Origin: Utricularia gibba
Lineage: Eukaryota; Plantae; Magnoliophyta
Direction: 5' to 3'
Length of the DNA stretch: 64,000 bases
NCBI GenBank assembly: GCA_002189035.1
Contig: CM007990.1
Span: 2,728,001-2,792,000, forward strand
In this document: one piece after another, positions 1 to 64,000 of the stretch
Layout of the letters: each line of letters begins with the position of its first letter
Numbering within the stretch: position 1 is the stretch's first letter
The notes under the pieces: model-generated
Seen by the model: the letters and a program-made list of their open reading frames with translations, nothing else
Told to the model about the DNA's origin: nothing
The model's database searches: none
Position numbers and translations under genes: made by a program

Positions 1-454
1 CCAATTGCATTGTGGTAACTAGCATTATAAGCACACTCAATCTAGGAAAGCCACTCTCCCATTTGTCGGATGATCACCCAGAAATTTACTCCTCTGCTTG
101 TGTCATAAATTTTTTTTTTTTCAGAATGTCTATTCATTTCTTACTTGATTAAAATACCAGTAATTTATTTTTTTATTTTAAAAATACCTTTTATTTTGAA
201 ATTATTGTTTTAATAACTATTTTTATTTTTATTGAAATACATGCTATTGTGTATTAAGATACATTAGTTTATTTCAAATTTATTGTTAATCAAAAAATTA
301 TTTTGATGGATTACTTTAAATGATAAAAAAGAATAATAATTAAAAAATAGAAAAGAAAAATTGTAGTATAAACCATAAATTAGGATGAATAATAGAAAAG
401 ATTTATCAATCTAAATTTGATTATATTTATGCTTATCGAATATCAATAGAAAAT

Positions 455-1812
455 ATGTTTAAGTGTTAATTTTATAGTTTTAAGTATTTTTATTTGATTA
501 GAGAAAATATGATTTTTGATGTGATTAGTGGGCTAAATCAAAGGATTTAGCCCACCCCATGTCTAACCCGATTTTGGAGTCTAGCAGCAGCCCAAGAATC
601 AACGAAAAATCTGGATTTCGTGCAAGTCACCAGGGTGCAGGGGGCAATGAGTAGACTGTCACGGCGACAGTCTGCAAGTAAAGGCCTGGAGCAACAGATT
701 TGTCAGATAATGTAATTGCCTTGGGAAGTGAGAGGCAAGAGAAAGGTGAAGAGAGAGAATCGCAAAAAAAGGGAGATTACCCCAGAATTTTAAGAGAGGA
801 CACACATGAGGGGGTTTCTCCCCCCACCCCAACTGAAACACGAAGAAGAAGGAGGAAGAAAGGCGATTTTTCTGGAGAAGAACCTCCAGCTTGAAGGAAG
901 ATCAAGACCCAGTTCAGCGCCACTGTTCCGGCCTGTGAACAGTGGCAGACGGAATCTAGAAACTTTACTGCCTTATTTTCGTTTGCTTATGTTCTTAGCT
1001 TCTGCACTAAACTTCTGCACAATGTTCTCAACATTTTCGTTATTTTATGTTAATGCCATTACATTTTACCTTCAAAGCATGAGTAGCTAAATCCTAGGAG
1101 TGCCTTAAGGTGAAGCATGTGGTGTGGGTCTAGGAGTCTTAGTAAAATTGACCTTAGTTTCTTAGCTCTTGTTTCTATCAAACCATGGGTAGACCTAAGG
1201 AGGGGAACAAGTAGCTTCACAGGTTAGATGTTTGATTTAGAGGTATACCAACAAGTCAAGACGAGAGCAGAAGGTGTTAGTTCGGAGTAGAACCAGTAGA
1301 ATTGGGTAGACCTAGTTCTATATGCTTTGCATGCGGGTAGACCTAATTGTAAGGTTGGTGATGATATGGAGGACTAACTTAACCGAAAATATGATGAATG
1401 ACCTGGGTAGACTTAGGTTATTTGAAGTTGTGAGTATAGGAACATGGTAGATTAAATTAGGAATTTTGGCACCACACCATCTGTAGATCCTTAAGGCACG
1501 TTAGTATTATTCTGAGACAAAACCAATACTTGTTACTTTAGCGTTAAGACCTGATATTGCTTACCGATCTTGTTTACCGAACTTGTTTACCGAACTTGTT
1601 TACCACTGTTGGTCTGAGCTTAGACTAAGACTTACCTACTTTGAATTCTGCATTTGCTGAAATACAAGACAAGCACAAGCTCCTTGTGATCAACCCCGAA
1701 TTCCACTGTGTATTTTCAGTTTAATATATATTTTGTGAGGATTAGGGATTATAAATTTATTTGATAACGAATTTTCTATTTTTGTAACGACACTAGGAAT
1801 TTCCGTTTATCA
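455..1812 (+). mobile_element. Athila-like (Ty3/gypsy) LTR, probably solo; 5' end approximate
   Basis: Purine-rich block followed by atgagtagctaaatcctagg...gccttaagg, and a 3' end ...aacgacac...gtttatca (1812). The same motifs recur at 44260-44710, about 46350-46383 and 60110-60642. The 5' part is homologous to 24960-25176 in reverse. No clean TSD. Confidence 0.6.
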
Positions 1813-2043
1813 CTAAATTTCATTATATTGTTACCTATCGAGTATCAACGAAATAAAGAAGTATGATTTTTAAAACTTTTGTACTTTAAAAACATAAAAT
1901 TTAATATATCAAAAAATATTCAAACCAAAAACCTTTTAATAAATCAAAATATTATCAAATGTACTAATCAACTAAGCTAATATACCACAAATTTTCAAAT
2001 GATACCAAATTTTGAATATTTTTTCAAATTCATTTTTATTAAT

Positions 2044-2046
<3 letters not shown>

Positions 2047-2082
<36 letters not shown>
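2047..2082. repeat. (AT)n microsatellite, about 18 units
   Basis: Directly visible. Confidence 0.95.
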
Positions 2083-2084
<2 letters not shown>

Positions 2085-2394
2085 AATGTATAATTATAAA
2101 ATTTAATAAAATTTATAAATTTTTATCGATTAAATATAAAAATAAATTGAAAATGTTTAAAAAAATTTCAATTAAAATAATTCCATTTTTTTTAAAAAAA
2201 AACTACTTGTATTTTTAATAATTACATTTTGTGTAAAAAAAATATTAAAAACATAAGTATTCTAACAAAAAGAATAAGAAAGTAGAGGTATTTTAGTAAT
2301 AATAAAAAAATAACAGATAGTTTGCTAATTGTTACCAGGTATTTCTACAAAACGGCAAATGATCACGTATAAAAGAATGCTAGTAAATTTCCAA

Positions 2395-3573
2395 AACCTT
2401 ATTCACAATTGGGGATGATAGGGTATTGAAAAGTTCAATTGGGTTTTGATTGTTCTAGATAATAAGAATACCTTCTTCAAGAAGATGTTAGTGACTGTGG
2501 AATCCCTATCAATGATAATCGATTTTGACATCCCATGTAGTGGAAGATATTCTCAAAGAAGATTTTGGCCACTAATGATGCGATATATGGATGTGGATGG
2601 TTTATGAATTGTGCATACTTTGATAGCAAATCTATGATTACTAAAATAGATTTCTTTTCTTTGGATGCTGGAAGGCCTTTGTCAAATCCTATGGAGATGT
2701 CCAATTAAATGCGATAGGTTGAAAGAGTTTGTAGGAGGCTACTTGGTTTCAATTATTCTTACTTGACAGATCAATTGTTCAATTGTATGGAGTTTCCACG
2801 AACTCTTGCATATCACGGTCATTCCTTTCCAATAAAAGCCCAAGAAAATACTTGGAGTAGTCTTGCAAGCACGTTCATTGTAGGCATCGTGTATAGCTGA
2901 GAGAATCATCAAGTAAGATTAGGAGCTTCAATGTAAATTCTATGTTTATAGTAACTCAAGTCATCCTTCAATTGTGAATGTGGGCTTTGATTTCCTTGTA
3001 GAATTTTCTGCAACAAAATCCTCCCTTCTTATTGCGTAAATTATTTTAAGTTGATAGCATTAGTTCTCCCAAATCAGCCTTTTACGAGAGAGATCATCAA
3101 GAGCTTTATTTTCCTTCCCAATGTTTTCTCAAATGAGTGTTCATGCATTTCAATTTGGCAGTATTTGCCTAGTAGAGAATATTTTGATTCTGTGAAATTC
3201 TCTAGTTAATTTCTCCAAGGTGAGGATTGGAAATTTGCTCTTGATAGTCATCACTTTCTGTGCTGTAGAGTTGATGCATTACCTCTAACCAACATCACGT
3301 TTGGCCACTGGGAGGATCAATGTGGAGAATGGAGTATCCAAATGCATCATTTGTATAGTAATTCTTTGACTTGATTCTCAATTTCCAATTGTTTCAATTG
3401 AAGATAACAATACGATCTCTAGCTGTAGGATTTTCTTTGCTCTAAACCTACGGGCTCATCGAAAATTTCCTGGATGACTACATAAGAGTTGATAAGTATT
3501 GATTCCATAAGAGCAAGTTATGGTGTGATTCCATCTCCTCTAAGATACAATAACTTCATTTAAGTTTATGTCA
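2395..3573 (-). pseudogene. Degenerate Ty3/gypsy (chromovirus-like) pol: RT and integrase remnants
   Basis: Minus-strand translations: IENQVKELL and KVMTIKSKFPILTLEKLTREFHRIKIFS (RT N-terminus); MDISIGFDKGLPASKEKKSILVIIDLLSKYAQF...HPYIASLVAKIFFENIF (integrase core); PYHPQ near 2410. Many stops and frameshifts. Confidence 0.85.
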
Positions 3574-4242
3574 CCCCTAATTAGAGGTGTAAATGAGGCG
3601 AGTCGAGCCAAACTTTGGGTATGCTCGGCTCGACTCGGCCACCTTCATATTGAGCCCGAGCTCGGCTCGGGCTCGGACCGAGCCTAGCAACCCATTCTCA
3701 AGCTCGAGCTTGGGTAGGCTCAAATCTCAAGCTCAAGCTCGTGAATTATACCTACTGCTATGGCTATTTGATGTTCTTCCATGACCTCATAAATGATGGG
3801 GCACCGTTAGTTTTATTCTTTTTTAAATCCATACATATTGACCCAAATTCAAAGACAACAAAAGTAAAAAAAAAAGTTCAATTCTCTGAAAATTTATTCC
3901 AGCCATGTGCAAAACTCATGAAGCACAATAATTAAAACACCACTCCTTGGTAACTCGAAACTAGAGGTTATCTCATCAGAAACCAGCCATTAAGCACTAG
4001 CATCCCCTGTTGACAGCCTTGTATTAGAACATTTGATGGGAAAATAAAAAAAAATTTCATTAGTAAGTCAAAATTCACAAATTTATAAAGTATGCAACAT
4101 GAACAACCACAAATTACCAAACATTCTTCTTTCAAATTCTAACCTTTCACATCAAAATTTCATGATCAAGCAAAGTAAATTCCAGAGGTTCTTCTTCCAC
4201 CTAAATAAAATGAGATAAATATTTTTAGAATTAAAAATAGAG

Positions 4243-6258
4243 CTAATGATATGAAATAAAAAATAAAAACTCTCGTACTGATTTGGATTTTCTAATCCCA
4301 TGAAGATGACGAACCCAATCGCTACCACATAAAAGAACTTGAACAGTCTCTTTTGACAAAGAAGCATGATATGGATCAAGAACCCTTTCTCCAGTACTAA
4401 AATTTGATTCCGATGCAATTGTAGTAGAAGGAATAGATAAAATATCACATGTCATGCGTGATAGTATTTAAACTCAAGCCATCCAATGACTGTCTGAATG
4501 TGAAATCTCTAGCTCAGACTTTTATGGTTGGGGACACTTTCTGAAAAGTCCACAAATTGATTAAACTCAAGCCATCCAATGACTGTCTGAATGTGAAATA
4601 TCAGTAGAAGAGCCAATCAAGTTAAAATTTGGCATATCATTTGAGTCCTCCATAGCTCTATACTCATTGAATAAATCCTGGAACTTGTTACGAACTTGAA
4701 GAATATTTTGGAAACATTCTTCTTTTGAGTAAAGAGCAGAAAATGCAAACTCAACCATCTTCATCTTGAATCGAGAATCTAAAATTGCAGCAATGGACAT
4801 CACTAGATTGCATTCCTTCCAATACTTGTCAAACTTATCTTTCATCTTGGCAATCATATCCTGTAGGTACTTTGCATCAATATCTTAATGGCAATTCAAG
4901 ACCTCTTTAATCCTTCGAATAACTACAAGGAACTTGCTAGATGTAACGTAGTCCGTCCCTGATATCATCTTAGTGGCCTCATAGAAAGTTTCCAAGATTT
5001 TTGTAATCTTATCAATTTTTTCCCAATCTTGCTGTGATGGATAAGAAATAAATTCAGGATGCATTTCTGCAAAAATAGGAAAACCATGCTTGTACTTTGA
5101 AGCCACAATCAACATTTCATATGCAGAATTCCAACGAGTCGAGCAATCATAGAGCAATTCCCGAGCAGACAATTTCATCTGATGAACAATTTCAGAGAAC
5201 TTTTTAAATCTTGATTTTGATGTAGTGATATACCGTACATCATCTCTGATCACTTCAATGACATTTCCAATTTTTGACAATCCATCTTGAACAATCAGAT
5301 TTAAAATATGATTAGTACATCTAACATGAAACAATTTTCCCCCTAAAGGCAAGCTGCGAGCATTTAAAAAGGTTTCTCTTAATATCCGAATTGCCACATC
5401 ATTTGTTGAAGCATTATCAACTGCAATAGAGAATACTTTTCCTTCAATTTCCCAATCTCTAAATCATCGGCTTACTGATTCAGCAATTTCTATTCCCGAA
5501 TGTGGAGGGGGAATATCAATAAAACTGAGTAAATACTTTTCAAGCTTCCAATCAAGCACAAAATGACCCGTAACACACATATAAGAAATCCCTTGTGATG
5601 AGCACTTCCATATATCAGTGGTAAGAGAAATATTTCTTACTCTCTTCAAAAGAGTCTTCAATTTTTTCTTCTCTTTCTTATACACAGCTACACAATCATT
5701 TTTAGCTCTATCTCGAGATATATTTATATAACCAGATAGGTGAAGTTTCATCATAAATGTAAATCCTTCTTCTTCAACCACACTAAAGGCCTTCTCATGC
5801 ATAAGTATCCAGTGTGCCACAGCTTCACGTTGTCTTCCATGATCATATGTACCACTCGAAATAATAGGCTCTTCCACTTTAGATTTCATCGGTTGAAGAT
5901 TCAATTTCCTCTGATTCTTCAAAAACAGAGCTCTAGGTGAACATGTTTTTTCCATATGCCTTTTCAAGTGAGTAGTTGACTGACTTTTGGATATGCTCAA
6001 TTTTTACTTACAATGCATACACTTGGCCTTCTTCTCACCATTAGGTAAAGTACTCTCCTCAAACACCTTCCACACAACAGATGTTTTTTTTCTTTTTCTC
6101 TCTTTAAAGTGATCATCTTCATCATCATCATTTTCTTCCTCATGTCCAGTAACATCATCTTTGTGAATTTCTTCTTGTTCAGCATCAGCATTTAATAATT
6201 CTTCTAAATCAAGATTTTCTGATCCACATTCCTATATATACTCTGAATTTTCTTCCAT
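4243..6258 (-). pseudogene. hAT transposase (BED finger, catalytic core, C-terminal dimerisation domain), frameshifted
   Basis: ORF pieces: TTHLKRHMEKTC (BED), ISLTTDIW, HVRCTNHILNLIVQDGL, DCSTRWNSAYEML, KFDKYW...AAILDSRFKM, CDILSIPSTTIASESNFSTGERVLDPYHASL. Split across at least 5 frames; ATG at 6258. Confidence 0.9.
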
Positions 6259-6740
6259 CTAAATTCTAGAGAAAAAAAATTCAGTATAATAATTAATAAA
6301 GATATCAAAAGAATATATAATAAAACAATTCAAAAATTTACAAATGATTTCTAACAGATCATAAAACATATATATAATTCAGAAACTTAATCAATACAAA
6401 ATCTAAAATATAGGCAATGTAAAAAAATAAAAAATCAAACATAAATTATCAATACCGACCTGTCTCATCAATCTAATGAGGCACTAAAGACTCAATCTTG
6501 CTGGTAGAAACGAAAAGTATGAAGCCGCAATGTTGATGTGAGAAACAAAAAAGTAAGAGGAAGTAAGTCACTGTTAAGTGTCATTTTCTAGTTATTATTT
6601 AGGTATTATTATGTATTAATTAAGTGCTAAGTCGCCCAATTATGAGTCTTATTATTAAGTATTTGATTTTTACTAGAAAATTCCTATTTTCCCATTTTGT
6701 GTATATTTTATGCATTTTTTCTCACACTTTGACCGAGCCA

Positions 6741-7878
6741 TGTCAGGAGACTGTAAGGAGTGTTGCAGGAGTATTGCAGGTGGTCAGACTCTGAGTTTTC
6801 ATGCCTTGTACGCAAGTTGGAATGATTGTGAGCGGAAGACTGACACTGGTCAAGGCCCATGACTTACGGCATGTTAGAGTCTGCAGCAATTATTGGGCGC
6901 AAACTTGCATGCAAAGAAAGTCTGTTGGCGCATGCAAGACAGAAGGAATGATGGGAAGGGGACCCAAAGGAGTTAATGCACGTGGGAAGTCATATAAAAG
7001 TCACTTGGAACACTTAGTTTAGGACTTTTGAACATTTTCTCTTGTATTTAGAACTTTTGAGTTCTTCCTCCCCTCAAGGAGGAAGAACACTTAGCTTCCT
7101 TTCATTTATGTTTCTATGGCCCTTTTGGGCTAAAAACCTTTAGTTTCTGGGAAGTAGATGAAGTTTCCTTCCAAGTCCTGAGCAATACACTCGGTTCTTC
7201 ACTGAATTCCATTCGAATTCCGCATACTTCCACCCGTCTTGTTACAGTCTTTTTGTAACGACTCTTAATCAAGGTCCATAAGTAGCAGGCCACTTCTCGC
7301 AGATTTTGGTGAAGATCAAGGTGAAGAGCACCAACTCCAACCCTGCTGGTTCGAGGGAAGTAGCAGATTGTTTGTGGCCTAGGTACCGCGATAGTGGACA
7401 GGTTGTGACCTCGGACCTGTGACTGGCCATTGGCAACAGCTGGGCACACGCGCACAATTCGGTTTTGAAGGCAATCGAAGGCAATCCTCTTGTCTTCCTA
7501 ATCGTCCAAGGGGAAATCACATGAGGCTATTCCCGTGCCTCCTTGTCAATAAGAGTGTAAGGGAGAGTAGACTATTCCTTGCTCCTATAACCAGCTATTC
7601 GGAAGAAATCAGTGAAAATCGAGGCAAGGACGGACAAAGGAAGGAGATGGATTCTTATTCCCAGGAACTGCGTCCCGTAGTCAAGGCCCATTACTTAGGT
7701 TGTATCTTTCATTTCTGCATCTTAAAAACCCCCTTTTACAAAACCGTGACATTTTGTACAAGTTGCTTGCAAACACTTTTCACGAAAAACAACTCCCTGA
7801 GATCGATACTCGTACTACGCTTTCTAGTGTTTTACGTTTTAAAATATTTAAAATTTGTTGAGGAAACGACATGTAACA
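6741..7878. mobile_element. Tat/Ogre-like LTR (probable solo LTR) nested inside the hAT element
   Basis: Ends ...gaggaaacgacatgtaaca (7878). About 900 bp is homologous in reverse to 58907-59812. Flanks gccat/gtcat are only an imperfect TSD, and the left boundary is uncertain. Lineage label is tentative. Confidence 0.65.
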
Positions 7879-8144
7879 GTCATCCTTTAAAAGGACATTA
7901 AATATGGATTCTGCATAAAGTGTGGAAGGGTTCAGTCTAAACCCTTAATTATTGAGGTCGGGCCGTGAGCCCTCGAGTCGAGACCATTATTGATCGGGCT
8001 CGACTCGATTAGATGTATCAAGCCCAGTTGGTGGATCGAACTCGAGTTCGGGCTTGTATAAATCGAACTCGGGCTGAGCCTTTATCGAGCCGAGCTTCAG
8101 GCCGCTCGATAAAGGCCCAGCTCATTTACACCCCTATCCCTAAT

Positions 8145-8870
8145 CATACGCTCTTGGCCTAGTCTTGTGAAATGGATTTACTAGTGAGTACAAAACCCAT
8201 ATCACCGATCCTACCACCTCTAGCCAATCAGCCTACGACACATGTAAATCCTTTTGAGTGGTTAGAAAAAGAGTGCGAGCTCAGTTGTATATGTACCTAA
8301 TCTTTAGTCAGAGAATTTCATAGACTCCATGGTAGTTTATCGATTTTCCATTTGGGGTTACTAATCATAATCTTGTTCTGGGTGATTAGGAGATGAAGTG
8401 CTATTGCCATGCTTTCTTGAATAAAGCTATGACTGTTGCCTGAATCAATTAAAAAAGGGAAAGATTAGTGGTCGATCTGTACTGCTACTTTCATCACTCT
8501 CCATGAACTCTTCTAATGGATATGTCCTATTAATCGAAGTGTATACTTGCTGCTCATCATCTTTTGCATTTTCCTCTTCGTCAATAAACTTCATAGGAAA
8601 AAACTTCTTGGATTTACGTCTAGGAGAGAATTTCCGGTCACAATGAAAACATAGATTTTTTTTGGTTTTCTATTCATCAAATTCTTTTTGTGGTGGATAT
8701 TTTAGAATTTGAGGTTTAGAATTCTCATGGTTGCCTTGTTGTATCTCTTTGGGGTTTTCCTTGAGCCCTAAAGTGTTGTTTTTATGTGTTGCTTTAGGAA
8801 GTCCATTTTCTTGTGCAATAATATCCCCAAGCTCATCGCATTAGCGGTGTCGTACTAATTGTCAGATGTT
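8145..8870 (-). pseudogene. Gypsy gag C-terminus and aspartic protease remnant (upstream part of the 2395-3573 pol)
   Basis: LIDSGNSHSFIQES (protease) near 8430 and KNLCFHCDRKFSP (gag knuckle-like) near 8650. The reading continues across the hAT TSD. Confidence 0.8.
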
Positions 8871-8884
8871 ATTTGTATTGACTG

Positions 8885-9030
8885 CATATTGTTTTTTATT
8901 TTGAATTTGCACTATTAGTTGATCGTTATTTGGATTGAGTGTATATTTTTTTATTTTAAATTTGTATTATTAGTTGATCCTTAAGTATTTTCTAGATCGA
9001 GAATATATTTTTTATTTTAAATTTATATTA
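8885..9030. repeat. About 60-bp tandem repeat (2-2.5 copies) with core gatccttaagtattttctagatcgag
   Basis: Similar to the gatccttaggtatactttg(g/a)atcgag units at 49070-49100 and 51395-51545. Confidence 0.7.
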
Positions 9031-9234
9031 CGTATTATTTAATCATTTGGAATGTTTTGAATTGAGTTTTCATTTATTCTATATTTCATTTATTTAAACA
9101 ACAATAATCTTAATATACTATAAACTGAATAAAATAATATTAACAAATGCAAATTTAAAGATAAGTCAACAATCAAGATATCAGAACTACTGCATAATTA
9201 TTCACAAGAATGTCGATTGAAAGGTGTCTCTACT

Positions 9235-11035
9235 CATCTGCAAGACTTGCATAGTATTCTCACAAAGGATGCCCATCACATATGGGAGGCTGACCTATTC
9301 AAAAATCTTTGACAGAGCCCGAAATATCATGAGCATAAAGTAAGCCTTCAAAAAAAGGTCGTATCTTGTCCAACATTTAGTGATATATTGTCCCTATCAG
9401 TATGCACATAAGAGGCTAGAAAAACAGTATTGTTTTCTTGAAAAATAAAAAGTTAGTTTTGGCATATAACATGGCCCACGCTAGTTGCAAATAGGAAAAA
9501 AAAAAAAAAAAACACACCAGATTTCTCATTGATTTCTAAGGTGAGTTATCAATCAAGAGGGTGCTATGAAAAACATACCTTGTATTCAACCTATTGTCCA
9601 CAGGCCATACATAATTCAACTCCTTTAAATAGACCATGTTGTTAGGATTAGTCTGCACGCATACAATTGTGTCCATAGTGATTGATTGGATCCATACAAA
9701 AATCAGTTTTTGAATAATGATGGTTCAAAAACTCATTGAGTGATTGCATGTAGATGATCATTACAAAGGACATCATACACTAAGCATTTCGAAAATTCTA
9801 AATGTGAAAAAGATGATGCAAAAACGCTACTCACCATGAGATGACCAATTGCCTGTATCAAAGTTATCCAAGCATCATCTAATAAACTCATGGACATATG
9901 GATGTAGATACACTGTATACATTAAATAAAAAAAGCCAACACCTCTCATAAAGTACTAATACACAAATGCATATAAAAGATGGAAATATATGTTGTGCTA
10001 ACTAAAAGAATACTTAATTAGCTATATATGATTTTTCTAAAGAGATTCTTGACATTGATGGTTCAGACATTTACATGATGTCTGCAACTACGCCATTAAT
10101 GTGCAAGATAATTAGTTTTTTCTGTGTCTAGTGTTACTAAAAAATGGTCCGGTGTAGGCCCAATGGCTCACATATAACTCCAGCGTGTAGTGAAGCTCTT
10201 CATTCTTCTTTATTAGATATGTAACTCTATCATCTAGAGTCACATGTGCATCATGTTTGTTCCCCTCTAGATGAAAAACCTTCGATGTCCTCTCATCCTT
10301 AGTCATATCAGTATCATCCTTACAAGATCTCAGGTTCTTCAAAGCATCGCACCAGTAGTGTTTTGTCCCTAGTACATCCACAAATGATGGTAGAATATTA
10401 CTAAAATTCCTTTGTATGTTTGAAAAGACACATATGAGGTCAGGTGCGTCACTCTTACTCAAAGTATCAAATCCTACAAGAAGAATATGAAAAATTATGA
10501 TATATTTTCGGTCACATTTCTCATAGATGTGCTTTAAAACATTTACTTTTGGTTTTTCCTACTTGACTCAAATTAATGTAACTTGGGGAAATTTCGATTC
10601 CGTTGGAGGATGGATCCAAACAAAACTAATCTATCATTCTTTGAATCTTTTCTTCACGTCTTTCACAATCGCTAGACCTTTTTTCCCTTACATGTGGAAT
10701 AATAAATGTCTCGAGTCCTATAGCATACACTCACAACAAAGAAGTATCGACGTTCTACTTTGAGATATAACTTAGTATAAATACTCACAAATGTCAACAC
10801 ATATGTAATAGACGTTGGAGTCAAGTGAGAAAAAGGTATCTTCAAACATTCTAATAACTCTTTTAAAAATTACAAAAATGGAAACCATAAATCACAACAG
10901 AAATGCTCTGTGCTTAATGCAAACCCCATAGGACTGACATGTGTTGGGAGTTCATCATCAATCATCTCATTGGATTCTTTATCCCAAATCTCATACTCAT
11001 TTGTTTCTAGTTTTGAGTTTCTCGGAAGTATGCAT
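9235..11035 (-). pseudogene. Chimeric Transposase_28-like + linker + FCP1/NIF-like HAD phosphatase gene, copy 1 (degenerate)
   Basis: Minus translations: YEIWDKESNEMIDDELPTHVSPMGFALSTEHFCCDLWFPFL*FLKELLECLKIPFSHLTPTSITYVLTFVS; GKKGLAIVKDVKKRFKE**ISFVWIHP; open linker ORF 10112-10462; RKKLIILHINGVVAD; VYLHPYVHEFIR*CLDNFDTGNWSS; VYLKELNYVW...STLLIDNSP*KSMRN; FFEGLLYAHD...IGQPPICDGHPL*EYY. All are colinear with 49831-51213. Confidence 0.85.
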
Positions 11036-11096
11036 CAACAAACACCCATAAACATTGTATAAACAATCGAATTACATCAAATGCACATGAGTTGGA

Positions 11097-11498
11097 ATGA
11101 AGAAGGTGTTTTTGAGAAAATATTTTCCAGCTTTCAAGGCTGAAGGGATAAGAAAAAAGATTAGTGATGTTGAACAAATGAATGGCGAATCATTGCATGA
11201 ATATTGGAAAAGGTTTAATCATCTTTTGGGCTCCTGCCCGCACCATGATTTTCAAACCAATGCATTGGTCAAATATTTCTATGATGGACTTTTATGCATA
11301 GATAGGGCCAAAGTAGATTCAGTGGCGGGAGGATTTTTAAAGAAAAAAACATCAACCGAAGCTCTTTCCTTGCTTAAGAAATTGACTGAGCATTCAAGAC
11401 ATATTATCAGGAAACAAGCCTCAAACAAAAGAGTGTATGAAGTGGAGAGTAAGTCTAGGGCTTCAAAGATTCTCTATCTTGATGGCAATTTCCCATAA
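11097..11498 (+). pseudogene. Athila-like retrotransposon gag fragment
   Basis: KVFLRKYFP...QMNGESLHEYWKRFNHLLGSCPHH...YFYDGL...VDSVAGG...KT..EA is typical of the Retrotrans_gag domain. Confidence 0.85.
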
Positions 11499-11900
11499 GT
11501 GCTCTTTGTACTCCTCCAAGCTTCTGTCCATTTATAATTTGGCAAGTCGTGTCATGTTTGTTTCTTCTAACGTATATGAACCAGATCTGAGTCAATGTTT
11601 CTAACTTATTGGCATGATCCACAATTTAATCTCATCATTGATATTTTAGTACTGAAATGCATGTTTGCATCTACTCAACCAGCTAAGGGGTGAATTTCAC
11701 CATCATATTTTGATAGTTTTAAGCACAATTTATCAATTCCCAATTTGTGGTGGTAAGCTTTAGATTCCTTTTCCCATGAGTGATCCTACACCATGATGGT
11801 TGGAGTTTTATGGCAAGGAGTCATGATGATGAAGTTCCATATGCTGTTTCAAAGTTGTCATCCAGGTGCCCATCTAATTTTGTAGTGCCTTAGTCATCTC
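11480..11900 (-). pseudogene. Gypsy gag N-terminal remnant, possibly the 5' part of the element at 2395-8870
   Basis: LKLSKYDGEIHPL...YKWTEAW...TYGKLPS resembles the FPxFDG...WxxF...RFG pattern of chromovirus-type gag. Confidence 0.5.
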
Positions 11901-13520
11901 TTTGTGTTCTTCCATTTCGTTGCAGGAAAGTGCTCTGATATAAATTGTGATTGGTTTTGGGATTTTGATCATATAATAGAACCTTCAAAATTAGTTGAAT
12001 TACCAATTGTAGTCAAAACATAAGTAGGATTCGGATCGGAATCCTTACACTTCCACCAACATATAGCTTTTGCTCTGAAATGTAACAAATGGAAAATGTT
12101 TAGACAATGGTAGCTTCAACAAAATGGTTTGCACAACTAGTGAAGGATGATTGGTGTATTTTAGGTGTCATTTTTAATATTAGGATTAAGTTGTCCAATA
12201 AGGACTTATGTTAATAATTATTACATTTATGCTTTATGACGTAAGATTTTGTTGTGATGATTGAAGAGATTACTTGCCTGAATACAAAAGCTGAATTCAC
12301 AAGAAAAATAGAAAGAAGGAAGGGAGAGGAACGTGAGAATTAAATGCATTTTGGGATGTGAATTAAAAAAGAATTTGAACTCAGACTAAAAATCTTTTAA
12401 CTTGAACATGAATATTGTAGCACTTTTGTTCTTCCTCTCCACCATAGGGAGGAAGAAGGTTTTTTTTTTTTTTTTTCATTTTCTTTTTGTTTATGTTGAT
12501 CATTCATCACTAATTTTTTTTAGTTTCAGAGGATTGATAAAGTTTCTTTTAATATCTTGAGTACAACTTTCAGTGATTCATTGAATTTCTTCTTGATTTC
12601 ACATATTTTCATATGTAATGTTATATTTTTTCTATAATGCCTCTTAATCATGGCCCATGAGCAATGGGACACTTCAATCCTATTAGTTTGAGAAAGATAG
12701 TGAATTTTCTATGATTATGATACTTCGTTAATGCATAGATAGTGGCATTGTACCTAATTCTTAAGGCTTTAAGATTTTAGGGTAGTGCCCTTGTATGCAT
12801 ATAAGTCAATTTTGAAGGCAATCGACAGCAATCCATTTGTATTCTCAATCATTCAACATAGAACAACATGAGAGCAATTGATAGTTATTCCCTTTTCTCT
12901 TTTTAAAAAAGTGTCAAGGAGACTAGATTATTTCTTATTTTTATGACCAATTATTTGGAAAAAAAAAACTAATGAAAGTTGAAATAATGAGAGACAAAAA
13001 ATAAAAAGAGATTTTCTTTTTCAGGAATTATTTCTCTTAATCAAAGTCTATTAATTACGTTTTATATTCTATTACACTAAACACTTCCTACAAACCCATG
13101 ATAATATGCAATCGATTACCACAAAATTAATTTTACAAAACTCAACTTTTTATGATTGATACTTGTACTATAACCTTGTTCTGTTTTTGTGAATTATTTC
13201 GCTTATAGTGCTGCCCCATCCAATAAGAGCCGATTTTGTAATCAAAAATTGGAGGGGACATATCTCCATGTCAGAAAAGTTCCATGTCCAGATTTGTCTT
13301 CTCGCAAATAGAAGTACTAGAACGGAGAAGAAAACAGAGTTTTTGGGAACCATTGGAACATACGAAAAGGAGGCACAAATTCACAAAGTTCCTAAATTTC
13401 TGGGTTCATCATGTTTCGGGAATTTTGTTCTTGATAGAGAGATTTCTACCCTGATGTACAAGAGCGAGAGAAGCAGCAAGGTAGAGCAGACTCCCTGCTG
13501 TTACTCAAGATAATTTTATC

Positions 13521-13750
13521 ATGGCAGAACAAGAGAAGACCCTGAATGAACTTGATGCAGCTGACCATACGTACATAGGGCTTTGTATAAGGTTTTATGA
13601 TGACACAACCAATGAATTAAAGCTAGCTACGATTAATTTTTTGTCCAAGTATTATGGAAAAGTGGGTAAAAACCCACATGAACATCTTGACAACGTGATT
13701 GTTGTTTGCACCTCTTTTAAGAGTGCTGGTATGACTGAGGATGCTATCTG
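13521..13750 (+). pseudogene. Athila-like gag N-terminal fragment
   Basis: MAEQEKTLNELDAAD...LCIRF...ELKLATINFLSKYYGKVGKNPHEHL...VVCTSFKSAGMTEDAI matches the RTLxELAAP...ELKSGLIHLLPKFHG..GEDPHKHL...VCST pattern. Confidence 0.8.
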
Positions 13751-14754
13751 TTTTTTTTTTTTTTTTGTTATTTCTTATTTTTCTGTTATTGTCATAGTTT
13801 TTATCTGTTTGTGCACTTGCACAAGCAATTGGTCTATTTGTTTTTTTATTTTTGTTCATCATTTATTTGTGTAGATATGTAGAGAATTGATTGAGATATA
13901 ACCTATGTCCTGAATTCGAGAAGATCGATGCCGAATTAGATCAAAAAACTGGTCTACACAACAATATTGTGAAGAAGAAATTTGGAAGCATTTGCACACC
14001 AGAGTATTTATGTAAATTGGAAGAGACCCCCACTAGGTGGAAGGATAATGAAACTGAAGATGGAGTTTCAAGAAAATATGTCCTTGACTTTGCGTAAGCT
14101 GCAGAAGAGGATTGTGTTACATAGGAACATTTGGGAGCAATGGATCTTTTTGAGGACCACAACCATGAATTATTTGATCAAGGCATACATCAAAAGGAGC
14201 TTTGAAGTTCCTTAAGCTTCGTAAAAAAAAGTTTTGAAAGAAGAACTTGTCATTATAAGTAAGGATTTAATTGAAGAATATGATTTTGTTTTTAACAAAG
14301 ATATCTTTCGTAGAATACACCAACTCAAGAAAGCTTTGATCCCATGCATTGGAGCTTTCCATTTGAGTTGTACAAAGAGCAAACAAGAGCATGGTGTGAT
14401 GGGCACATGCACAAGATGAAATAATTTCGTTATTTGATATTTTAGTTAACTTGTAATTTGGTTTGGATTTGGTAGAGGATGTTTTACAAATTTTGGTATT
14501 TGGGAGTTGGGAATTTGGTTCAGTATACCACCGAATGCTCACACCTATTTGTATTTTTTTCTATTTTCATGTTTATTTTCATATTAGATTTAAGTGTGTG
14601 TGTATAGATGCTTGCTGTTAAGGATTGTGTTCAAGCTTTACTTGTAAAACTCATGCACATGTGATTGATTTACCATGTTTTTCGACATTTAATTTGAGGT
14701 TTGATTTTTTTTTTTTCGCAACGTTCTCTTTACTAACATACTTTTTAATATCAC

Positions 14755-15256
14755 ATAACCCCAAGGGAGTGTGGGAGAATCTAAGATTGGCCTCAAGAAC
14801 TTAAGGAGAATGGCTCAATCCAATATTGTTAGTAAGACAATTATGTCTAATATGTCTGCGAGATGTGTGGTGTAGGGATTAGATTTAGATGTGGAGAAAA
14901 CATGGATTATCATAAGAGGTAACATGGTTCTGATGGCGTGGTTGATTCTATAATCCCACTAAATGATGGCCGGTGCAATAATGGTTGACGAGTAATACTA
15001 TTTTTGAATAACACCCCCAGAATTTGCGCAAGCAAATCAGTACTTAGGATTTACACCATATGTATTGACTAGTTTTGAGTAAGATGGATTTTTGATCTAA
15101 AGTCACTATTTATATTATTTTTAAAACCAAATTTTTTTCTATTTTCGATGTTTTGAGTCATTTTTTTTTATAAGAAAGTTTCAATAACAATTTGTTATGG
15201 ATACTATCTTATTTTATTAATTTGATAGTTTTTGTGTACTTGTAGAATTAACATTA
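14755..15256 (+). mobile_element. 3' half of an Athila-like LTR related to the solo LTR at 32220-33412
   Basis: Colinear similarity to 32925-33412 (ggcctcaag..., gtctgcgag, ttagattt, gtggttgattc, taacacccc, gaatta.cat.a). Confidence 0.75.
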
Positions 15257-15749
15257 GTAAAATTTTCTAATTTTTACTACTTATTTAAATTGTTTAACTT
15301 TAGAAAATTAAATAATTTAATTTGTTACTAATGATGTTATTAACCATTTTAGAAAAAATGACCAGCCTACAATTATGTTATATTACAGAATCAGTAAACA
15401 TTATAGAGTAAGTTTGCGACATATTACACTCTAGTAAGATTTTTTTATGAATTTTACAAACTAATGGATCATTAAAAGTAAAACAATAAATAATAGTGTC
15501 AATATTCAAAAAAACGATGAACCTTGTTATGCAATATTTAGGAAATTGTATATCCAATATGTGAAAAAGTTATTAATAAAAAGAAAAAACGTATGTAACA
15601 AAGTCAAACTGTACATCCCTCTTCTTTACCTTATTATGAGTTCTTTGATCACTCTTTTGACTTTGTCTTAGTGAAAATTATTTTCTAATTATGAGCACCC
15701 CTAGTTTTTAATTATTGCTTTCCTCAAAATCATTAAGTCAACTAATTTT

Positions 15750-16460
15750 ATGGAAATCTATAAGAAAAGTAGTTAACATCCTTCAACCACGTAACATATG
15801 GCTTCATCTCTGGCTTGTCCTCCACTGACTTTCTCCATAAAGAGTAATGATTGGTCATTCTTTCTCGGTTTTTTGAGTTCTTTGTTGTTGTTTGAAAGTA
15901 TGTGAAAATGGAATACATAGAAGCAACCTCAAGGATGTTGACAGGACCACACCCTTGTGAGTCACACTTCATGTGTTACACCAAGCAACACTTTCCCTAA
16001 GGCTAGGGCTGCCACTTTCTTTGGAGCAGGCAATGATCAATACCTTTCTAGAACTTGTAAGAGAGTATTTGGGACTAGAAGCAAGTTGCTTGGGGTGTGC
16101 TCAAGTAAGGAAAGATAGAGAACCGGCTTACCATTACAAGGCTGAGGTCAAAGGGAACCTTGCTGTTGAAGTATTGATGAGAGACCAAGTGAGATTGATA
16201 AATCTAATTTGCTCATTCGACTGGACAAAAGGACAACTCTCCTAATTGGATCCACTATGAGCATTCTCTCTCATTCGAAGTTGTCAAATGTGACTCATCT
16301 TTGAGATAAGCAACTAGACTATGTGATTGCTCCATACTTGTCGATAAGAGTACCCTGTGGCTGATGCACCAGAATTCGGCTACATGATGAAATAGATGAG
16401 CTGATCGTAGACGGAAATTTGAGTACTCATCTTTTCCATTAAAGAACCAACCTCCCTATG
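15750..16460 (-). pseudogene. Ty1/copia gag/integrase remnants
   Basis: FFNGKDEYSNFRLRSAHLF...FW resembles the copia gag N-terminus; GCGPV...SMYS is integrase-like. Heavily decayed. Confidence 0.4.
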
Positions 16461-16886
16461 GATATAAGCATTCTTTGAATCCGTTCATCTTTGAGTGACA
16501 TTTCATCCGTGGTTTTTTTCCCATTGAGGTTTCCACGTAAAATTTGGTGTTTTTTTCGTTTTGCATTAATATCACACAACCACAAAGTTATTGTTTGAAT
16601 CAAACTCCTCGATATTCCTTTTGAGCCTGTCAGCTACATGCTAAAATATAACACTTGCCAACCATGTACATCTCCACAATTGCCCAAAAGAGGATAGAAT
16701 GGGGATGGATGTTGATTCTCCTAGGCAAAAGTTGTTCTCTGTTTAGCGTAATTACATAGTAGGTATACAAACACCAGGAAGATCGTGACATCAAAAGGGC
16801 TGAGGAGTTAGTGACCGAGCTGAAGGCCACCAAGAAGTGTATCCAAAGAATGAAGATGGAGGGATGTGGCCTCCAGAGGAACTATT

Positions 16887-18269
16887 TGATGGATGAAAAA
16901 TTTTAAAGATATCGTGGATCTAAAGATTCTTCCTATCAAAGGATTTTTTAAAACTAAACAGGCAATCTACATCTCATTCACAAAGAAAATAATATAGTAA
17001 TAGCAAATCTAGGTTGATCCATAGAGACCAAACGGTTTTCAATTGTAAGTCCTATGCGTAAGTGGTATTAAACATGAGGTTTTTGTCTTGAAGTGAGTTT
17101 CTACTCTAATGTAATTAGAAAAATTCTTAAACTAGTTTTTACACTAAAAATAGACAACAAAATATGTAAATCGATATTTTTAGAAATTTAAAAGTAAGCA
17201 TTTTACTTTATTCAAAAATTAATCATGCTTAAAAGAAAGCTTAAACATCCTAATGCTATTGTTCTGATTTACACATGAAAGTAGTGAAGAAAATGATGAA
17301 GAAAGCATGCTGAGTTGATGATAACATTTAAACAGAGTAAACTGAGGAGTAGGAAATGTAAAATGCTAGTAAATTCACGAAGATTCAAAAAAAAAGTTTT
17401 GCAGTAAAAGAAAAATATTTGTTTAGTTCTCCAAGTCAGTTTTGCGCATGCGTCATCTTCTTCTTCTCACATAGGCTGGTTCTAAGGCTTTGTTGTCTGA
17501 GTTCCTGGTTCTAATGTTGTTTTGGATGATACAGGTAGTTTTAGTGTCACATTAGAAACTGCTTCCGTTGTCTCCTTCTCAACAAGCAGGTCTCTATCTT
17601 GGCTAGATTTTGGCATCAAAGGTAAGTTCCACTGTCATACTAGAACTGTTCCTTCTTTGTCTTCTTTCTAGAAATCTGCTCAAACTCATCAGAAAAATGT
17701 CTTCCAGCATCGGAATGCCCTCTTATCCCTTTACTCAATCATGTCTAACCCCTGTTGCATGTTGTGGGGTGGCCTAGCTTCTCCCCATAATCCCTTGCTT
17801 TTTTATTTTTTTCCTTTTATACCTGCAATCAAATCATGTCAATCTGTCCCATATCTTGAAAATCAGAGTTGTCAGCATCCTGCTTTTCAGCTGCAGTAAA
17901 CCTGTAATTCTGCTTTGAGTTGCAACAGTTCTCTTCTTCTTTTTTTCCGACACTCACTTAGAAAATATCCTTTCTTGCTAATTCAGCTTCCTACGTAGAA
18001 CTGTAATTCTTGATTTGTCTATGTACTAAAAACAACTTTACAAACTGGTCAAACACAAGGCCTAGCCCAAATCGGCTGGCAGTTCCTGAGCTTGGATGAA
18101 TAGAAAAGACTACCTCAATCCACAGATTAATGCAGAAAATGGCCCAAAACATACTTTTATCAAAAACAAAATTTGATACCATTAATTTTGATATTTTCCC
18201 TATTTTAACTCACCTAATTCCTTATCAAACACTAAAAATAACACATAAATCAAATTTGACATAACATCA
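16887..18269 (-). mobile_element. Solo LTR (Athila-like), 1383 bp
   Basis: tg...ca termini (tgatgg at 16887, aacatca at 18269) with a perfect 5-bp TSD ctatt (16882-16886 / 18270-18274). Confidence 0.85.
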
Positions 18270-19379
18270 CTATTCGAACTACAAAAATGCTATATATCAA
18301 GTCAACGACTACATAGTAGACCTTTTGAGATAGACCGCGAAAGCCTACCAAGCAAAGAAGAGGGATGAGGAAGATCCTAACCAACAATTAAGCCTCTTTA
18401 ATATCTAAGTGAGCATAAAACTCACAAATGATGAGATGAGGCATTGGTTATTTACATCTAGATGATTCCTCTAGGTACCATTTGTTCTTCAATGACTTCT
18501 TCCTCTTCTATACTTAATACATAATGAACACTCATATTGCAAGACAAAAGACTAAGTTGAAGGTCTTCGAATATAACTTCAAGAGTTTTACATGGAAGGA
18601 AATTATTTTTAAAAAAAAATCCAAAATGATTAATATTTGGATGCCATAGAGGGGAAACCCAATGAGTATGGAATGAAGAAGGCTGCAAAGGATAAGCAAC
18701 TATATCCCAACAGGGGTTTAACCTTCGACCCTAAGATGCCACGTTGTGTTTAGCTATTTATGTGGAGTTAAAATAATATAAGCACATCAAACAACATCAA
18801 AGATATAACCATAGTAGCAATGCATTAAATAGGAGATGAACAGTAATATCAAATTGAAACAAGTTTTAAATAACAAAAATAAACAATCTCTTTTAGATTT
18901 ACTCATAGCTAGGAATAGGGTTCCTGCATATGAATTTTCAAAATGATTTGGAAATACATCTTATTCTTTCACTTTCTTGTTCTTATTTGATTTCTCTTCT
19001 CCTCCTCATGTTCTCCTTTCAAGTTCTTGTTTGAAGTTTAGTGTATATCCCTCCTTTATTCCTTTCTCTTTTCTTACCTCCTCGTGATTCATGTATGTTT
19101 TTTCCTCTTTTCTAGCTTGATGTCTCCTCTCCTATGGTAAGCGCGACTCTTGTAGATATCTTGGGATGTAATATATGATATGTGCTACCTTGGAAAGATA
19201 TGATTACATCAATTGTTAGACTAAATTCATATTAAAATTCGAATTTCCATCGGATAACACAATTACATTATTGATTAAAATCCCCTGAAAAATATGTGTT
19301 ATTATTTGCCTAAGCCTTCAACAAAATCAGTGACCAAAAATTCCCTTGGTCATAGGGAGCTAGGCACTTCCTCAAAATC

Positions 19380-19780
19380 TCCACCTACTCCTCCGAGATG
19401 AGTGAGATGCCTTGCACCACCCTTTTGAAATGTCTCAGGATGCCCTTCGGGGACTCTCTCTTGAAATCTTCATTATATGCTAGGTGGAGAAGAGTAAAAT
19501 GAAGTCATTGAAATACCATTGTTGAGCATCCCCTTTCAAGGTGGACACGAACAATCAACATCTCATCCCAGGCATCAGTGGTAGGTGCTAGACAAGGGGC
19601 GGTCTCGCCATTGAACCAAGGGACTCCCCCGAGTGCTCGATAACCAAGTCTTCGCATGCCATTGATGACTTGAGAGAATGAGTTGTAGGCTGGCATACCC
19701 CATGAGTAGCTTCTCTCCCTCTATGGCCTATTTCATAAGGCCTTTTGAGGGTAGTCCCAACATGCACTATCTTCATATGT
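19380..19780 (-). pseudogene. Tat/Retand-like gag remnant
   Basis: PWFNGETAP and C*LFVSTLKGDAQQWY in adjacent frames. Confidence 0.6.
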
Positions 19781-21318
19781 TGACTAGTTTTTGAGGTATT
19801 TACCCATTTAATCTTTTAATTGAGGTAATATAAAAATAATTATAAAAGATAAGGTATATTACTAATTATATTAAAAAAAATAGGTAAAATAATAATAAAT
19901 TTGAAAACTAGGATGATATAAAAATGTTTTTAAAATTAAGGTAAAAATGTTTTTGAGGGGGTCTTTGTCGGCTGTCATTATGTGCTTGGTATGCTTCTTG
20001 ATGGCTTCCTACTCAAACACAAGCTCTCTGGCTCTGTTGACTTGAGGGTCTCCAAGGTTCGCGTAAACACAGCATGTTAGCACCAGCCACCAGGGAATGG
20101 GTACCTGACCATCGCAGTAAGCCTCCGTGCTCTCCCTTCATCATTATGGCGGTGACGTGAGTAAGCATCCTTTGGTTCTATAGTGGCAAGCTCCTTGGAG
20201 ATTTTGGCAGCCCGAACATTATGGGAGTTGTTTCTTGCAATCCACAACAACGAAAACTAAAAGAACTCTAAAAATGTGCAGCATTACCTCGCTGAGGAGA
20301 TTCTCCATCGGGAACAAGTAAAATCACACAGAGGACACCCAAATGTTACGAGGGTTTGAAGATTTTTAGTTTTTTTGAGTGATTTCTAAACATCAAGTGG
20401 CTAAAAAGCATATTTGTGGACATTAGTAAGAAGACAATAATTTGCAATTCGAATAACAAGAAAAAAAAATAGGGGTGCTTATGCACTAGGAAATATTTCA
20501 TGATGGAAAAAGGGCACAAGAAGATCCAAGAATTCTGTATAGGGTTTTTGCATTCTTTGGGATACTCCTTTTTGGGATTTTTACTTCAAATATATCTAAA
20601 CTTTACCTTAGTTACACTAAATATGTCCAAACTTTCATATTTACTCCAAACCTTTTTAAACATTCATTTTTCTAACACAAAATGTGATTTTAACAATTTT
20701 GTTTGAGTGTGTACTATACGTGCGTGAATGAAAAAATAATAACAAAGTTTAATTCAAATGATATACACACAAAGTTTAACATATATACCTAAATATTTGA
20801 AATATATTTTAAATTATCTAATGAAAATAAAATTGTAATAACTTCTAAATTTGATATATGGTCTAATTATGCACACAGTTATATATTTCTTATCAAATCA
20901 ATTCATGATGAAAATAATAAATTTAAAATATTGAATACCTTTAACAATTTTATTTATACACTCAAAAAATTAACAAGAAAAATATAAATGTTTTACCATT
21001 AATACCAAATGTAGCAGAAATTGTCGACAAAATATAGGTAACAATAATTAACAAAACAAGGCAATCATTGTCAACAAATTACGACCTATATAATTGAATT
21101 TCTATTTCTTTCTTCTTCAACAGAAGTCCAATGTCAATGGTAAATGCAGCAACATCATCTTTAGTAAATTAAGAGTCACTAAACTACATATAAAAAATAA
21201 ATTAGAAAGTATTTTGATTGTATTTTAATAATAATAATAATAATAAACTTACGAAGTATGAAAATCTTTTAAAATAAAAAGTAACCTTCCTCAATGAGCC
21301 CATAGATGTGTTACCGAG

Positions 21319-22034
21319 TAATTTAGCAAAATACCCACGAAAATTTTATTGGCTGAATACCCTGCCTATTAGTGGAATAACCCTTACTTTTTTTTGTTTG
21401 CTAAATACCCCTATTTGAGGTAAGAGAAACAATAAATTAATAAAAACATATTTGATATATTCAAAATAATTAATAAATATGTTTACATATATACATATAT
21501 AATTAGATTTCATTGGTGGTGTGTAATTAACAATAAATCATAAACATACAAATAAATAATAATTACAATATATAAATATGTTCAAAATAAATAATAGATT
21601 AATATTCAATCATATTAATAATTAACACTAGAATGACAACGTATAATATAAGTTCATAAGAAATATCAAAAAAACATTTGATCCAAATATTTATTATGAA
21701 CTTGTATTCTACGTTGTCATTTAATAATTAATAATTAATTATTCATTATTAATTATTAATATGATTGAATGTAAATTTATTATTTATTTTGAACATATTT
21801 ATATATTATAATCATTATTTATTTGTATGTTTATGATTTATTGTTAATTACATGTTATCAAAAAACTCTAATTTTATATAAATATATATATATTAACGTG
21901 TTTATTAATTATATTACCTCAATTAGGGTATTCAATAACCAAAAAAATAGCAAGGGGTATTCAGCTAATTTTTCAAAAAGGTGGGGTATTCAGCCAACAA
22001 GTTTTTCGCAGAGGGGTATTTTGCCAAAGAAGCC
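21319..22034. mobile_element. Mutator-like non-autonomous foldback MITE, 716 bp
   Basis: About 110-bp TIRs (gcaaaataccc...gctgaataccc...gaggta / tacctc...gggtattcagc...ggtattttgc), AT-rich palindromic interior, 9-bp TSD gttaccgag / ggtaccgag (8/9). Confidence 0.8.
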
Positions 22035-23425
22035 GGTACCGAGTTATTTGGCAGCACTCAGTCCATCCACTTTGGATATGCACCTACCTATATTGAAATA
22101 TATTGTAAGACTAAAGTATATGAGAAAAATCCTGGTTACATGTTCTTGCCTTTGATTTCAAAGAAGGTATATATGATATATGTTCATATGACTATTATTC
22201 ACCAAATGTTTTAAGTAAATTCCAAGCAAATAGATAATACACAGTTTTCAGCGTTTTAGAAATATAAAATGAGTAATATTATGTTATAAAATTAGAATAT
22301 TATCAAGCATTTTCATGTTTTAACTTTTCTTAGAGCAATGCACCACTTTCTTAGCAATCCAAATCTCGAGTAGACAAAAGTGCACACCGAAGGTGGTAGG
22401 AAATGAGAACAAAAGGAAGGAGAAAGAGTACCAAATTTCAAAGATTGGAAAAGAAATTTTTGGACATGATGGGGGGCAAGAGAAAAATATCTCTCCTTGT
22501 TAGAACATGAAACACAGTTTAGGGAAGGAGCTCGGAAAGAAAAATTGTAAAAGAACAAAGATGAAGAAAACAAAGAAGAAGAATTCAGCTACATTTGAAT
22601 ATTTTTTTTATCAAGAATACTACTCATAATCAGTAGTGGATCGCAAATAATATTTCATCATTTTATTGGAAACTATTTCGATTTCATGTTATTGTTTATC
22701 TTTTTTTTGTAAAATTGTGACATGAAAATATTGATGATGATATTATATGCATTAGTTTTATTTTTTTTAATATGAGTATGTAAGCACCAAGTGGTGGTTT
22801 GGGGAAAAAAGAGACAAGTATGCTCATTGTTCTTCAAAGTATGCTAGCCTTATAATTGCATTATGTTTTGAACAAATCAAAATAGATCTAAGAGGGGGAA
22901 ATAGTGGTATATTCATCATAAAGCAACCTTAATTAGAAGTAGGTTAAAGATTAAAGGAGCACATAGGTTAAGATTTGAACTTTTGTTGAATAAATGAATG
23001 ATTAAGGGTAATGATGAGTATATTATTCCTGAAAGTTTTAAGATATTGCATTGTTTCCTTTTAGGCATAAATCTGATTTACTTGTTTATTTTTTGACTGA
23101 ATTTCATCGTAGAACTGCATTAGAATTAGCTTGGATTTTATCTACCATCGTGAAAAAAAAATAGAATCCATTAGCCTTCACATGAGAAGTACAAAGCTCC
23201 TCATTTTCGATCCTAATCCATTATGCTCGTATTTGTTTTATGATTGATTGTGAATTAGATTTATAAATTTATTTAGTAGGAAAATTAGTATTTATATGAC
23301 GTGTGTGAACTTTCCGTTGATCACAAACCTATCCAAGAAATATTAATATACATAGTCATTTCATGAATTAGTAAACATTGCTTTTCATTTAGGAGCAGTT
23401 TATAAGGTTTCTTGTAGATATCACA

Positions 23426-24865
23426 TGTCACAAAAGCAGCGAAATTTAAAACTTTTCAAAAAAACCCAAGTCGTAGATCTTGGAATATGGTATACGTCAA
23501 ATAAAGAGATACTTTTCAATGGGACTTCGTTGTTCACCAACCGCCAATAGTAGATAGCATCTACGGTATCTACGTATGAAACACTCCATCGATAAGCTAC
23601 TCAAGGGTACAAAATGATGGTCGATCTCCTCAAATTTTAGTAGAGAGTGAAGATATGAAAATCTCTACATATCGAATCTTTCTTATTATCTTATATAGAT
23701 ATTCGATAACATATCTAATGAAATATCCGTAAAAATCTTATCTCGTGGAAATCTAGTAGATATATATGTTCTTAAATCTTATCTATAGCAGATTTTTTTA
23801 TTTTGAGTTTAATCAATATTAATATCAAAATAACTCTTCATTTAATTTATCCATTTCACCAATTACATCTCATGTACTTACGTCATTCTATTTTATATCG
23901 ATAAGTGACTTCATTATTGTATCTAACTCTATAGGCTTCTTCAATCAAAGCCATAATAATGAATTTATTAATTAACTCTTCATTAATTAAATCCATTATT
24001 ATCAATCATGAGTGATGTCTAGCAACATATCATGATCCTTAAGATTTATGAATAATTAGGTGAACTGATTGACCCTTTCTATGATCAATACTTATATCTA
24101 ATTCGATACCAGAACATGGATGTGTGTTTTTGATGTATCGAACTTATAATTACATTTAAGCACTAACATTCAATAACCTATTCAAACTCTTCGAGTGTCA
24201 TTAACCTGAACCCAAGTCTTACTATTAGGTTTTGATGCAATTACTTGAGATAAGATCTCATAGCTAAAATGATTGATGAATTCTTAATTGATCAATCAAC
24301 TATCTCCAAACTTAAGGAGTCTCATCCCTTCTCATCCATACTAAGCAAGCCATAGTTAGACTCTCATTAGTAATGAACGAAAATGTGAGTTTAATATCAA
24401 GATAACTTAGTTGATCTCAAGTCTAAGTTTACTTGCATGGTTGCCATATTATAGATCTTGCTACTGACACTTTGTTAGCTTTCCGTAATAACATCTTGAA
24501 GAAGGTCTTCCAGTGAATCAATTATCTAATCGACATCTACATATTGGTTCTAGTAATCTCATTTCATCAATTGTAAGAATCATTCCCAAAACAATTTAGG
24601 AAACTCAATATTTGTGAGCTTATCCGCATTTGTGATATCTTCACTTCACAAATACTTTAGCCATGGAATTTTTAACTTGAAAACAAATGCTTTAAGAATC
24701 TCATATTATTATCTTATCATAATTTCTACAACACATAGATAGTGTATTGGATTTTATCAATGATATAAATTCAATCACAATTCAAAGTAAACCCCCTCGT
24801 GTATGTTTTGAAAAACTTTGTCTCTTTCCCTCTTGTGATTCTCTCTCATCGCATTTCCCAAAACA
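23426..24865 (-). mobile_element. Long copia (Angela-like) LTR with a possible degenerate PBS on its left
   Basis: Minus-strand start tgttttgggaaatgc (24865) and end ...tttaaatttcgctgcttttgtgaca (23426), followed by tgtgatatcta (PBS-like). The interior is homologous to 44730-45175. No TSD. Confidence 0.6.
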
Positions 24866-24959
24866 GGTACAGCTCTGCTGCTCCTACTCCTGACTTGCAG
24901 ATTGTTGCTGCGATAGTATACTCATTGCTCCCTGCTGCACGGTGACTTGCACGAAATCC

Positions 24960-25176
24960 TTGTTCTTTTACATGCTTTTCGGGTTGCTGCTAGACTCAAA
25001 ATTGGGTTAGAACATGAGTGGGATAAATCAAAGGATTTAGCCCATTAATCACACCAAAAATCATATTTTCCTAAATTATACAGAAAAATATTTAAAACTA
25101 TAAAATAAACAATTAAACATAATTAAAAACTTGTAATTTTCATATCCTAAAAATAGAAAAATTTGTTTGCTATCAA
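24960..25176 (-). mobile_element. 5' fragment of the Athila-like LTR family seen at 455-1812
   Basis: The reverse complement aligns to about 455-600 (aatatgatttttg.tgtgatta.tgggctaaatc...tctaaccc.atttt.gagtctagcagca.ccc). Confidence 0.75.
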
Positions 25177-26393
25177 TACCCATTCTTGGACAGCGAGCAA
25201 AAAGGCTCTTTCATGTTAAATCCCTAATGACTCTCTCAATATGGTTTACCTGATGCTTCTTTCAACTTGTCGGGGTACACCTAAACTCAAGAGTCAGGCG
25301 GACACAAGAGAAAAATGAGGGAACTGAGGCCATTTTTCCTTCCACATAACACATACATAGAGAATGAATATCCTCCATTAGCAAGACTTCAAACTTTGTA
25401 TCAATATATAATCTATAAATATATCTGAAGCAAAATATTAAATAATCTAAAATTGAGGGGAAAAAAGATAAAGAATATTGATTAACAAATACTCCAACAT
25501 CTTCTGAATGGAAGCAGTACGATGCATCTCCTATGGGTAGCGGTAAGGAATTGGGCATCGACATACTCGTCCTTTCCCCCCCCCAATCAAGAACAAATCC
25601 TGCCTGTGGGAGTGGATCATATTGATGCAATCGCTCTTTTTGATTAAATGCTTATCCACAATCCTCATACGTTTATCCACTATTCAGTTTTGTTGTTTCC
25701 GCGGGTGGTTGGCTTTTCAATCATTGTCTTTTGTCATTGTCTGCTAGATTTTTTAGGTTGTCGGAAAGGAATGTGGAGTAGGATGCGCCAGAATGGATAT
25801 TTACATTACACTCGTGGACTAAATATTTGCTTCCGATGTTGATAGATTGCAATGTTTTGGAACGTTGTGCGTGTTCTTGACGATGCTGAGTTATCCACGA
25901 TTTGATTCCTGATATTTCCGCCAACTACTTCAAGTTTATTTCCGTGATGGTTATAAATTTGAACTCTTTCTGAATTTCATCAAATAATTTCCCTTCTCTA
26001 CCCAGGTCTCTGCTTCATCCTTGATTCATTGTGCAACGCTTCTTATTCCATATGGTCTTTGATCATTTGATATTTCACTTTGATTACCTTGAGCTCGAAC
26101 GATATCTCGTTTGGTCTTGGTCATCTTTCTCGCATACTTTTTCTTTTGGATAACAAGCTCTATACTGGTAAAAATGCTGTTGTTTTGTCCAGCCACTTTC
26201 TATTCCCAATTAACAATCGTGGTTGCGCTGTTTTCATGTTTTTGCTGCTACTTATAGTTTGGTATTTTGCTTCCTGCCATATGTGTTTTTTTTTTCAATC
26301 AAATCTTTTCTAAGGTGCATTTCAACCACGCTGATGTTTTGCAGACCGACCAACAAGTGAATGAGAAAGTCTTTTGACCTGCATCTTTCACGT

Positions 26394-29300
26394 ATGGAGA
26401 AGAATCACAGAATGTTGCTCACAGTCGCACCATTTGAATGTGCTTGGCATGATGATTTAAAGTTCAAGGAGGCTGGCAGAGGTTGTGTTGCATTCGATGC
26501 GTTTGCAGACAACGATGTCACAATCGTATTTCGTGAGAATGCTGCGAGTCAGAAGTACCATTACAAAAGAGATAACAGCCCGCATTACACAGTGATCATT
26601 GGTAGCCACAGGAACAAGAAGTTGAATATTCAAGTCAATGGAAGACTGCTGTTGATGTTTCTGGGATTGATCTTTGCTGTTCTTCAACATTTCAGAGTTA
26701 CTGGATAAGCATCTACGATGGTTTGATAAGCATTGGCAAGGGCAGGTACCCATTTCAAAATCTTGTATATCAGTGGCTTGATTCGAACCCCATTTGCAGT
26801 GTTCAGTACGTGGGGCTAAGCAGTTGGGACAAGCATGTTGGATACCGAAATATTAACATTTTGCCCTTGAATCAAAACCATATATTCTTGTGGAAGCATG
26901 TTAATTATGATGGATATAATTGCATAGAAGTGGCAGATGAAGAGATGGAACTCACCAGAGAGTTCGAAAATTCTGGGCTTGAATCTTTTCTTGAGAGCTG
27001 GCAGTTGGCTGATGCATTTTTTGTTGTTGGAACTGAAGAGAAGGTTGTCCCAGCACATAAAGCCATACTGGCTGCATCTGGAAATTTTCCGTTGAATCCC
27101 TCAGGAGATGACTTCATTGAGATTTTACATTTTTCATATCCTATCCTACATGCTGTTCTTGAATATATCTATACAGGATGTACCAAGGTCAGATTTAGTA
27201 CATGATAAGTTATGCAATCTGTATCTTAGTTGCTTATGCTCAATCTTCTTTAAAGCTTTGGTGATTTTCTTAATATCACAGTTTGCGATAAAAAGATCAG
27301 TATGATGAACCCTCATTTTTATAGAAGATCTTCAGCATGCTTCAAAGCCCTCTGATTTTCTCTTGCAGGTTCCAGAGCCATATCTCTGTTTTGTGAAAGA
27401 CCTAAGTGCAAAGTTCGAAGTGAAGGCATTGGTCAAGCAGTGTGAAGAAATGATTCAGCGTTTCAAATTGAACAAGAAACTGTTTGACTCGGGAAAATGT
27501 GTAGAGTTAACATATGATGGATCCAGAATCAACTGCTACAACAATTTCTTCAACAGACTACCCATCGAAATTAAGATGCTTACTAGATTTTTAGGAACTG
27601 GTCTGTATAGTGATGTGAACATACATGTTGAAAGTGATGAACACATTGTGAAGGCACATAGAATTATTCTTAGTATATGGAGCTCCCCTTTCACTAAGGT
27701 ATGATGTTACTTGAGTTTTTGATGCTGAAATATACAGGTTTTGTTTGGTATAATACATTTTCCTTCATTGATTAATCATGATTTCTGCACTTTTTTGCTT
27801 GAACAATAGGATTTTGAAAACTCAAGTTTTGAGAAAGACTTTGTTATAGAAGAAATCCTTGTTGGCAATGGACTTTTTTAGTTTGTATTACACACTTTAT
27901 TTTGTTCTCATATATGAATGTTTCATATTAATAATGGAAAAAATATTTATACATACGGCTTTTGATGTTTTTGAATTAATGGTGAATGGGCAGAGTTGAG
28001 ATTGATTATCAAGTTTTAGGACATTTTATTTTTGGATGATGATAATTTATTATCATGAATTTTTTACAGATGTTCACAAACGGGATGAATGAAACATTGT
28101 CCTCTACGATTTGCCTCAAAGATGTCTACAGTGATGCATTCAAGATTATGCTTCAGTTTATGTATAGTGGCGAAGTTCTAATTGAAGACTACTTGGACGC
28201 GGACACCTTGTTACTCAAGCTTCTCCTGCTAGCAGATCAGTTTGGGGTTACAATTCTTCATCAAGAATGCTGCAAACTCATCCTCGAACACCTTTCCGAG
28301 GTTCGATCAACAGCTGTCAAATCCTCAGATACTAGTATCTCAGTGAAAGTAGTATTAATTTGCTGTTTTTGAAGTAATAAAAGATACAGAGTGCATGCAT
28401 CAGCCTTCTGATCACAAAACTAGAAAAAGAACATTAATACCTCTCATCTACGTGCTATATGCAGGCATGAAGAGTACTAATGGCAGAAGGTCATACTGCA
28501 AGTTTATCTATTATTCCAACTTTATTGGACGAGGATGCAGAGAATTTGGGCCAATATTGGGATTTGATATCTAACTTTTGAATTTTGTTGCAGGACTCAG
28601 TTGGCAATATATTGCAAGTGGTTACATCCATTCCTTCATGTAAGTTAATCGAAGAAGCATGCCTGAAGAAGTTCTCAATGCATTTTGATTATTGTACAAC
28701 TGCCAGCGTCAACTTTGTCATGCTAGATGAGGAGACATTCGGCAGCATTATTCAGGTGATTGCCATTCTTTGCTGTGATCAGTTCCTGCTGGTTTCAAGA
28801 ACAATGTCTTTGTAGTCTTTTACATCTGTCATCTTGCCCAACCTGCATTGTATGTAAGAAGTTAGTGGTCATGTAGTTATTCTTCTCTCAATCAACTGAT
28901 GTTGAACTTGGAGGTTGTCCCAACCCTCATGGAATTGATGATGCAATTGTGGCATATGCTTTAACTGTAAAATTCACTTTTCCTGCACAGTCTTTATGGA
29001 ATTTAATGGTCTGTAGATTTTTCTGTACAGCATCCAGATCTGACAGTAACATCCGAAGAAAGAGTTCTCAATGCAGTCTTACTGTGGTCTTGCAAAGCAG
29101 AGGAGCTATTTGGATGGGAAAGGGTTGATCAGATGATTGCAAATTCAACACCCAGAGTTATTTTTGGTCGCAGGCTAGATGCACTGGAAAAATTTTTGCA
29201 CTCTATTCGATTCCCTTTACTTTCTCTATCCATAATTCAAAATGTACGCCCTGTACCTCATATTTGGTTTTTGATCCTCCTCTATTTAAAATTTTTTGAA

Positions 29301-30630
29301 GAATCACTGTGTTTAAATTTCAGTTGAGGAGAGGCAACCTGAACAGACTACTTCCTACATTCAGCAATCTGGTACGCTTTGGTAGTTATTCTCTCTGTCC
29401 ATGGGTATCCTAAGCCTGTTATTCAACTTAATTTTATGTTTAACAGCTCAAAGAAGCTAGCGAATTTGTTGAATCAGGATTACCTGTGAATGTGAAAGAT
29501 GTGAGGTGAGTACCAAAACGTTATAAGCTTTCTTAGTGAAGTTATTTTTAGTAAAAAGTTCATTTTCATTTCACGTGAATTTGTTGGTGCAAGTCATTGC
29601 GGCATAAGTCCTCCCAGTTTCCGTCCTAAACTCATAATAGAGGATTCTCATTGCAGGAAATTCCATCACCGGAAGTCAAGTTTCAGGGAACTCCAGTACA
29701 TACGTGATGGTGACAACAATGGTGTCTTGTTCTTCGCTGGCACCTCCTATGGGGAACATCAATGGGTGAACCCTGTTCTTTCGAAGGTAGGCATTTGACA
29801 TGCCAATCTTCTTTTTTTTTTTTTTTTTTTTGCATGGGTTATATGCTCTAAACAATGATGCGCTACAGAAAGTGATCATCACGGGGAGCAGCCCAGTTTC
29901 AAGATATACTGATCCCAAGGTCCTCGTGTCCCGGAGTTACCAGGTATCAAGTTCTTCATTGATGAGCACAAGTATATGCATGCTAACAGCATTGGGTCTT
30001 TGTGTTAGTTGAGATAATTTCGAAAAAATTATGTGGCTGAATCAAAAGCTTTGCAACAAACAAGCGTATAAATATGAGATAACCTGAAATTGAAATGGCA
30101 TGCCTATAGGGGACATCGTTTGCTGGCCCGAGAATGGAGGATGGTAGAACCACTGCATGGTGGATGGTTGACATTGGACCTGATCATCAGGTTTGATTCT
30201 TTTTGAGTTTTGCTGGATCTCATAAGCGGTCATTGAATAGAGAAAAAATATGGCTTGTGGTGCAGTTGATGTGCAACTTTTACACTCTAAGGCAGGATGG
30301 GTCACGTACCTTCTTCAGGCATTGGAGTTTGCAGGTCTGAACATTATTTTCATCATTAGCATACGGTACGGTAGGGCATGTAAGCTCATTGCTGTGTTGT
30401 TAACACTCCAGGGGTCATCTGATGGAAGCAACTGGAGCAACCTGAGGACACATGAGAACGACGGCACAATTTGCAAGCCAGGACAGTTTGCGTCATGGCC
30501 TGTTGCCGGCCCCAACGCTCTTCTTCCCTTCAGATTCTTCCGCGTGGCACTCACGGGGCCGACGTCTGATCCCATCAACCCATGGAGCTTCTGCATATGC
30601 TTCCTGGAGCTTTATGGCTACTTTCGTTAA
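26394..30630 (+). CDS. BTB/POZ-domain protein, At2g30600 type (FAMeT-like N-terminus, 2x BTB, BACK, F5/8C-like C-terminus); one -1 frameshift at about 26643
   Basis: 12 coding exons with GT-AG borders: 26394-27187, 27369-27698, 28070-28300, 28594-28755, 29031-29243, 29324-29371, 29447-29505, 29657-29786, 29869-29943, 30110-30190, 30266-30334, 30412-30630. This gives 803 aa if one base is restored. Motifs: LTVAPFECAWHDDLKF, GLSSWDKHVGYRN, VPAHKAIL, FSMHFDYCTTAS, CICFLELYGYFR. Confidence 0.92.
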
Positions 30631-32219
30631 TAAATGGTGTTAGCTTCATGTTGGATGTCCCAGCGAGAAAATTCGTATTTTGTTGTGTGTGAAATAAAGT
30701 GCCAAAGGTGGCGGTGGAGCCACTGAAATCGAGATACAGACAGACAGACCGGTTTGTTTTCAATGAGAAAGAAGAGTGAATCACTGCTCTGCTCTGCTCC
30801 GCTCCATTCACCTTCAAATTCCAACAGATGGCTGGCCTTCCACTCAGTGCTTTGAAATTCCAAATGAACCTATATTTAATAAAATTATTTCATCCCCACT
30901 TGCAAAATTTCTAATAAAGTTTTTGAAATATGACGTACTGGATATAAAATTTCATATTATAACTATTTTTGACCCACAACATTTGCACAACTGATATAAT
31001 TAATTTCTGTTACTTAAAACTTACCATTGTATCAGTATTTAGCCTTGAAATCAAATAATCATTGTTTAGTTTTTGAACAAAATCAGTCTCTACTATATTA
31101 TATAAACCCTATCATCATCTTCTTGGGATGGCCTCCTCCATTGCTATTTGCTCCATCCATGTGGTCCCTATCGTCTACTTACTCTAAATCCCTATATCAC
31201 ATATAAATCTATCCATCTCTTCTCTTCTCTCCTCGCTATTTAATTCTCTCTTATATGGCTCTCTTTCCATTTTATTTTTAATATTTAATCTAAATTTTAC
31301 ATTCATATTTATGATATATATTTTAGTTCAATTCGTAAATTTTCTATTTACAAATTTTTGCTTGATAAATTACATTCATATTTTCACATTAGACTTTTTC
31401 TTCATAAAATACTATTTTCAATTTAGCAAGATTTTTAATATAGATATATATATATAGCAAATAACATGAAAAATATATATTATTTTAAATTTTATTTTAA
31501 CAAACGTAAAATTGATATATTTTAATTTTTATTTAATTGATCATTTATTTTTATCATTATATAATAAAAATAATAATAATTTAAGTATAATTTTAATATC
31601 ATTCATATAATTGGAGAATCGTTTCATTGATATCAATTTTTTAAAAATCATTTTTAGATACAATTAAACTATTTTTTACTTCAAATTTGAGTAAACTATT
31701 TATTCTTATGAATTCTAAGCACTATTAACACATAAAGTATTGCTTGAAGCAATATTTTTTCGTTTTTTTATACATTTATATTATCTAAAATTGCTCATTT
31801 TTAATCTCAAATATGATTTTAATGTTCATAGAAGCTGTGAAAATTTTTAATAATTTTTTTGTTTGATAAAATAAAACTTTATGTAAAGATTTGTTGTATC
31901 CAAGAGTAGTTTGATATTCAAATCTTCATTGATAATATTGATTTTTTAGTATTAACAAATTTATCATTATACAAAATTTTTGAAAAATTTGTTCTTTTCC
32001 AATTTTTATCCATTGGAATGAGCTAAAATAAAAAACTTATCATTGTTATTCACTTTTCTATATATGAATAATAAAAACAATAAACCTCATATTTGCATCA
32101 TTGAATAATTTAAAAATAATAAAAACACATATATTATAAAAATTATATGAATATTTTATAATTTTTTAAATATCATAGAAACCCACTAAAGAATTTCTTT
32201 ATCATATATCAATGGTTTG

Positions 32220-33412
32220 TGATAAGTGATTTTGTGTCACTTATATTTATGTTTTTTAGAACTCACTTAGATGGGTTTTGTATTCTTTTTATCTCACTTT
32301 CCTTATGTTTCTATAAGAATTTTATATCTTTCATACCATTTTGATCTTTTTGGAGAGAAAGTGTGTTTTGTGATTTTTCAGTATGAATTTAGAATAATTT
32401 GGAGGATTTTCGAGCTACTTTGATGGAGGCTAAGATTTGGTCTATCCGGATGAAGACTCGGTCAAAGATTCTCGGATAAGATAAGATTCGCATCTTATTT
32501 TGGAGAAATTGGATCTCATCCTAGAAGATTTATATCAAATCTTAGAAGATTCGGATAGAAGATTTGATGTGAGCCCATCAAGAAAGCCCGACAAATCCTC
32601 ACCATTATATAAAAATGCAAACACGAAAACCTAAAAAAGGAGTCAAAAGTGGTGGACGACCAGAGAGTCAAATTAGGGTTTAGAGTCGAGTCTAGCATGT
32701 TTTGGATTCCTTTCCTTTCGTTTTTCATCAACTTTTATTGTTTAGAGTCAAGCATGCGCGTGTGAGCGCTTGCGGCTGAGTATCTGCTGGGAAGCCTTGC
32801 TTGCGCAAGTTCTGCGCGTGTGACTGTCTTACCACGTTTTTCACCATTTAATTTGAGGTCTGATTCTATTTTTCGTAATGTTTTCTTTACCAACGTGATC
32901 TTTAGTACCATATAGCTATAAGAGAGTGTGGGGGAATCAAAGGTTGGCCTCAAGCACCTAAGTAGAAGGGTTCAATCGGACATCGTTGGTAAGGCACATT
33001 CTGTCTAATTTGTCTGCGAGTTGAGAGGTGTAGGGGTTAGATTTGGGTGTGGGGAAAACATGAGTTATCACAAGAGGTGAAATGGCTTTGGTGACGTGGT
33101 TGATTCCATAATCCTACAAAACAAGGGATGGTGCTATAACGATCACTGAATAGCACTATTTTAGCATAACACCCCCAAAGCTTGCGCAAACAGATCAGTT
33201 CTCAACGTTTGCACACACGCAAGGGCGAGTTTCAAGTAAGGTGGATCTTAAATCCAAGGGCACTTTTCTTATTGTCTTCAAAACCAAATCTTTCTTTTGT
33301 TTTCGGTCTTTTTGAATCTTTGTTTGAAAGAATATTCCAATAACAATTCTCTATGGATACAATATTATTTTATTACTTCGACGGTTTCTGTACACTTGCA
33401 GAATTACCATCA
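32220..33412 (+). mobile_element. Solo LTR (Athila-like), 1193 bp
   Basis: tgataag...accatca termini with a perfect 5-bp TSD gtttg (32215-32219 / 33413-33417). Confidence 0.9.
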
Positions 33413-35515
33413 GTTTGTTGCCAATATAGATGAAGGACTTGACATATCGATGTTATAACTCTAATATTGAGTTAGTCTTAAATCAAAGAATATGTTTTTG
33501 AATTGCTTCTTGAAAATTTGGTCAACTAAGGAAATTGATAAATATATGTTGCATTTGTAGTGGACTACTTGATATTGTATCATTCATATTAATTTCATAT
33601 CTTTGTCATTTATTCGATCATCTACACCTTCCCCTATCTATTCTCATTGTAATTTTTTTAATTGATCACGATCTAGATGAGCATTTTTTTCATCTAAGGA
33701 TCGTGAAAAAGATCAAATGGTGCATGTGCCCAATGATCTTCAAAAATTAGAGTTTGAGATTGAGTTTGATATACTTTTATCCAACAATCAATTGTGGATA
33801 TTGGAGTAACAACTTATTGAGGATCTATTTGTACTCATTTACAAACTTGAAAAATTTGATATAATAGTTAGAAAATAGCATTTTTTTTTTAAAAAAATAA
33901 ACTTGTAGTGTATGTAAAAAAAAAAAAAATACATTAAAGTTTTACCACTTTTGACAATCACTGGTATGAGCAATGTAGATTTGTACTCAATGTCCCTACT
34001 TTATACAAGTTATGAGTCGAACCACCATTCGACTGCTCAAATGCGTCTACATTTGCATGTGGAATCCATTTATACCAGTAACGATAATGTGTTGTCGGGT
34101 GTGATTGAGCATGGTCAAATGAGATTAGGTAAAAAATCTTTTCTGATTAGAAAAATGTTTCAATATCAGAAAAAATACGATATATGTAAAGATTTTTGAG
34201 AGATTAATTTTTTCAAATATCTAAATAGTTGTAGAGTAATAATATCAATTATTTTAAATATTGAAGGTTGTTGATGATAAATTATTTATTTAAATACTGA
34301 GTACTAAATTGTTAGCAATTAATTGTGTCAAATTTTTAGACAATGAAGATGAATTTTACCATTCTATTGAAACCTAGGTTTTCAACTCATTTGATTGATT
34401 GGCAAATTGAATTGGTTAATTGTTTTTTGATAAGTTACTGGTAAAGTGAATGTTCGGTTATTAAAATAAAATTTTTCTAAGTTTAAAATTTAATTTTTCA
34501 AAACAAAAAAATGATAAAAATCTATGGTTTAAAAAGTACGGATATAGTGTAAAAATTTATTTTACTTTTACCAAAAGTTTACTTAAAAAAGTATTTCGAT
34601 CTCTTAATCATGTTATTTGATTAAATAGAAAACACTTGCAATTTTATTGGTTAATACTTAATGAATTTCACATTTTATTTTTATTTTCAAAAAAATTTCA
34701 ATATGTGATTCTTTTTTAAATATATTATTATTAATTTGTTACTTGTTAGCTAAAATATATAGATGCATGTACATAGATTTGTCAATTCACAAATTCTGAT
34801 GTGTTGATTCATGATTTGAAAAATTATAAACATGTCGGATTATAAATATACTAAAATATAATTTCAATTTATAATATTTAAATTATATAAAGTTATTTTT
34901 AAAAATGATTTTTAATAAAAAAATTGAACATTCATAAAAAATAAATGAAAATTATAATGATAGCCGATAAATAATGATCTTGGTTGGCAAACATGATGAT
35001 TGATTATCTAATACTGAAGATGAAGATAAACAAAAATATAAGAAAACAAAGTAAATGCATTAAAATTTTGATTAATCAATTAAATGAATAAATATTCATT
35101 ATTGAAATAAATAATTAAAAATATTAAATTAAAAAAAAATAGAGAGCCTACCGGATTCGTCGCACGGCACACGGCGAAAGTCACCGATTCTAACGAATCG
35201 ATAATTCCCAGCACGTTAGTATTTGATAGTGATTATTGATACTTTAAAAAAATTCAACATAATTTTAAAAATGTATTTTTATTAATTTCATGTGTTGACC
35301 GGTCAAAACAAAATATAATCGTTCAAATCTGGTTTTTGAATCGAACCGGCTCCATGCCAGTTCGGTTTACATATTAAGTTGAAAATACAGCTTGAAAGAG
35401 TGGAGATTAATTAGGCTAAAGGTTTAAATGGTGAGAATGAACAATAAACTGTGATAATCAATTTTCTGGATTCCAAAGAATGGAGACCGGTCGATTTGGT
35501 TTAGTCGTTCATATT

Positions 35516-35588
35516 TGGGCCGCCTCACATACATAATTCGCTGCTTTCCTGGCAAAATTTGGGCAGAAAGGTTTGTATTCTAGGGTTT
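35516..35588 (+). promoter_or_regulatory. Site II (TGGGCC) and telo-box (TAGGGTTT) upstream of DPM1
   Basis: tgggcc at 35516-35521 and tagggttt at 35581-35588, within about 110 bp of the ATG. This is a common plant housekeeping promoter pair. Confidence 0.5.
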
Positions 35589-35621
35589 GGAGTGGTGTAA
35601 CTGTACCAGTTGCGATCCGGA

Positions 35622-37316
<1,695 letters not shown>

Positions 37317-39004
37317 GCGACATGGAGCTTAGGTTCCGATACTATTTTATGAAGTTTTGCAGCGATGATGAACTACGATGGTGTGGTTAGAAAGATGTAT
37401 GTTGTTGCAGGCTTGAATCTGACAAAAGGGATGTGCTCCCCCAGGAGAGGTATCGTTTTGTGTTAGATTTGGATATGGTTGGATGAACGTTGAACAGAGA
37501 AGTTACGGGACCATTTATTTTGAATATTTCGAAATAAATTATCTACCTCTGGTGAACGCACAATGTCGTTATCAGAGAGAGGATTTTGTATAAGAAAAAT
37601 AGTGAGAAAAAGGAACAAAATTCAGTTTTGAGAATTCTTTGTTATTCGGCTATCAAAAAATGGATATTCTTTCTTTTAATTAGAGATTCATCTAAAAGAT
37701 AAAAGTGGTTATAATAAATGAAGGAAAAATTTTAGATGGTCCCTCTTAGTACATGTTCTAAACTATTTTTTTTAATTATACTTATTAAAAAAAGTAGAAG
37801 TACAAATAAATTAAAATAATACATGATTTTACTTACTACTTCTTACTTTTTAATTAATTCTACTTGTTACAAAATATATTAGATATAAAAAGTAAATTTG
37901 AGTTACTTCTTACTTCTTATTTTTAATTTTCATTATAAATTTACAAATTTATACTTCATTACAAAAATATATTTAATATTTCATCCTATTTCCAATAATT
38001 CTATTTCCTTTGACAATGCTTTAGAGTTTACAAATTTCATACCCAATTGTGATTTCAATGCTTTAAGTTTGTTCATTCTATTTTAATGATCTACATTATT
38101 GATTTTAGTAGTATTTGATATCTTCTATGGTGATTATTTGATTTTTTTTGTTTGGTTTTCTTGCTTGTAGGAGAATAGAGAAGCTAAAAAATTTAGTGAT
38201 AGACCACCACCACACAAATAACTTATGGAAGAACTCTTTGGTGGTATTATTACCATTAGTCAAGATAGCTACACACCAAGCTTTGGAATTCTACCAGCGG
38301 GATGGATGATGAAGTTGAATGTGTTCTTGAGACGGAGTATAACACTTTTGATTGGAGTCTTGGACATATGAACCTGTGATTAATGATTTTGGTACACCAC
38401 TTTCAGGCTAGAGTGTTAGTCATATATCCAATAATAGTCTATGTAAAGAACAATCAAGGAAACGAAAAAGTGGAAAGGGAAGTAACTCAAACATTATCGC
38501 AAAGTCGATCAAGTAGATTGCTGAAGATAATGGACATCAGTTAATGAAGGATGATCTATAGCCTATAGAAGATTGTGTTAAGGTTTTGGATAATATCAAG
38601 GGGATCATTGGTGGTGATGCTTTATGATGCAAGGGAATGCACCTCTTCATCAAGACATTGGAACGTCGTATTTTTTTAGTCATTGACATTAATAATAAAT
38701 GCATAGCATATTTGAACAGTCACATGAGCACTTCTCAATCCTCGAATTACTCTCGATTTATGGATGTTGGATCAGATGCTAGTTCACCGTATAAGATTTG
38801 ATGTTATTGTAACTTACAACTAATATGACATATCTACTTTATTATGACTTTTCTACTTTGTTGTGACTTTTATTTCTTCTTTTTTATGAAGATAATTCCT
38901 CTATCTCATGACTTTAATTGTTTTGTGAAGTTGTCTTTACTTTTTTGTGATATTATCTTCACTTTCTCGTAAACTTATTCCCACTTTCTTGTGATTTCAT
39001 TCCA

Positions 39005-39150
39005 ATATCTCATGACTTTATTTTTCACTATCTCATGACTTTATTTTCCACTATTTCATGACTTTATTTTCCACTATCTCATGACTTTATTTTTCACTAT
39101 CTCGTGACTTTATTTTCTACTATCTTGTGACTTTATTTTTCACTTCTTTG
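39005..39150. repeat. 23-bp tandem repeat ctatctcatgactttattttcca, about 6 copies
   Basis: Directly visible, with more decayed copies extending to about 38900. Confidence 0.9.
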
Positions 39151-39329
39151 TAGCCTTTATTTTCGATTTCGTATCACTATAAATATTCATATTTAGTAGT
39201 TGCATTCTTCAATCATGTCCTTATCGGATAATTCTCCTCATTCTTCAAAAGTGAGTACTGATTCCGATGATGACACACATGCATTGTATCAAACATTTCA
39301 AGCCGTAGGAGCAGTAGCTGCCTACCACG

Positions 39330-40380
39330 AGCGTTATATGGTGAAACAACCTTTCAATAATTGACCTATTAGTGGTCTTTGCTTTTCGATAAGCTTAATG
39401 TCCATGATCGTAGGGCATACACCTCTTTGCGGATGAACACTCCCATTTTTCTTCAACTTTGTCATCTACTTGTGAATGATTATGGTCTAAAGAGAAAATC
39501 ACAAGTTGATGTTGAAGAAGAAGTGGCAATGTTCCTTAATGTAGTCGGACACCGAGAAACAATCATTCTTTGCAAGAGTTTTTCTAGTGTGGGGCTGATA
39601 CTATCCACAAGACTTTCAACAACGTATTACAAGCCTTAATCCAAATGTCCCTCGTATGGTTACAGCCTCCGAATGCATATCATATGGTTGATCCATATAT
39701 TCAATCGAATGATAAGTATTATCCTTTTTTTTAAAGATTGTATTGGTGCAATTGATGGTACACATGTTAGCCTCAGATCATGCTGCTGATCGCGTCCATT
39801 TTATTGGACGTAAGGGAGAATCGACGCAAAATATTCTTGTTGTTTGCAACTTGAACATGTTTTTTTGTTTTTGCACTGGGTGGAAATGAAGGCATTTGTC
39901 ATGATAGTAGGTTATTACGCTAATGCTTAGGGGATGATCGTTGTGATTTTTCAAAATCACCACCTGGTAAGTACTACTTAGTAGATTTGGGATTCCCTAA
40001 TATCAAAGATTACATGTCTCCATTCTACAACCAATGATATCATTTACGCGATTTTCAATGTGTGTGGTTTTAGAACTGCACAAGAGCTTTTCAATTATAG
40101 ACACTCATCACTATACAACTGTATTGAGCGAACTTTTGAAGTATGGAAAAACAGATTTCATATGGTGAATGATTTCCCTCATAACTTGCCATTTAGAAAA
40201 CAAGTGCATCTTGTTTTAGTTACGATAGCGATACACAATTTTTTGCATGTAATTGATGCTTACGATGATGGTGCAACTTTAGATCAATATAACAAAAAAC
40301 CTCATCTTCCTAGTGATGAAGAAATTACAAGTGAAGATCTAGATGAGTCTTATGGACGAGTTGAGAAACTCAATCTGTAA
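39330..40380 (+). pseudogene. PIF/Harbinger DDE transposase, decayed
   Basis: LRMNTPIFLQLCHLL...VEEEVAMFLNVVGH; DCIGAIDGTHV; GRKGESTQNILVVCN; GKYYLVDLGFP; ELFNYRHSSLYNCIERTFEVWKNRF...AIHNFL. Several frameshifts. Confidence 0.9.
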
Positions 40381-41071
40381 TGATCTATCGAATATCTACC
40401 ATAGTCAAGTTAGCTTATAAAACCAAAGATAGTCATTATGACTAATGTATTTAGATTGTGATTTATATTCAATAAAGAATTTATTTATAATTTTTTATTG
40501 TCCAAATTCAATATATTTATGTATTTCATGTTGGATGATTTATTTGAATCAATGATATTATTATTCCCATTTAATTTTTGTACTATCAATATTGATTTTA
40601 TTTCATAAATGAATAAAAATGACAATTTATTTTTAATAGAAAGGTAAATTTGAAATTTGATATAAAAAATTAGAATTAAAAATTAATACAAGAATTGAAA
40701 CATCATTTATAACTTTTTACAAAATAAATTCTACTTTCTACTTCTATTTTTAACATTTACTTCTTAAGAATAGAAGCTATTTTTTGAAAAGTAGGTTAGA
40801 GCATACCCTAAATATGTGTAAGATGCAGTTGTATTTGGAAGAAGAAGAGGCGAGTCACTTTCTTGTGTTGCGTTTGGGATGGGATACTGATCGAGAGTCG
40901 TGTGCAAGTTTACATTTGATGCGGATGAACGTCACCCTCAGCCTCAGCGTGGCATCAATTCAGTTCTTGAACACAACAGATGCGACAAGATAATACTTAA
41001 GCTCTAAATACCATCATTAAGCTGCTCTTGATACTACTACTTAATGCCCTTGTTCTTTTGCCTCTGCCACA

Positions 41072-41090
41072 GGGAGGGGGTGGGGGTGGG
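41072..41090 (+). other. Canonical G-quadruplex-forming motif GGG-A-GGGGG-T-GGGGG-T-GGG upstream of AAE1
   Basis: Four G-tracts with 1-nt loops, about 140 bp before the ATG. Confidence 0.6.
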
Positions 41091-41227
41091 AGTGAGAGTG
41101 AGTGGGACATCACCCCAACTACCGGCTACCACTACCCTGTGCCTGTGTTGAGGCGAGGCTTCTTTGCATCTGTTTTCGAATGAAGGAGACAAGACAAGGG
41201 TAGCAGAAAAGCAGTAGTCGATTCGTG

Positions 41228-43025
41228 ATGGACAAGGGTAGCATCAAATGCCCAGCAAACTATGTTCCTCTCACGCCCATCAGCTTCCTGGAAAGATCGG
41301 CACTTGTTTACGGAAACCGAGTTTCTGTTGTTTATCGGGATTTCAAGTTTACTTGGAAACAGACCCGTGATAGGTGCGCAAGCCTCGCTTCCTCTATCCA
41401 GGGACTTGGGATTTCTCGCCGCGATGTCGTGAGTCTCTGTTGTTTTAGCTGCCTTGCTGAATCTATTTTTTCATGGGTTCTGTATTTTTGTGTAATTTTC
41501 GCATTCGGTTATCATTATCAATGGTGGAGAAATTCTGTCAAGGAATTTAGTTCGCCTTTTTGAACAGGTTGCAGCTTTGGCCCCAAACATTCCAGCGATG
41601 TTGGAGCTGCACTTTGCGGTTCCTATGGCGGGGGCAGTCCTGTGTACACTTAACACGCGCCATGATTCGGCGATGATCTCATCGTTGTTGCATCATTCGG
41701 AAGCTAAAATCATGTTCGTTGACTACCAGCTTCTTGATGTTGCAATGGGGGCAATCAAGATTTTGTCTAGTAAAGCTGCCAAGTTGCCTCTCTTAGTTTT
41801 GATACCTGAACATGGAGAGAGTAAGAATGGCAATCCAGCTCCACAAGGGATTTTAGAATACGAGCCCCTTTTGTCATCTGGAAGGGCCGATTTCTGTGTC
41901 GTGAGGCCGAACGATGAGTGTGAACCTATTTCCCTCAACTATACATCAGGTACAACGTCAAGGCCGAAGGGTGTTGTTTACAGTCACAGAGGTGCATACT
42001 TGAATTCTTTAGCGAGTATTCTTCTGAATGAGATGCAATCTCTTCCTGTTTTCCTGTGGACTGTTCCTATGTTCCATTGTAACGGTTGGTGTTTCACTTG
42101 GGCTTTGGCTGCCCAAGGAGGCACAAGTATATGCATGAGGAATGTAACTGCAAAGGAAATATTCAGAAACATAGTTGATCATGGTGTGACTCACATGGGC
42201 TGTGCTCCTACCGTTCTCAACATGATGGTGAATGCATCCAAATCGGAGCAACAGGTGCTTCCGAGAAGGGTTGCAGTAATGACCGGCGGAGCACCTCCTC
42301 CCCCTCAGGTTCTATACAAAATGGAGGAGATGGGATTCACCGTGATGCACTCTTATGGTTTAACAGAAACCTATGGTCCTGGTACTGTGTGCACTTGGAT
42401 GCCCGAGTGGAACTCCCTGCCCCTGGAAGAGCGAGCCAAACTCAAGGCTCGTCAGGGTGTTCAGCATATTGGAATGGAGGAAGTCGATGTCAAGGATCCA
42501 ACTACCATGAAGAGTGTCCCTCCTGATGGGAAGACCATGGGAGAGGTGATGTTCAGAGGAAACACCATAATGACAGGTTACCTGAAAGACGGTGAAGCCA
42601 CAGGGGAAGCCTTCAGTGGAGGGTGGTTTAGAAGTGGGGATTTGGGAGTGAAGCATCAGGATGGTTACATCGCACTCAAAGATCGCTCCAAGGATATAAT
42701 CATATCAGGAGGAGAGAACATAAGCACCATTGAAGTTGAGTCGGTGATATTCAGCCATCCCGCGGTTCTTGAGGCTGCTGTCGTTGGAAGACCAGATGAT
42801 CACTGGGGCGAGACACCTTGCGCCTTTGTGAAACTCAAGGATGGATGCAATGCGAGTGCAGGGGAGATTATCAGATTCTGTCGTGAGCATCTGCCGCGTT
42901 ACATGGCTCCCAAATCTGTAGTTTTCGATGATCTTCCCAAGACTTCCACGGGCAAGACACAGAAGTTCATCCTCAGGGAAAAGGCCAGGGCCATGGGGAG
43001 TCTATCGAAAACAAGCAAACTCTAG
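41228..43025 (+). CDS. AAE1: Peroxisomal acyl-activating enzyme 1-like (AMP-binding), 552 aa, C-terminal PTS1 SKL
   Basis: Exons 41228-41428 and 41568-43025. Motifs: [30 protein letters not shown] (AMP-binding), [33 protein letters not shown]; ends TSKL*. Confidence 0.95.
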
Positions 43026-43949
43026 GCTGTGCGAGAGTCAGAACCGACCTTCCTGGATTTTAAAATGAACTTGTTATCATTGTGGGATTCATTTTTGCTG
43101 GTCTTGCGGACACTTGGATTTGAAGAGTAAAATAAATTCCTATGCAACTTAAACTCCAGTTGTTTCATTCTGGGAGATGGAAGAGCTGTATTTTGTCTAT
43201 CAATAACATACGCTGTTGTCATTGTGTTCAGTAACATATCATGATGAGGATGCTACGGGGACAAGGGACGCTATGAAAGTTAGATGTCCAAAATCTTTGG
43301 AAGATCAGTTGAAATGATTCAATACAACTTTGGTTTTCCATTTTCAGCATTCCTAGAACTTATAATGAATGATTTTTTAATTATGTAATTAATTATTGCA
43401 AGCATAAATCCAAAAAAGACTAAATCAAATTTCTGTTTCACCTGAGATTGTACTTAAAACTCAGCAGATAAATTAATTTAATTAAAAAATGAGTAATGGG
43501 ATAATATGATTCATTCTAAAGAAAAGATTCCATGTTAAATGATGTATGTCGATCATTCTTATGGGTATTAGGATATTTTTCGAGCTTTTAAGGTGAATCC
43601 AAAACATTAAATGGATTAGATGTCATTCGTGGAATGTTGTGGAAGATGAAGGTTCTTTACAACAAACAAAACAAAAAAAAAACCAAGGGATTGTTACACA
43701 TTAGAGAAGACGTTATTGAAAAAAAGGGGAACCAGTGCACATGGAAGTTGCAATAACTCCAAAGTATTCTGAAATTAAGTGATCTAATTATAATTATTTA
43801 TAATAAATAATTTATTACCTTTTCATTGCATATTCAGTTCCTTAAACAAAGTGAAGCTTTAATTAGAGATAAATGCAATCTACTTCAGTGTAGAATAATT
43901 ATTTGAATTACAGATAAATATAATATTGGTGTCAAGAACAATACATTGA

Positions 43950-44710
43950 AGAAAAAAGAGAGGAGAAATTTTTTGGAGGGGGAGAGTATCGAAAAAGGAG
44001 AGACCTTCACCAGCAAAGAACGTAGAGAAGTGTCAACAATGAACTACAAGAGAGAAAAATAGGATTTTTCCAAAAAAGACCTCAAACTTGAAGAATACCA
44101 CCAAAAATTCAATTTAACATTAATGTTCTGAATTGTGAACAATAGTAGATATGAATCAAAACTATTTTTAATTTGTTTTTAATTTTGCTGGATATTTAAT
44201 TCCCATTACCATTTATTTTACAATGTTCATGATAATTTCATCAATTTATTGTAATGTGATCATGCTTTTCATATCATACACGAGTAGTTAAATTTAGGGA
44301 TGCCTTAAGGTGTGAGAAGGTGATGCGATTAGGATTTATGACATAATCTATCATTGTATAACATAGCTTTCATTTTTAGCATTTATCAGGTAGACCTAAA
44401 TGGGAAGGAGGACGAATAGCCGTGCAACTCAGAAGCTTGATTTAGAAGTAAACGAATGAATCAAATCGGGTATAGTAGGTGTTAGTCTTGAATTGAACCA
44501 GTAGAATTAGGTAAATCTAGTTCTACATATTTTACATGTGGATAAACCCTAAGTGCAAAATTTATGATGATATTGGAGATTGATTTAGCCAAAAATATAA
44601 GAAACAATTTGATAAACTTAGGTTGTTTATAACATGCACATGGACAAATTGTAGATTAAATTAGAAACTTGAGCACCATATCACCTGAACCACCTTAAAG
44701 CATCTTTTAA
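43950..44710 (+). mobile_element. Athila-like LTR fragment related to 455-1812
   Basis: gagtagttaaatttagggatgccttaagg and gaaccagtagaattaggtaaatctagttcta match 1080-1110 and 1290-1320. Confidence 0.65.
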
Positions 44711-44729
44711 ACCCTCAACATGTACCTTC

Positions 44730-45175
44730 TCATACGTGCTAGATAAGTCATGGTTAGACTCTTAGTAGTGATGAGCAAAAATGCAAGGTAACATTGTTGA
44801 CATCAAGTATAAGTTTACTTGCAACAGTATCATATTTAAGATCTTGCTATTGATACTTTGTTAGTTTCTCATAGTAATATCTTGATGAAGTGTTATCTAA
44901 TGAATCAATTCTCTAATCGACACCTACATATTGGTTATAGTAATCTCATTACATCAATTGTGCGAACCATTACCTAAAAAATTTAAAAAAGTCAATATAT
45001 GCTAGTTTATTTATAGTTGTGATATCCTTATTTAACAAATACTTTAGTTAGAAAATTTTTAACATAAAAATGAATGATTGAAGAATCTTACATTATGATC
45101 TCATCATAATTTTTATAGTATATAGATCAAGTATATGAGATTATCATTCATATAAATTCGATCACTATTTAAATA
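44730..45175. mobile_element. Fragment of the long copia-like LTR at 23426-24865
   Basis: Colinear similarity to 24335-24785 (ggttagactct, aagtttacttgca, agatcttgcta.tga.actttgttag, gaatcaatt.tctaatcgaca.ctacatattggtt). Confidence 0.75.
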
Positions 45176-45181
45176 AAGTAT

Positions 45182-46383
45182 TGATAACACATAGTTTTGA
45201 GTGTTTCAGGATAAGAAAATGATTAGTATTCTACTACAAAACTTGGATTTTATTGTGTGTTTTTGTGTTTTTGTGATTAGTAGCATTGTTGCGTATTTTA
45301 TTTCTTATTCGAACTAAATCGAGATTTAATCCCAATCTTTGTTCTAACCACTTCCTTTGAGTAATGCAGCACATTTTAATAGCCCAAATCCTAAAGAGTC
45401 AAAAGAGAATAGTGAAGGTTGTAGAAGATGTAGATAGAAGCTGAATGAAAGTATACCAAAATCCAAGGAGATAAAAAAAAGTGGATTTTGGATATAATGA
45501 AAAGTGAGAAAATATCTCCCACACTTTGAACACCATGCCATGGACTTTTGGAGGGAGGGGGGGGGGGGGGGGAGAGGAGAGGGAGAGAATTGGAGAAAAA
45601 ATCACAAGAATTATGAAGAACAAAGAAGACTAAATTAGGATTCAAGCTTTCCTCTGAATTTTTCTTTGTTTATTAAGAACATTATTCCTAGTCGGGAGTA
45701 GTTTTAGTTTTCCTTGTGAACTCTTTACAATTTTTGTTTTTGCTTATGTTTATTTCTTTGTTGCACTGTGACATGAACATTTTTTTGGTTGTTATGTTAT
45801 AAACGTATTTCATTTTACTTAAGCATGAATGGCTAAACACACGTAATGCTTTGACGTTGAAGGGAGTGTGCATGATTATTGCTTAATATATTATATTAGC
45901 TCGATAATCTCACTAATTTCAATCAAGATAGATGCAGGAGGGAGAAGTAGTGATATTCATCATAAACATGCTTAATTAGAGGTAGAACAAATATTAGGGA
46001 AAAAAAGATTTAGGTAGACTTGAATGTTTCATTTGTTAGGAGAATTGTTGGGTTGGGTGGGTTAAATATAGCAATGATCATGCCACTCCTGGAAGATTCA
46101 AGGTATTACATTACCTTATTGTAGTTAGTAGTCGAATTTGCGTGTTACTTCTTTATTGCCTTTTATCGAAGACTTGCATTAGTCTTAGTTTAGACTAAAT
46201 TTCTCATCCGTGACAAAAATAGTATGCATCAACCTTCACACAACAAAAATATAGTTCATTGTGTTCGACCTTGATCCAAAATGCTTATATATTTCATATG
46301 ATTGGATATAAATTAGGTTTACAAATTTTATTTGATAGGAAAATTTATAGTTATAACGATATTGCATAATTTTTCATTTATCA
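45182..46383 (+). mobile_element. Probable solo LTR (Athila-like), 1202 bp
   Basis: tgataac...catttatca termini; flanks agtat / aatat (4/5); 3' end resembles 1760-1812; internal G/A-rich tract at 45550-45590. Confidence 0.65.
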
Positions 46384-47019
46384 AATATTACAAGATAAGA
46401 TTTACCAATAAAATGATTGTCTATAAAACACATACATTATTAGAGAAAGTGGAAGAAAAAACATGACAATAGAAAGAGATTTGAATTTTCAGTAGAGTTG
46501 CTCATCATATAATCCCATATTATGTTCTTTTCAATCCACTCAAATTCATTATATTTTTTTTTTAAGAAATGGGTTTGTGAGTCGAGTATAAGAGGTGGAT
46601 ATTGTTCCTTTCATGAACGGGTTTAAGATTATAAAATCCATACCTGCCCTTTATCTACTAAAAATCCAATCTTCACGGATTGGGTACGGGCGGGTATCCA
46701 ACTGGTTGGATTTTTCACCTATTCCTACTTGAGGCAACCACTTTATTCGCCATGGAATAGAAGGAGGAGCTTGTTAAGAATTCCACACTCAAATGGTAGA
46801 ATTTCATTTTCTAGAGATATTAGAAATGCCTCATTTGATTCATAATTCACAAAAATCAGTATTTCTTAAATCAAAACTGAGCCCTTTAGGCCTCGTTTGT
46901 TAGGTGGGTTTAGTCCTCTAAACCCTTGGGTAAAAAGTGTTGTATGCGTTTGTTGGGGTGGTTTAGTAAAACATAAGGGTTTGTATTATCCCGAATTAAA
47001 CCTGCAGCTGCTGGTTTCA

Positions 47020-47090
47020 CAAAACCCACGTGTGAGGTGGGTTTCGCAAAACCCACGTGTGAGGTGGGTTTCGCAAAACCCACCTCACAC
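47020..47090. repeat. 27-bp tandem repeat (2.6 copies) ending in a hairpin and containing the TIR core aggtgggttt
   Basis: Unit caaaacccacgtgtgaggtgggtttcg; stem gtgtgaggtgggttt / aaacccacctcacac. Confidence 0.9.
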
Positions 47091-47357
47091 AAATACAACT
47101 TGGTCGATAATACCCTTCTACTCCATAAGCAAATTCGCAACAGTAAATCTATGTATTTGTTCATCTTCTTCAACACAAATCTGTTGGGTTTTTGCAGGTA
47201 CATGGTGAGTGAATTCGAATTCTGATATTTCGACGAAAACCCATACTTCAATTTAAGCCAATAGTACTTATTTTTTGTTTCGCATATGATGGAGTCGGTT
47301 TTTTTTTTTTTTCCGAAAATTGCAGTAGGTTGTGCGTTGCTTATTGAGGCTGTTGCA

Positions 47358-48714
47358 ATGGTTTCCAAGAAGATTATTTTGGCTGCCCTTGCTGCGGCAC
47401 ATTGCGTTGGTCAGCATCTATGTATTATGCGAGTTATGATTGTTATAATGTTGCATTTCTGTTGTACACCAACCGATAGGAGAATTCGGTTCTCATACCG
47501 AGAAAAGATACCACGACAAATAGAGCATTTGACTGCCTTGTTATCTGATTCAAGGAGTGCTTGTCTTGAAAACTTACGATTAAGTGCAGATGTTTTCAAC
47601 AAGTTATGTTATGTTCTTCGAAGTAATGGTAGACTAACCACTTCAAGGTATGTCGATATTCCAGAGCAAGTTGCATTGTTTTTGGGTATTTTGGGTCATC
47701 ACAGGAAAACAAGGCAACAGAAATTTGAATTCATGCGAAGCAGCTGGACAGTGTCCAAATATTTCAATGTGGTATTGTCGGCGGTGCTGTCATTGCACCA
47801 AAATTTACTTAAGACACCTATGCCAATTGATGTTTCTGATCCCAATTCTAGCTTCAGATTTTTTGAGGTATGCAAGAAGATTTTTCTTCGTAGTTGTGGA
47901 TGTGCAACGTGTATTCTGCATGCTGTAACTTTCTGCTCTATTTTTCAAAATTGCTTGGGTGCATTGGATGGTTCATATTTTCAGGTGAAAGTCAAGAATC
48001 AAGATAAACCAAAGTGGAGGAATCGTAAAGGAATCGTGTCCACTAATGTGCTAGGAGTGTGTGATGATAAGCTCATGTTCATCTATTTGTTGTCCGGTTG
48101 GGAGGGATCCGCTGTTGATAGCAGGGTGCTGCGAGATGCAGTTTGTCGACAAAGAGCATTCACTGTACGCAAAGGTAGGTGCTTACAATGTGTAGAAGTC
48201 CATAGTTATGATTACCTTTCATGTATTCCATTTTTTTGTAGGGCATTATTACTTGTGTGATAATGGCTACACAAACGCAGAGGGATTTCTAGCACCCTAC
48301 AGGGGTGTTCGGTACCATCTGAAAGAGTGGGGTGCCGGGTCCATTGCTCCACAGAATGCGAAGGAATATTTCAACATGCGGCATGCTTCTACAAGGAATG
48401 TTATTGAGAGGGTATGGGGTCTAATGAAGATGAGGTGGAGTATTTTACGAAGTTATAGTTTTTATCCTATTAAAACACAAACTCGTATCATACTTGCATG
48501 TGCCCTGCTTCACAATTTTATTCGGCGAGAAATGCCAACTGATCCATGGGAAGAGGTCATTCCGGAAGAGTACCGCAATTCGGATTCACAGGAATATGAG
48601 GATGATGAACATATTTCCTCCATAGGAAACTCAGAGGAGTGGACACAGTGGCGGGATTCAATGGCTGAGATAATGTTTGCGCAATGGAGAGAGACCACAC
48701 GAAGAAGGGTATAA
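47358..48714 (+). CDS. PIF/Harbinger DDE transposase, nearly intact
   Basis: CLENLRLSADVFNKLCYVLR, VDIPEQVALFLGILGH, CLGALDGSYF, WRNRKG..STNVLGVCD, SGWEGSAVDSRVL, YYLCDNGY, FNMRHASTRNVIERVWGLMKMRW, ACALLHNFIR. Introns 47868-47948 (acceptor reads caa) and 48175-48241. Confidence 0.9.
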
Positions 48715-48902
48715 GATGTACTAATGAATCTTGATATTTTATTGGTTTGGCTTAAAGACATTTTATTTCATTTTCCAATAGTTGATAAGCATTGTGTTGT
48801 GTTGTATTCATATTGTGCAAACACATCAGTTATTCCAGACATGATTTGCTTCTTACATTGGGTTATTTCCCACGGTGAACTGCCTTACATTGCAATGGAA
48901 TT

Positions 48903-49325
48903 CCAGTGTACCAGGCACCGCAAAATTTTTGTCTCGGTGTCTACAAGACACCCGTTTTAGGCACTGCAAAACGCCGCTCTCAGTGTCTGAGAAACATGCG
49001 TCCCAGGCACTGCAGAATGCCGCTCTCGGTGTCTGGAAGACACGTTATTTTAATATTTTCATTAGCGTTCGATTCTTAGGTATACTTTGGATCGAGCGTT
49101 GATATAAATTTAAAATAACCAAATATCCACTCGATTCGAATGATACCTAAGGATCGAACGCTAATAAAAATATTAAAATATCGTATCTGCCACACACCGA
49201 GAGCCGCATTCTGCAGTGCCTGGGACGCATGTCTCTCAGACACTGAGAGCAGCGTTTTGCAGTGCCTACAAGGGGTGTCTTGTAGACACTGAGACAAAAC
49301 TTTTGCGATGGCTGATACACCGAGA
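48903..49325. repeat. Long inverted repeat (about 200-bp arms, about 25-bp loop); a third partial arm copy at 49530-49610
   Basis: 48903-49100 pairs with 49125-49325, e.g. ccaggcactgcagaatgc / gcattctgcagtgcctgg and gattcttaggtat / atacctaaggatc. Confidence 0.9.
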
Positions 49326-49830
49326 CCAAAATTTAAGATTATAAATTACAGAATGTTTCCTTTATGGGTTTAAATTAGTTCGAGATTACATAAGATTTTT
49401 TTAATATTATACATATGAATTTATTTAAAATCACCTACTTTTTTACGTTAAATAAGTTTGATTTTAATTTTATTAACTATTTTAATATCTAATTAATTGA
49501 TATATATCATATTTATTTAAATTCAAGTAAAAGGCCGCTCTCAGGGTCTGGGAGACATGCGCTCCAGGCAATGCAGAATGCCGCTCTCGGTGCCTGGAAG
49601 ACACGCTGTAGACACCGTAACCTTTGAAATAGGTGCCTGGAGCAATCACGGTCCGGAATGAATATTAGGCCTCGCGTATTTGGGCCTCATAACAAACCCT
49701 CCGGCCCAGTCCTCACCCTCCTTCACCACGCACCTAATCGCCGCACACTGCAAAGCACGGCACACCGTCCCCACCTTAACCGCATGGTCCCTCCCCCATT
49801 TGCTTTCCTCTGATCTGTCTATCTCAAGAA

Positions 49831-51213
49831 ATGCTTACTTCCAAGAAACTCCAACTTCAGTTCGCCATCCCAGAGACGTACAATCTATGGGACAAGGCAA
49901 GCGATGAGACAATTGACGGTGTGGTTCCACCCAGGGTGGGAGTAACCGGGTTTTCGGTGTCCACCGAACACTTTCGGTGTGGACTTCGCTTGCCACCACC
50001 ACCATTCATATGTGAGTTGTTGGCATGTTTGGAGGTCCCATTGTCCCACCTGACACCCCGCTCAATCGCTCATGTGTTGGCGTTTTTGAGTGTGTGCATG
50101 GAGGAACAAATTACTCCGGCCCTACCAGTTTTTTTTTTACGTAAGTGTGTGCATTCGAAACTGGAAAACTAATCATTTCTCGCTGAAGGGTAAGCCAGGT
50201 ATTGCACTTGTGAATTCTATTCGGAGTGGATATGATGCATGGTGGACAAGCTTAATTTGGGTGTGTCCACTGGAAGACCTCCGAATTCCAACTACTCTCA
50301 GCTCCTTCAAGAAAATTGGAAAGGCAAAGGGTAATGTGTGATGTAGTATGGTTGCATGGCTCCTTGTGTTGGACGTCAACGGAGTGCTAGCAGACATTGT
50401 CTTCAAAGCCAAGTACCAAAGGTTGCATTGGAAACCAGATGCGGTGATATATGGGAGAAATAGTAAGACACCGTAACATTGTCTCATGGCTGTGTCATGT
50501 TCAACCAATCCATTTTTTCTTGGTTTGGCAGTCTTCCTCAAGCCCTTTGCTCGTGAGTTCATCGAATGGTGTCTTGCAAACTTTGATGTCGGTATATGGT
50601 CTTCGAGGGCGCGTAAGTCCCACTCCATGAAATCTGTAGAGCATGTGCTGCTATCTAATGCTCTAACATCTGTCTATGTTCTATAGTGCACAACTACATG
50701 AGATCACCAAGTGGGTGCTTGGGCCAGATGCACACACCTCGCTGGCTTTCATATGAGATGCATCGAAGACCACTTAAATGCATGTACGTGTGCATGATAA
50801 TAGGTCAAAAGCTGTTGTCTTGAAGGAGTTGTCGTGGATTTGGGGGAAGATGAAGGCTTCTTGGGTCGGTATGATGCAACCAACACCTTACTTATTGACG
50901 ACTCCCCGTTCAAGTCCATCAGAAACCCAGTTAAGTCTATCTGCGATCATATAGTCTGGTATGCATGTTTCTTACTGACATTTAGGCCATCCTGCTTATT
51001 GTGCCACAGCATGACAACGCTGTTTTCCCAACGCCATACCAGTACATGGATGTAAGAAATGCTGCATTAGCTGAGTGTGGAGAAATACGCATCTTCCTTC
51101 AAGGTCTACTAGAATCAAATGATGTACTGAGTTTCATAAAGCATGCACGAATTGGACAGCCTCCGTTAGATGCTAATCACCCCATGTGGGATTATTACAA
51201 AGTTCTTGCTTGA
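49831..51213 (+). pseudogene. Chimeric Transposase_28-like + FCP1/NIF-like HAD phosphatase gene, copy 2 (Harbinger cargo)
   Basis: GLRLPPPPFICELLACLEVPLSHLTPRSIAHVLAFLSVC (gypsy-associated PF04195-like), then LLVLDVNGVLADIV, VFLKPFAREFIEWCLANFDVGIWSSR, KAVVLKELSWIW, TNTLLIDDSPFKSIRNP, NAVFPTPY, IGQPPL...WDYYK (plant NIF/HAD family). Introns present. Lesions: T10 frameshift at 50129-50138, stops at 50339, 50754 and 50775, frameshift at about 50842. Confidence 0.88.
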
Positions 51214-51394
51214 ACATTCATGGCATGTAACAGTGGTTTGAATTTCGGAACATTATGATGTTACTCACTCTACTTTAATCATGGTTTTTCAATATACACT
51301 TCATAAATTACAAAAAACTAAACATAAATTCTCAAATATTCTTATATGCATATTCATTTAAAATAATACCTTAATTTAATATTTTTATTACCAT

Positions 51395-51725
51395 TCGATC
51401 CTTAGGTATGATTCAGATCGAACCTTTTTTTTATTTTAATATTGATATTATCATTTGATCCTTAGGTATACTTTGAATCGAGTGGATATTTATTTATTTT
51501 AAATCTTAATTAACGCTCGACCCTTAGGAGCAATTTGGATCGGGTATACCAAACAAGGGAACACGGGCGTGGTTTATTCATAAACCACGCCCGTGTACAT
51601 ACCCAGCAGCACCACAAGGTCACACGGGCGTGGTTTAGGGTTTACACGCCCGTATACCCTTGTTAGGTATACACGATCCAAATAAATATCCACTCGACTC
51701 GAATCACACCTAAAGATCGAACGCG
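51395..51725. repeat. Second foldback cassette: 3 direct gatccttagg...atcgag units, central perfect hairpin, inverted unit
   Basis: Units at about 51397, 51457 and 51517; hairpin acacgggcgtggttta-ttca-taaaccacgcccgtgt (51561-51596); reverse unit at 51680-51725. Confidence 0.85.
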
Positions 51726-51729
51726 ACAC

Positions 51730-52100
51730 ACATGCACTCAGTTGGCGCATCGATGCCAGGCACCGCAAGAGCATATTTGCGGTGCCTGAAAAGATAGGAT
51801 GCATGTCTTCGAAGGGCAATCCAGTGCAGTCAATACTTCACACCTAACACGCGAGAGGTCGGGCTGAGTGCCACACATATGCAGTTTACTAGCGCATTGA
51901 TGCCAGGCACCGAAAGAGCATATTTGTGGTGCCTGAAAAGATAGGATGCATGTCTTCGAAGGGCAATCCAGTGCAATCAATACTTCACACCTAACACGCG
52001 AGAGGTCGGGCTGAGTGCCACACACATGCAGTTTACTAGCGCATTGATGCCAGGCACCACAAGAGCATATTTGTGGTGCCTGAAAAGATAGGATGCATGA
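51730..52100. repeat. 147-bp tandem repeat, about 2.5 copies, each with a caggcacc...ggtgcctg hairpin
   Basis: gatgccaggcacc recurs at 51752, 51899 and 52046 (period 147). Confidence 0.92.
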
Positions 52101-52274
52101 TAGGCACTACAACCTTTATTTGCGGTGCCTAGAAAGGGATGAGTTCTGCTGTTCTGCTTTCTATAGGTTACGGGGGCTTGATAAATATATTTGGTTACAC
52201 AAATTGAAATCAGATATCAGCTACCCATGGCAAACATGTAAAGCGTAATATTGTCACGCAAAGCAAAATGATCG

Positions 52275-53425
52275 TCATGATACATGGACATCATAAGTGG
52301 ATATGATCAAAACAACAAAGGAAAAACAGAGGTGTAACGAACATCGTAGACCTCTCACAATCCCATCCATCATAACCTCACGTTCTGCACTATTGCTGTC
52401 CAAAAAAAGCTGTAGCTTTATGGGGTTACTCAAGATGACTTCAGTCACTCCTAGATGCTGCATTGTAGTTAATTGCAATGGCATCCCTCGAATGATGTCT
52501 GCAGTAGCATTTCAACGTTCCCGTAGGTCATTGTTTTCAGCAGTAAGTATTTCTCCCAGTTGTGCGATGGCATCATTTGTTCGCTTACTCATTTCTTTCA
52601 ACTCCTCCACCAAGCTATCAAGTTCTGGACCTTGCCTCCTCTTCTTCTTCCTAGGTTCATCACCACTAGTTGGTGTAGTGTGATTACCTGTGTGGCCTCT
52701 ATGAGTCCCTCCTGATGAGGGATACTCTTCATATGTAGAGGATGCATCATGTGATCTTTGGTCACCATTTTTTTCCGAGTCAACCTCCACTTCAGGATAC
52801 TCAAGAAGATGCAATGGTTGTTCCAAACCGGCTATAGAGTCATCAGCCTGCTGTGTTGCATCAGCAGCATCAGGGACACATTCTGCAAATTCTCCGGTGG
52901 CTCTATCTTTGCCAAAGATGATGCACCAATCTGGATAGTAAGGCCAACGCTTAAACCGCAACAAATTGTACACCTTCTCATTGTGCTACACATGTAATCC
53001 ATAAGTGTACATTAATAATCTCATAGGAATTACCTACTACATATATATTAGAACAACAATACTTGTTTGAACTCCACCCATAAATCCTCACTAGCATCTA
53101 CCATGTTTGTTGAGTTATCATACTCGGTACCTGACTTATTGAGAAAGTCAGATAGGGCATTGTAATCTTTTTTCCAGTTATGAATCTTTGATTACATGTG
53201 GGGAGTGCCTCTGATATCTGAGCCGGGACACAATTTGAGGAACGCCTCCTCTAGTGCTTGAAGATAATTACCTTTGAATCCATTCTCTGCTTTCCATCCA
53301 CCTTGAATGATATCCTTTAGAGCGTGGATCAGAAAGCGCTCTTCATCAGGTTTCCACTGTCTTTTGGTCTTAATGTTATCACCACTTCTCCCACGTTTTG
53401 TTGTAGGCACGCTTGCTCCAACCAT
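52275..53425 (-). pseudogene. Harbinger ORF1 Myb/SANT-like DNA-binding protein with two in-frame stops
   Basis: KRQWKPDEERFLIHALKDII..GWKAENGFKGNYLQALE; HM*SKIHNWKKDYNAL; intron 52986-53062; FKRWPYYPDWCIIFGKDRATG; RER*NATA. Stops at 53192-53194 and 52512-52514. 3' end approximate. Confidence 0.88.
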
Positions 53426-54924
53426 TTATGCAACCAACATATAAGTGCGCAACCCATGACAAAACCACAATGCACGTGTAGCTCAATATGGCACAAGAAG
53501 TATAACAACATTATATGGGTTTCAGGGGCACAATTCACAGCCATATTACTCAAAAAACATCACGCACACTAACACCCAGTCGCTCAATCCACGTGGTTAA
53601 GGTCATTCAACCGGCAAATGAAATAAACGCCTCAAATTCGAGAAAAAAATACCTAGTGCATCACCCAATACCCAATTTTTTGGTAAATCAAACTTGCTCC
53701 CAGAGTTGCATGAGCCAAAGATCCATGCACATCGCAACTCGAGGGTTTCAAATTCCCCAATCTGAATCTCACGTTTCTACATGTGGGGTCAAAATAGGAT
53801 AATAAGATATTATATTATACATAAAGGGTATATTAGAGAATTCATATTTTCGAGTATTGAGAAACTATGCATAAATCCTTTTAACAAACATATAAAATTG
53901 ATAATCTCATATTATTGAACCCTATCTACCAAACGCATACTTCATTCTAAACCATTATTTATGGGATACAATAAACTAAAATAATCTAAACCCTTTTAAT
54001 TTAAACCCACCTAACAAACGAGGCCTAAGTGTTTTGCTAGGTACAGAGTTCAAACCATCTATTTTTCTGAAAGATTTTAATAAAACTTTAAAAATTTGGA
54101 TAAAAAATTTGATTTGGCAAATTAAAAAAACCCGAAAGAAGATCTAAATTTTTTTCCCTATGAAAAGCTATTAACACCAAGTTTGGAGCAATCGAGAGTC
54201 TTGGAGTCTTTTATTGGAGTTTTGAAGTTGATTCTTATATTTTTGTAAGAGTATGAACTTAAATTAAATATAAATAAAACATGGGATATTAAAAAAAACA
54301 AAATGATTTTAATGATGTAGTTGATTTTATAATTTTAATACCTCTAAAACTTAGATAAAGGAATCAATACTTGATATTTATGAACACACAAATGAGCAAT
54401 TTTCTATGAAGATTATCTTTTTATTAATTCGATAATTTATGTATATTTACAGGTTTTTTTTATTAAATAATAACTTTTGTAAGAACCAATTAAGTCAATT
54501 GAGTAAAAAATGGAGATTATCTATTTATTTATTACGTAACTTATGATTTGTTCAATCGTTTCAATTTTTTATTTAGTTTTTATGAATTAAAATCTTTATA
54601 TGTTCTAGAAATTCTAATTTTACAATTTATTTTTAAAATTATTAATTTTTTAAAATTTGTATTTTAATGATTGTATAAAAATATTAATTAAAAAATTATA
54701 TTGTTTAATTTGTATAGAATTCAAAAATATATTTATAATTATAATGTAATGTATAAAGTTTTATAATATAATTTTAATATTTTCGAATATAGCTTTACCA
54801 CTTTAATATTAATTTTTTTTTATAAAATATAAAATACAAATTCAAAATGCAAAAAGCTCTTTAATTTTAGTAGATGATTTCTTTCAAACGTTTGAAGCGC
54901 GCGACGCATACGTTTCCCTCCGCC

Positions 54925-56783
54925 ATGGCGCCCTCCACTCCGCCGCCGGCGGAAGCTACTCCAACTTCTGAAAGGCCTGCGCTTCAAAATCCTCTACGGC
55001 CAACAAACCCCCAGCCTTTATATTCGTCGACGCCATCTCGGCTTCCTTCCAATCCGAACCCTAACTACCCTCAATTGGCGCCACGCGTTCCTCATCCCCA
55101 TCCCCAGGATATCTCTCAGAATTCCAACCCTGTACCCTCATCCGGTCGCGGGTTCATATCCAGGCCCGTCACCCGCCCGTCGCTGAAACCCTCCGTTGGG
55201 TTCCCTTATCTCGATCCAGGGTTTGTTCGCCCCAAAAGTTTGGCCCCGGTGATTAGTTCCTCTGGCAATGCGTCATCTTCGGGAGTAGTCCCTTGTGTAA
55301 TTAATGGAATCCCTTTTCCCACATCAAATCAGATGAAGGTAATTCATTTTTTTCTTAGTTTTACCCAGCTTTGAAGGTTGAAGTGTATCCCGAAACTAAG
55401 CTCGTTTCTGGCGGCAGCATATTATGCTTACGATGAGAAAGTTATTTGTTGTAGTTTACTGGTAGTGGAATGGCAATTTATGTTCCTATTTCATTGCTTT
55501 TGTAGCTCGGTTCCTCAACAACTTTTATATCTGAAATTAATGGGTACAACGAGTTGAGGTACCCTTCAGGTTTTTCTTTGCTTTCACATTATTCACCGTT
55601 TTTTTAGTGATTTCTTTGAATATGTTCCTTTCTTCTTCCTTTGTTTTTTTTTTTTTTTTTTTTGCAGACACAGAAAGAAAGATGACTGTCTCGCGATTAT
55701 CAGGGATAGAAAGGCAAGATTTGCTTATAGATTTTGTGTATTAATTTTCTGTTTCTCATGAATCTATTGGCTAAGAAAAAGTGAGTTTCAATGTCTTTAC
55801 CATCCTGTGTGGATGTCAGGGGATTGTTACTTAAAATAATGGAAATTGTCTTTGAAAATGGAATGTGAGTTTGATTGTCTTGAAAAGGGATATTTATTGT
55901 TCTTCCAATTTATTTGGAAATGAACTGTGTTTCTCCAACAGGTTCGATTATCCGAAAATTCCTCTCTTTACGCCTTGTGCAGATCATGGTTAAGAAATGG
56001 CTTTTCTGTGGATATCCAGGTTTGCTTTAAACACTCCATCTAGCATGTTGCTATGATGAATTTTGGATGTTTGTTTTTCTATGTCCATGTTTCCACTGAA
56101 TGTACGCAGTTTTATGAGAATGCTAGATACATTAAAATAGTTCTAAGCGGAGCTTTTAATTTTTAGCAGCCTCATTATCTTGATACTGCTGCATCTCTTC
56201 CACGGCCCTTGCCCAGGCCTAGACAGTGTCCAGATTTTCAAGAGAGAAAGGCAGTAGAGAATGAGAATGAGGATAATGAGGTGGGTTATCATGTTTATTC
56301 TTCTCTTCCGCTTCCTGGGATCCTTCCAGACCTTCTAAATGGCATATTGTTGCAATCTTTCGCACATTATATTTATTCAATTTTTTCAGGATAAGATTTC
56401 GTGTGAACAGCTTACTGAGAGGGAACTACTGCAAAGACACATCAAACGAGCAAAGAAGATTCGTTCCCGGTACCCTGCTAACTCAATTATGCACTAACAT
56501 GTGCTTTAACTCTTCAGCTTTATTTTGGTGGAAATATTTTTCTTATGGTTAGGTTGTTATCAGGGTATAATTCCCTAGCATAAACGTTTCACATGGTTTA
56601 TGATTTCTCATATCAAATGCATTCATTACTAATCTTGATGATCTTTTTTTTCCTTGCAGGCTTAGCGAGGAAAGATTTAAGCGGATTGAAAGATACAAAT
56701 CGAGGCTAGCCCTTCTATTGGCTCCATACGACAGAGCAAACGTGGGAAATGAATCTTTCCCAAACCAGCAACAAGCAAACTAA
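54925..56783 (+). CDS. LIN37: LIN37-like DREAM/MuvB subunit (proline-rich N-terminus), 301 aa
   Basis: 7 exons: 54925-55338, 55506-55558, 55668-55713, 55942-56019, 56170-56280, 56390-56469, 56660-56783 (906 nt, in frame). Motifs: DRKVRL...SLYALCRSWLRNG, LPRPLP, ELLQRHIKRAKKIRSRLSEERFKRIERYKSRLALLL. Intron 3 is GC-AG. Confidence 0.8.
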
Positions 56784-58906
56784 GAAATCATCAGTTTTTG
56801 TTTTTACATGTGCTAGATCAGTTTTATATCCATGTATAAGTCACCCACATTTCATGACACAAAACCTTGTGGTGTGGCTGTGCTTCGGAACCATCTGCAA
56901 AGCAGCACAGTCAAAGAGGATGCTAAATCTCCCGTTGTAGAGTGCCTTGTGGCTGACTGCTCTAAGATAGTAGCAACAGCAGTTAGTTGACATTGTTGAC
57001 CGAAGTTTGTTAGTTTTGCTATAAAGTCTATATGGGCCACATTTGGGTCAAGTCTATTTGGCTAATTATGGATTATTTCTGAAGTCTATATATTCCCTTT
57101 TTCTTGTTGGGTTCAATCCATTAGACTTAATCTATGGATTTAGCTTTTTTTTTTGGCAATTTACAGTCATGTTTATCGTGCTTTTGTGTCACACTCTTGC
57201 TAATCCCTCGCATTGAAGCTAGATTATCTTTTTTTGACTTATTTTTGAGTTCAATTACCATTTCTTTAAATTTAAATTTCATTATTCACTTTCAATATTT
57301 CAGACATTCATATTTGTCATCCTTGGCTAGTGTTCACATTTGTTTTGAGATTAATATTCCTAGAATTGGCATCTGCTATAGTTTAGGAAAAATTGTGAGC
57401 AAAGAATACTCATGTGAGAAATTGTTGAGTTGAAATGATAAAATGAATACAACCTTAGTATAATGTGCCGAAAGTAGGGTTGCAAGGCCTTGGGAATAGG
57501 TGTAGTGAAGATGTAAGTGAAAAGTGCTTAGGAAGGTATTCCTCATGGTAAAAATCTAGATATAAAGTGCTCTAAAGGATGCTCCCATGAAGGAGACTTT
57601 GGCATGCCTTGTCTAAGAGTTATCACCACAATGAAAATGACTAAATACGAAGTGTTCGGTAAAGCATGTGGAAGTTAAAATGATATTACTTAGTGCTAAT
57701 ATTCCTTCATTTTCCTCTTGTACACTTGGGCATAGGAGTTTAGCTCCCCGTAAACGAGCTTGAAGGAAGGGGCAACATGCTCAACAACATAAATTGTATT
57801 AAGAAACCATCCGAAAAGGGAAATTGAGGGCTATTGTCTTTGATAGGCCAACATAGTGCCAAGTTGTCATTCCCCATGTAGTCTGATGAAGATCAACGAT
57901 TTTTTCTCAAAGTAGGGGGAATATATCACTACTTAAAAAAAAATTGACCAGTATAGAGGACAAAAGGGGAAAGTTTCATCTTTTCGAAAAACTTTTTGCA
58001 AGTAAAAAAGTCAGAAAGAAGAAGAGAATGTAAATTAGCTTTTTGGCAGGGAAAGCACCTCAAAGAAAACGAAACTCCTCCCTAGAGTTCTTGGAACTTC
58101 TCTTACATCTTGTGGCTTTGTTCATTTTTTCATTATTTTTTTTAGTGAAATTTCTTCCCTAGTGTGATATGACTCCTAGTTTTTTCTTGTTTTATAGGTT
58201 ACCACTTGCTATCTTTTTACTGTTTTCCTCAAATTCGTTTCTAGGATTTGACTTGTCCTCATTGAGAATATCTTCAATGAGCTAAGGCTGCAATTTTGTT
58301 TTAAGTTCTTGAAGTTGTTATTCAACCACTTGGAAGAAGAATTGTTTAAGTGCTGAGTTGCAATGCATGGTCAAAACACTCTCCTTTACGGAAGGACAAG
58401 CTAATGAGTAATAACCATGGGGTCGTTTGAAGGACTGCACTCCCATCACGCAAGTGTTTAGGTGTGCGGAAAGCAACACCTCCTATGAAGCTTGAGCTAC
58501 CATTAGTCTCTAGTTAATAAGAGTTGTGATCGATGCTACCCATATCACATGGAGTATCTTAGACTTGTTAGAATCCGCTTGGGAGGAGCCCATGCTAGAA
58601 AAGATGCTGAAGAAAAAGTTGACACACATGAATGAGGCTTAGATTTTAGGGGACCTAGGCAAAGATTTGGGATCCCACCTAATGCCCTAAAGATAATGGG
58701 ATGAGCATAAAGGCTTACTTCAAGAGGTAGGGACGTGTGTTTCATTGCTCCTATGTTGGGTCTACAAACATGTTGGAGACACTGAAAAGCAGGAGAACCA
58801 AGAAGATTGTGACAGAATTAAAGGTCATTAGGAAGTGTTTCAAGTAAACCAACGTGAAGAGTAGAGAGTCTCCACAAGAACTACTTGTCTTACAAAAATG
58901 TTGCAT

Positions 58907-59812
58907 TGTTGCGTGTCATTTCCTCAACAAATTTTAAATATTTAAAACGTAAAACACAAAAAGCGTAGTACGAGTATCGATCTCAGGGAGTTGTTTTTCG
59001 TGAAAAATGTTTTGTAAGAAACTTCTACAAAATGTCATGGTTTTGTAAAAGGGGGTTTGTGAAATGCAGAAATGAAAGAAAAAACCTAAGTGATGAGCCT
59101 TGACTACGGAACGCAGTTTCTAGGAATGAGATTCTGTCTCCTTCCTTTGTCTATCCTCGCCTCGCTTTTCACTAATTTCTTTCGAATAATTGGTTATAGG
59201 AGCAAGGAATAGCCTACTCTCCCTTACACTCTGATTGACAAGGAGGCACAGGAATAGCCTCATGTGATTTCCTCTTGGACGATTAGGAAGACAAGAGGAT
59301 TGCCTTCGATTGCCTTCAAAATCGAATTGTGCGTGTGTGCGCAGCTGTTGCCAATGGCTAGTGGCAGGTTCGAGGTCACAACCTGTCCAGTGTCGCAGTA
59401 CCTAGGCCACAAACAATCCGCTATTTCCCTCGAACCGGTAGGGTTGGAGTTGGTGCTCATGGACCTTGACTAGAAGTCATTACAGAAAGAATGCAACAAG
59501 ATGCGTGGCAGTATACAGAATCCGAAATGAATTCAACAAAGAACTGAGTGTATTGCTCAAGACTTGGCAGGAAACTTCATCTTCTCTCAGAAACTAAAAG
59601 GTTTTAGCCACAAAGGGCCATGAAAAACAGAAATGAAATTGGAAACTAAGTATTCTTCCTCTTTGAGGGGAGAAAGAACTCAAAAGTTCTAAGTCTAGAA
59701 AGGAAATGGCAAAATTCTTGAAAATAAGTGCTCCAAGACTCTAAGTCTCCTTCCCATCATTCCTTCTATCTTGCGTGCGCCAGCAGCTTTCCTTTGAGTG
59801 CAAGTTAGGATT
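58907..59812. mobile_element. Second, truncated copy of the Tat/Ogre-like LTR at 6741-7878, in opposite orientation
   Basis: Reverse-complement similarity throughout, e.g. gtacgagtatcgatctcaggg and gattgccttcgattgccttc. ORFs 7269-7520 and 59264-59473 translate to near-identical peptides. Confidence 0.85.
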
Positions 59813-59819
59813 TTGGACT

Positions 59820-60642
59820 CAAAATGAGACAAGATGGAGAGAGAAAAGAGATCTCCCCCATTGGGACACACGACACACTTTCTGGAGAAGACTTCTAGGG
59901 GAAGAAGAAGGAAGACGAACCAGGAACGAAGCGGATGTCTAAAGACTATCTTTTATTTTCAAAGAATATTACTCTCAGCTAAGAGTAGCTACATACATTT
60001 CTAGTTTTCTGTTGAACTTTTTAAATTCCTTACTTGTTTATTTTCTGGTAATCGACTATGAAATGAGTACAATGTGGATGATGTTTTACTTTCCATTTTC
60101 GTTTACTTTAAGCATGAGTAGTTAAGTACTTAGAGGTGCCTTGGGGTGAAAAGGGGAGAAATGTACTAATCAATCTTTAGACTTTACAGACCACTTCTTT
60201 AACAAACCAAGATAGATCCCGGAGGAGGAAGTAGTGAAATTCATCTTAACAACCCTAATTAGAGGTAGATCAAAGATTAGGGGGAAAACAAGAGTTCGAA
60301 TAGACCTAGACTTTGTTTGTTAGATGCTTGATTTATGGTTTGCATGAGCATATTTTTAGTGATAAGCATACATCCCTAGGAGTCCCAAGACATCACCCAT
60401 TTCATTCCAAAAACAACCAAGTTCAAAAGTTTATCACTTTTCTTTACTATATTCAATCGTAATTCTGTCTTAGTCTTAGTTAAGACTAATTCTATCAACG
60501 TGACGCTGATTGCATGCATTGATAATCACATGAGAACCTGCTCTTTGTGTTTGACTCTAAACACTATGCTCATAATAGTATTAAATTTATTTGATACGAG
60601 AAATTTGCAATTTTACAACATTGCAAAAATTTCGTTCCTTCA
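59820..60642 (+). mobile_element. Athila-like LTR 3' portion
   Basis: gcatgagtagttaag...gtgccttgg motif, ttagtcttagttaagactaa, and a 3' end atttatttgata...ttccttca resembling 1812 and 46383. Confidence 0.6.
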
Positions 60643-61949
60643 TCTTGTTAGCCATCTTGCACTCCTTCATGCAAAAATTTTCATTTATTAGTGGCATAGG
60701 ATATTTCATCTATATGTGCATGAAGGACTGTCCCTCTGGCCTATGGAAAAACCTAAATACAAATCCTCAAAAATTAAAACTGTCCTCATCTACATGTGCA
60801 TGAAGGAGTGCAAGATGGCTATCAAGATGAAGTTGATGGAGATCTTGGAAAAGGTTAGAAGAGGTTTTCAAGGGACAAAAAAGGCTCAGAGGAAGATGTC
60901 ATGCTATGAAGTTTTGTACATATAGAAGAAGCTAGTAGCATGGAAATTCTATAAGTTCCACTACACCAACTTGCACAACACCAACAGATGTGTACTGCTT
61001 ATTATGAATTTAGAGCTACTATTAGAGCGATAATTCTGGATGATTCCTAAAACAAGGTGAGCTCCATATGGAACCAGGAGAGGAATGAGGGACAACAACC
61101 CTCCAAGGCTCCAGACCTAAGGGGCTTTCCAAGGAGAACGGATGGTGAGGGTCCAATTAGTGACCCAATTGGAAAAGGGAAGGCCAAGCTGAAGAGCCTC
61201 CCATCAACCTTGCTGAGACCACATGAGATCCTCCATATTATAGAGAGATCAACTGTGTTGTGATTTTTGAGGAGGTATGTGTTTCCCTCCCTCTCCCTAC
61301 TGCTTCAATGCATTTGTTTCTATTATGGTTACAACTAAGTTTTCTTTGGGGCCATGAGCCTTATATGGATGTTGGCACATATTATTATTCATATGTTTGT
61401 TTTATGTATCATTATGTGCCTCAATCAAATTTAAGACGAGTAATGATTTGCAATCCTCAAATAATGAAAGCTTGTTGCTACTTACCTCAAGGGGCGAAAG
61501 GGCTTTGTACTCTCCAAGGAAGGGTAATCACTCATTTCCACATCAAAGAAATCCCCACCTATCCTTAGTTCAAGAGGATGAAAAGCTAAGAATGAAGAAT
61601 TCAAGGGCAATGGCCCAATGATTTTCATTAAAGCAAGTCAAGGGTGATACCTTAACAACTTTCAATATACTAGAGATTGGGGAATAACCTAGTAATCTCA
61701 TGCATGTGGAAGCCTTACTACTGCTTTAACTTAGGAGGTCAAAAGGCTCAACCTTATAAATCCAAGCGTCATCACCCAAAGAAATCCTATTCAATCTCAA
61801 GAATCCTAGTTTGTTCACCCAAAAGGATTTCAATTAGACTAGAGGCTGAGAATAATCATCCCTCTACCCTACAATAAAGGAACTCCCATTGCTCCTTATC
61901 TCATGAGGTTGAAAGGTTAATCACTAGATGATATGGGTAATGATTCAAT

Positions 61950-63053
61950 ATCCCTTCAATTAAAAGGGGAAAATAGCTAATGACCGAGACAACCCCTCAT
62001 TGCAAGTTAGCCTGAGTGTAAACACCTAGGGTGATAATGAAGTAAGGGTATCATATTACTTCAAATACAACCCATCAGCAATATTATAATTTCTAGTGAA
62101 GGTTCCACTGTAAGCATCCATTATTAGGTAACTAGATTTAAGGCACCTCAAATTCCAGTATAGCTGGATTTAGAGAATGGAACATCTTAGAATCCCCAAA
62201 TGAATGCCCTGTACATGTAATATCCAATGGACTGTAATTTCTTTAGATGTCACAAACTAAAGGTTTTCCGTATAAAAAACATTTATATGTTGAATATGCT
62301 ATCCACCAGTATTCTACATGAAAATAAATGTAGTAGTAGCAAGTTCAAGTTGATCCACAGAAAGCAATCGATTTTTAATTGCTAGTCTTACTGTAAGCTG
62401 GATTTAATAGGGGGTGTGGCAAGTTGTTTGGAAATACGTAAAAATAGGGAAATAAACATTTTTGGTGCACACTACTACCATAGAACAATGTGTAAATCCC
62501 TACTCTAATTGAGCTAGATGAAAATAACTGCCAAACATAAACTGAGAAAGAATCTAGCTAACATGATGGCCATGACTTAAGAGCATGCATTAACAAAGGC
62601 ATAAGTCAAGCAGTTTCTCAATTTCTCACTATAGTGTTTAAGGTTATTTGTCTCATTTAATGATAAATAAAAACAACTACCTAAAACACACAACTAAAGA
62701 AATACATAAAATGTGCAGCCATGAAGTTGAACAAAACTTTTAAAAATAGCTCCAGAAATTCTACTTCCGTAGTTTTATTCAACAATAAGGTTTTCCTAAG
62801 AATTGTTCCTTTGAGTAGGTGAATAGCACTCTCTTGCTACTTTAACTCTATCATAGCTTCTTATTTTGCAGCACATAATGGTGGTTTCGCTATCTTGTTC
62901 GAGATACCCTATTCGTCTACTATCTCTGTTTTCTCCCCCAAGAGATGCAAAAATTAATAGAATGTAATGAGAAAATGAAACATAATGAAGGTAAAAATAA
63001 CTTTCAAAGGTGATGCAAATGCATCTTTTAAAACAATAGAAAATCACTTATCA
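61950..63053 (-). mobile_element. Deleted Athila-like LTR (start tgataagtgatttt at 63053) plus possible gag remnant
   Basis: The first 14 nt are identical to the solo LTR start at 32220; gtagcaagttcaagttgatccacag resembles 17000-17030; weak gag-like translation near 62100. Confidence 0.5.
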
Positions 63054-63641
63054 ACCCTATACCCTTCATGATTGCAAGTGAAGTTCCAACTCTATGAGGT
63101 TTTGCTAAGATCGGGCATGCTTAGCAAATGTTGAATCTTTTTCCAATTAATTCATATTTTGGGCTCCTCCTATGTAGATGGCATTCAATTCAAAATGTTC
63201 TTTGCAAGGTTCCATAAGGCTTCCATCACGATTGTCATGTTCTAGCATAAAACTATGAACTTGGTTTTGGGTGAGGAGTTACTCGTGGCAATTCGTGAAG
63301 CATGAGTAGTAGGGGTATGGGTCTCTGGCCAAGCCTTTAGTGAGTGTTGTTCTATTTTCTCTCCCTCCTCAAAGGAGAACTAAGTTGCACTCGTACAAAT
63401 ATAAACTAGTAATTACTTGCATCAAGGAAACTAAGTTGCATTTTTTGATCTTCTAAGAGAACTCAATAAGGTACTAGTCATGTTTTTCTCATGATTCAAA
63501 TAACACGAAACGACTTTTAGTCAACTTGAAGAAAGCGGGAACAAGAAGACCAAGCTTGGTGATCATAAAAACATGAACTTGGAAATTTTTATACACTAAG
63601 GTAAAACCTCATTATCATTCTAGAGAGTCCCTAAACAAGAT

Positions 63642-64000
63642 TGATAAGGGAAAAATCGGCCAAGGGTAATCGGTTCCTAAAAGGCTGCCAAAAGAGATCC
63701 CGAGGGAATAACGCCAGACGACAGATCGACGTCTGTCAGAAATCTGACAGGAATGGCCATATTACACAGCCTGAAAAGCGGCCAAATTACAGCATAACAG
63801 GCGGCCGATATCTAAAAAGCGAGATCGTATAGCAGAAGCAGAAAGCAACCGATGTTTGCAGACACCAGAATTCAGTCAGAGTGAGCTCTCCTATAAATAG
63901 ACGGAATTATGACAAGAAATGGGTTGGACTCAAAAAAGATTTCTTCAAGTTGTATTCTCCATTTTCGCAACCTCCACCTAGTGAAACTCTTTTCCGGCGA
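63642..64000 (+). mobile_element. 5' part of an LTR, truncated by the window end
   Basis: Abrupt rise in GC starting at tgataagg; TATA box ctataaatag at about 63891. Confidence 0.5.

Follow-up and report, generated by a model that had tools for sequence, protein, structure and literature searches.

A decayed, many-copy PIF/Harbinger element of Utricularia gibba with a broken TRP28–NIF-like gene between its two core genes

The usual view of plant DNA transposons is that they carry one gene or two; what, then, is a third, spliced, two-domain gene doing between the transposase and Myb/SANT genes of a PIF/Harbinger element of Utricularia gibba: does it belong to the transposon, did it arrive as a mobile unit of its own, or is it debris from a captured host gene or a retrotransposon? 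The element spans 7.1 kb (46889-54025) of a 64-kb window, i.e., the whole stretch of contig CM007990.1 that was analyzed, and consists of perfect 24-nt terminal inverted repeats (TIRs) together with the two genes mentioned. The reading favored here, to which we assign a probability of roughly 0.7, is that of a decayed high-copy Harbinger with a once-selected TRP28–NIF-like third gene that is now a dead passenger.

The locus is a decayed PIF/Harbinger member, autonomous in design, and belongs to a many-copy family. Its TIR, GGCCTCGTTTGTTAGGTGGGTTTA, occurs exactly twice in the window (0 expected), at 46889-46912 on the plus strand and, as a perfect match, at 54002-54025 on the minus strand, and is of the short GGCC/GGGC type seen in PIF/Harbinger elements; the AAACCCAC motif contained in it recurs in a 27-bp subterminal tandem repeat (47013-47093, plus strand; 2.6 copies, 97% matches). 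The assignment to PIF/Harbinger made by the first-pass annotation is thus borne out by the TIR pair and by the DDE_Tnp_4 and Myb_DNA-bind_3 matches given below, whereas an identical target-site duplication is not present: the left flank, a putative target-site copy, reads TTA (46886-46888) and the right one TAA (54026-54028), both compatible with TWA but differing in the middle base. The DDE transposase gene (47286-48714, plus strand; exons 47286-47867, 47949-48174 and 48242-48714) yields a conceptual 426-aa product whose alignment with Lamiales homologues, uninterrupted by stops or frameshifts, begins at residue ~45/98 of the latter and extends to the C-terminus; the product keeps the catalytic D, D and E (LGALDG, YYLCDNGY and NVIERVWG align to the homologues), and its last exon matches DDE_Tnp_4 (PF13359, E 9e-14). 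“Near-intact”, as it had been called, is a fitting description of this open reading frame, but the first intron (47868-47948) terminates in AA instead of AG in this copy. The Myb/SANT-like gene, the second gene of a Harbinger, was likewise correctly recognized on the minus strand (52515-53425; exons 53425 to ~53064 and ~52985 to 52515; Myb_DNA-bind_3, PF12776, E 2.9e-6) and resembles the Myb genes adjoining related transposases at loci L001 and L002, but carries a single in-frame TAA (53194-53192) within the Myb domain.

These two genes are convergent, and between their 3' ends lies a 3.5-kb cassette (48888-52357), the bounds of which are set where more diverged copies of the family cease to be homologous (contigs with loose ends at 48887/48896, and matches stopping at 52358 in X1 record 8 and X3 record 16). 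That the cassette is bracketed by repeats, as proposed, could be confirmed by locating two foldbacks and a 147-bp array, the order being first foldback, spliced TRP28–NIF-like gene, second foldback, array. The first foldback (48906-49320) is built of 46-bp A units (motif AGGCACYGCA) and 60-bp B units followed by inverted copies, with 191-nt arms that are 90% complementary (fold z -33.6), and its second arm is absent in some genomic copies, in which 49046 is joined directly to 49632. More A-type units (49529-49605, plus strand; 90% to 48968-49044) are found directly upstream of the cargo gene. The second foldback (51366-51724; fold z -15) comprises three to four B units (51366-51542), palindromes (51533-51683) and an inverted B unit (51684-51724), and the tandem array (51723-52136, plus strand) holds ~2.4 copies, 96% alike, of a 147-bp unit containing a AGGCACCGCA...TGCGGTGCCT palindrome; its copy number differs between genomic copies (joint 51805->52117).

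The cargo gene reads on the plus strand as three exons: exon 1 (49831-50612) encodes TRP28 as well as motifs I (DVNGV, 50372-50386) and II (IWSS, 50594-50605) of a HAD fold, exon 2 (50804-50929) runs from KELSWIW to LLIDDSP (motifs III and IV), and exon 3 (51010-51213) carries the C-terminal NIF-like block and a TGA stop. The TRP28 match (PF04195, E 4.8e-10) reaches 40.0 bits against a Pfam gathering cut-off of 26.2, while that to NIF (PF03031), for which only pieces of the broken gene were scanned, remains at 14.3 bits for the best piece (cut-off 21.8), a shortfall that we attribute to the gene being in pieces; a language-model search with the NIF-like piece returned NIF clusters as its top three matches (score 0.89). 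Motif I reads DxN and not DxD, and the Asn in place of the second Asp of DxDx(T/V) is seen both here (DVNGV) and in a second copy of the gene elsewhere in the window (HINGV; the cargo and this second copy are hereafter copies 1 and 2), which makes a phosphatase activity of the NIF-like part doubtful. Motifs II, III and IV, identified by visual comparison with the known HAD pattern, follow motif I in order in both copies (IWSS, KELSWIW and LLIDDSP in copy 1; NWSS, KELNYVW and LLIDNSP in copy 2).

Whatever the protein may once have done, the gene copy in this element is dead. It bears at least five lesions, namely a frameshift in the T10 run at 50129-50138 and two premature stops (TGA 50339-50341, TAA 50474-50476) in exon 1, and two 1-nt gaps, one after 50606 in exon 1 (relative to other genomic copies) and one after 50841 in exon 2 (relative to other genomic copies and copy 2). 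The “own promoter-like motifs” of the first-pass annotation could not be verified, the 230 bp 5' of the ATG containing a GC-rich stretch only and no TATA box, and none of the words sampled from the sequence were found in the RNA runs. What survives of the spliced Transposase_28-like/HAD gene is its spliced design (both introns, GTAAGT...AG at 50613-50803 and GTTAAG...AG at 50930-51009, have donors at positions common to copy 2), but not its integrity.

Copy 2 (9239-10995, minus strand), which lies outside any Harbinger, is more decayed, has ~420 nt of additional sequence separating its TRP28 part from its HAD part in comparison with copy 1, and is also matched by database TRP28 proteins. The two copies have seven collinear coding blocks in common, arranged in the same exon blocks, and their intron sequences are unalignable, yet the two donor positions are identical. 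Over 218 codons, their identity by codon position is 62/75/38% (dN 0.385, dS saturated), a contrast that is somewhat inflated by the blocks having been chosen by amino-acid similarity, and that points to the fusion gene having evolved for long under purifying selection and hence to its having once encoded a working protein. Third codon positions at 38%, as opposed to 75% for second ones, speak against the cargo having always drifted neutrally. Two copies so deeply diverged that still have the same blocks, donors and coding-type substitution argue that the cargo is not a randomly captured scrap. Downstream of copy 2 there is, moreover, a B-type 60-bp repeat array (8869-9097), similar to the B units of the element (69.8 bits vs 30.4 ± 2.8 for shuffles) and containing all three of the best B-unit matches outside the element; B units downstream of both gene copies amount to a gene-plus-repeat module. 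The first-pass annotation's picture of a TRP28/NIF-like HAD fusion recruited by a Harbinger holds insofar as a third gene does sit between the core genes, but the gene is not confined to Harbinger elements, the second copy being found outside any of them.

The whole element is highly repeated and its family has recently amplified: contigs falling on a 6-kb stretch number 406 (run X1), 647 (run X3), 1335 (run X6) and 81 (run X5), with depth in every 200-bp bin for X1, X3 and X6, and 17-27% of the contigs aligned to the element are at least 99% alike. Part of the other genomic contigs carry the same 1-nt gaps at 50606 and 50841, so that a sub-lineage appears to have spread with an already broken cargo gene. 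As to the cassette being family-wide, contig depth across the element speaks for its presence in most members (coverage of this kind cannot rank parts), but the exact loss of homology at 48887 and 52358 in more diverged copies means that not all relatives share it.

How did such a gene come to be there? One could see in the cassette a piece of a Retand LTR retrotransposon, from pol to the 3' LTR, recombined into a Harbinger, given that TRP28, outside the present gene family, typifies the antisense gene carried by Retand elements (PMC11963269, PMC6317226) and that about half of them have tandem arrays there (PMC11963269). LTR, pol or gag similarity is, however, absent in and beside the cassette, no NIF domain figures among those described for the Retand antisense ORFs (PMC11963269), and the 25 nearest TRP28 proteins among 1.84 billion representatives, none of which has a NIF domain, reach no more than 29-49% identity where they match (37% in the case of the top-scoring one; full-length identity of the cargo to database TRP28 proteins is 25-37%), all of which makes this origin the least probable of those considered. 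Scarcely more credible, and disfavored, is a Pack-type transduplication in which host gene fragments were captured, never served the transposon and were always neutral: capture of gene fragments is common in plant DNA transposons (PMC8903248, PMC5861414), and both the lesions and the silence of the RNA runs would fit, but Pack-type elements do not keep both core genes as this one does, and neutral scrap would hardly show the codon-position contrast above or conserve a two-domain gene in full, including its introns, start and stop, while dS became saturated and introns unalignable.

An independent non-autonomous mobile unit made up of the gene and the A, B and C repeats (e.g., a MULE with an internal deletion or an element of the foldback type), which inserted once by chance between the two Harbinger genes and then hitch-hiked, is a more serious contender, albeit still an unlikely one. 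The outermost inverted AGGCACCGCA copies do bracket the cassette (48913 on the plus strand and 52121-52130 on the minus strand), its repeats are unrelated to the subterminal AAACCCAC motif of the Harbinger, the same gene with a B array is found outside any Harbinger, and diverged Harbinger copies cease to be homologous at either border of the cassette. No TIR with a target-site duplication was found at these borders, however, and in copy 2 the B array has the reverse orientation with respect to the gene and the A and C repeats are absent. Such a unit would, in any case, depart from the reading of a decayed Harbinger with a once-selected third gene solely in how the cargo arrived.

According to the latter, preferred reading, a third gene, flanked by repeat arrays of its own, would sit between the convergent core genes of a Harbinger family as a member of a transposon-borne gene family fusing TRP28 to a NIF/FCP1-like HAD with a DxN motif I, and would travel between transposon contexts along with the 60-bp repeat array located downstream of it. 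The breakage of the gene would, in this Harbinger sub-lineage, have preceded the last multiplication of the element, transposition presumably needing no more than the TIRs and both core genes, with the cargo as a passenger. In its intact form, the protein probably acted as an accessory factor of the transposon, which is a plausible role: its helical, possibly DNA-binding TRP28 part may have tethered to chromatin a NIF-like part that bound phosphoproteins or was weakly catalytic, a scheme that would parallel the plant PMD-PP7 module. A bolder version, put forward as speculation that is rather improbable as a whole, would have TRP28-NIF(DxN) proteins as undescribed accessory regulators, spread as a gene-plus-repeat module across Harbinger, hAT and MULE, in which TRP28 would bind its own 46-, 60- or 147-bp arrays and the pseudo-phosphatase would engage the RNA polymerase II CTD or a silencing component, thereby promoting transcription of the carrier or shielding it from silencing.

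Extra proteins such as the well-studied VANC and MURB have been informative on how transposons handle host silencing, and a selected two-domain gene in several transposon superfamilies would, if real, be a new candidate factor of that sort, as well as a second, independent pairing of transposon-type and phosphatase-like domains beside PMD-PP7. The fusion connects a domain familiar up to now from Retand retrotransposons with a CTD-phosphatase-like fold; the dead copy described here documents the architecture only. In the literature searched, no paper joined NIF/FCP1 with transposons or described the fusion gene in a transposon.

Set against canonical two-gene PIF/Harbinger elements (maize PIF, rice Ping/Pong), the present one has in common the GGCC-type TIRs, flanks compatible with a TWA target, the Myb/SANT-like gene and a DDE_Tnp_4 transposase whose gene has an intron at the same place ahead of the first catalytic Asp, but, unlike them, holds a third-gene cassette between the core genes. 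The same applies to the Harbinger of Orobanche minor (L001), the first 11 nt of whose TIR are identical to those of the element's TIR: 478 bp separate its transposase gene from its Myb gene, with no 3.5-kb cassette in between, and TTA is found on both flanks (TTA/TAA here). No TRP28/NIF similarity was found at this element or at a Salvia locus, the relatives compared from two Lamiales species, which suggests that the cargo was acquired in a lineage-specific manner. The antisense TRP28 genes of Retand (PMC11963269) are likewise spliced accessory genes with tandem arrays and predicted DNA binding, but are placed between pol and the 3' LTR, whereas the cargo lies between Harbinger genes and is fused in-frame to a NIF-like HAD. 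The PMD-PP7 module (MAIN/MAIL1 with PP7L, fused in MAIL3), which acts on transcription and transposon silencing, similarly brings together, in cis or trans and under purifying selection, a transposon-type and a phosphatase-like domain (PMC7156037), but its PMD and PPP-type domains are unrelated to TRP28 and the HAD/NIF type, and MAIL3 is a host gene, while the TRP28–NIF-like gene is transposon-borne and known here from sequence alone. VANC and MURB, which are MULE accessory proteins encoded by VANDAL21 and MuDR, respectively (cited in PMC12973397), and the former of which acts on the repeats of its own family, are likewise extra transposon proteins beside a transposase, but belong to a different superfamily, and an anti-silencing role of the cargo would be conjecture. 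Pack-type transposons, lastly, are also DNA transposons holding intron-containing coding sequence from the host, but they are non-autonomous and their fragments neutral, whereas the element described here has both core genes and a whole cargo gene that bears the marks of past selection.

Two copies of the 24-nt sequence GGCCTCGTTTGTTAGGTGGGTTTA, and no more, are present in the window, inverted at 46889–46912 and 54002–54025, where none would be expected, and bear out the perfect TIRs that the first-pass annotation had placed at both ends of the PIF/Harbinger element spanning 46889–54025. The three bases flanking this element (TTA on the left, TAA on the right) are each compatible with TWA, the target of PIF/Harbinger elements, yet do not form an identical duplication, the simplest reading of the mismatch being one substitution after insertion. 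A 27-bp tandem repeat just inside the left end (47013–47093) carries the AAACCCAC motif, found in the TIR too, and a search of JGI metagenome contigs with the TIR gave no match. The surroundings (window GC content of 35%) are plant DNA, in which host genes are intermixed with transposon remains: a 482-aa ORF encoding an AMP-binding enzyme (41577–43025) and an exon with a BTB domain (26723–27205) are both likely host genes, and a decayed fragment of an unrelated Harbinger transposase (29–41% identical to P0029) lies at 39394–40046.

The plus-strand core gene matches DDE_Tnp_4 (Pfam) and, once two introns are removed, gives a 426-aa frame (exons 47286–47867, 47949–48174 and 48242–48714), whose alignment to Lamiales transposases (42–46% identity in the N-terminal block, 55–58% in the C-terminal block) spans from residue ~45/98 of the homologues to the C-terminus, keeps the D, D and E residues and contains neither a stop nor a frameshift. 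The 81-nt intron at 47868–47948, the position of which is that of an intron in the Orobanche minor and Salvia homologues, ends in AA, not AG, in the element studied, and is in frame, so that its retention would add 27 residues directly before the first catalytic Asp; “near-intact”, as the transposase had been described, is therefore fair. The second core gene, which lies on the minus strand (53425→52515) in two exons, had rightly been called Myb/SANT, given its match to Myb_DNA-bind_3; it also resembles Myb genes adjoining related transposases in other species, and has an in-frame TAA (53194–53192) within the domain. The nearest transposases in a word-index search with the transposase ORF were from Lamiales (44–46% identical), and no other member of the element’s own Harbinger family was retrieved from the protein collections with this query.

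Between the convergent 3′ ends of these two genes lies a cassette holding a third, cargo gene (copy 1; 49831–51213, plus strand), organized into three exons with GT–AG introns. Exon 1 (49831–50612) encodes a TRP28 domain (Transposase_28, PF04195; 40 bits, the cut-off being 26.2), followed in the same frame by a HAD-type block that contains motifs I (LLVLDVNGV) and II (IWSS), exon 2 (50804–50929) encodes KELSWIW...LLIDDSP, and exon 3 (51010–51213) the C-terminal block. The Pfam match of this HAD region to the NIF/FCP1-type phosphatase domain is weak (14.3 bits, below the cut-off, in a single piece, the domain having been scanned piecewise, not whole); a language-model search with the same piece had NIF clusters as its top three (0.89), and the order of HAD motifs I–IV is consistent with the NIF family. 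Motif I reads DxN, not DxD, no NIF chain was among the matches of a PDB sequence search with two of the HAD blocks, and an Atlas search with the last exon yielded nothing usable. The gene is broken by a frameshift in a T10 run (50129–50138), two in-frame stops (TGA at 50339–50341 and TAA at 50474–50476) and, when compared with other copies in the genome, gaps of 1 nt after 50606 and 50841. No TATA box was seen upstream of it, and its sequence was present in none of the RNA runs, which proves little. Antisense to it runs a 151-aa ORF (50173–50628, minus strand) without a Pfam match, probably a chance one.

With the 113-aa TRP28 ORF as query, an exhaustive profile search returned just 25 weak matches (the best-scoring being 37% identical, E = 7.8e-9), all of them TRP28-only by Pfam, which means that no annotated relative of the fusion was found. 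The fold model of this ORF is helical and of good confidence (pLDDT of 85), and had no significant match in the PDB (Foldseek); a wide VIA search with the model peaked at Z = 4.5, the weak rows including several DNA-binding domains of the MerR type, and, as this is under the tool’s meaningful level, the modelled likeness to such domains is to be taken as only a hint.

The cargo gene is surrounded by repeats built of 46-bp (A) and 60-bp (B) units. Both make up a first foldback at 48906–49320 (191-nt arms, 90% complementary, fold z of −33.6), additional A units lie upstream of the gene (49529–49605), and all eight matches of the A-unit motif AGGCACYGCA in the window fall within the cassette. Downstream, a second foldback (51366–51724, fold z of −15) arranges B units around a palindrome and is followed by a 147-bp tandem array (51723–52136). 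A clean nested insertion of the cassette, with TIRs of its own and a TSD, was looked for and not found.

Elsewhere in the window lies a diverged counterpart of the cargo gene (copy 2; 10995→9239, minus strand, tblastx), which is more decayed, with many stops, but aligns to copy 1 in seven collinear blocks spanning TRP28 and all of the HAD motifs, being ~420 nt longer between the two domains. Two splice donors, one following motif II and the other following “RNP/RNL”, coincide in the two copies, and the intron sequences do not align. In the 218 aligned codons, which come from blocks picked by amino-acid similarity and are thus biased, the two copies agree at 62% of first, 75% of second and 38% of third positions; dN is 0.385 and dS is saturated, so that no dN/dS ratio is computable. 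With the bias allowed for, the codon pattern is the one left by prolonged purifying selection acting on a single protein with two domains. Furthermore, the B units downstream of copy 1 (51366–51542) are homologous to a 3–4-unit array downstream of copy 2 (8869–9097), the match scoring 69.8 bits versus 30.4 ± 2.8 (maximum 41.9) in 200 dinucleotide shuffles, and the three best B-unit matches outside the element all fall within that array. As B arrays lie downstream of both copies, at least the 60-bp B array travels with the TRP28–NIF-like gene, despite its orientation relative to the gene being reversed in copy 2.

Copy 2 lies outside any Harbinger, given that no Harbinger TIR, transposase or Myb gene was found in its vicinity. 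It adjoins a gag fragment (11097–11498) and sits 3 kb away from hAT transposase remains (4150–6000, minus strand; Dimer_Tnp_hAT and hAT-like RNase-H, no ends found), and no element ends enclosing it, including hAT-type TIRs with an 8-bp duplication, were found. A repeat that reaches 1 kb and has no recognised domain is present in three copies (6902–7878, 12519–12964 and 58907–59806; 80% and 67% alike), two of which bracket copy 2 and the gag fragment in direct orientation; the notion that these two are the LTR pair of one element was rejected, as they are too diverged.

When contigs of four DNA runs were aligned to 47700–53699 at a likeness of at least 80%, 406, 647, 81 and 1335 of them were placed, depth was present in every 200-bp bin in three of the four runs, and 17–27% of the placed contigs were at least 99% alike, from which it follows that the element is repeated over its entire length, with the cassette, as a family that includes recent copies. 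The contigs also reveal deletion derivatives of the element, differing copy numbers of the 147-bp array, differing sequence on either side of ~50360 (the TRP28/HAD junction) and a joining of 49046 to 49632, i.e., the absence of the first foldback’s second arm, this foldback seemingly being confined to a subset of copies. In more diverged Harbinger copies (~83% alike), homology ends at 48887 and 52358, which are the cassette borders, so relatives outside the closest subfamily have other sequence at this site. Both 1-nt gaps (50606 and 50841) recur in part of the other contigs (at 50841, the frame is intact in copy 2 and lost in copy 1); the broken cargo allele has thus already been copied by transposition, and the cargo was not needed in cis in copy 1’s sub-lineage.

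The observation as a whole is, with corrections, confirmed: a three-gene Harbinger is borne out by the TIRs, the two Pfam-matched core genes and the cargo gene between them, the fusion of a retroelement domain with a phosphatase-like one by the TRP28 score, the HAD block in its frame and the NIF assignments, and its past selection by the comparison with copy 2. The anti-silencing or transcription-modulating role that the first-pass annotation had entertained for the fusion protein overreaches, as copy 1 is dead, its catalytic motif is degenerate, and its sub-lineage has spread with a broken cargo. One might speculate that the first foldback, if transcribed, would form a long hairpin of the cargo-flanking repeats and could be a source of silencing small RNAs, by analogy with Mu killer.

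Among the relatives, the Orobanche minor locus L001 holds a complete Harbinger (9722–16888) that shares the first 11 TIR bases with the element and has TTA on both sides; its Myb gene lies downstream of the transposase on the same strand, 478 bp away; an additional weak Myb-like gene is present there as well. Neither this locus nor the Salvia one shows any TRP28 or NIF similarity. TRP28 is otherwise the hallmark of an antisense gene in Retand LTR retrotransposons, often beside tandem arrays, where its DNA binding is predicted only (PMC11963269, PMC6317226). A literature search for NIF/FCP1 domains joined with transposons found no paper in the library covered, in keeping with the earlier impression that the arrangement had not been described, and a documented parallel to the cargo’s pairing of a transposon-type with a phosphatase-like domain is the plant PMD–PP7 pair, fused in MAIL3, in which the same two kinds of domain are coupled (PMC7156037).

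Follow-up and report, generated by a model that had tools for sequence, protein, structure and literature searches.

Positions 49831 to 51213 of the window (the whole stretch of 64,000 nucleotides of DNA analyzed here) are likely to represent a passenger gene carried by a transposon, in a copy that is dead and has undergone an internal deletion. The ancestral form of the gene would have encoded a TRP28-linker-DxNG HAD product with putative targeting and phospho-binding roles. The ancestral product would have had ~520 aa, consisting of a TRP28 domain of ~170 aa, a linker of ~130 aa, and a C-terminal FCP1/NIF-type HAD domain of ~215 aa. Three introns would have interrupted the HAD part of the ancestral gene, and a fourth would have followed the TRP28 exon. 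An ancestral protein with ~170 aa of a transposable-element domain, a linker, and a HAD domain had been proposed in the first-pass annotation, and the proposal gained support from the presence of two diverged copies in the window, which share start, order, strand, and introns. The copy at 49831-51213 is referred to below as copy 2 and the other, more decayed one as copy 1.

TRP28 domain of copy 2

The TRP28 (PF04195) domain of copy 2 occupies positions 49831 to 50338 on the forward strand (170 codons), and its frame is broken once, at the T-run at 50129-50138. The suspected relationship of the N-terminal part to PF04195 was confirmed by Pfam, in which the N-terminal 103 aa matched PF04195 (Transposase_28) over profile positions 3 to 62 of 69 with an E value of 5.2e-10 and a score of 39.8 bits, above the gathering cut-off of 26.2. 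PF04195 was also present in all of the phmmer relatives scanned (20/20), and an Atlas feature search agreed with this assignment (score of 0.97). The conserved TRP28 positions in Retand elements are G, P, L, P-N, and F (PMC11963269). The Retand-type pattern GLRLP..PF..L.....LTP.S....F was seen in the domain here, and the Asn residue of the conserved LTPNS is replaced by Arg in copy 2 (LTPRS) and by Thr in copy 1 (LTPTS).

An AlphaFold model of TRP28 residues 1 to 103 of copy 2 showed a pLDDT of 88, and the model of a full-length TRP28 relative (35% identity) exhibited an alpha/beta domain of ~160 residues with a pLDDT of >90 over residues 30 to 190. The best hits of a fold search with the 103-aa model were MerR-type DNA-binding domains with a Z score of 3.7, which is below the useful threshold. 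The full-domain model of the 35%-identical relative had no solved neighbor in the fold searches (best Z score of 2.4; Foldseek E value of >3). According to these models, TRP28 is predicted to be a confidently folding domain that has no neighbor among the solved structures.

From the ATG at 49831, frame 0 ran for 102 codons (...ITPALPVFF) up to the run of ten T at 50129-50138, and frame 1 continued after the run (YVSVCIRNW...) for 67 codons to the TGA at 50339-50341. The two frames abut exactly at the T-run (...PVFF / YVSVC...), and the equivalent segment of copy 1 reads RYFFVVSVCYR. The exact abutment agrees with the earlier reading that a frame break in the T-run interrupts a sequence similar to that of copy 1. 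The TRP28 parts of the two copies could be aligned without gaps over 150 codons.

Deletion junction and lesions of copy 2

The TGA at 50339-50341 forms the in-frame end of the TRP28 reading, and the same frame resumes behind it as CSMVAWLLVLDVNGVLADI. Frame 1 thus reads through the TGA into the HAD part, and the two domains of copy 2 are indeed separated in one frame by a stop codon alone, as had been described. The copy 2 sequence ...GCAAAGGGTAATGT aligned with the end of exon 1 and the intron 1 donor of copy 1 (...CCAAAAGTAAATGT), the donor match spanning only some 8 to 13 nt. Intron 1 and the linker exon of copy 1 have no counterpart in copy 2, and the homology between the copies starts again about eight codons ahead of motif I. 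We infer, with good support, that the TGA sits in a short remnant of the intron 1 donor (GGTAATGTG) within the deletion junction at 50330-50347 on the forward strand. Because the TGA falls in this apparent remnant, it is equally well supported that copy 2 is an internal-deletion derivative that lost intron 1 and the linker of ~130 codons. The internal deletion supposed in the first-pass annotation is therefore substantiated by the alignment of the junction with the exon 1 end and donor of copy 1. The one-frame arrangement of copy 2 was also considered as a candidate for the native architecture and was rejected, since the junction looks like an intron remnant and the arrangement like a by-product of the deletion.

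In addition to the junction TGA at 50339-50341 with its large internal deletion, copy 2 contains five lesions on the forward strand, namely, the frame break in the T-run (50129-50138), a mismatch of 1 nt in the frame where exon c begins (50687), a TGA at 50754-50756, a TAA at 50775-50777, and a frameshift in a G-run at ~50841-50846. The copy at 49831-51213 is dead. The damage is heavier than previously described, with the two stops, the G-run frameshift, and the 1-nt mismatch as additions.

Comparison of the two copies

Copy 1 lies at approximately 9236-11033 on the reverse strand. It is more decayed than copy 2, with many more stops, several of which stand where copy 2 has a Trp codon, and it keeps intron 1 and the linker exon. 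Intron 1 of copy 1 (10546-10474, reverse strand) follows the TRP28 exon and has a GT donor. The linker exon (10473 to ~10014, reverse strand) comprises ~130 codons, with an ORF at 10112-10462 that is open for >116 codons. The frame of this exon fits a phase-1 donor, as in the remnant in copy 2. The intron 1 donor of copy 1 itself reads phase 0, one base short, and the shortfall of one base is taken as a lesion.

The HAD part contains three introns with GT..AG borders in both copies, located in copy 2 at 50463-50531 (phase 1), 50613-50686 (phase 1), and 50930-51009 (phase 0) on the forward strand. The comparison of intron positions suggested in the first-pass annotation showed identical sites and phases (1, 1, 0) in the two copies for 3/3 HAD introns. 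These introns may have come from a host donor through capture at the DNA level, as had been suggested. Motifs III and IV are located in one uninterrupted exon in both copies (9724-9539 in copy 1), and the last HAD exon of copy 2 (exon d) was 44% identical to copy 1 at 9367-9239. The copies also have in common the start M-x-T-S-x-K-L, the end ..YY..LA, the order, the strand, the intron sites, and the stop region. No DNA similarity was detectable between copies 1 and 2, and their introns could not be aligned.

A total of 267 gapless codons could be compared between the copies, and the identities at codon positions 1, 2, and 3 were 0.59, 0.69, and 0.37, respectively. The comparison gave a pN of 0.345 and a pS of 0.813, which is saturated, and the pN/pS ratio was 0.42 (bootstrap 0.36 to 0.50), a value biased somewhat downward because the segments were picked by protein similarity. 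The pN and pS values were 0.38 and 0.79 for the TRP28 part and 0.30 and 0.84 for the HAD part, respectively. At the codon level, these values show past purifying selection on both domains. Since the protein was kept in both domains despite saturated synonymous sites, the data would be hard to explain unless the fusion had been functional for a long time before it decayed.

The same comparison bears on the explanation that the locus is nonfunctional debris, in which a host NIF fragment was captured in the Pack-type manner beside a retroelement fragment and never formed a working protein. Capture of gene fragments by plant DNA transposons is common (PMC8903248), and both copies in the window are dead, consistent with this explanation. 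However, both domains are complete, and the start, the stop, and the intron sites and phases are common to copies whose synonymous sites are saturated. In addition, the pN/pS ratio of 0.42 applies to both domains. We regard debris as extremely improbable, and the evidence has already largely refuted it.

The TRP28 and HAD domains were probably made as one polypeptide, because the order and strand are shared by the copies, no conserved stop follows the TRP28 exon, and the linker exon is open. Alternatively, the TRP28 ORF and the NIF-like gene could be two neighboring genes that traveled together and encoded two proteins. Two genes would be in line with the stop codon that separates the domains in copy 2 and with stand-alone TRP28 proteins of 100 to 270 aa, which are common. 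Furthermore, when the TRP28 part was searched exhaustively with HMMER, the 21 best matches were weak (top identity of 38%) and included no intact fusion protein, and NIF was absent from all of those scanned. The closest TRP28 proteins lie on short contigs of 1.0 and 3.3 kb. In the RNA data, none of the listed runs covered the stretch and no contig aligned with it at 80% similarity, which does not speak for silence of the gene. However, no conserved stop ends the TRP28 exon, where copy 1 shows a GT donor and copy 2 an apparent donor remnant, and the stop of copy 2 falls inside this remnant. The linker exon of copy 1 is also open in the frame that fits a phase-1 donor like that of copy 2, and no start codon is conserved ahead of motif I. 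Two separate genes are quite unlikely in our judgment, and a single fused product is the reading used in the following.

HAD domain and its DxNG relatives

The HAD part of copy 2 is of the FCP1/NIF type and comprises 216 codons in four exons on the forward strand. Exon a (50342-50462) contains motif I, LLVLDVNGV, with the Asp nucleophile and an Asn residue at +2. It matches positions 4 to 25 of the DxNG profile described below, and it ends at a phase-1 donor, GTAAGA, at 50463. Exon b (50532-50612) reads REFIEW...FDVGIWSS with the motif II Ser, matches the profile with an E value of 6.7e-8, and ends at a phase-1 donor, GTAAGT, at 50613. Exon c (50687-50929) contains motif III (VVLKEL) and motif IV (TNTLLIDDSP), together with two stops, one frameshift, and the 1-nt mismatch at its start. 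Exon d (51010-51213) encodes a C-terminal extension, GEIRIFLQGLL..SFIK, which is followed by the stop codon and matches profile positions 163 to 209.

The motif I sequence of copy 2 is LDVNGVLAD, and that of copy 1 (10115-10077, reverse strand) is LHINGVVAD, so that the motif I reading of the first-pass annotation was found again in both copies. The D-x-D-x-(T/V) signature of NIF/FCP1 is absent from both, the corresponding residues being D-V-N-G-V in copy 2 and H-I-N-G-V in copy 1. Motifs II, III, and IV follow in the canonical order, with IWSS, VLKEL, and LLIDDSP in copy 2 and NWSS, YLKEL, and LLIDNSP in copy 1, respectively. The single exons are short, and the best single-exon score for Pfam NIF (PF03031) was 14.7 bits compared to a cut-off of 21.8. 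Exon b by itself matched Pfam NIF with an E value of 0.025. A sequence search of the PDB with single HAD exons returned nothing usable, and an Atlas search with the last HAD exon gave no usable match. Word searches with the TRP28 piece and the last HAD exon gave no candidates within a length window that excluded full-length relatives.

When metagenome contigs were scanned with the ORF bearing exon c, 51 loci were obtained, from which the DxNG subfamily was defined in the present analysis. The ORFs of these relatives scanned with Pfam were NIF, with E values of 1e-9 to 1e-17. The nearest solved structure to the DxNG relatives was that of UBLCP1 (PDB 3shq; E value of 1.8e-6). All of the fetched relatives with a readable motif I (48/48) contain (L/F)DLNG at this site, and the nucleophile Asp, the motif II Ser, the motif III Lys, and the motif IV Asp-Asp are invariant in the subfamily alignment. 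Copy 2 shows the marks of this subfamily, namely, an LDLNG-type motif I, REF(I/L)EW, TNTLLIDDSP.K..NP, and a C-terminal G.LR.YL...FV extension.

A DxNG profile was built from 32 of these proteins and compared with all six-frame pieces of the window. It matched the copy 2 exons collinearly, the match to exon c being circular, as the relatives had been fetched with that exon, and the other matches being independent. Copy 1 was also matched at 9724-9539 with an E value of 1.4e-7. The spliced reading of copy 2, with an X at each break, matched profile positions 5 to 209 with 125 bits and an E value of 5e-37. The collinear order of the exon matches and this end-to-end match argue against a chance assignment of the HAD domain. 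Judged by these similarities, the HAD domain of copy 2 is a member of an old NIF subfamily in which the Asp residue at +2 is replaced by Asn throughout. Since DLNG occurs in all 48 motif-bearing relatives, the Asn residue in motif I is ancestral and not a product of decay.

The contigs with a GC content of 0.52 to 0.61 look like those of marine green algae, as inferred from their composition and sample type. DxNG versions of 160 to 175 aa sit on giant-virus contigs, and the corresponding Atlas clusters are labeled Nucleocytoviricota. The first-pass annotation had spoken of a plant NIF subfamily with DxNG. The existence of such a subfamily was shown here for marine green-alga-like and giant-virus contigs, and a cluster of plant proteins of ~263 aa, automatically named TIM50-like, offers candidate members from land plants.

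Transposon surroundings and flanking repeats

A complete PIF/Harbinger element surrounds copy 2, which is its third gene and lies in the middle. The left TIR of the element (46889-46912, forward strand) is the 24-nt sequence GGCCTCGTTTGTTAGGTGGGTTTA, which is a perfect inverse of the right TIR (54002-54025, reverse strand; 24/24 nt). The flanks, TTA and TAA, are of the TWA type and do not form an exact direct repeat. The PIF/Harbinger DDE transposase (47286-48714, forward strand) is broken into two ORFs, which matched PF13359 (DDE_Tnp_4) with E values of 9e-14 and 5.7e-5, and its relatives are 57 to 62% identical and come from Lamiales plants. A Myb/SANT-like second gene of the Harbinger (52401-53419, reverse strand) was detected by tblastn with a Buddleja neighbor gene (E values of 2e-23 and 1e-10), a query that has a weak precomputed match to PF12776. 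A TRP28 or NIF gene was absent from the two closest Harbinger relatives fetched (Buddleja and Perilla). A hAT transposase (4152-6000, reverse strand; PF14372, E value of 2.1e-20) lies downstream of copy 1 at a distance of 3.2 kb and shares its strand, and no credible hAT element ends were found around copy 1. A gag fragment abuts the 5' side of copy 1.

A repeat of ~65 nt with the core ...AAATATCCACTCGATTCGAAT.ATACCTAAGGATCGAA.... flanks both copies and is confined to these places within the window (6 matches compared to 0.14 expected). The upstream unit of copy 2 (49095-49190, forward strand) lies within a 415-nt palindrome (48906-49320), and the downstream units (51360-51760) comprise two in antisense and one in sense orientation. 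The downstream units and positions 49089-49180 form a 92-nt inverted repeat with 84% complementarity. The unit downstream of copy 1 (8940-9035, reverse strand) was 75 to 79% identical to the copy 2 units, with blastn E values of 4e-15 and 2e-10. These repeats can be read as brackets of a cassette, as selected binding sites, or as a MITE-like family beside both copies.

The repeats raise the question of whether the gene is an integral part of the Harbinger. It could instead form, together with the ~65-nt repeats, a small mobile cassette of its own that was inserted into, or picked up by, transposons of several superfamilies. The confinement of the same repeat to the surroundings of the two copies within 64 kb, the inversion of the copy 2 units across the gene, and the related Harbingers that lack the gene are consistent with a cassette, as is the identity of the units between copies whose introns cannot be aligned. 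However, neither a target-site duplication nor clean cassette ends were found, and the repeats occur in both orientations and in arrays, which resembles transposase-binding or satellite-like repeats. Furthermore, the upstream side of copy 1 is cut by the gag fragment, which leaves a single flank for comparison. We consider an independent cassette decidedly improbable and retain the reading of a passenger gene carried by the transposon.

Proposed mechanism

In the mechanism that we propose, TRP28 would be the targeting module and direct the protein to nucleic acid or chromatin. The DxNG HAD domain keeps the Asp nucleophile, the Ser, the Lys, and the Asp-Asp residues, which hold Mg2+ and phosphate, and is without the general acid. 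Because the general acid is missing while the Mg2+- and phosphate-holding residues are kept, the HAD part may bind a phospho-substrate or turn it over at a low rate. The substrate could be, for example, a phosphoprotein of the transcription or silencing machinery, and this binding or slow turnover would benefit the transposon. In T4 Pnkp, another DxDxT enzyme, replacement of the Asp residue at +2 by Asn abolishes phosphomonoesterase activity and causes the enzyme to sequester the phosphorylated RNA end (PMC3592404). The idea of a pseudo-phosphatase or phospho-binder is a guess based on residue logic and on this DxN mutant of another HAD enzyme (PMC3592404).

A targeting domain joined to a phospho-binder or slow phosphatase may act, on behalf of the transposon, on host proteins of transcription or silencing, which we regard as possible rather than probable. 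A more far-reaching version, which appears unlikely to us, combines the gene with its flanking repeats. The TRP28-DxNG-HAD gene bracketed by ~65-nt repeats would then be an undescribed helper module of several DNA-transposon superfamilies, in which TRP28 would recognize the repeats or the transposon chromatin and a host factor of transcription or silencing would be trapped, or slowly dephosphorylated, by the acid-less HAD domain. Such a module would constitute a counter-silencing or targeting device parallel to PMD-PP7L.

Comparison with known systems

In the usual view, the gene content of plant DNA transposons consists of a transposase, in some cases a single partner gene, and captured junk for the rest. 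Judged from its sequence, the TRP28-HAD gene is an accessory gene of a transposon that incorporates a captured host-type domain. The preservation of a complete two-domain gene by selection, within a Harbinger element and beside a hAT transposase, points to a helper role of use to differing transposons. The gene also ties together two poorly understood things, i.e., TRP28 and the NIF subfamily in which the general acid is replaced. The new elements of this analysis are the interpretation of the junction as the product of a deletion, the occurrence of DxNG throughout the subfamily, the shared intron phases, the selection signal in two domains, the flanking repeat, and a TRP28 domain with no known fold. 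Our literature search found no paper describing a TRP28-NIF fusion, and none dealing with DLNG/DxNG motifs or with transposon-borne NIF genes.

TRP28 has been described in antisense ORFs of Retand Ty3/gypsy LTR retrotransposons (PMC11963269; PMC6317226), for which DNA binding was predicted and no similarity outside transposable elements was reported (PMC11963269). Retand TRP28 and the gene described here belong to the same PF04195 family and are found solely in mobile elements of flowering plants. However, the carriers here are DNA transposons as opposed to retrotransposons, and the N-terminal part is spliced and fused to a HAD domain. Compared to FCP1/SCP/NIF phosphatases (PF03031), the HAD domain shares the motif I Asp, the motif II Ser, the motif III Lys, and the motif IV Asp-Asp in the canonical order. 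It differs in having D-x-N-G in place of D-x-D-x-T/V, and thus no general acid, in its DxNG-type C-terminal extension, and in being carried by a transposon.

Pack-TYPE capture (PMC8903248) and the accessory genes of autonomous elements resemble the present case in that intron-bearing, host-type coding sequence lies between cut-and-paste ends. Pack-TYPE elements, however, are non-autonomous and contain fragments, whereas a whole domain is fused here, beside transposase and Myb-like genes, with signs of long purifying selection.

Conceptually, the gene most resembles the PMD-PP7L/MAIL3 module. PMD-PP7 modules (MAIN/MAIL1 with PP7L, and the MAIL3 fusion) act in gene expression and transposon silencing (PMC7156037). 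In both cases, a domain known from an extra ORF of gypsy elements (PMD in Ogre and TRP28 in Retand) is combined with a phosphatase-type domain, and the combination is under selection. The differences are that PMD is not TRP28, that PP7 is a PPP metallophosphatase and not a HAD protein, and that the PMD-PP7 modules are host genes, as opposed to a transposon gene known from sequence alone. The TRP28-HAD gene nevertheless offers a concrete parallel to the PMD-PP7L silencing module, and its function, if found, could show how transposons handle host transcription and silencing.

Results and Discussion

Both copies of the fusion gene, which joins a TRP28 (PF04195) domain to a DxNG NIF-type HAD domain, were flanked by a conserved repeat unit of ~65 nt that was absent elsewhere in the window. 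The unit occurred at 8940-9035 beside copy 1 and at 49095-49190 and 51360-51760 on the two sides of copy 2. Units from the two copies were 75-79% identical, whereas the fusion-gene introns could not be aligned. In the carrier of copy 2, the fusion gene was separated from the Harbinger transposase by a near-perfect palindrome of 415 nt (48906-49320; 191-nt arms, 90% complementary), containing repeated GCCGCTCTCGGTG.CTGGAAGACA motifs, and from the Myb-like gene by three 147-nt tandem repeats (51723-52136), each with a GGCACCGCAAGAGCATATTTGCGGTGCC hairpin.

A Retrotrans_gag fragment (11097-11498, plus strand; PF03732, E = 1.6e-12) was located ~60 nt upstream of the copy 1 start codon, on the strand opposite to copy 1, and probably cuts off its promoter side.

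The full TRP28 domain, in a model of a full-length relative with 35% identity to the window's TRP28 piece, showed a confident mixed alpha/beta fold (pLDDT above 90 over ~160 residues). No solved structural neighbour was found among 48,161 chains (best Z of 2.4).

Larger DxNG NIF paralogues were found on GC-rich contigs of green-alga-like appearance, one of which (L023) holds two adjacent paralogues with ORFs of 346 (L023:2527-3564) and 417 codons (L023:3612-4862). Giant-virus contigs from metagenomes (L030-L051) and IMG/VR (L056-L071), including one of 204 kb and a GVMAG bin, encode small DxNG NIF-like proteins of 160-175 aa (e.g., L040:4422-4901). Thus, this acid-less HAD subfamily is carried by both viruses and plant transposons.
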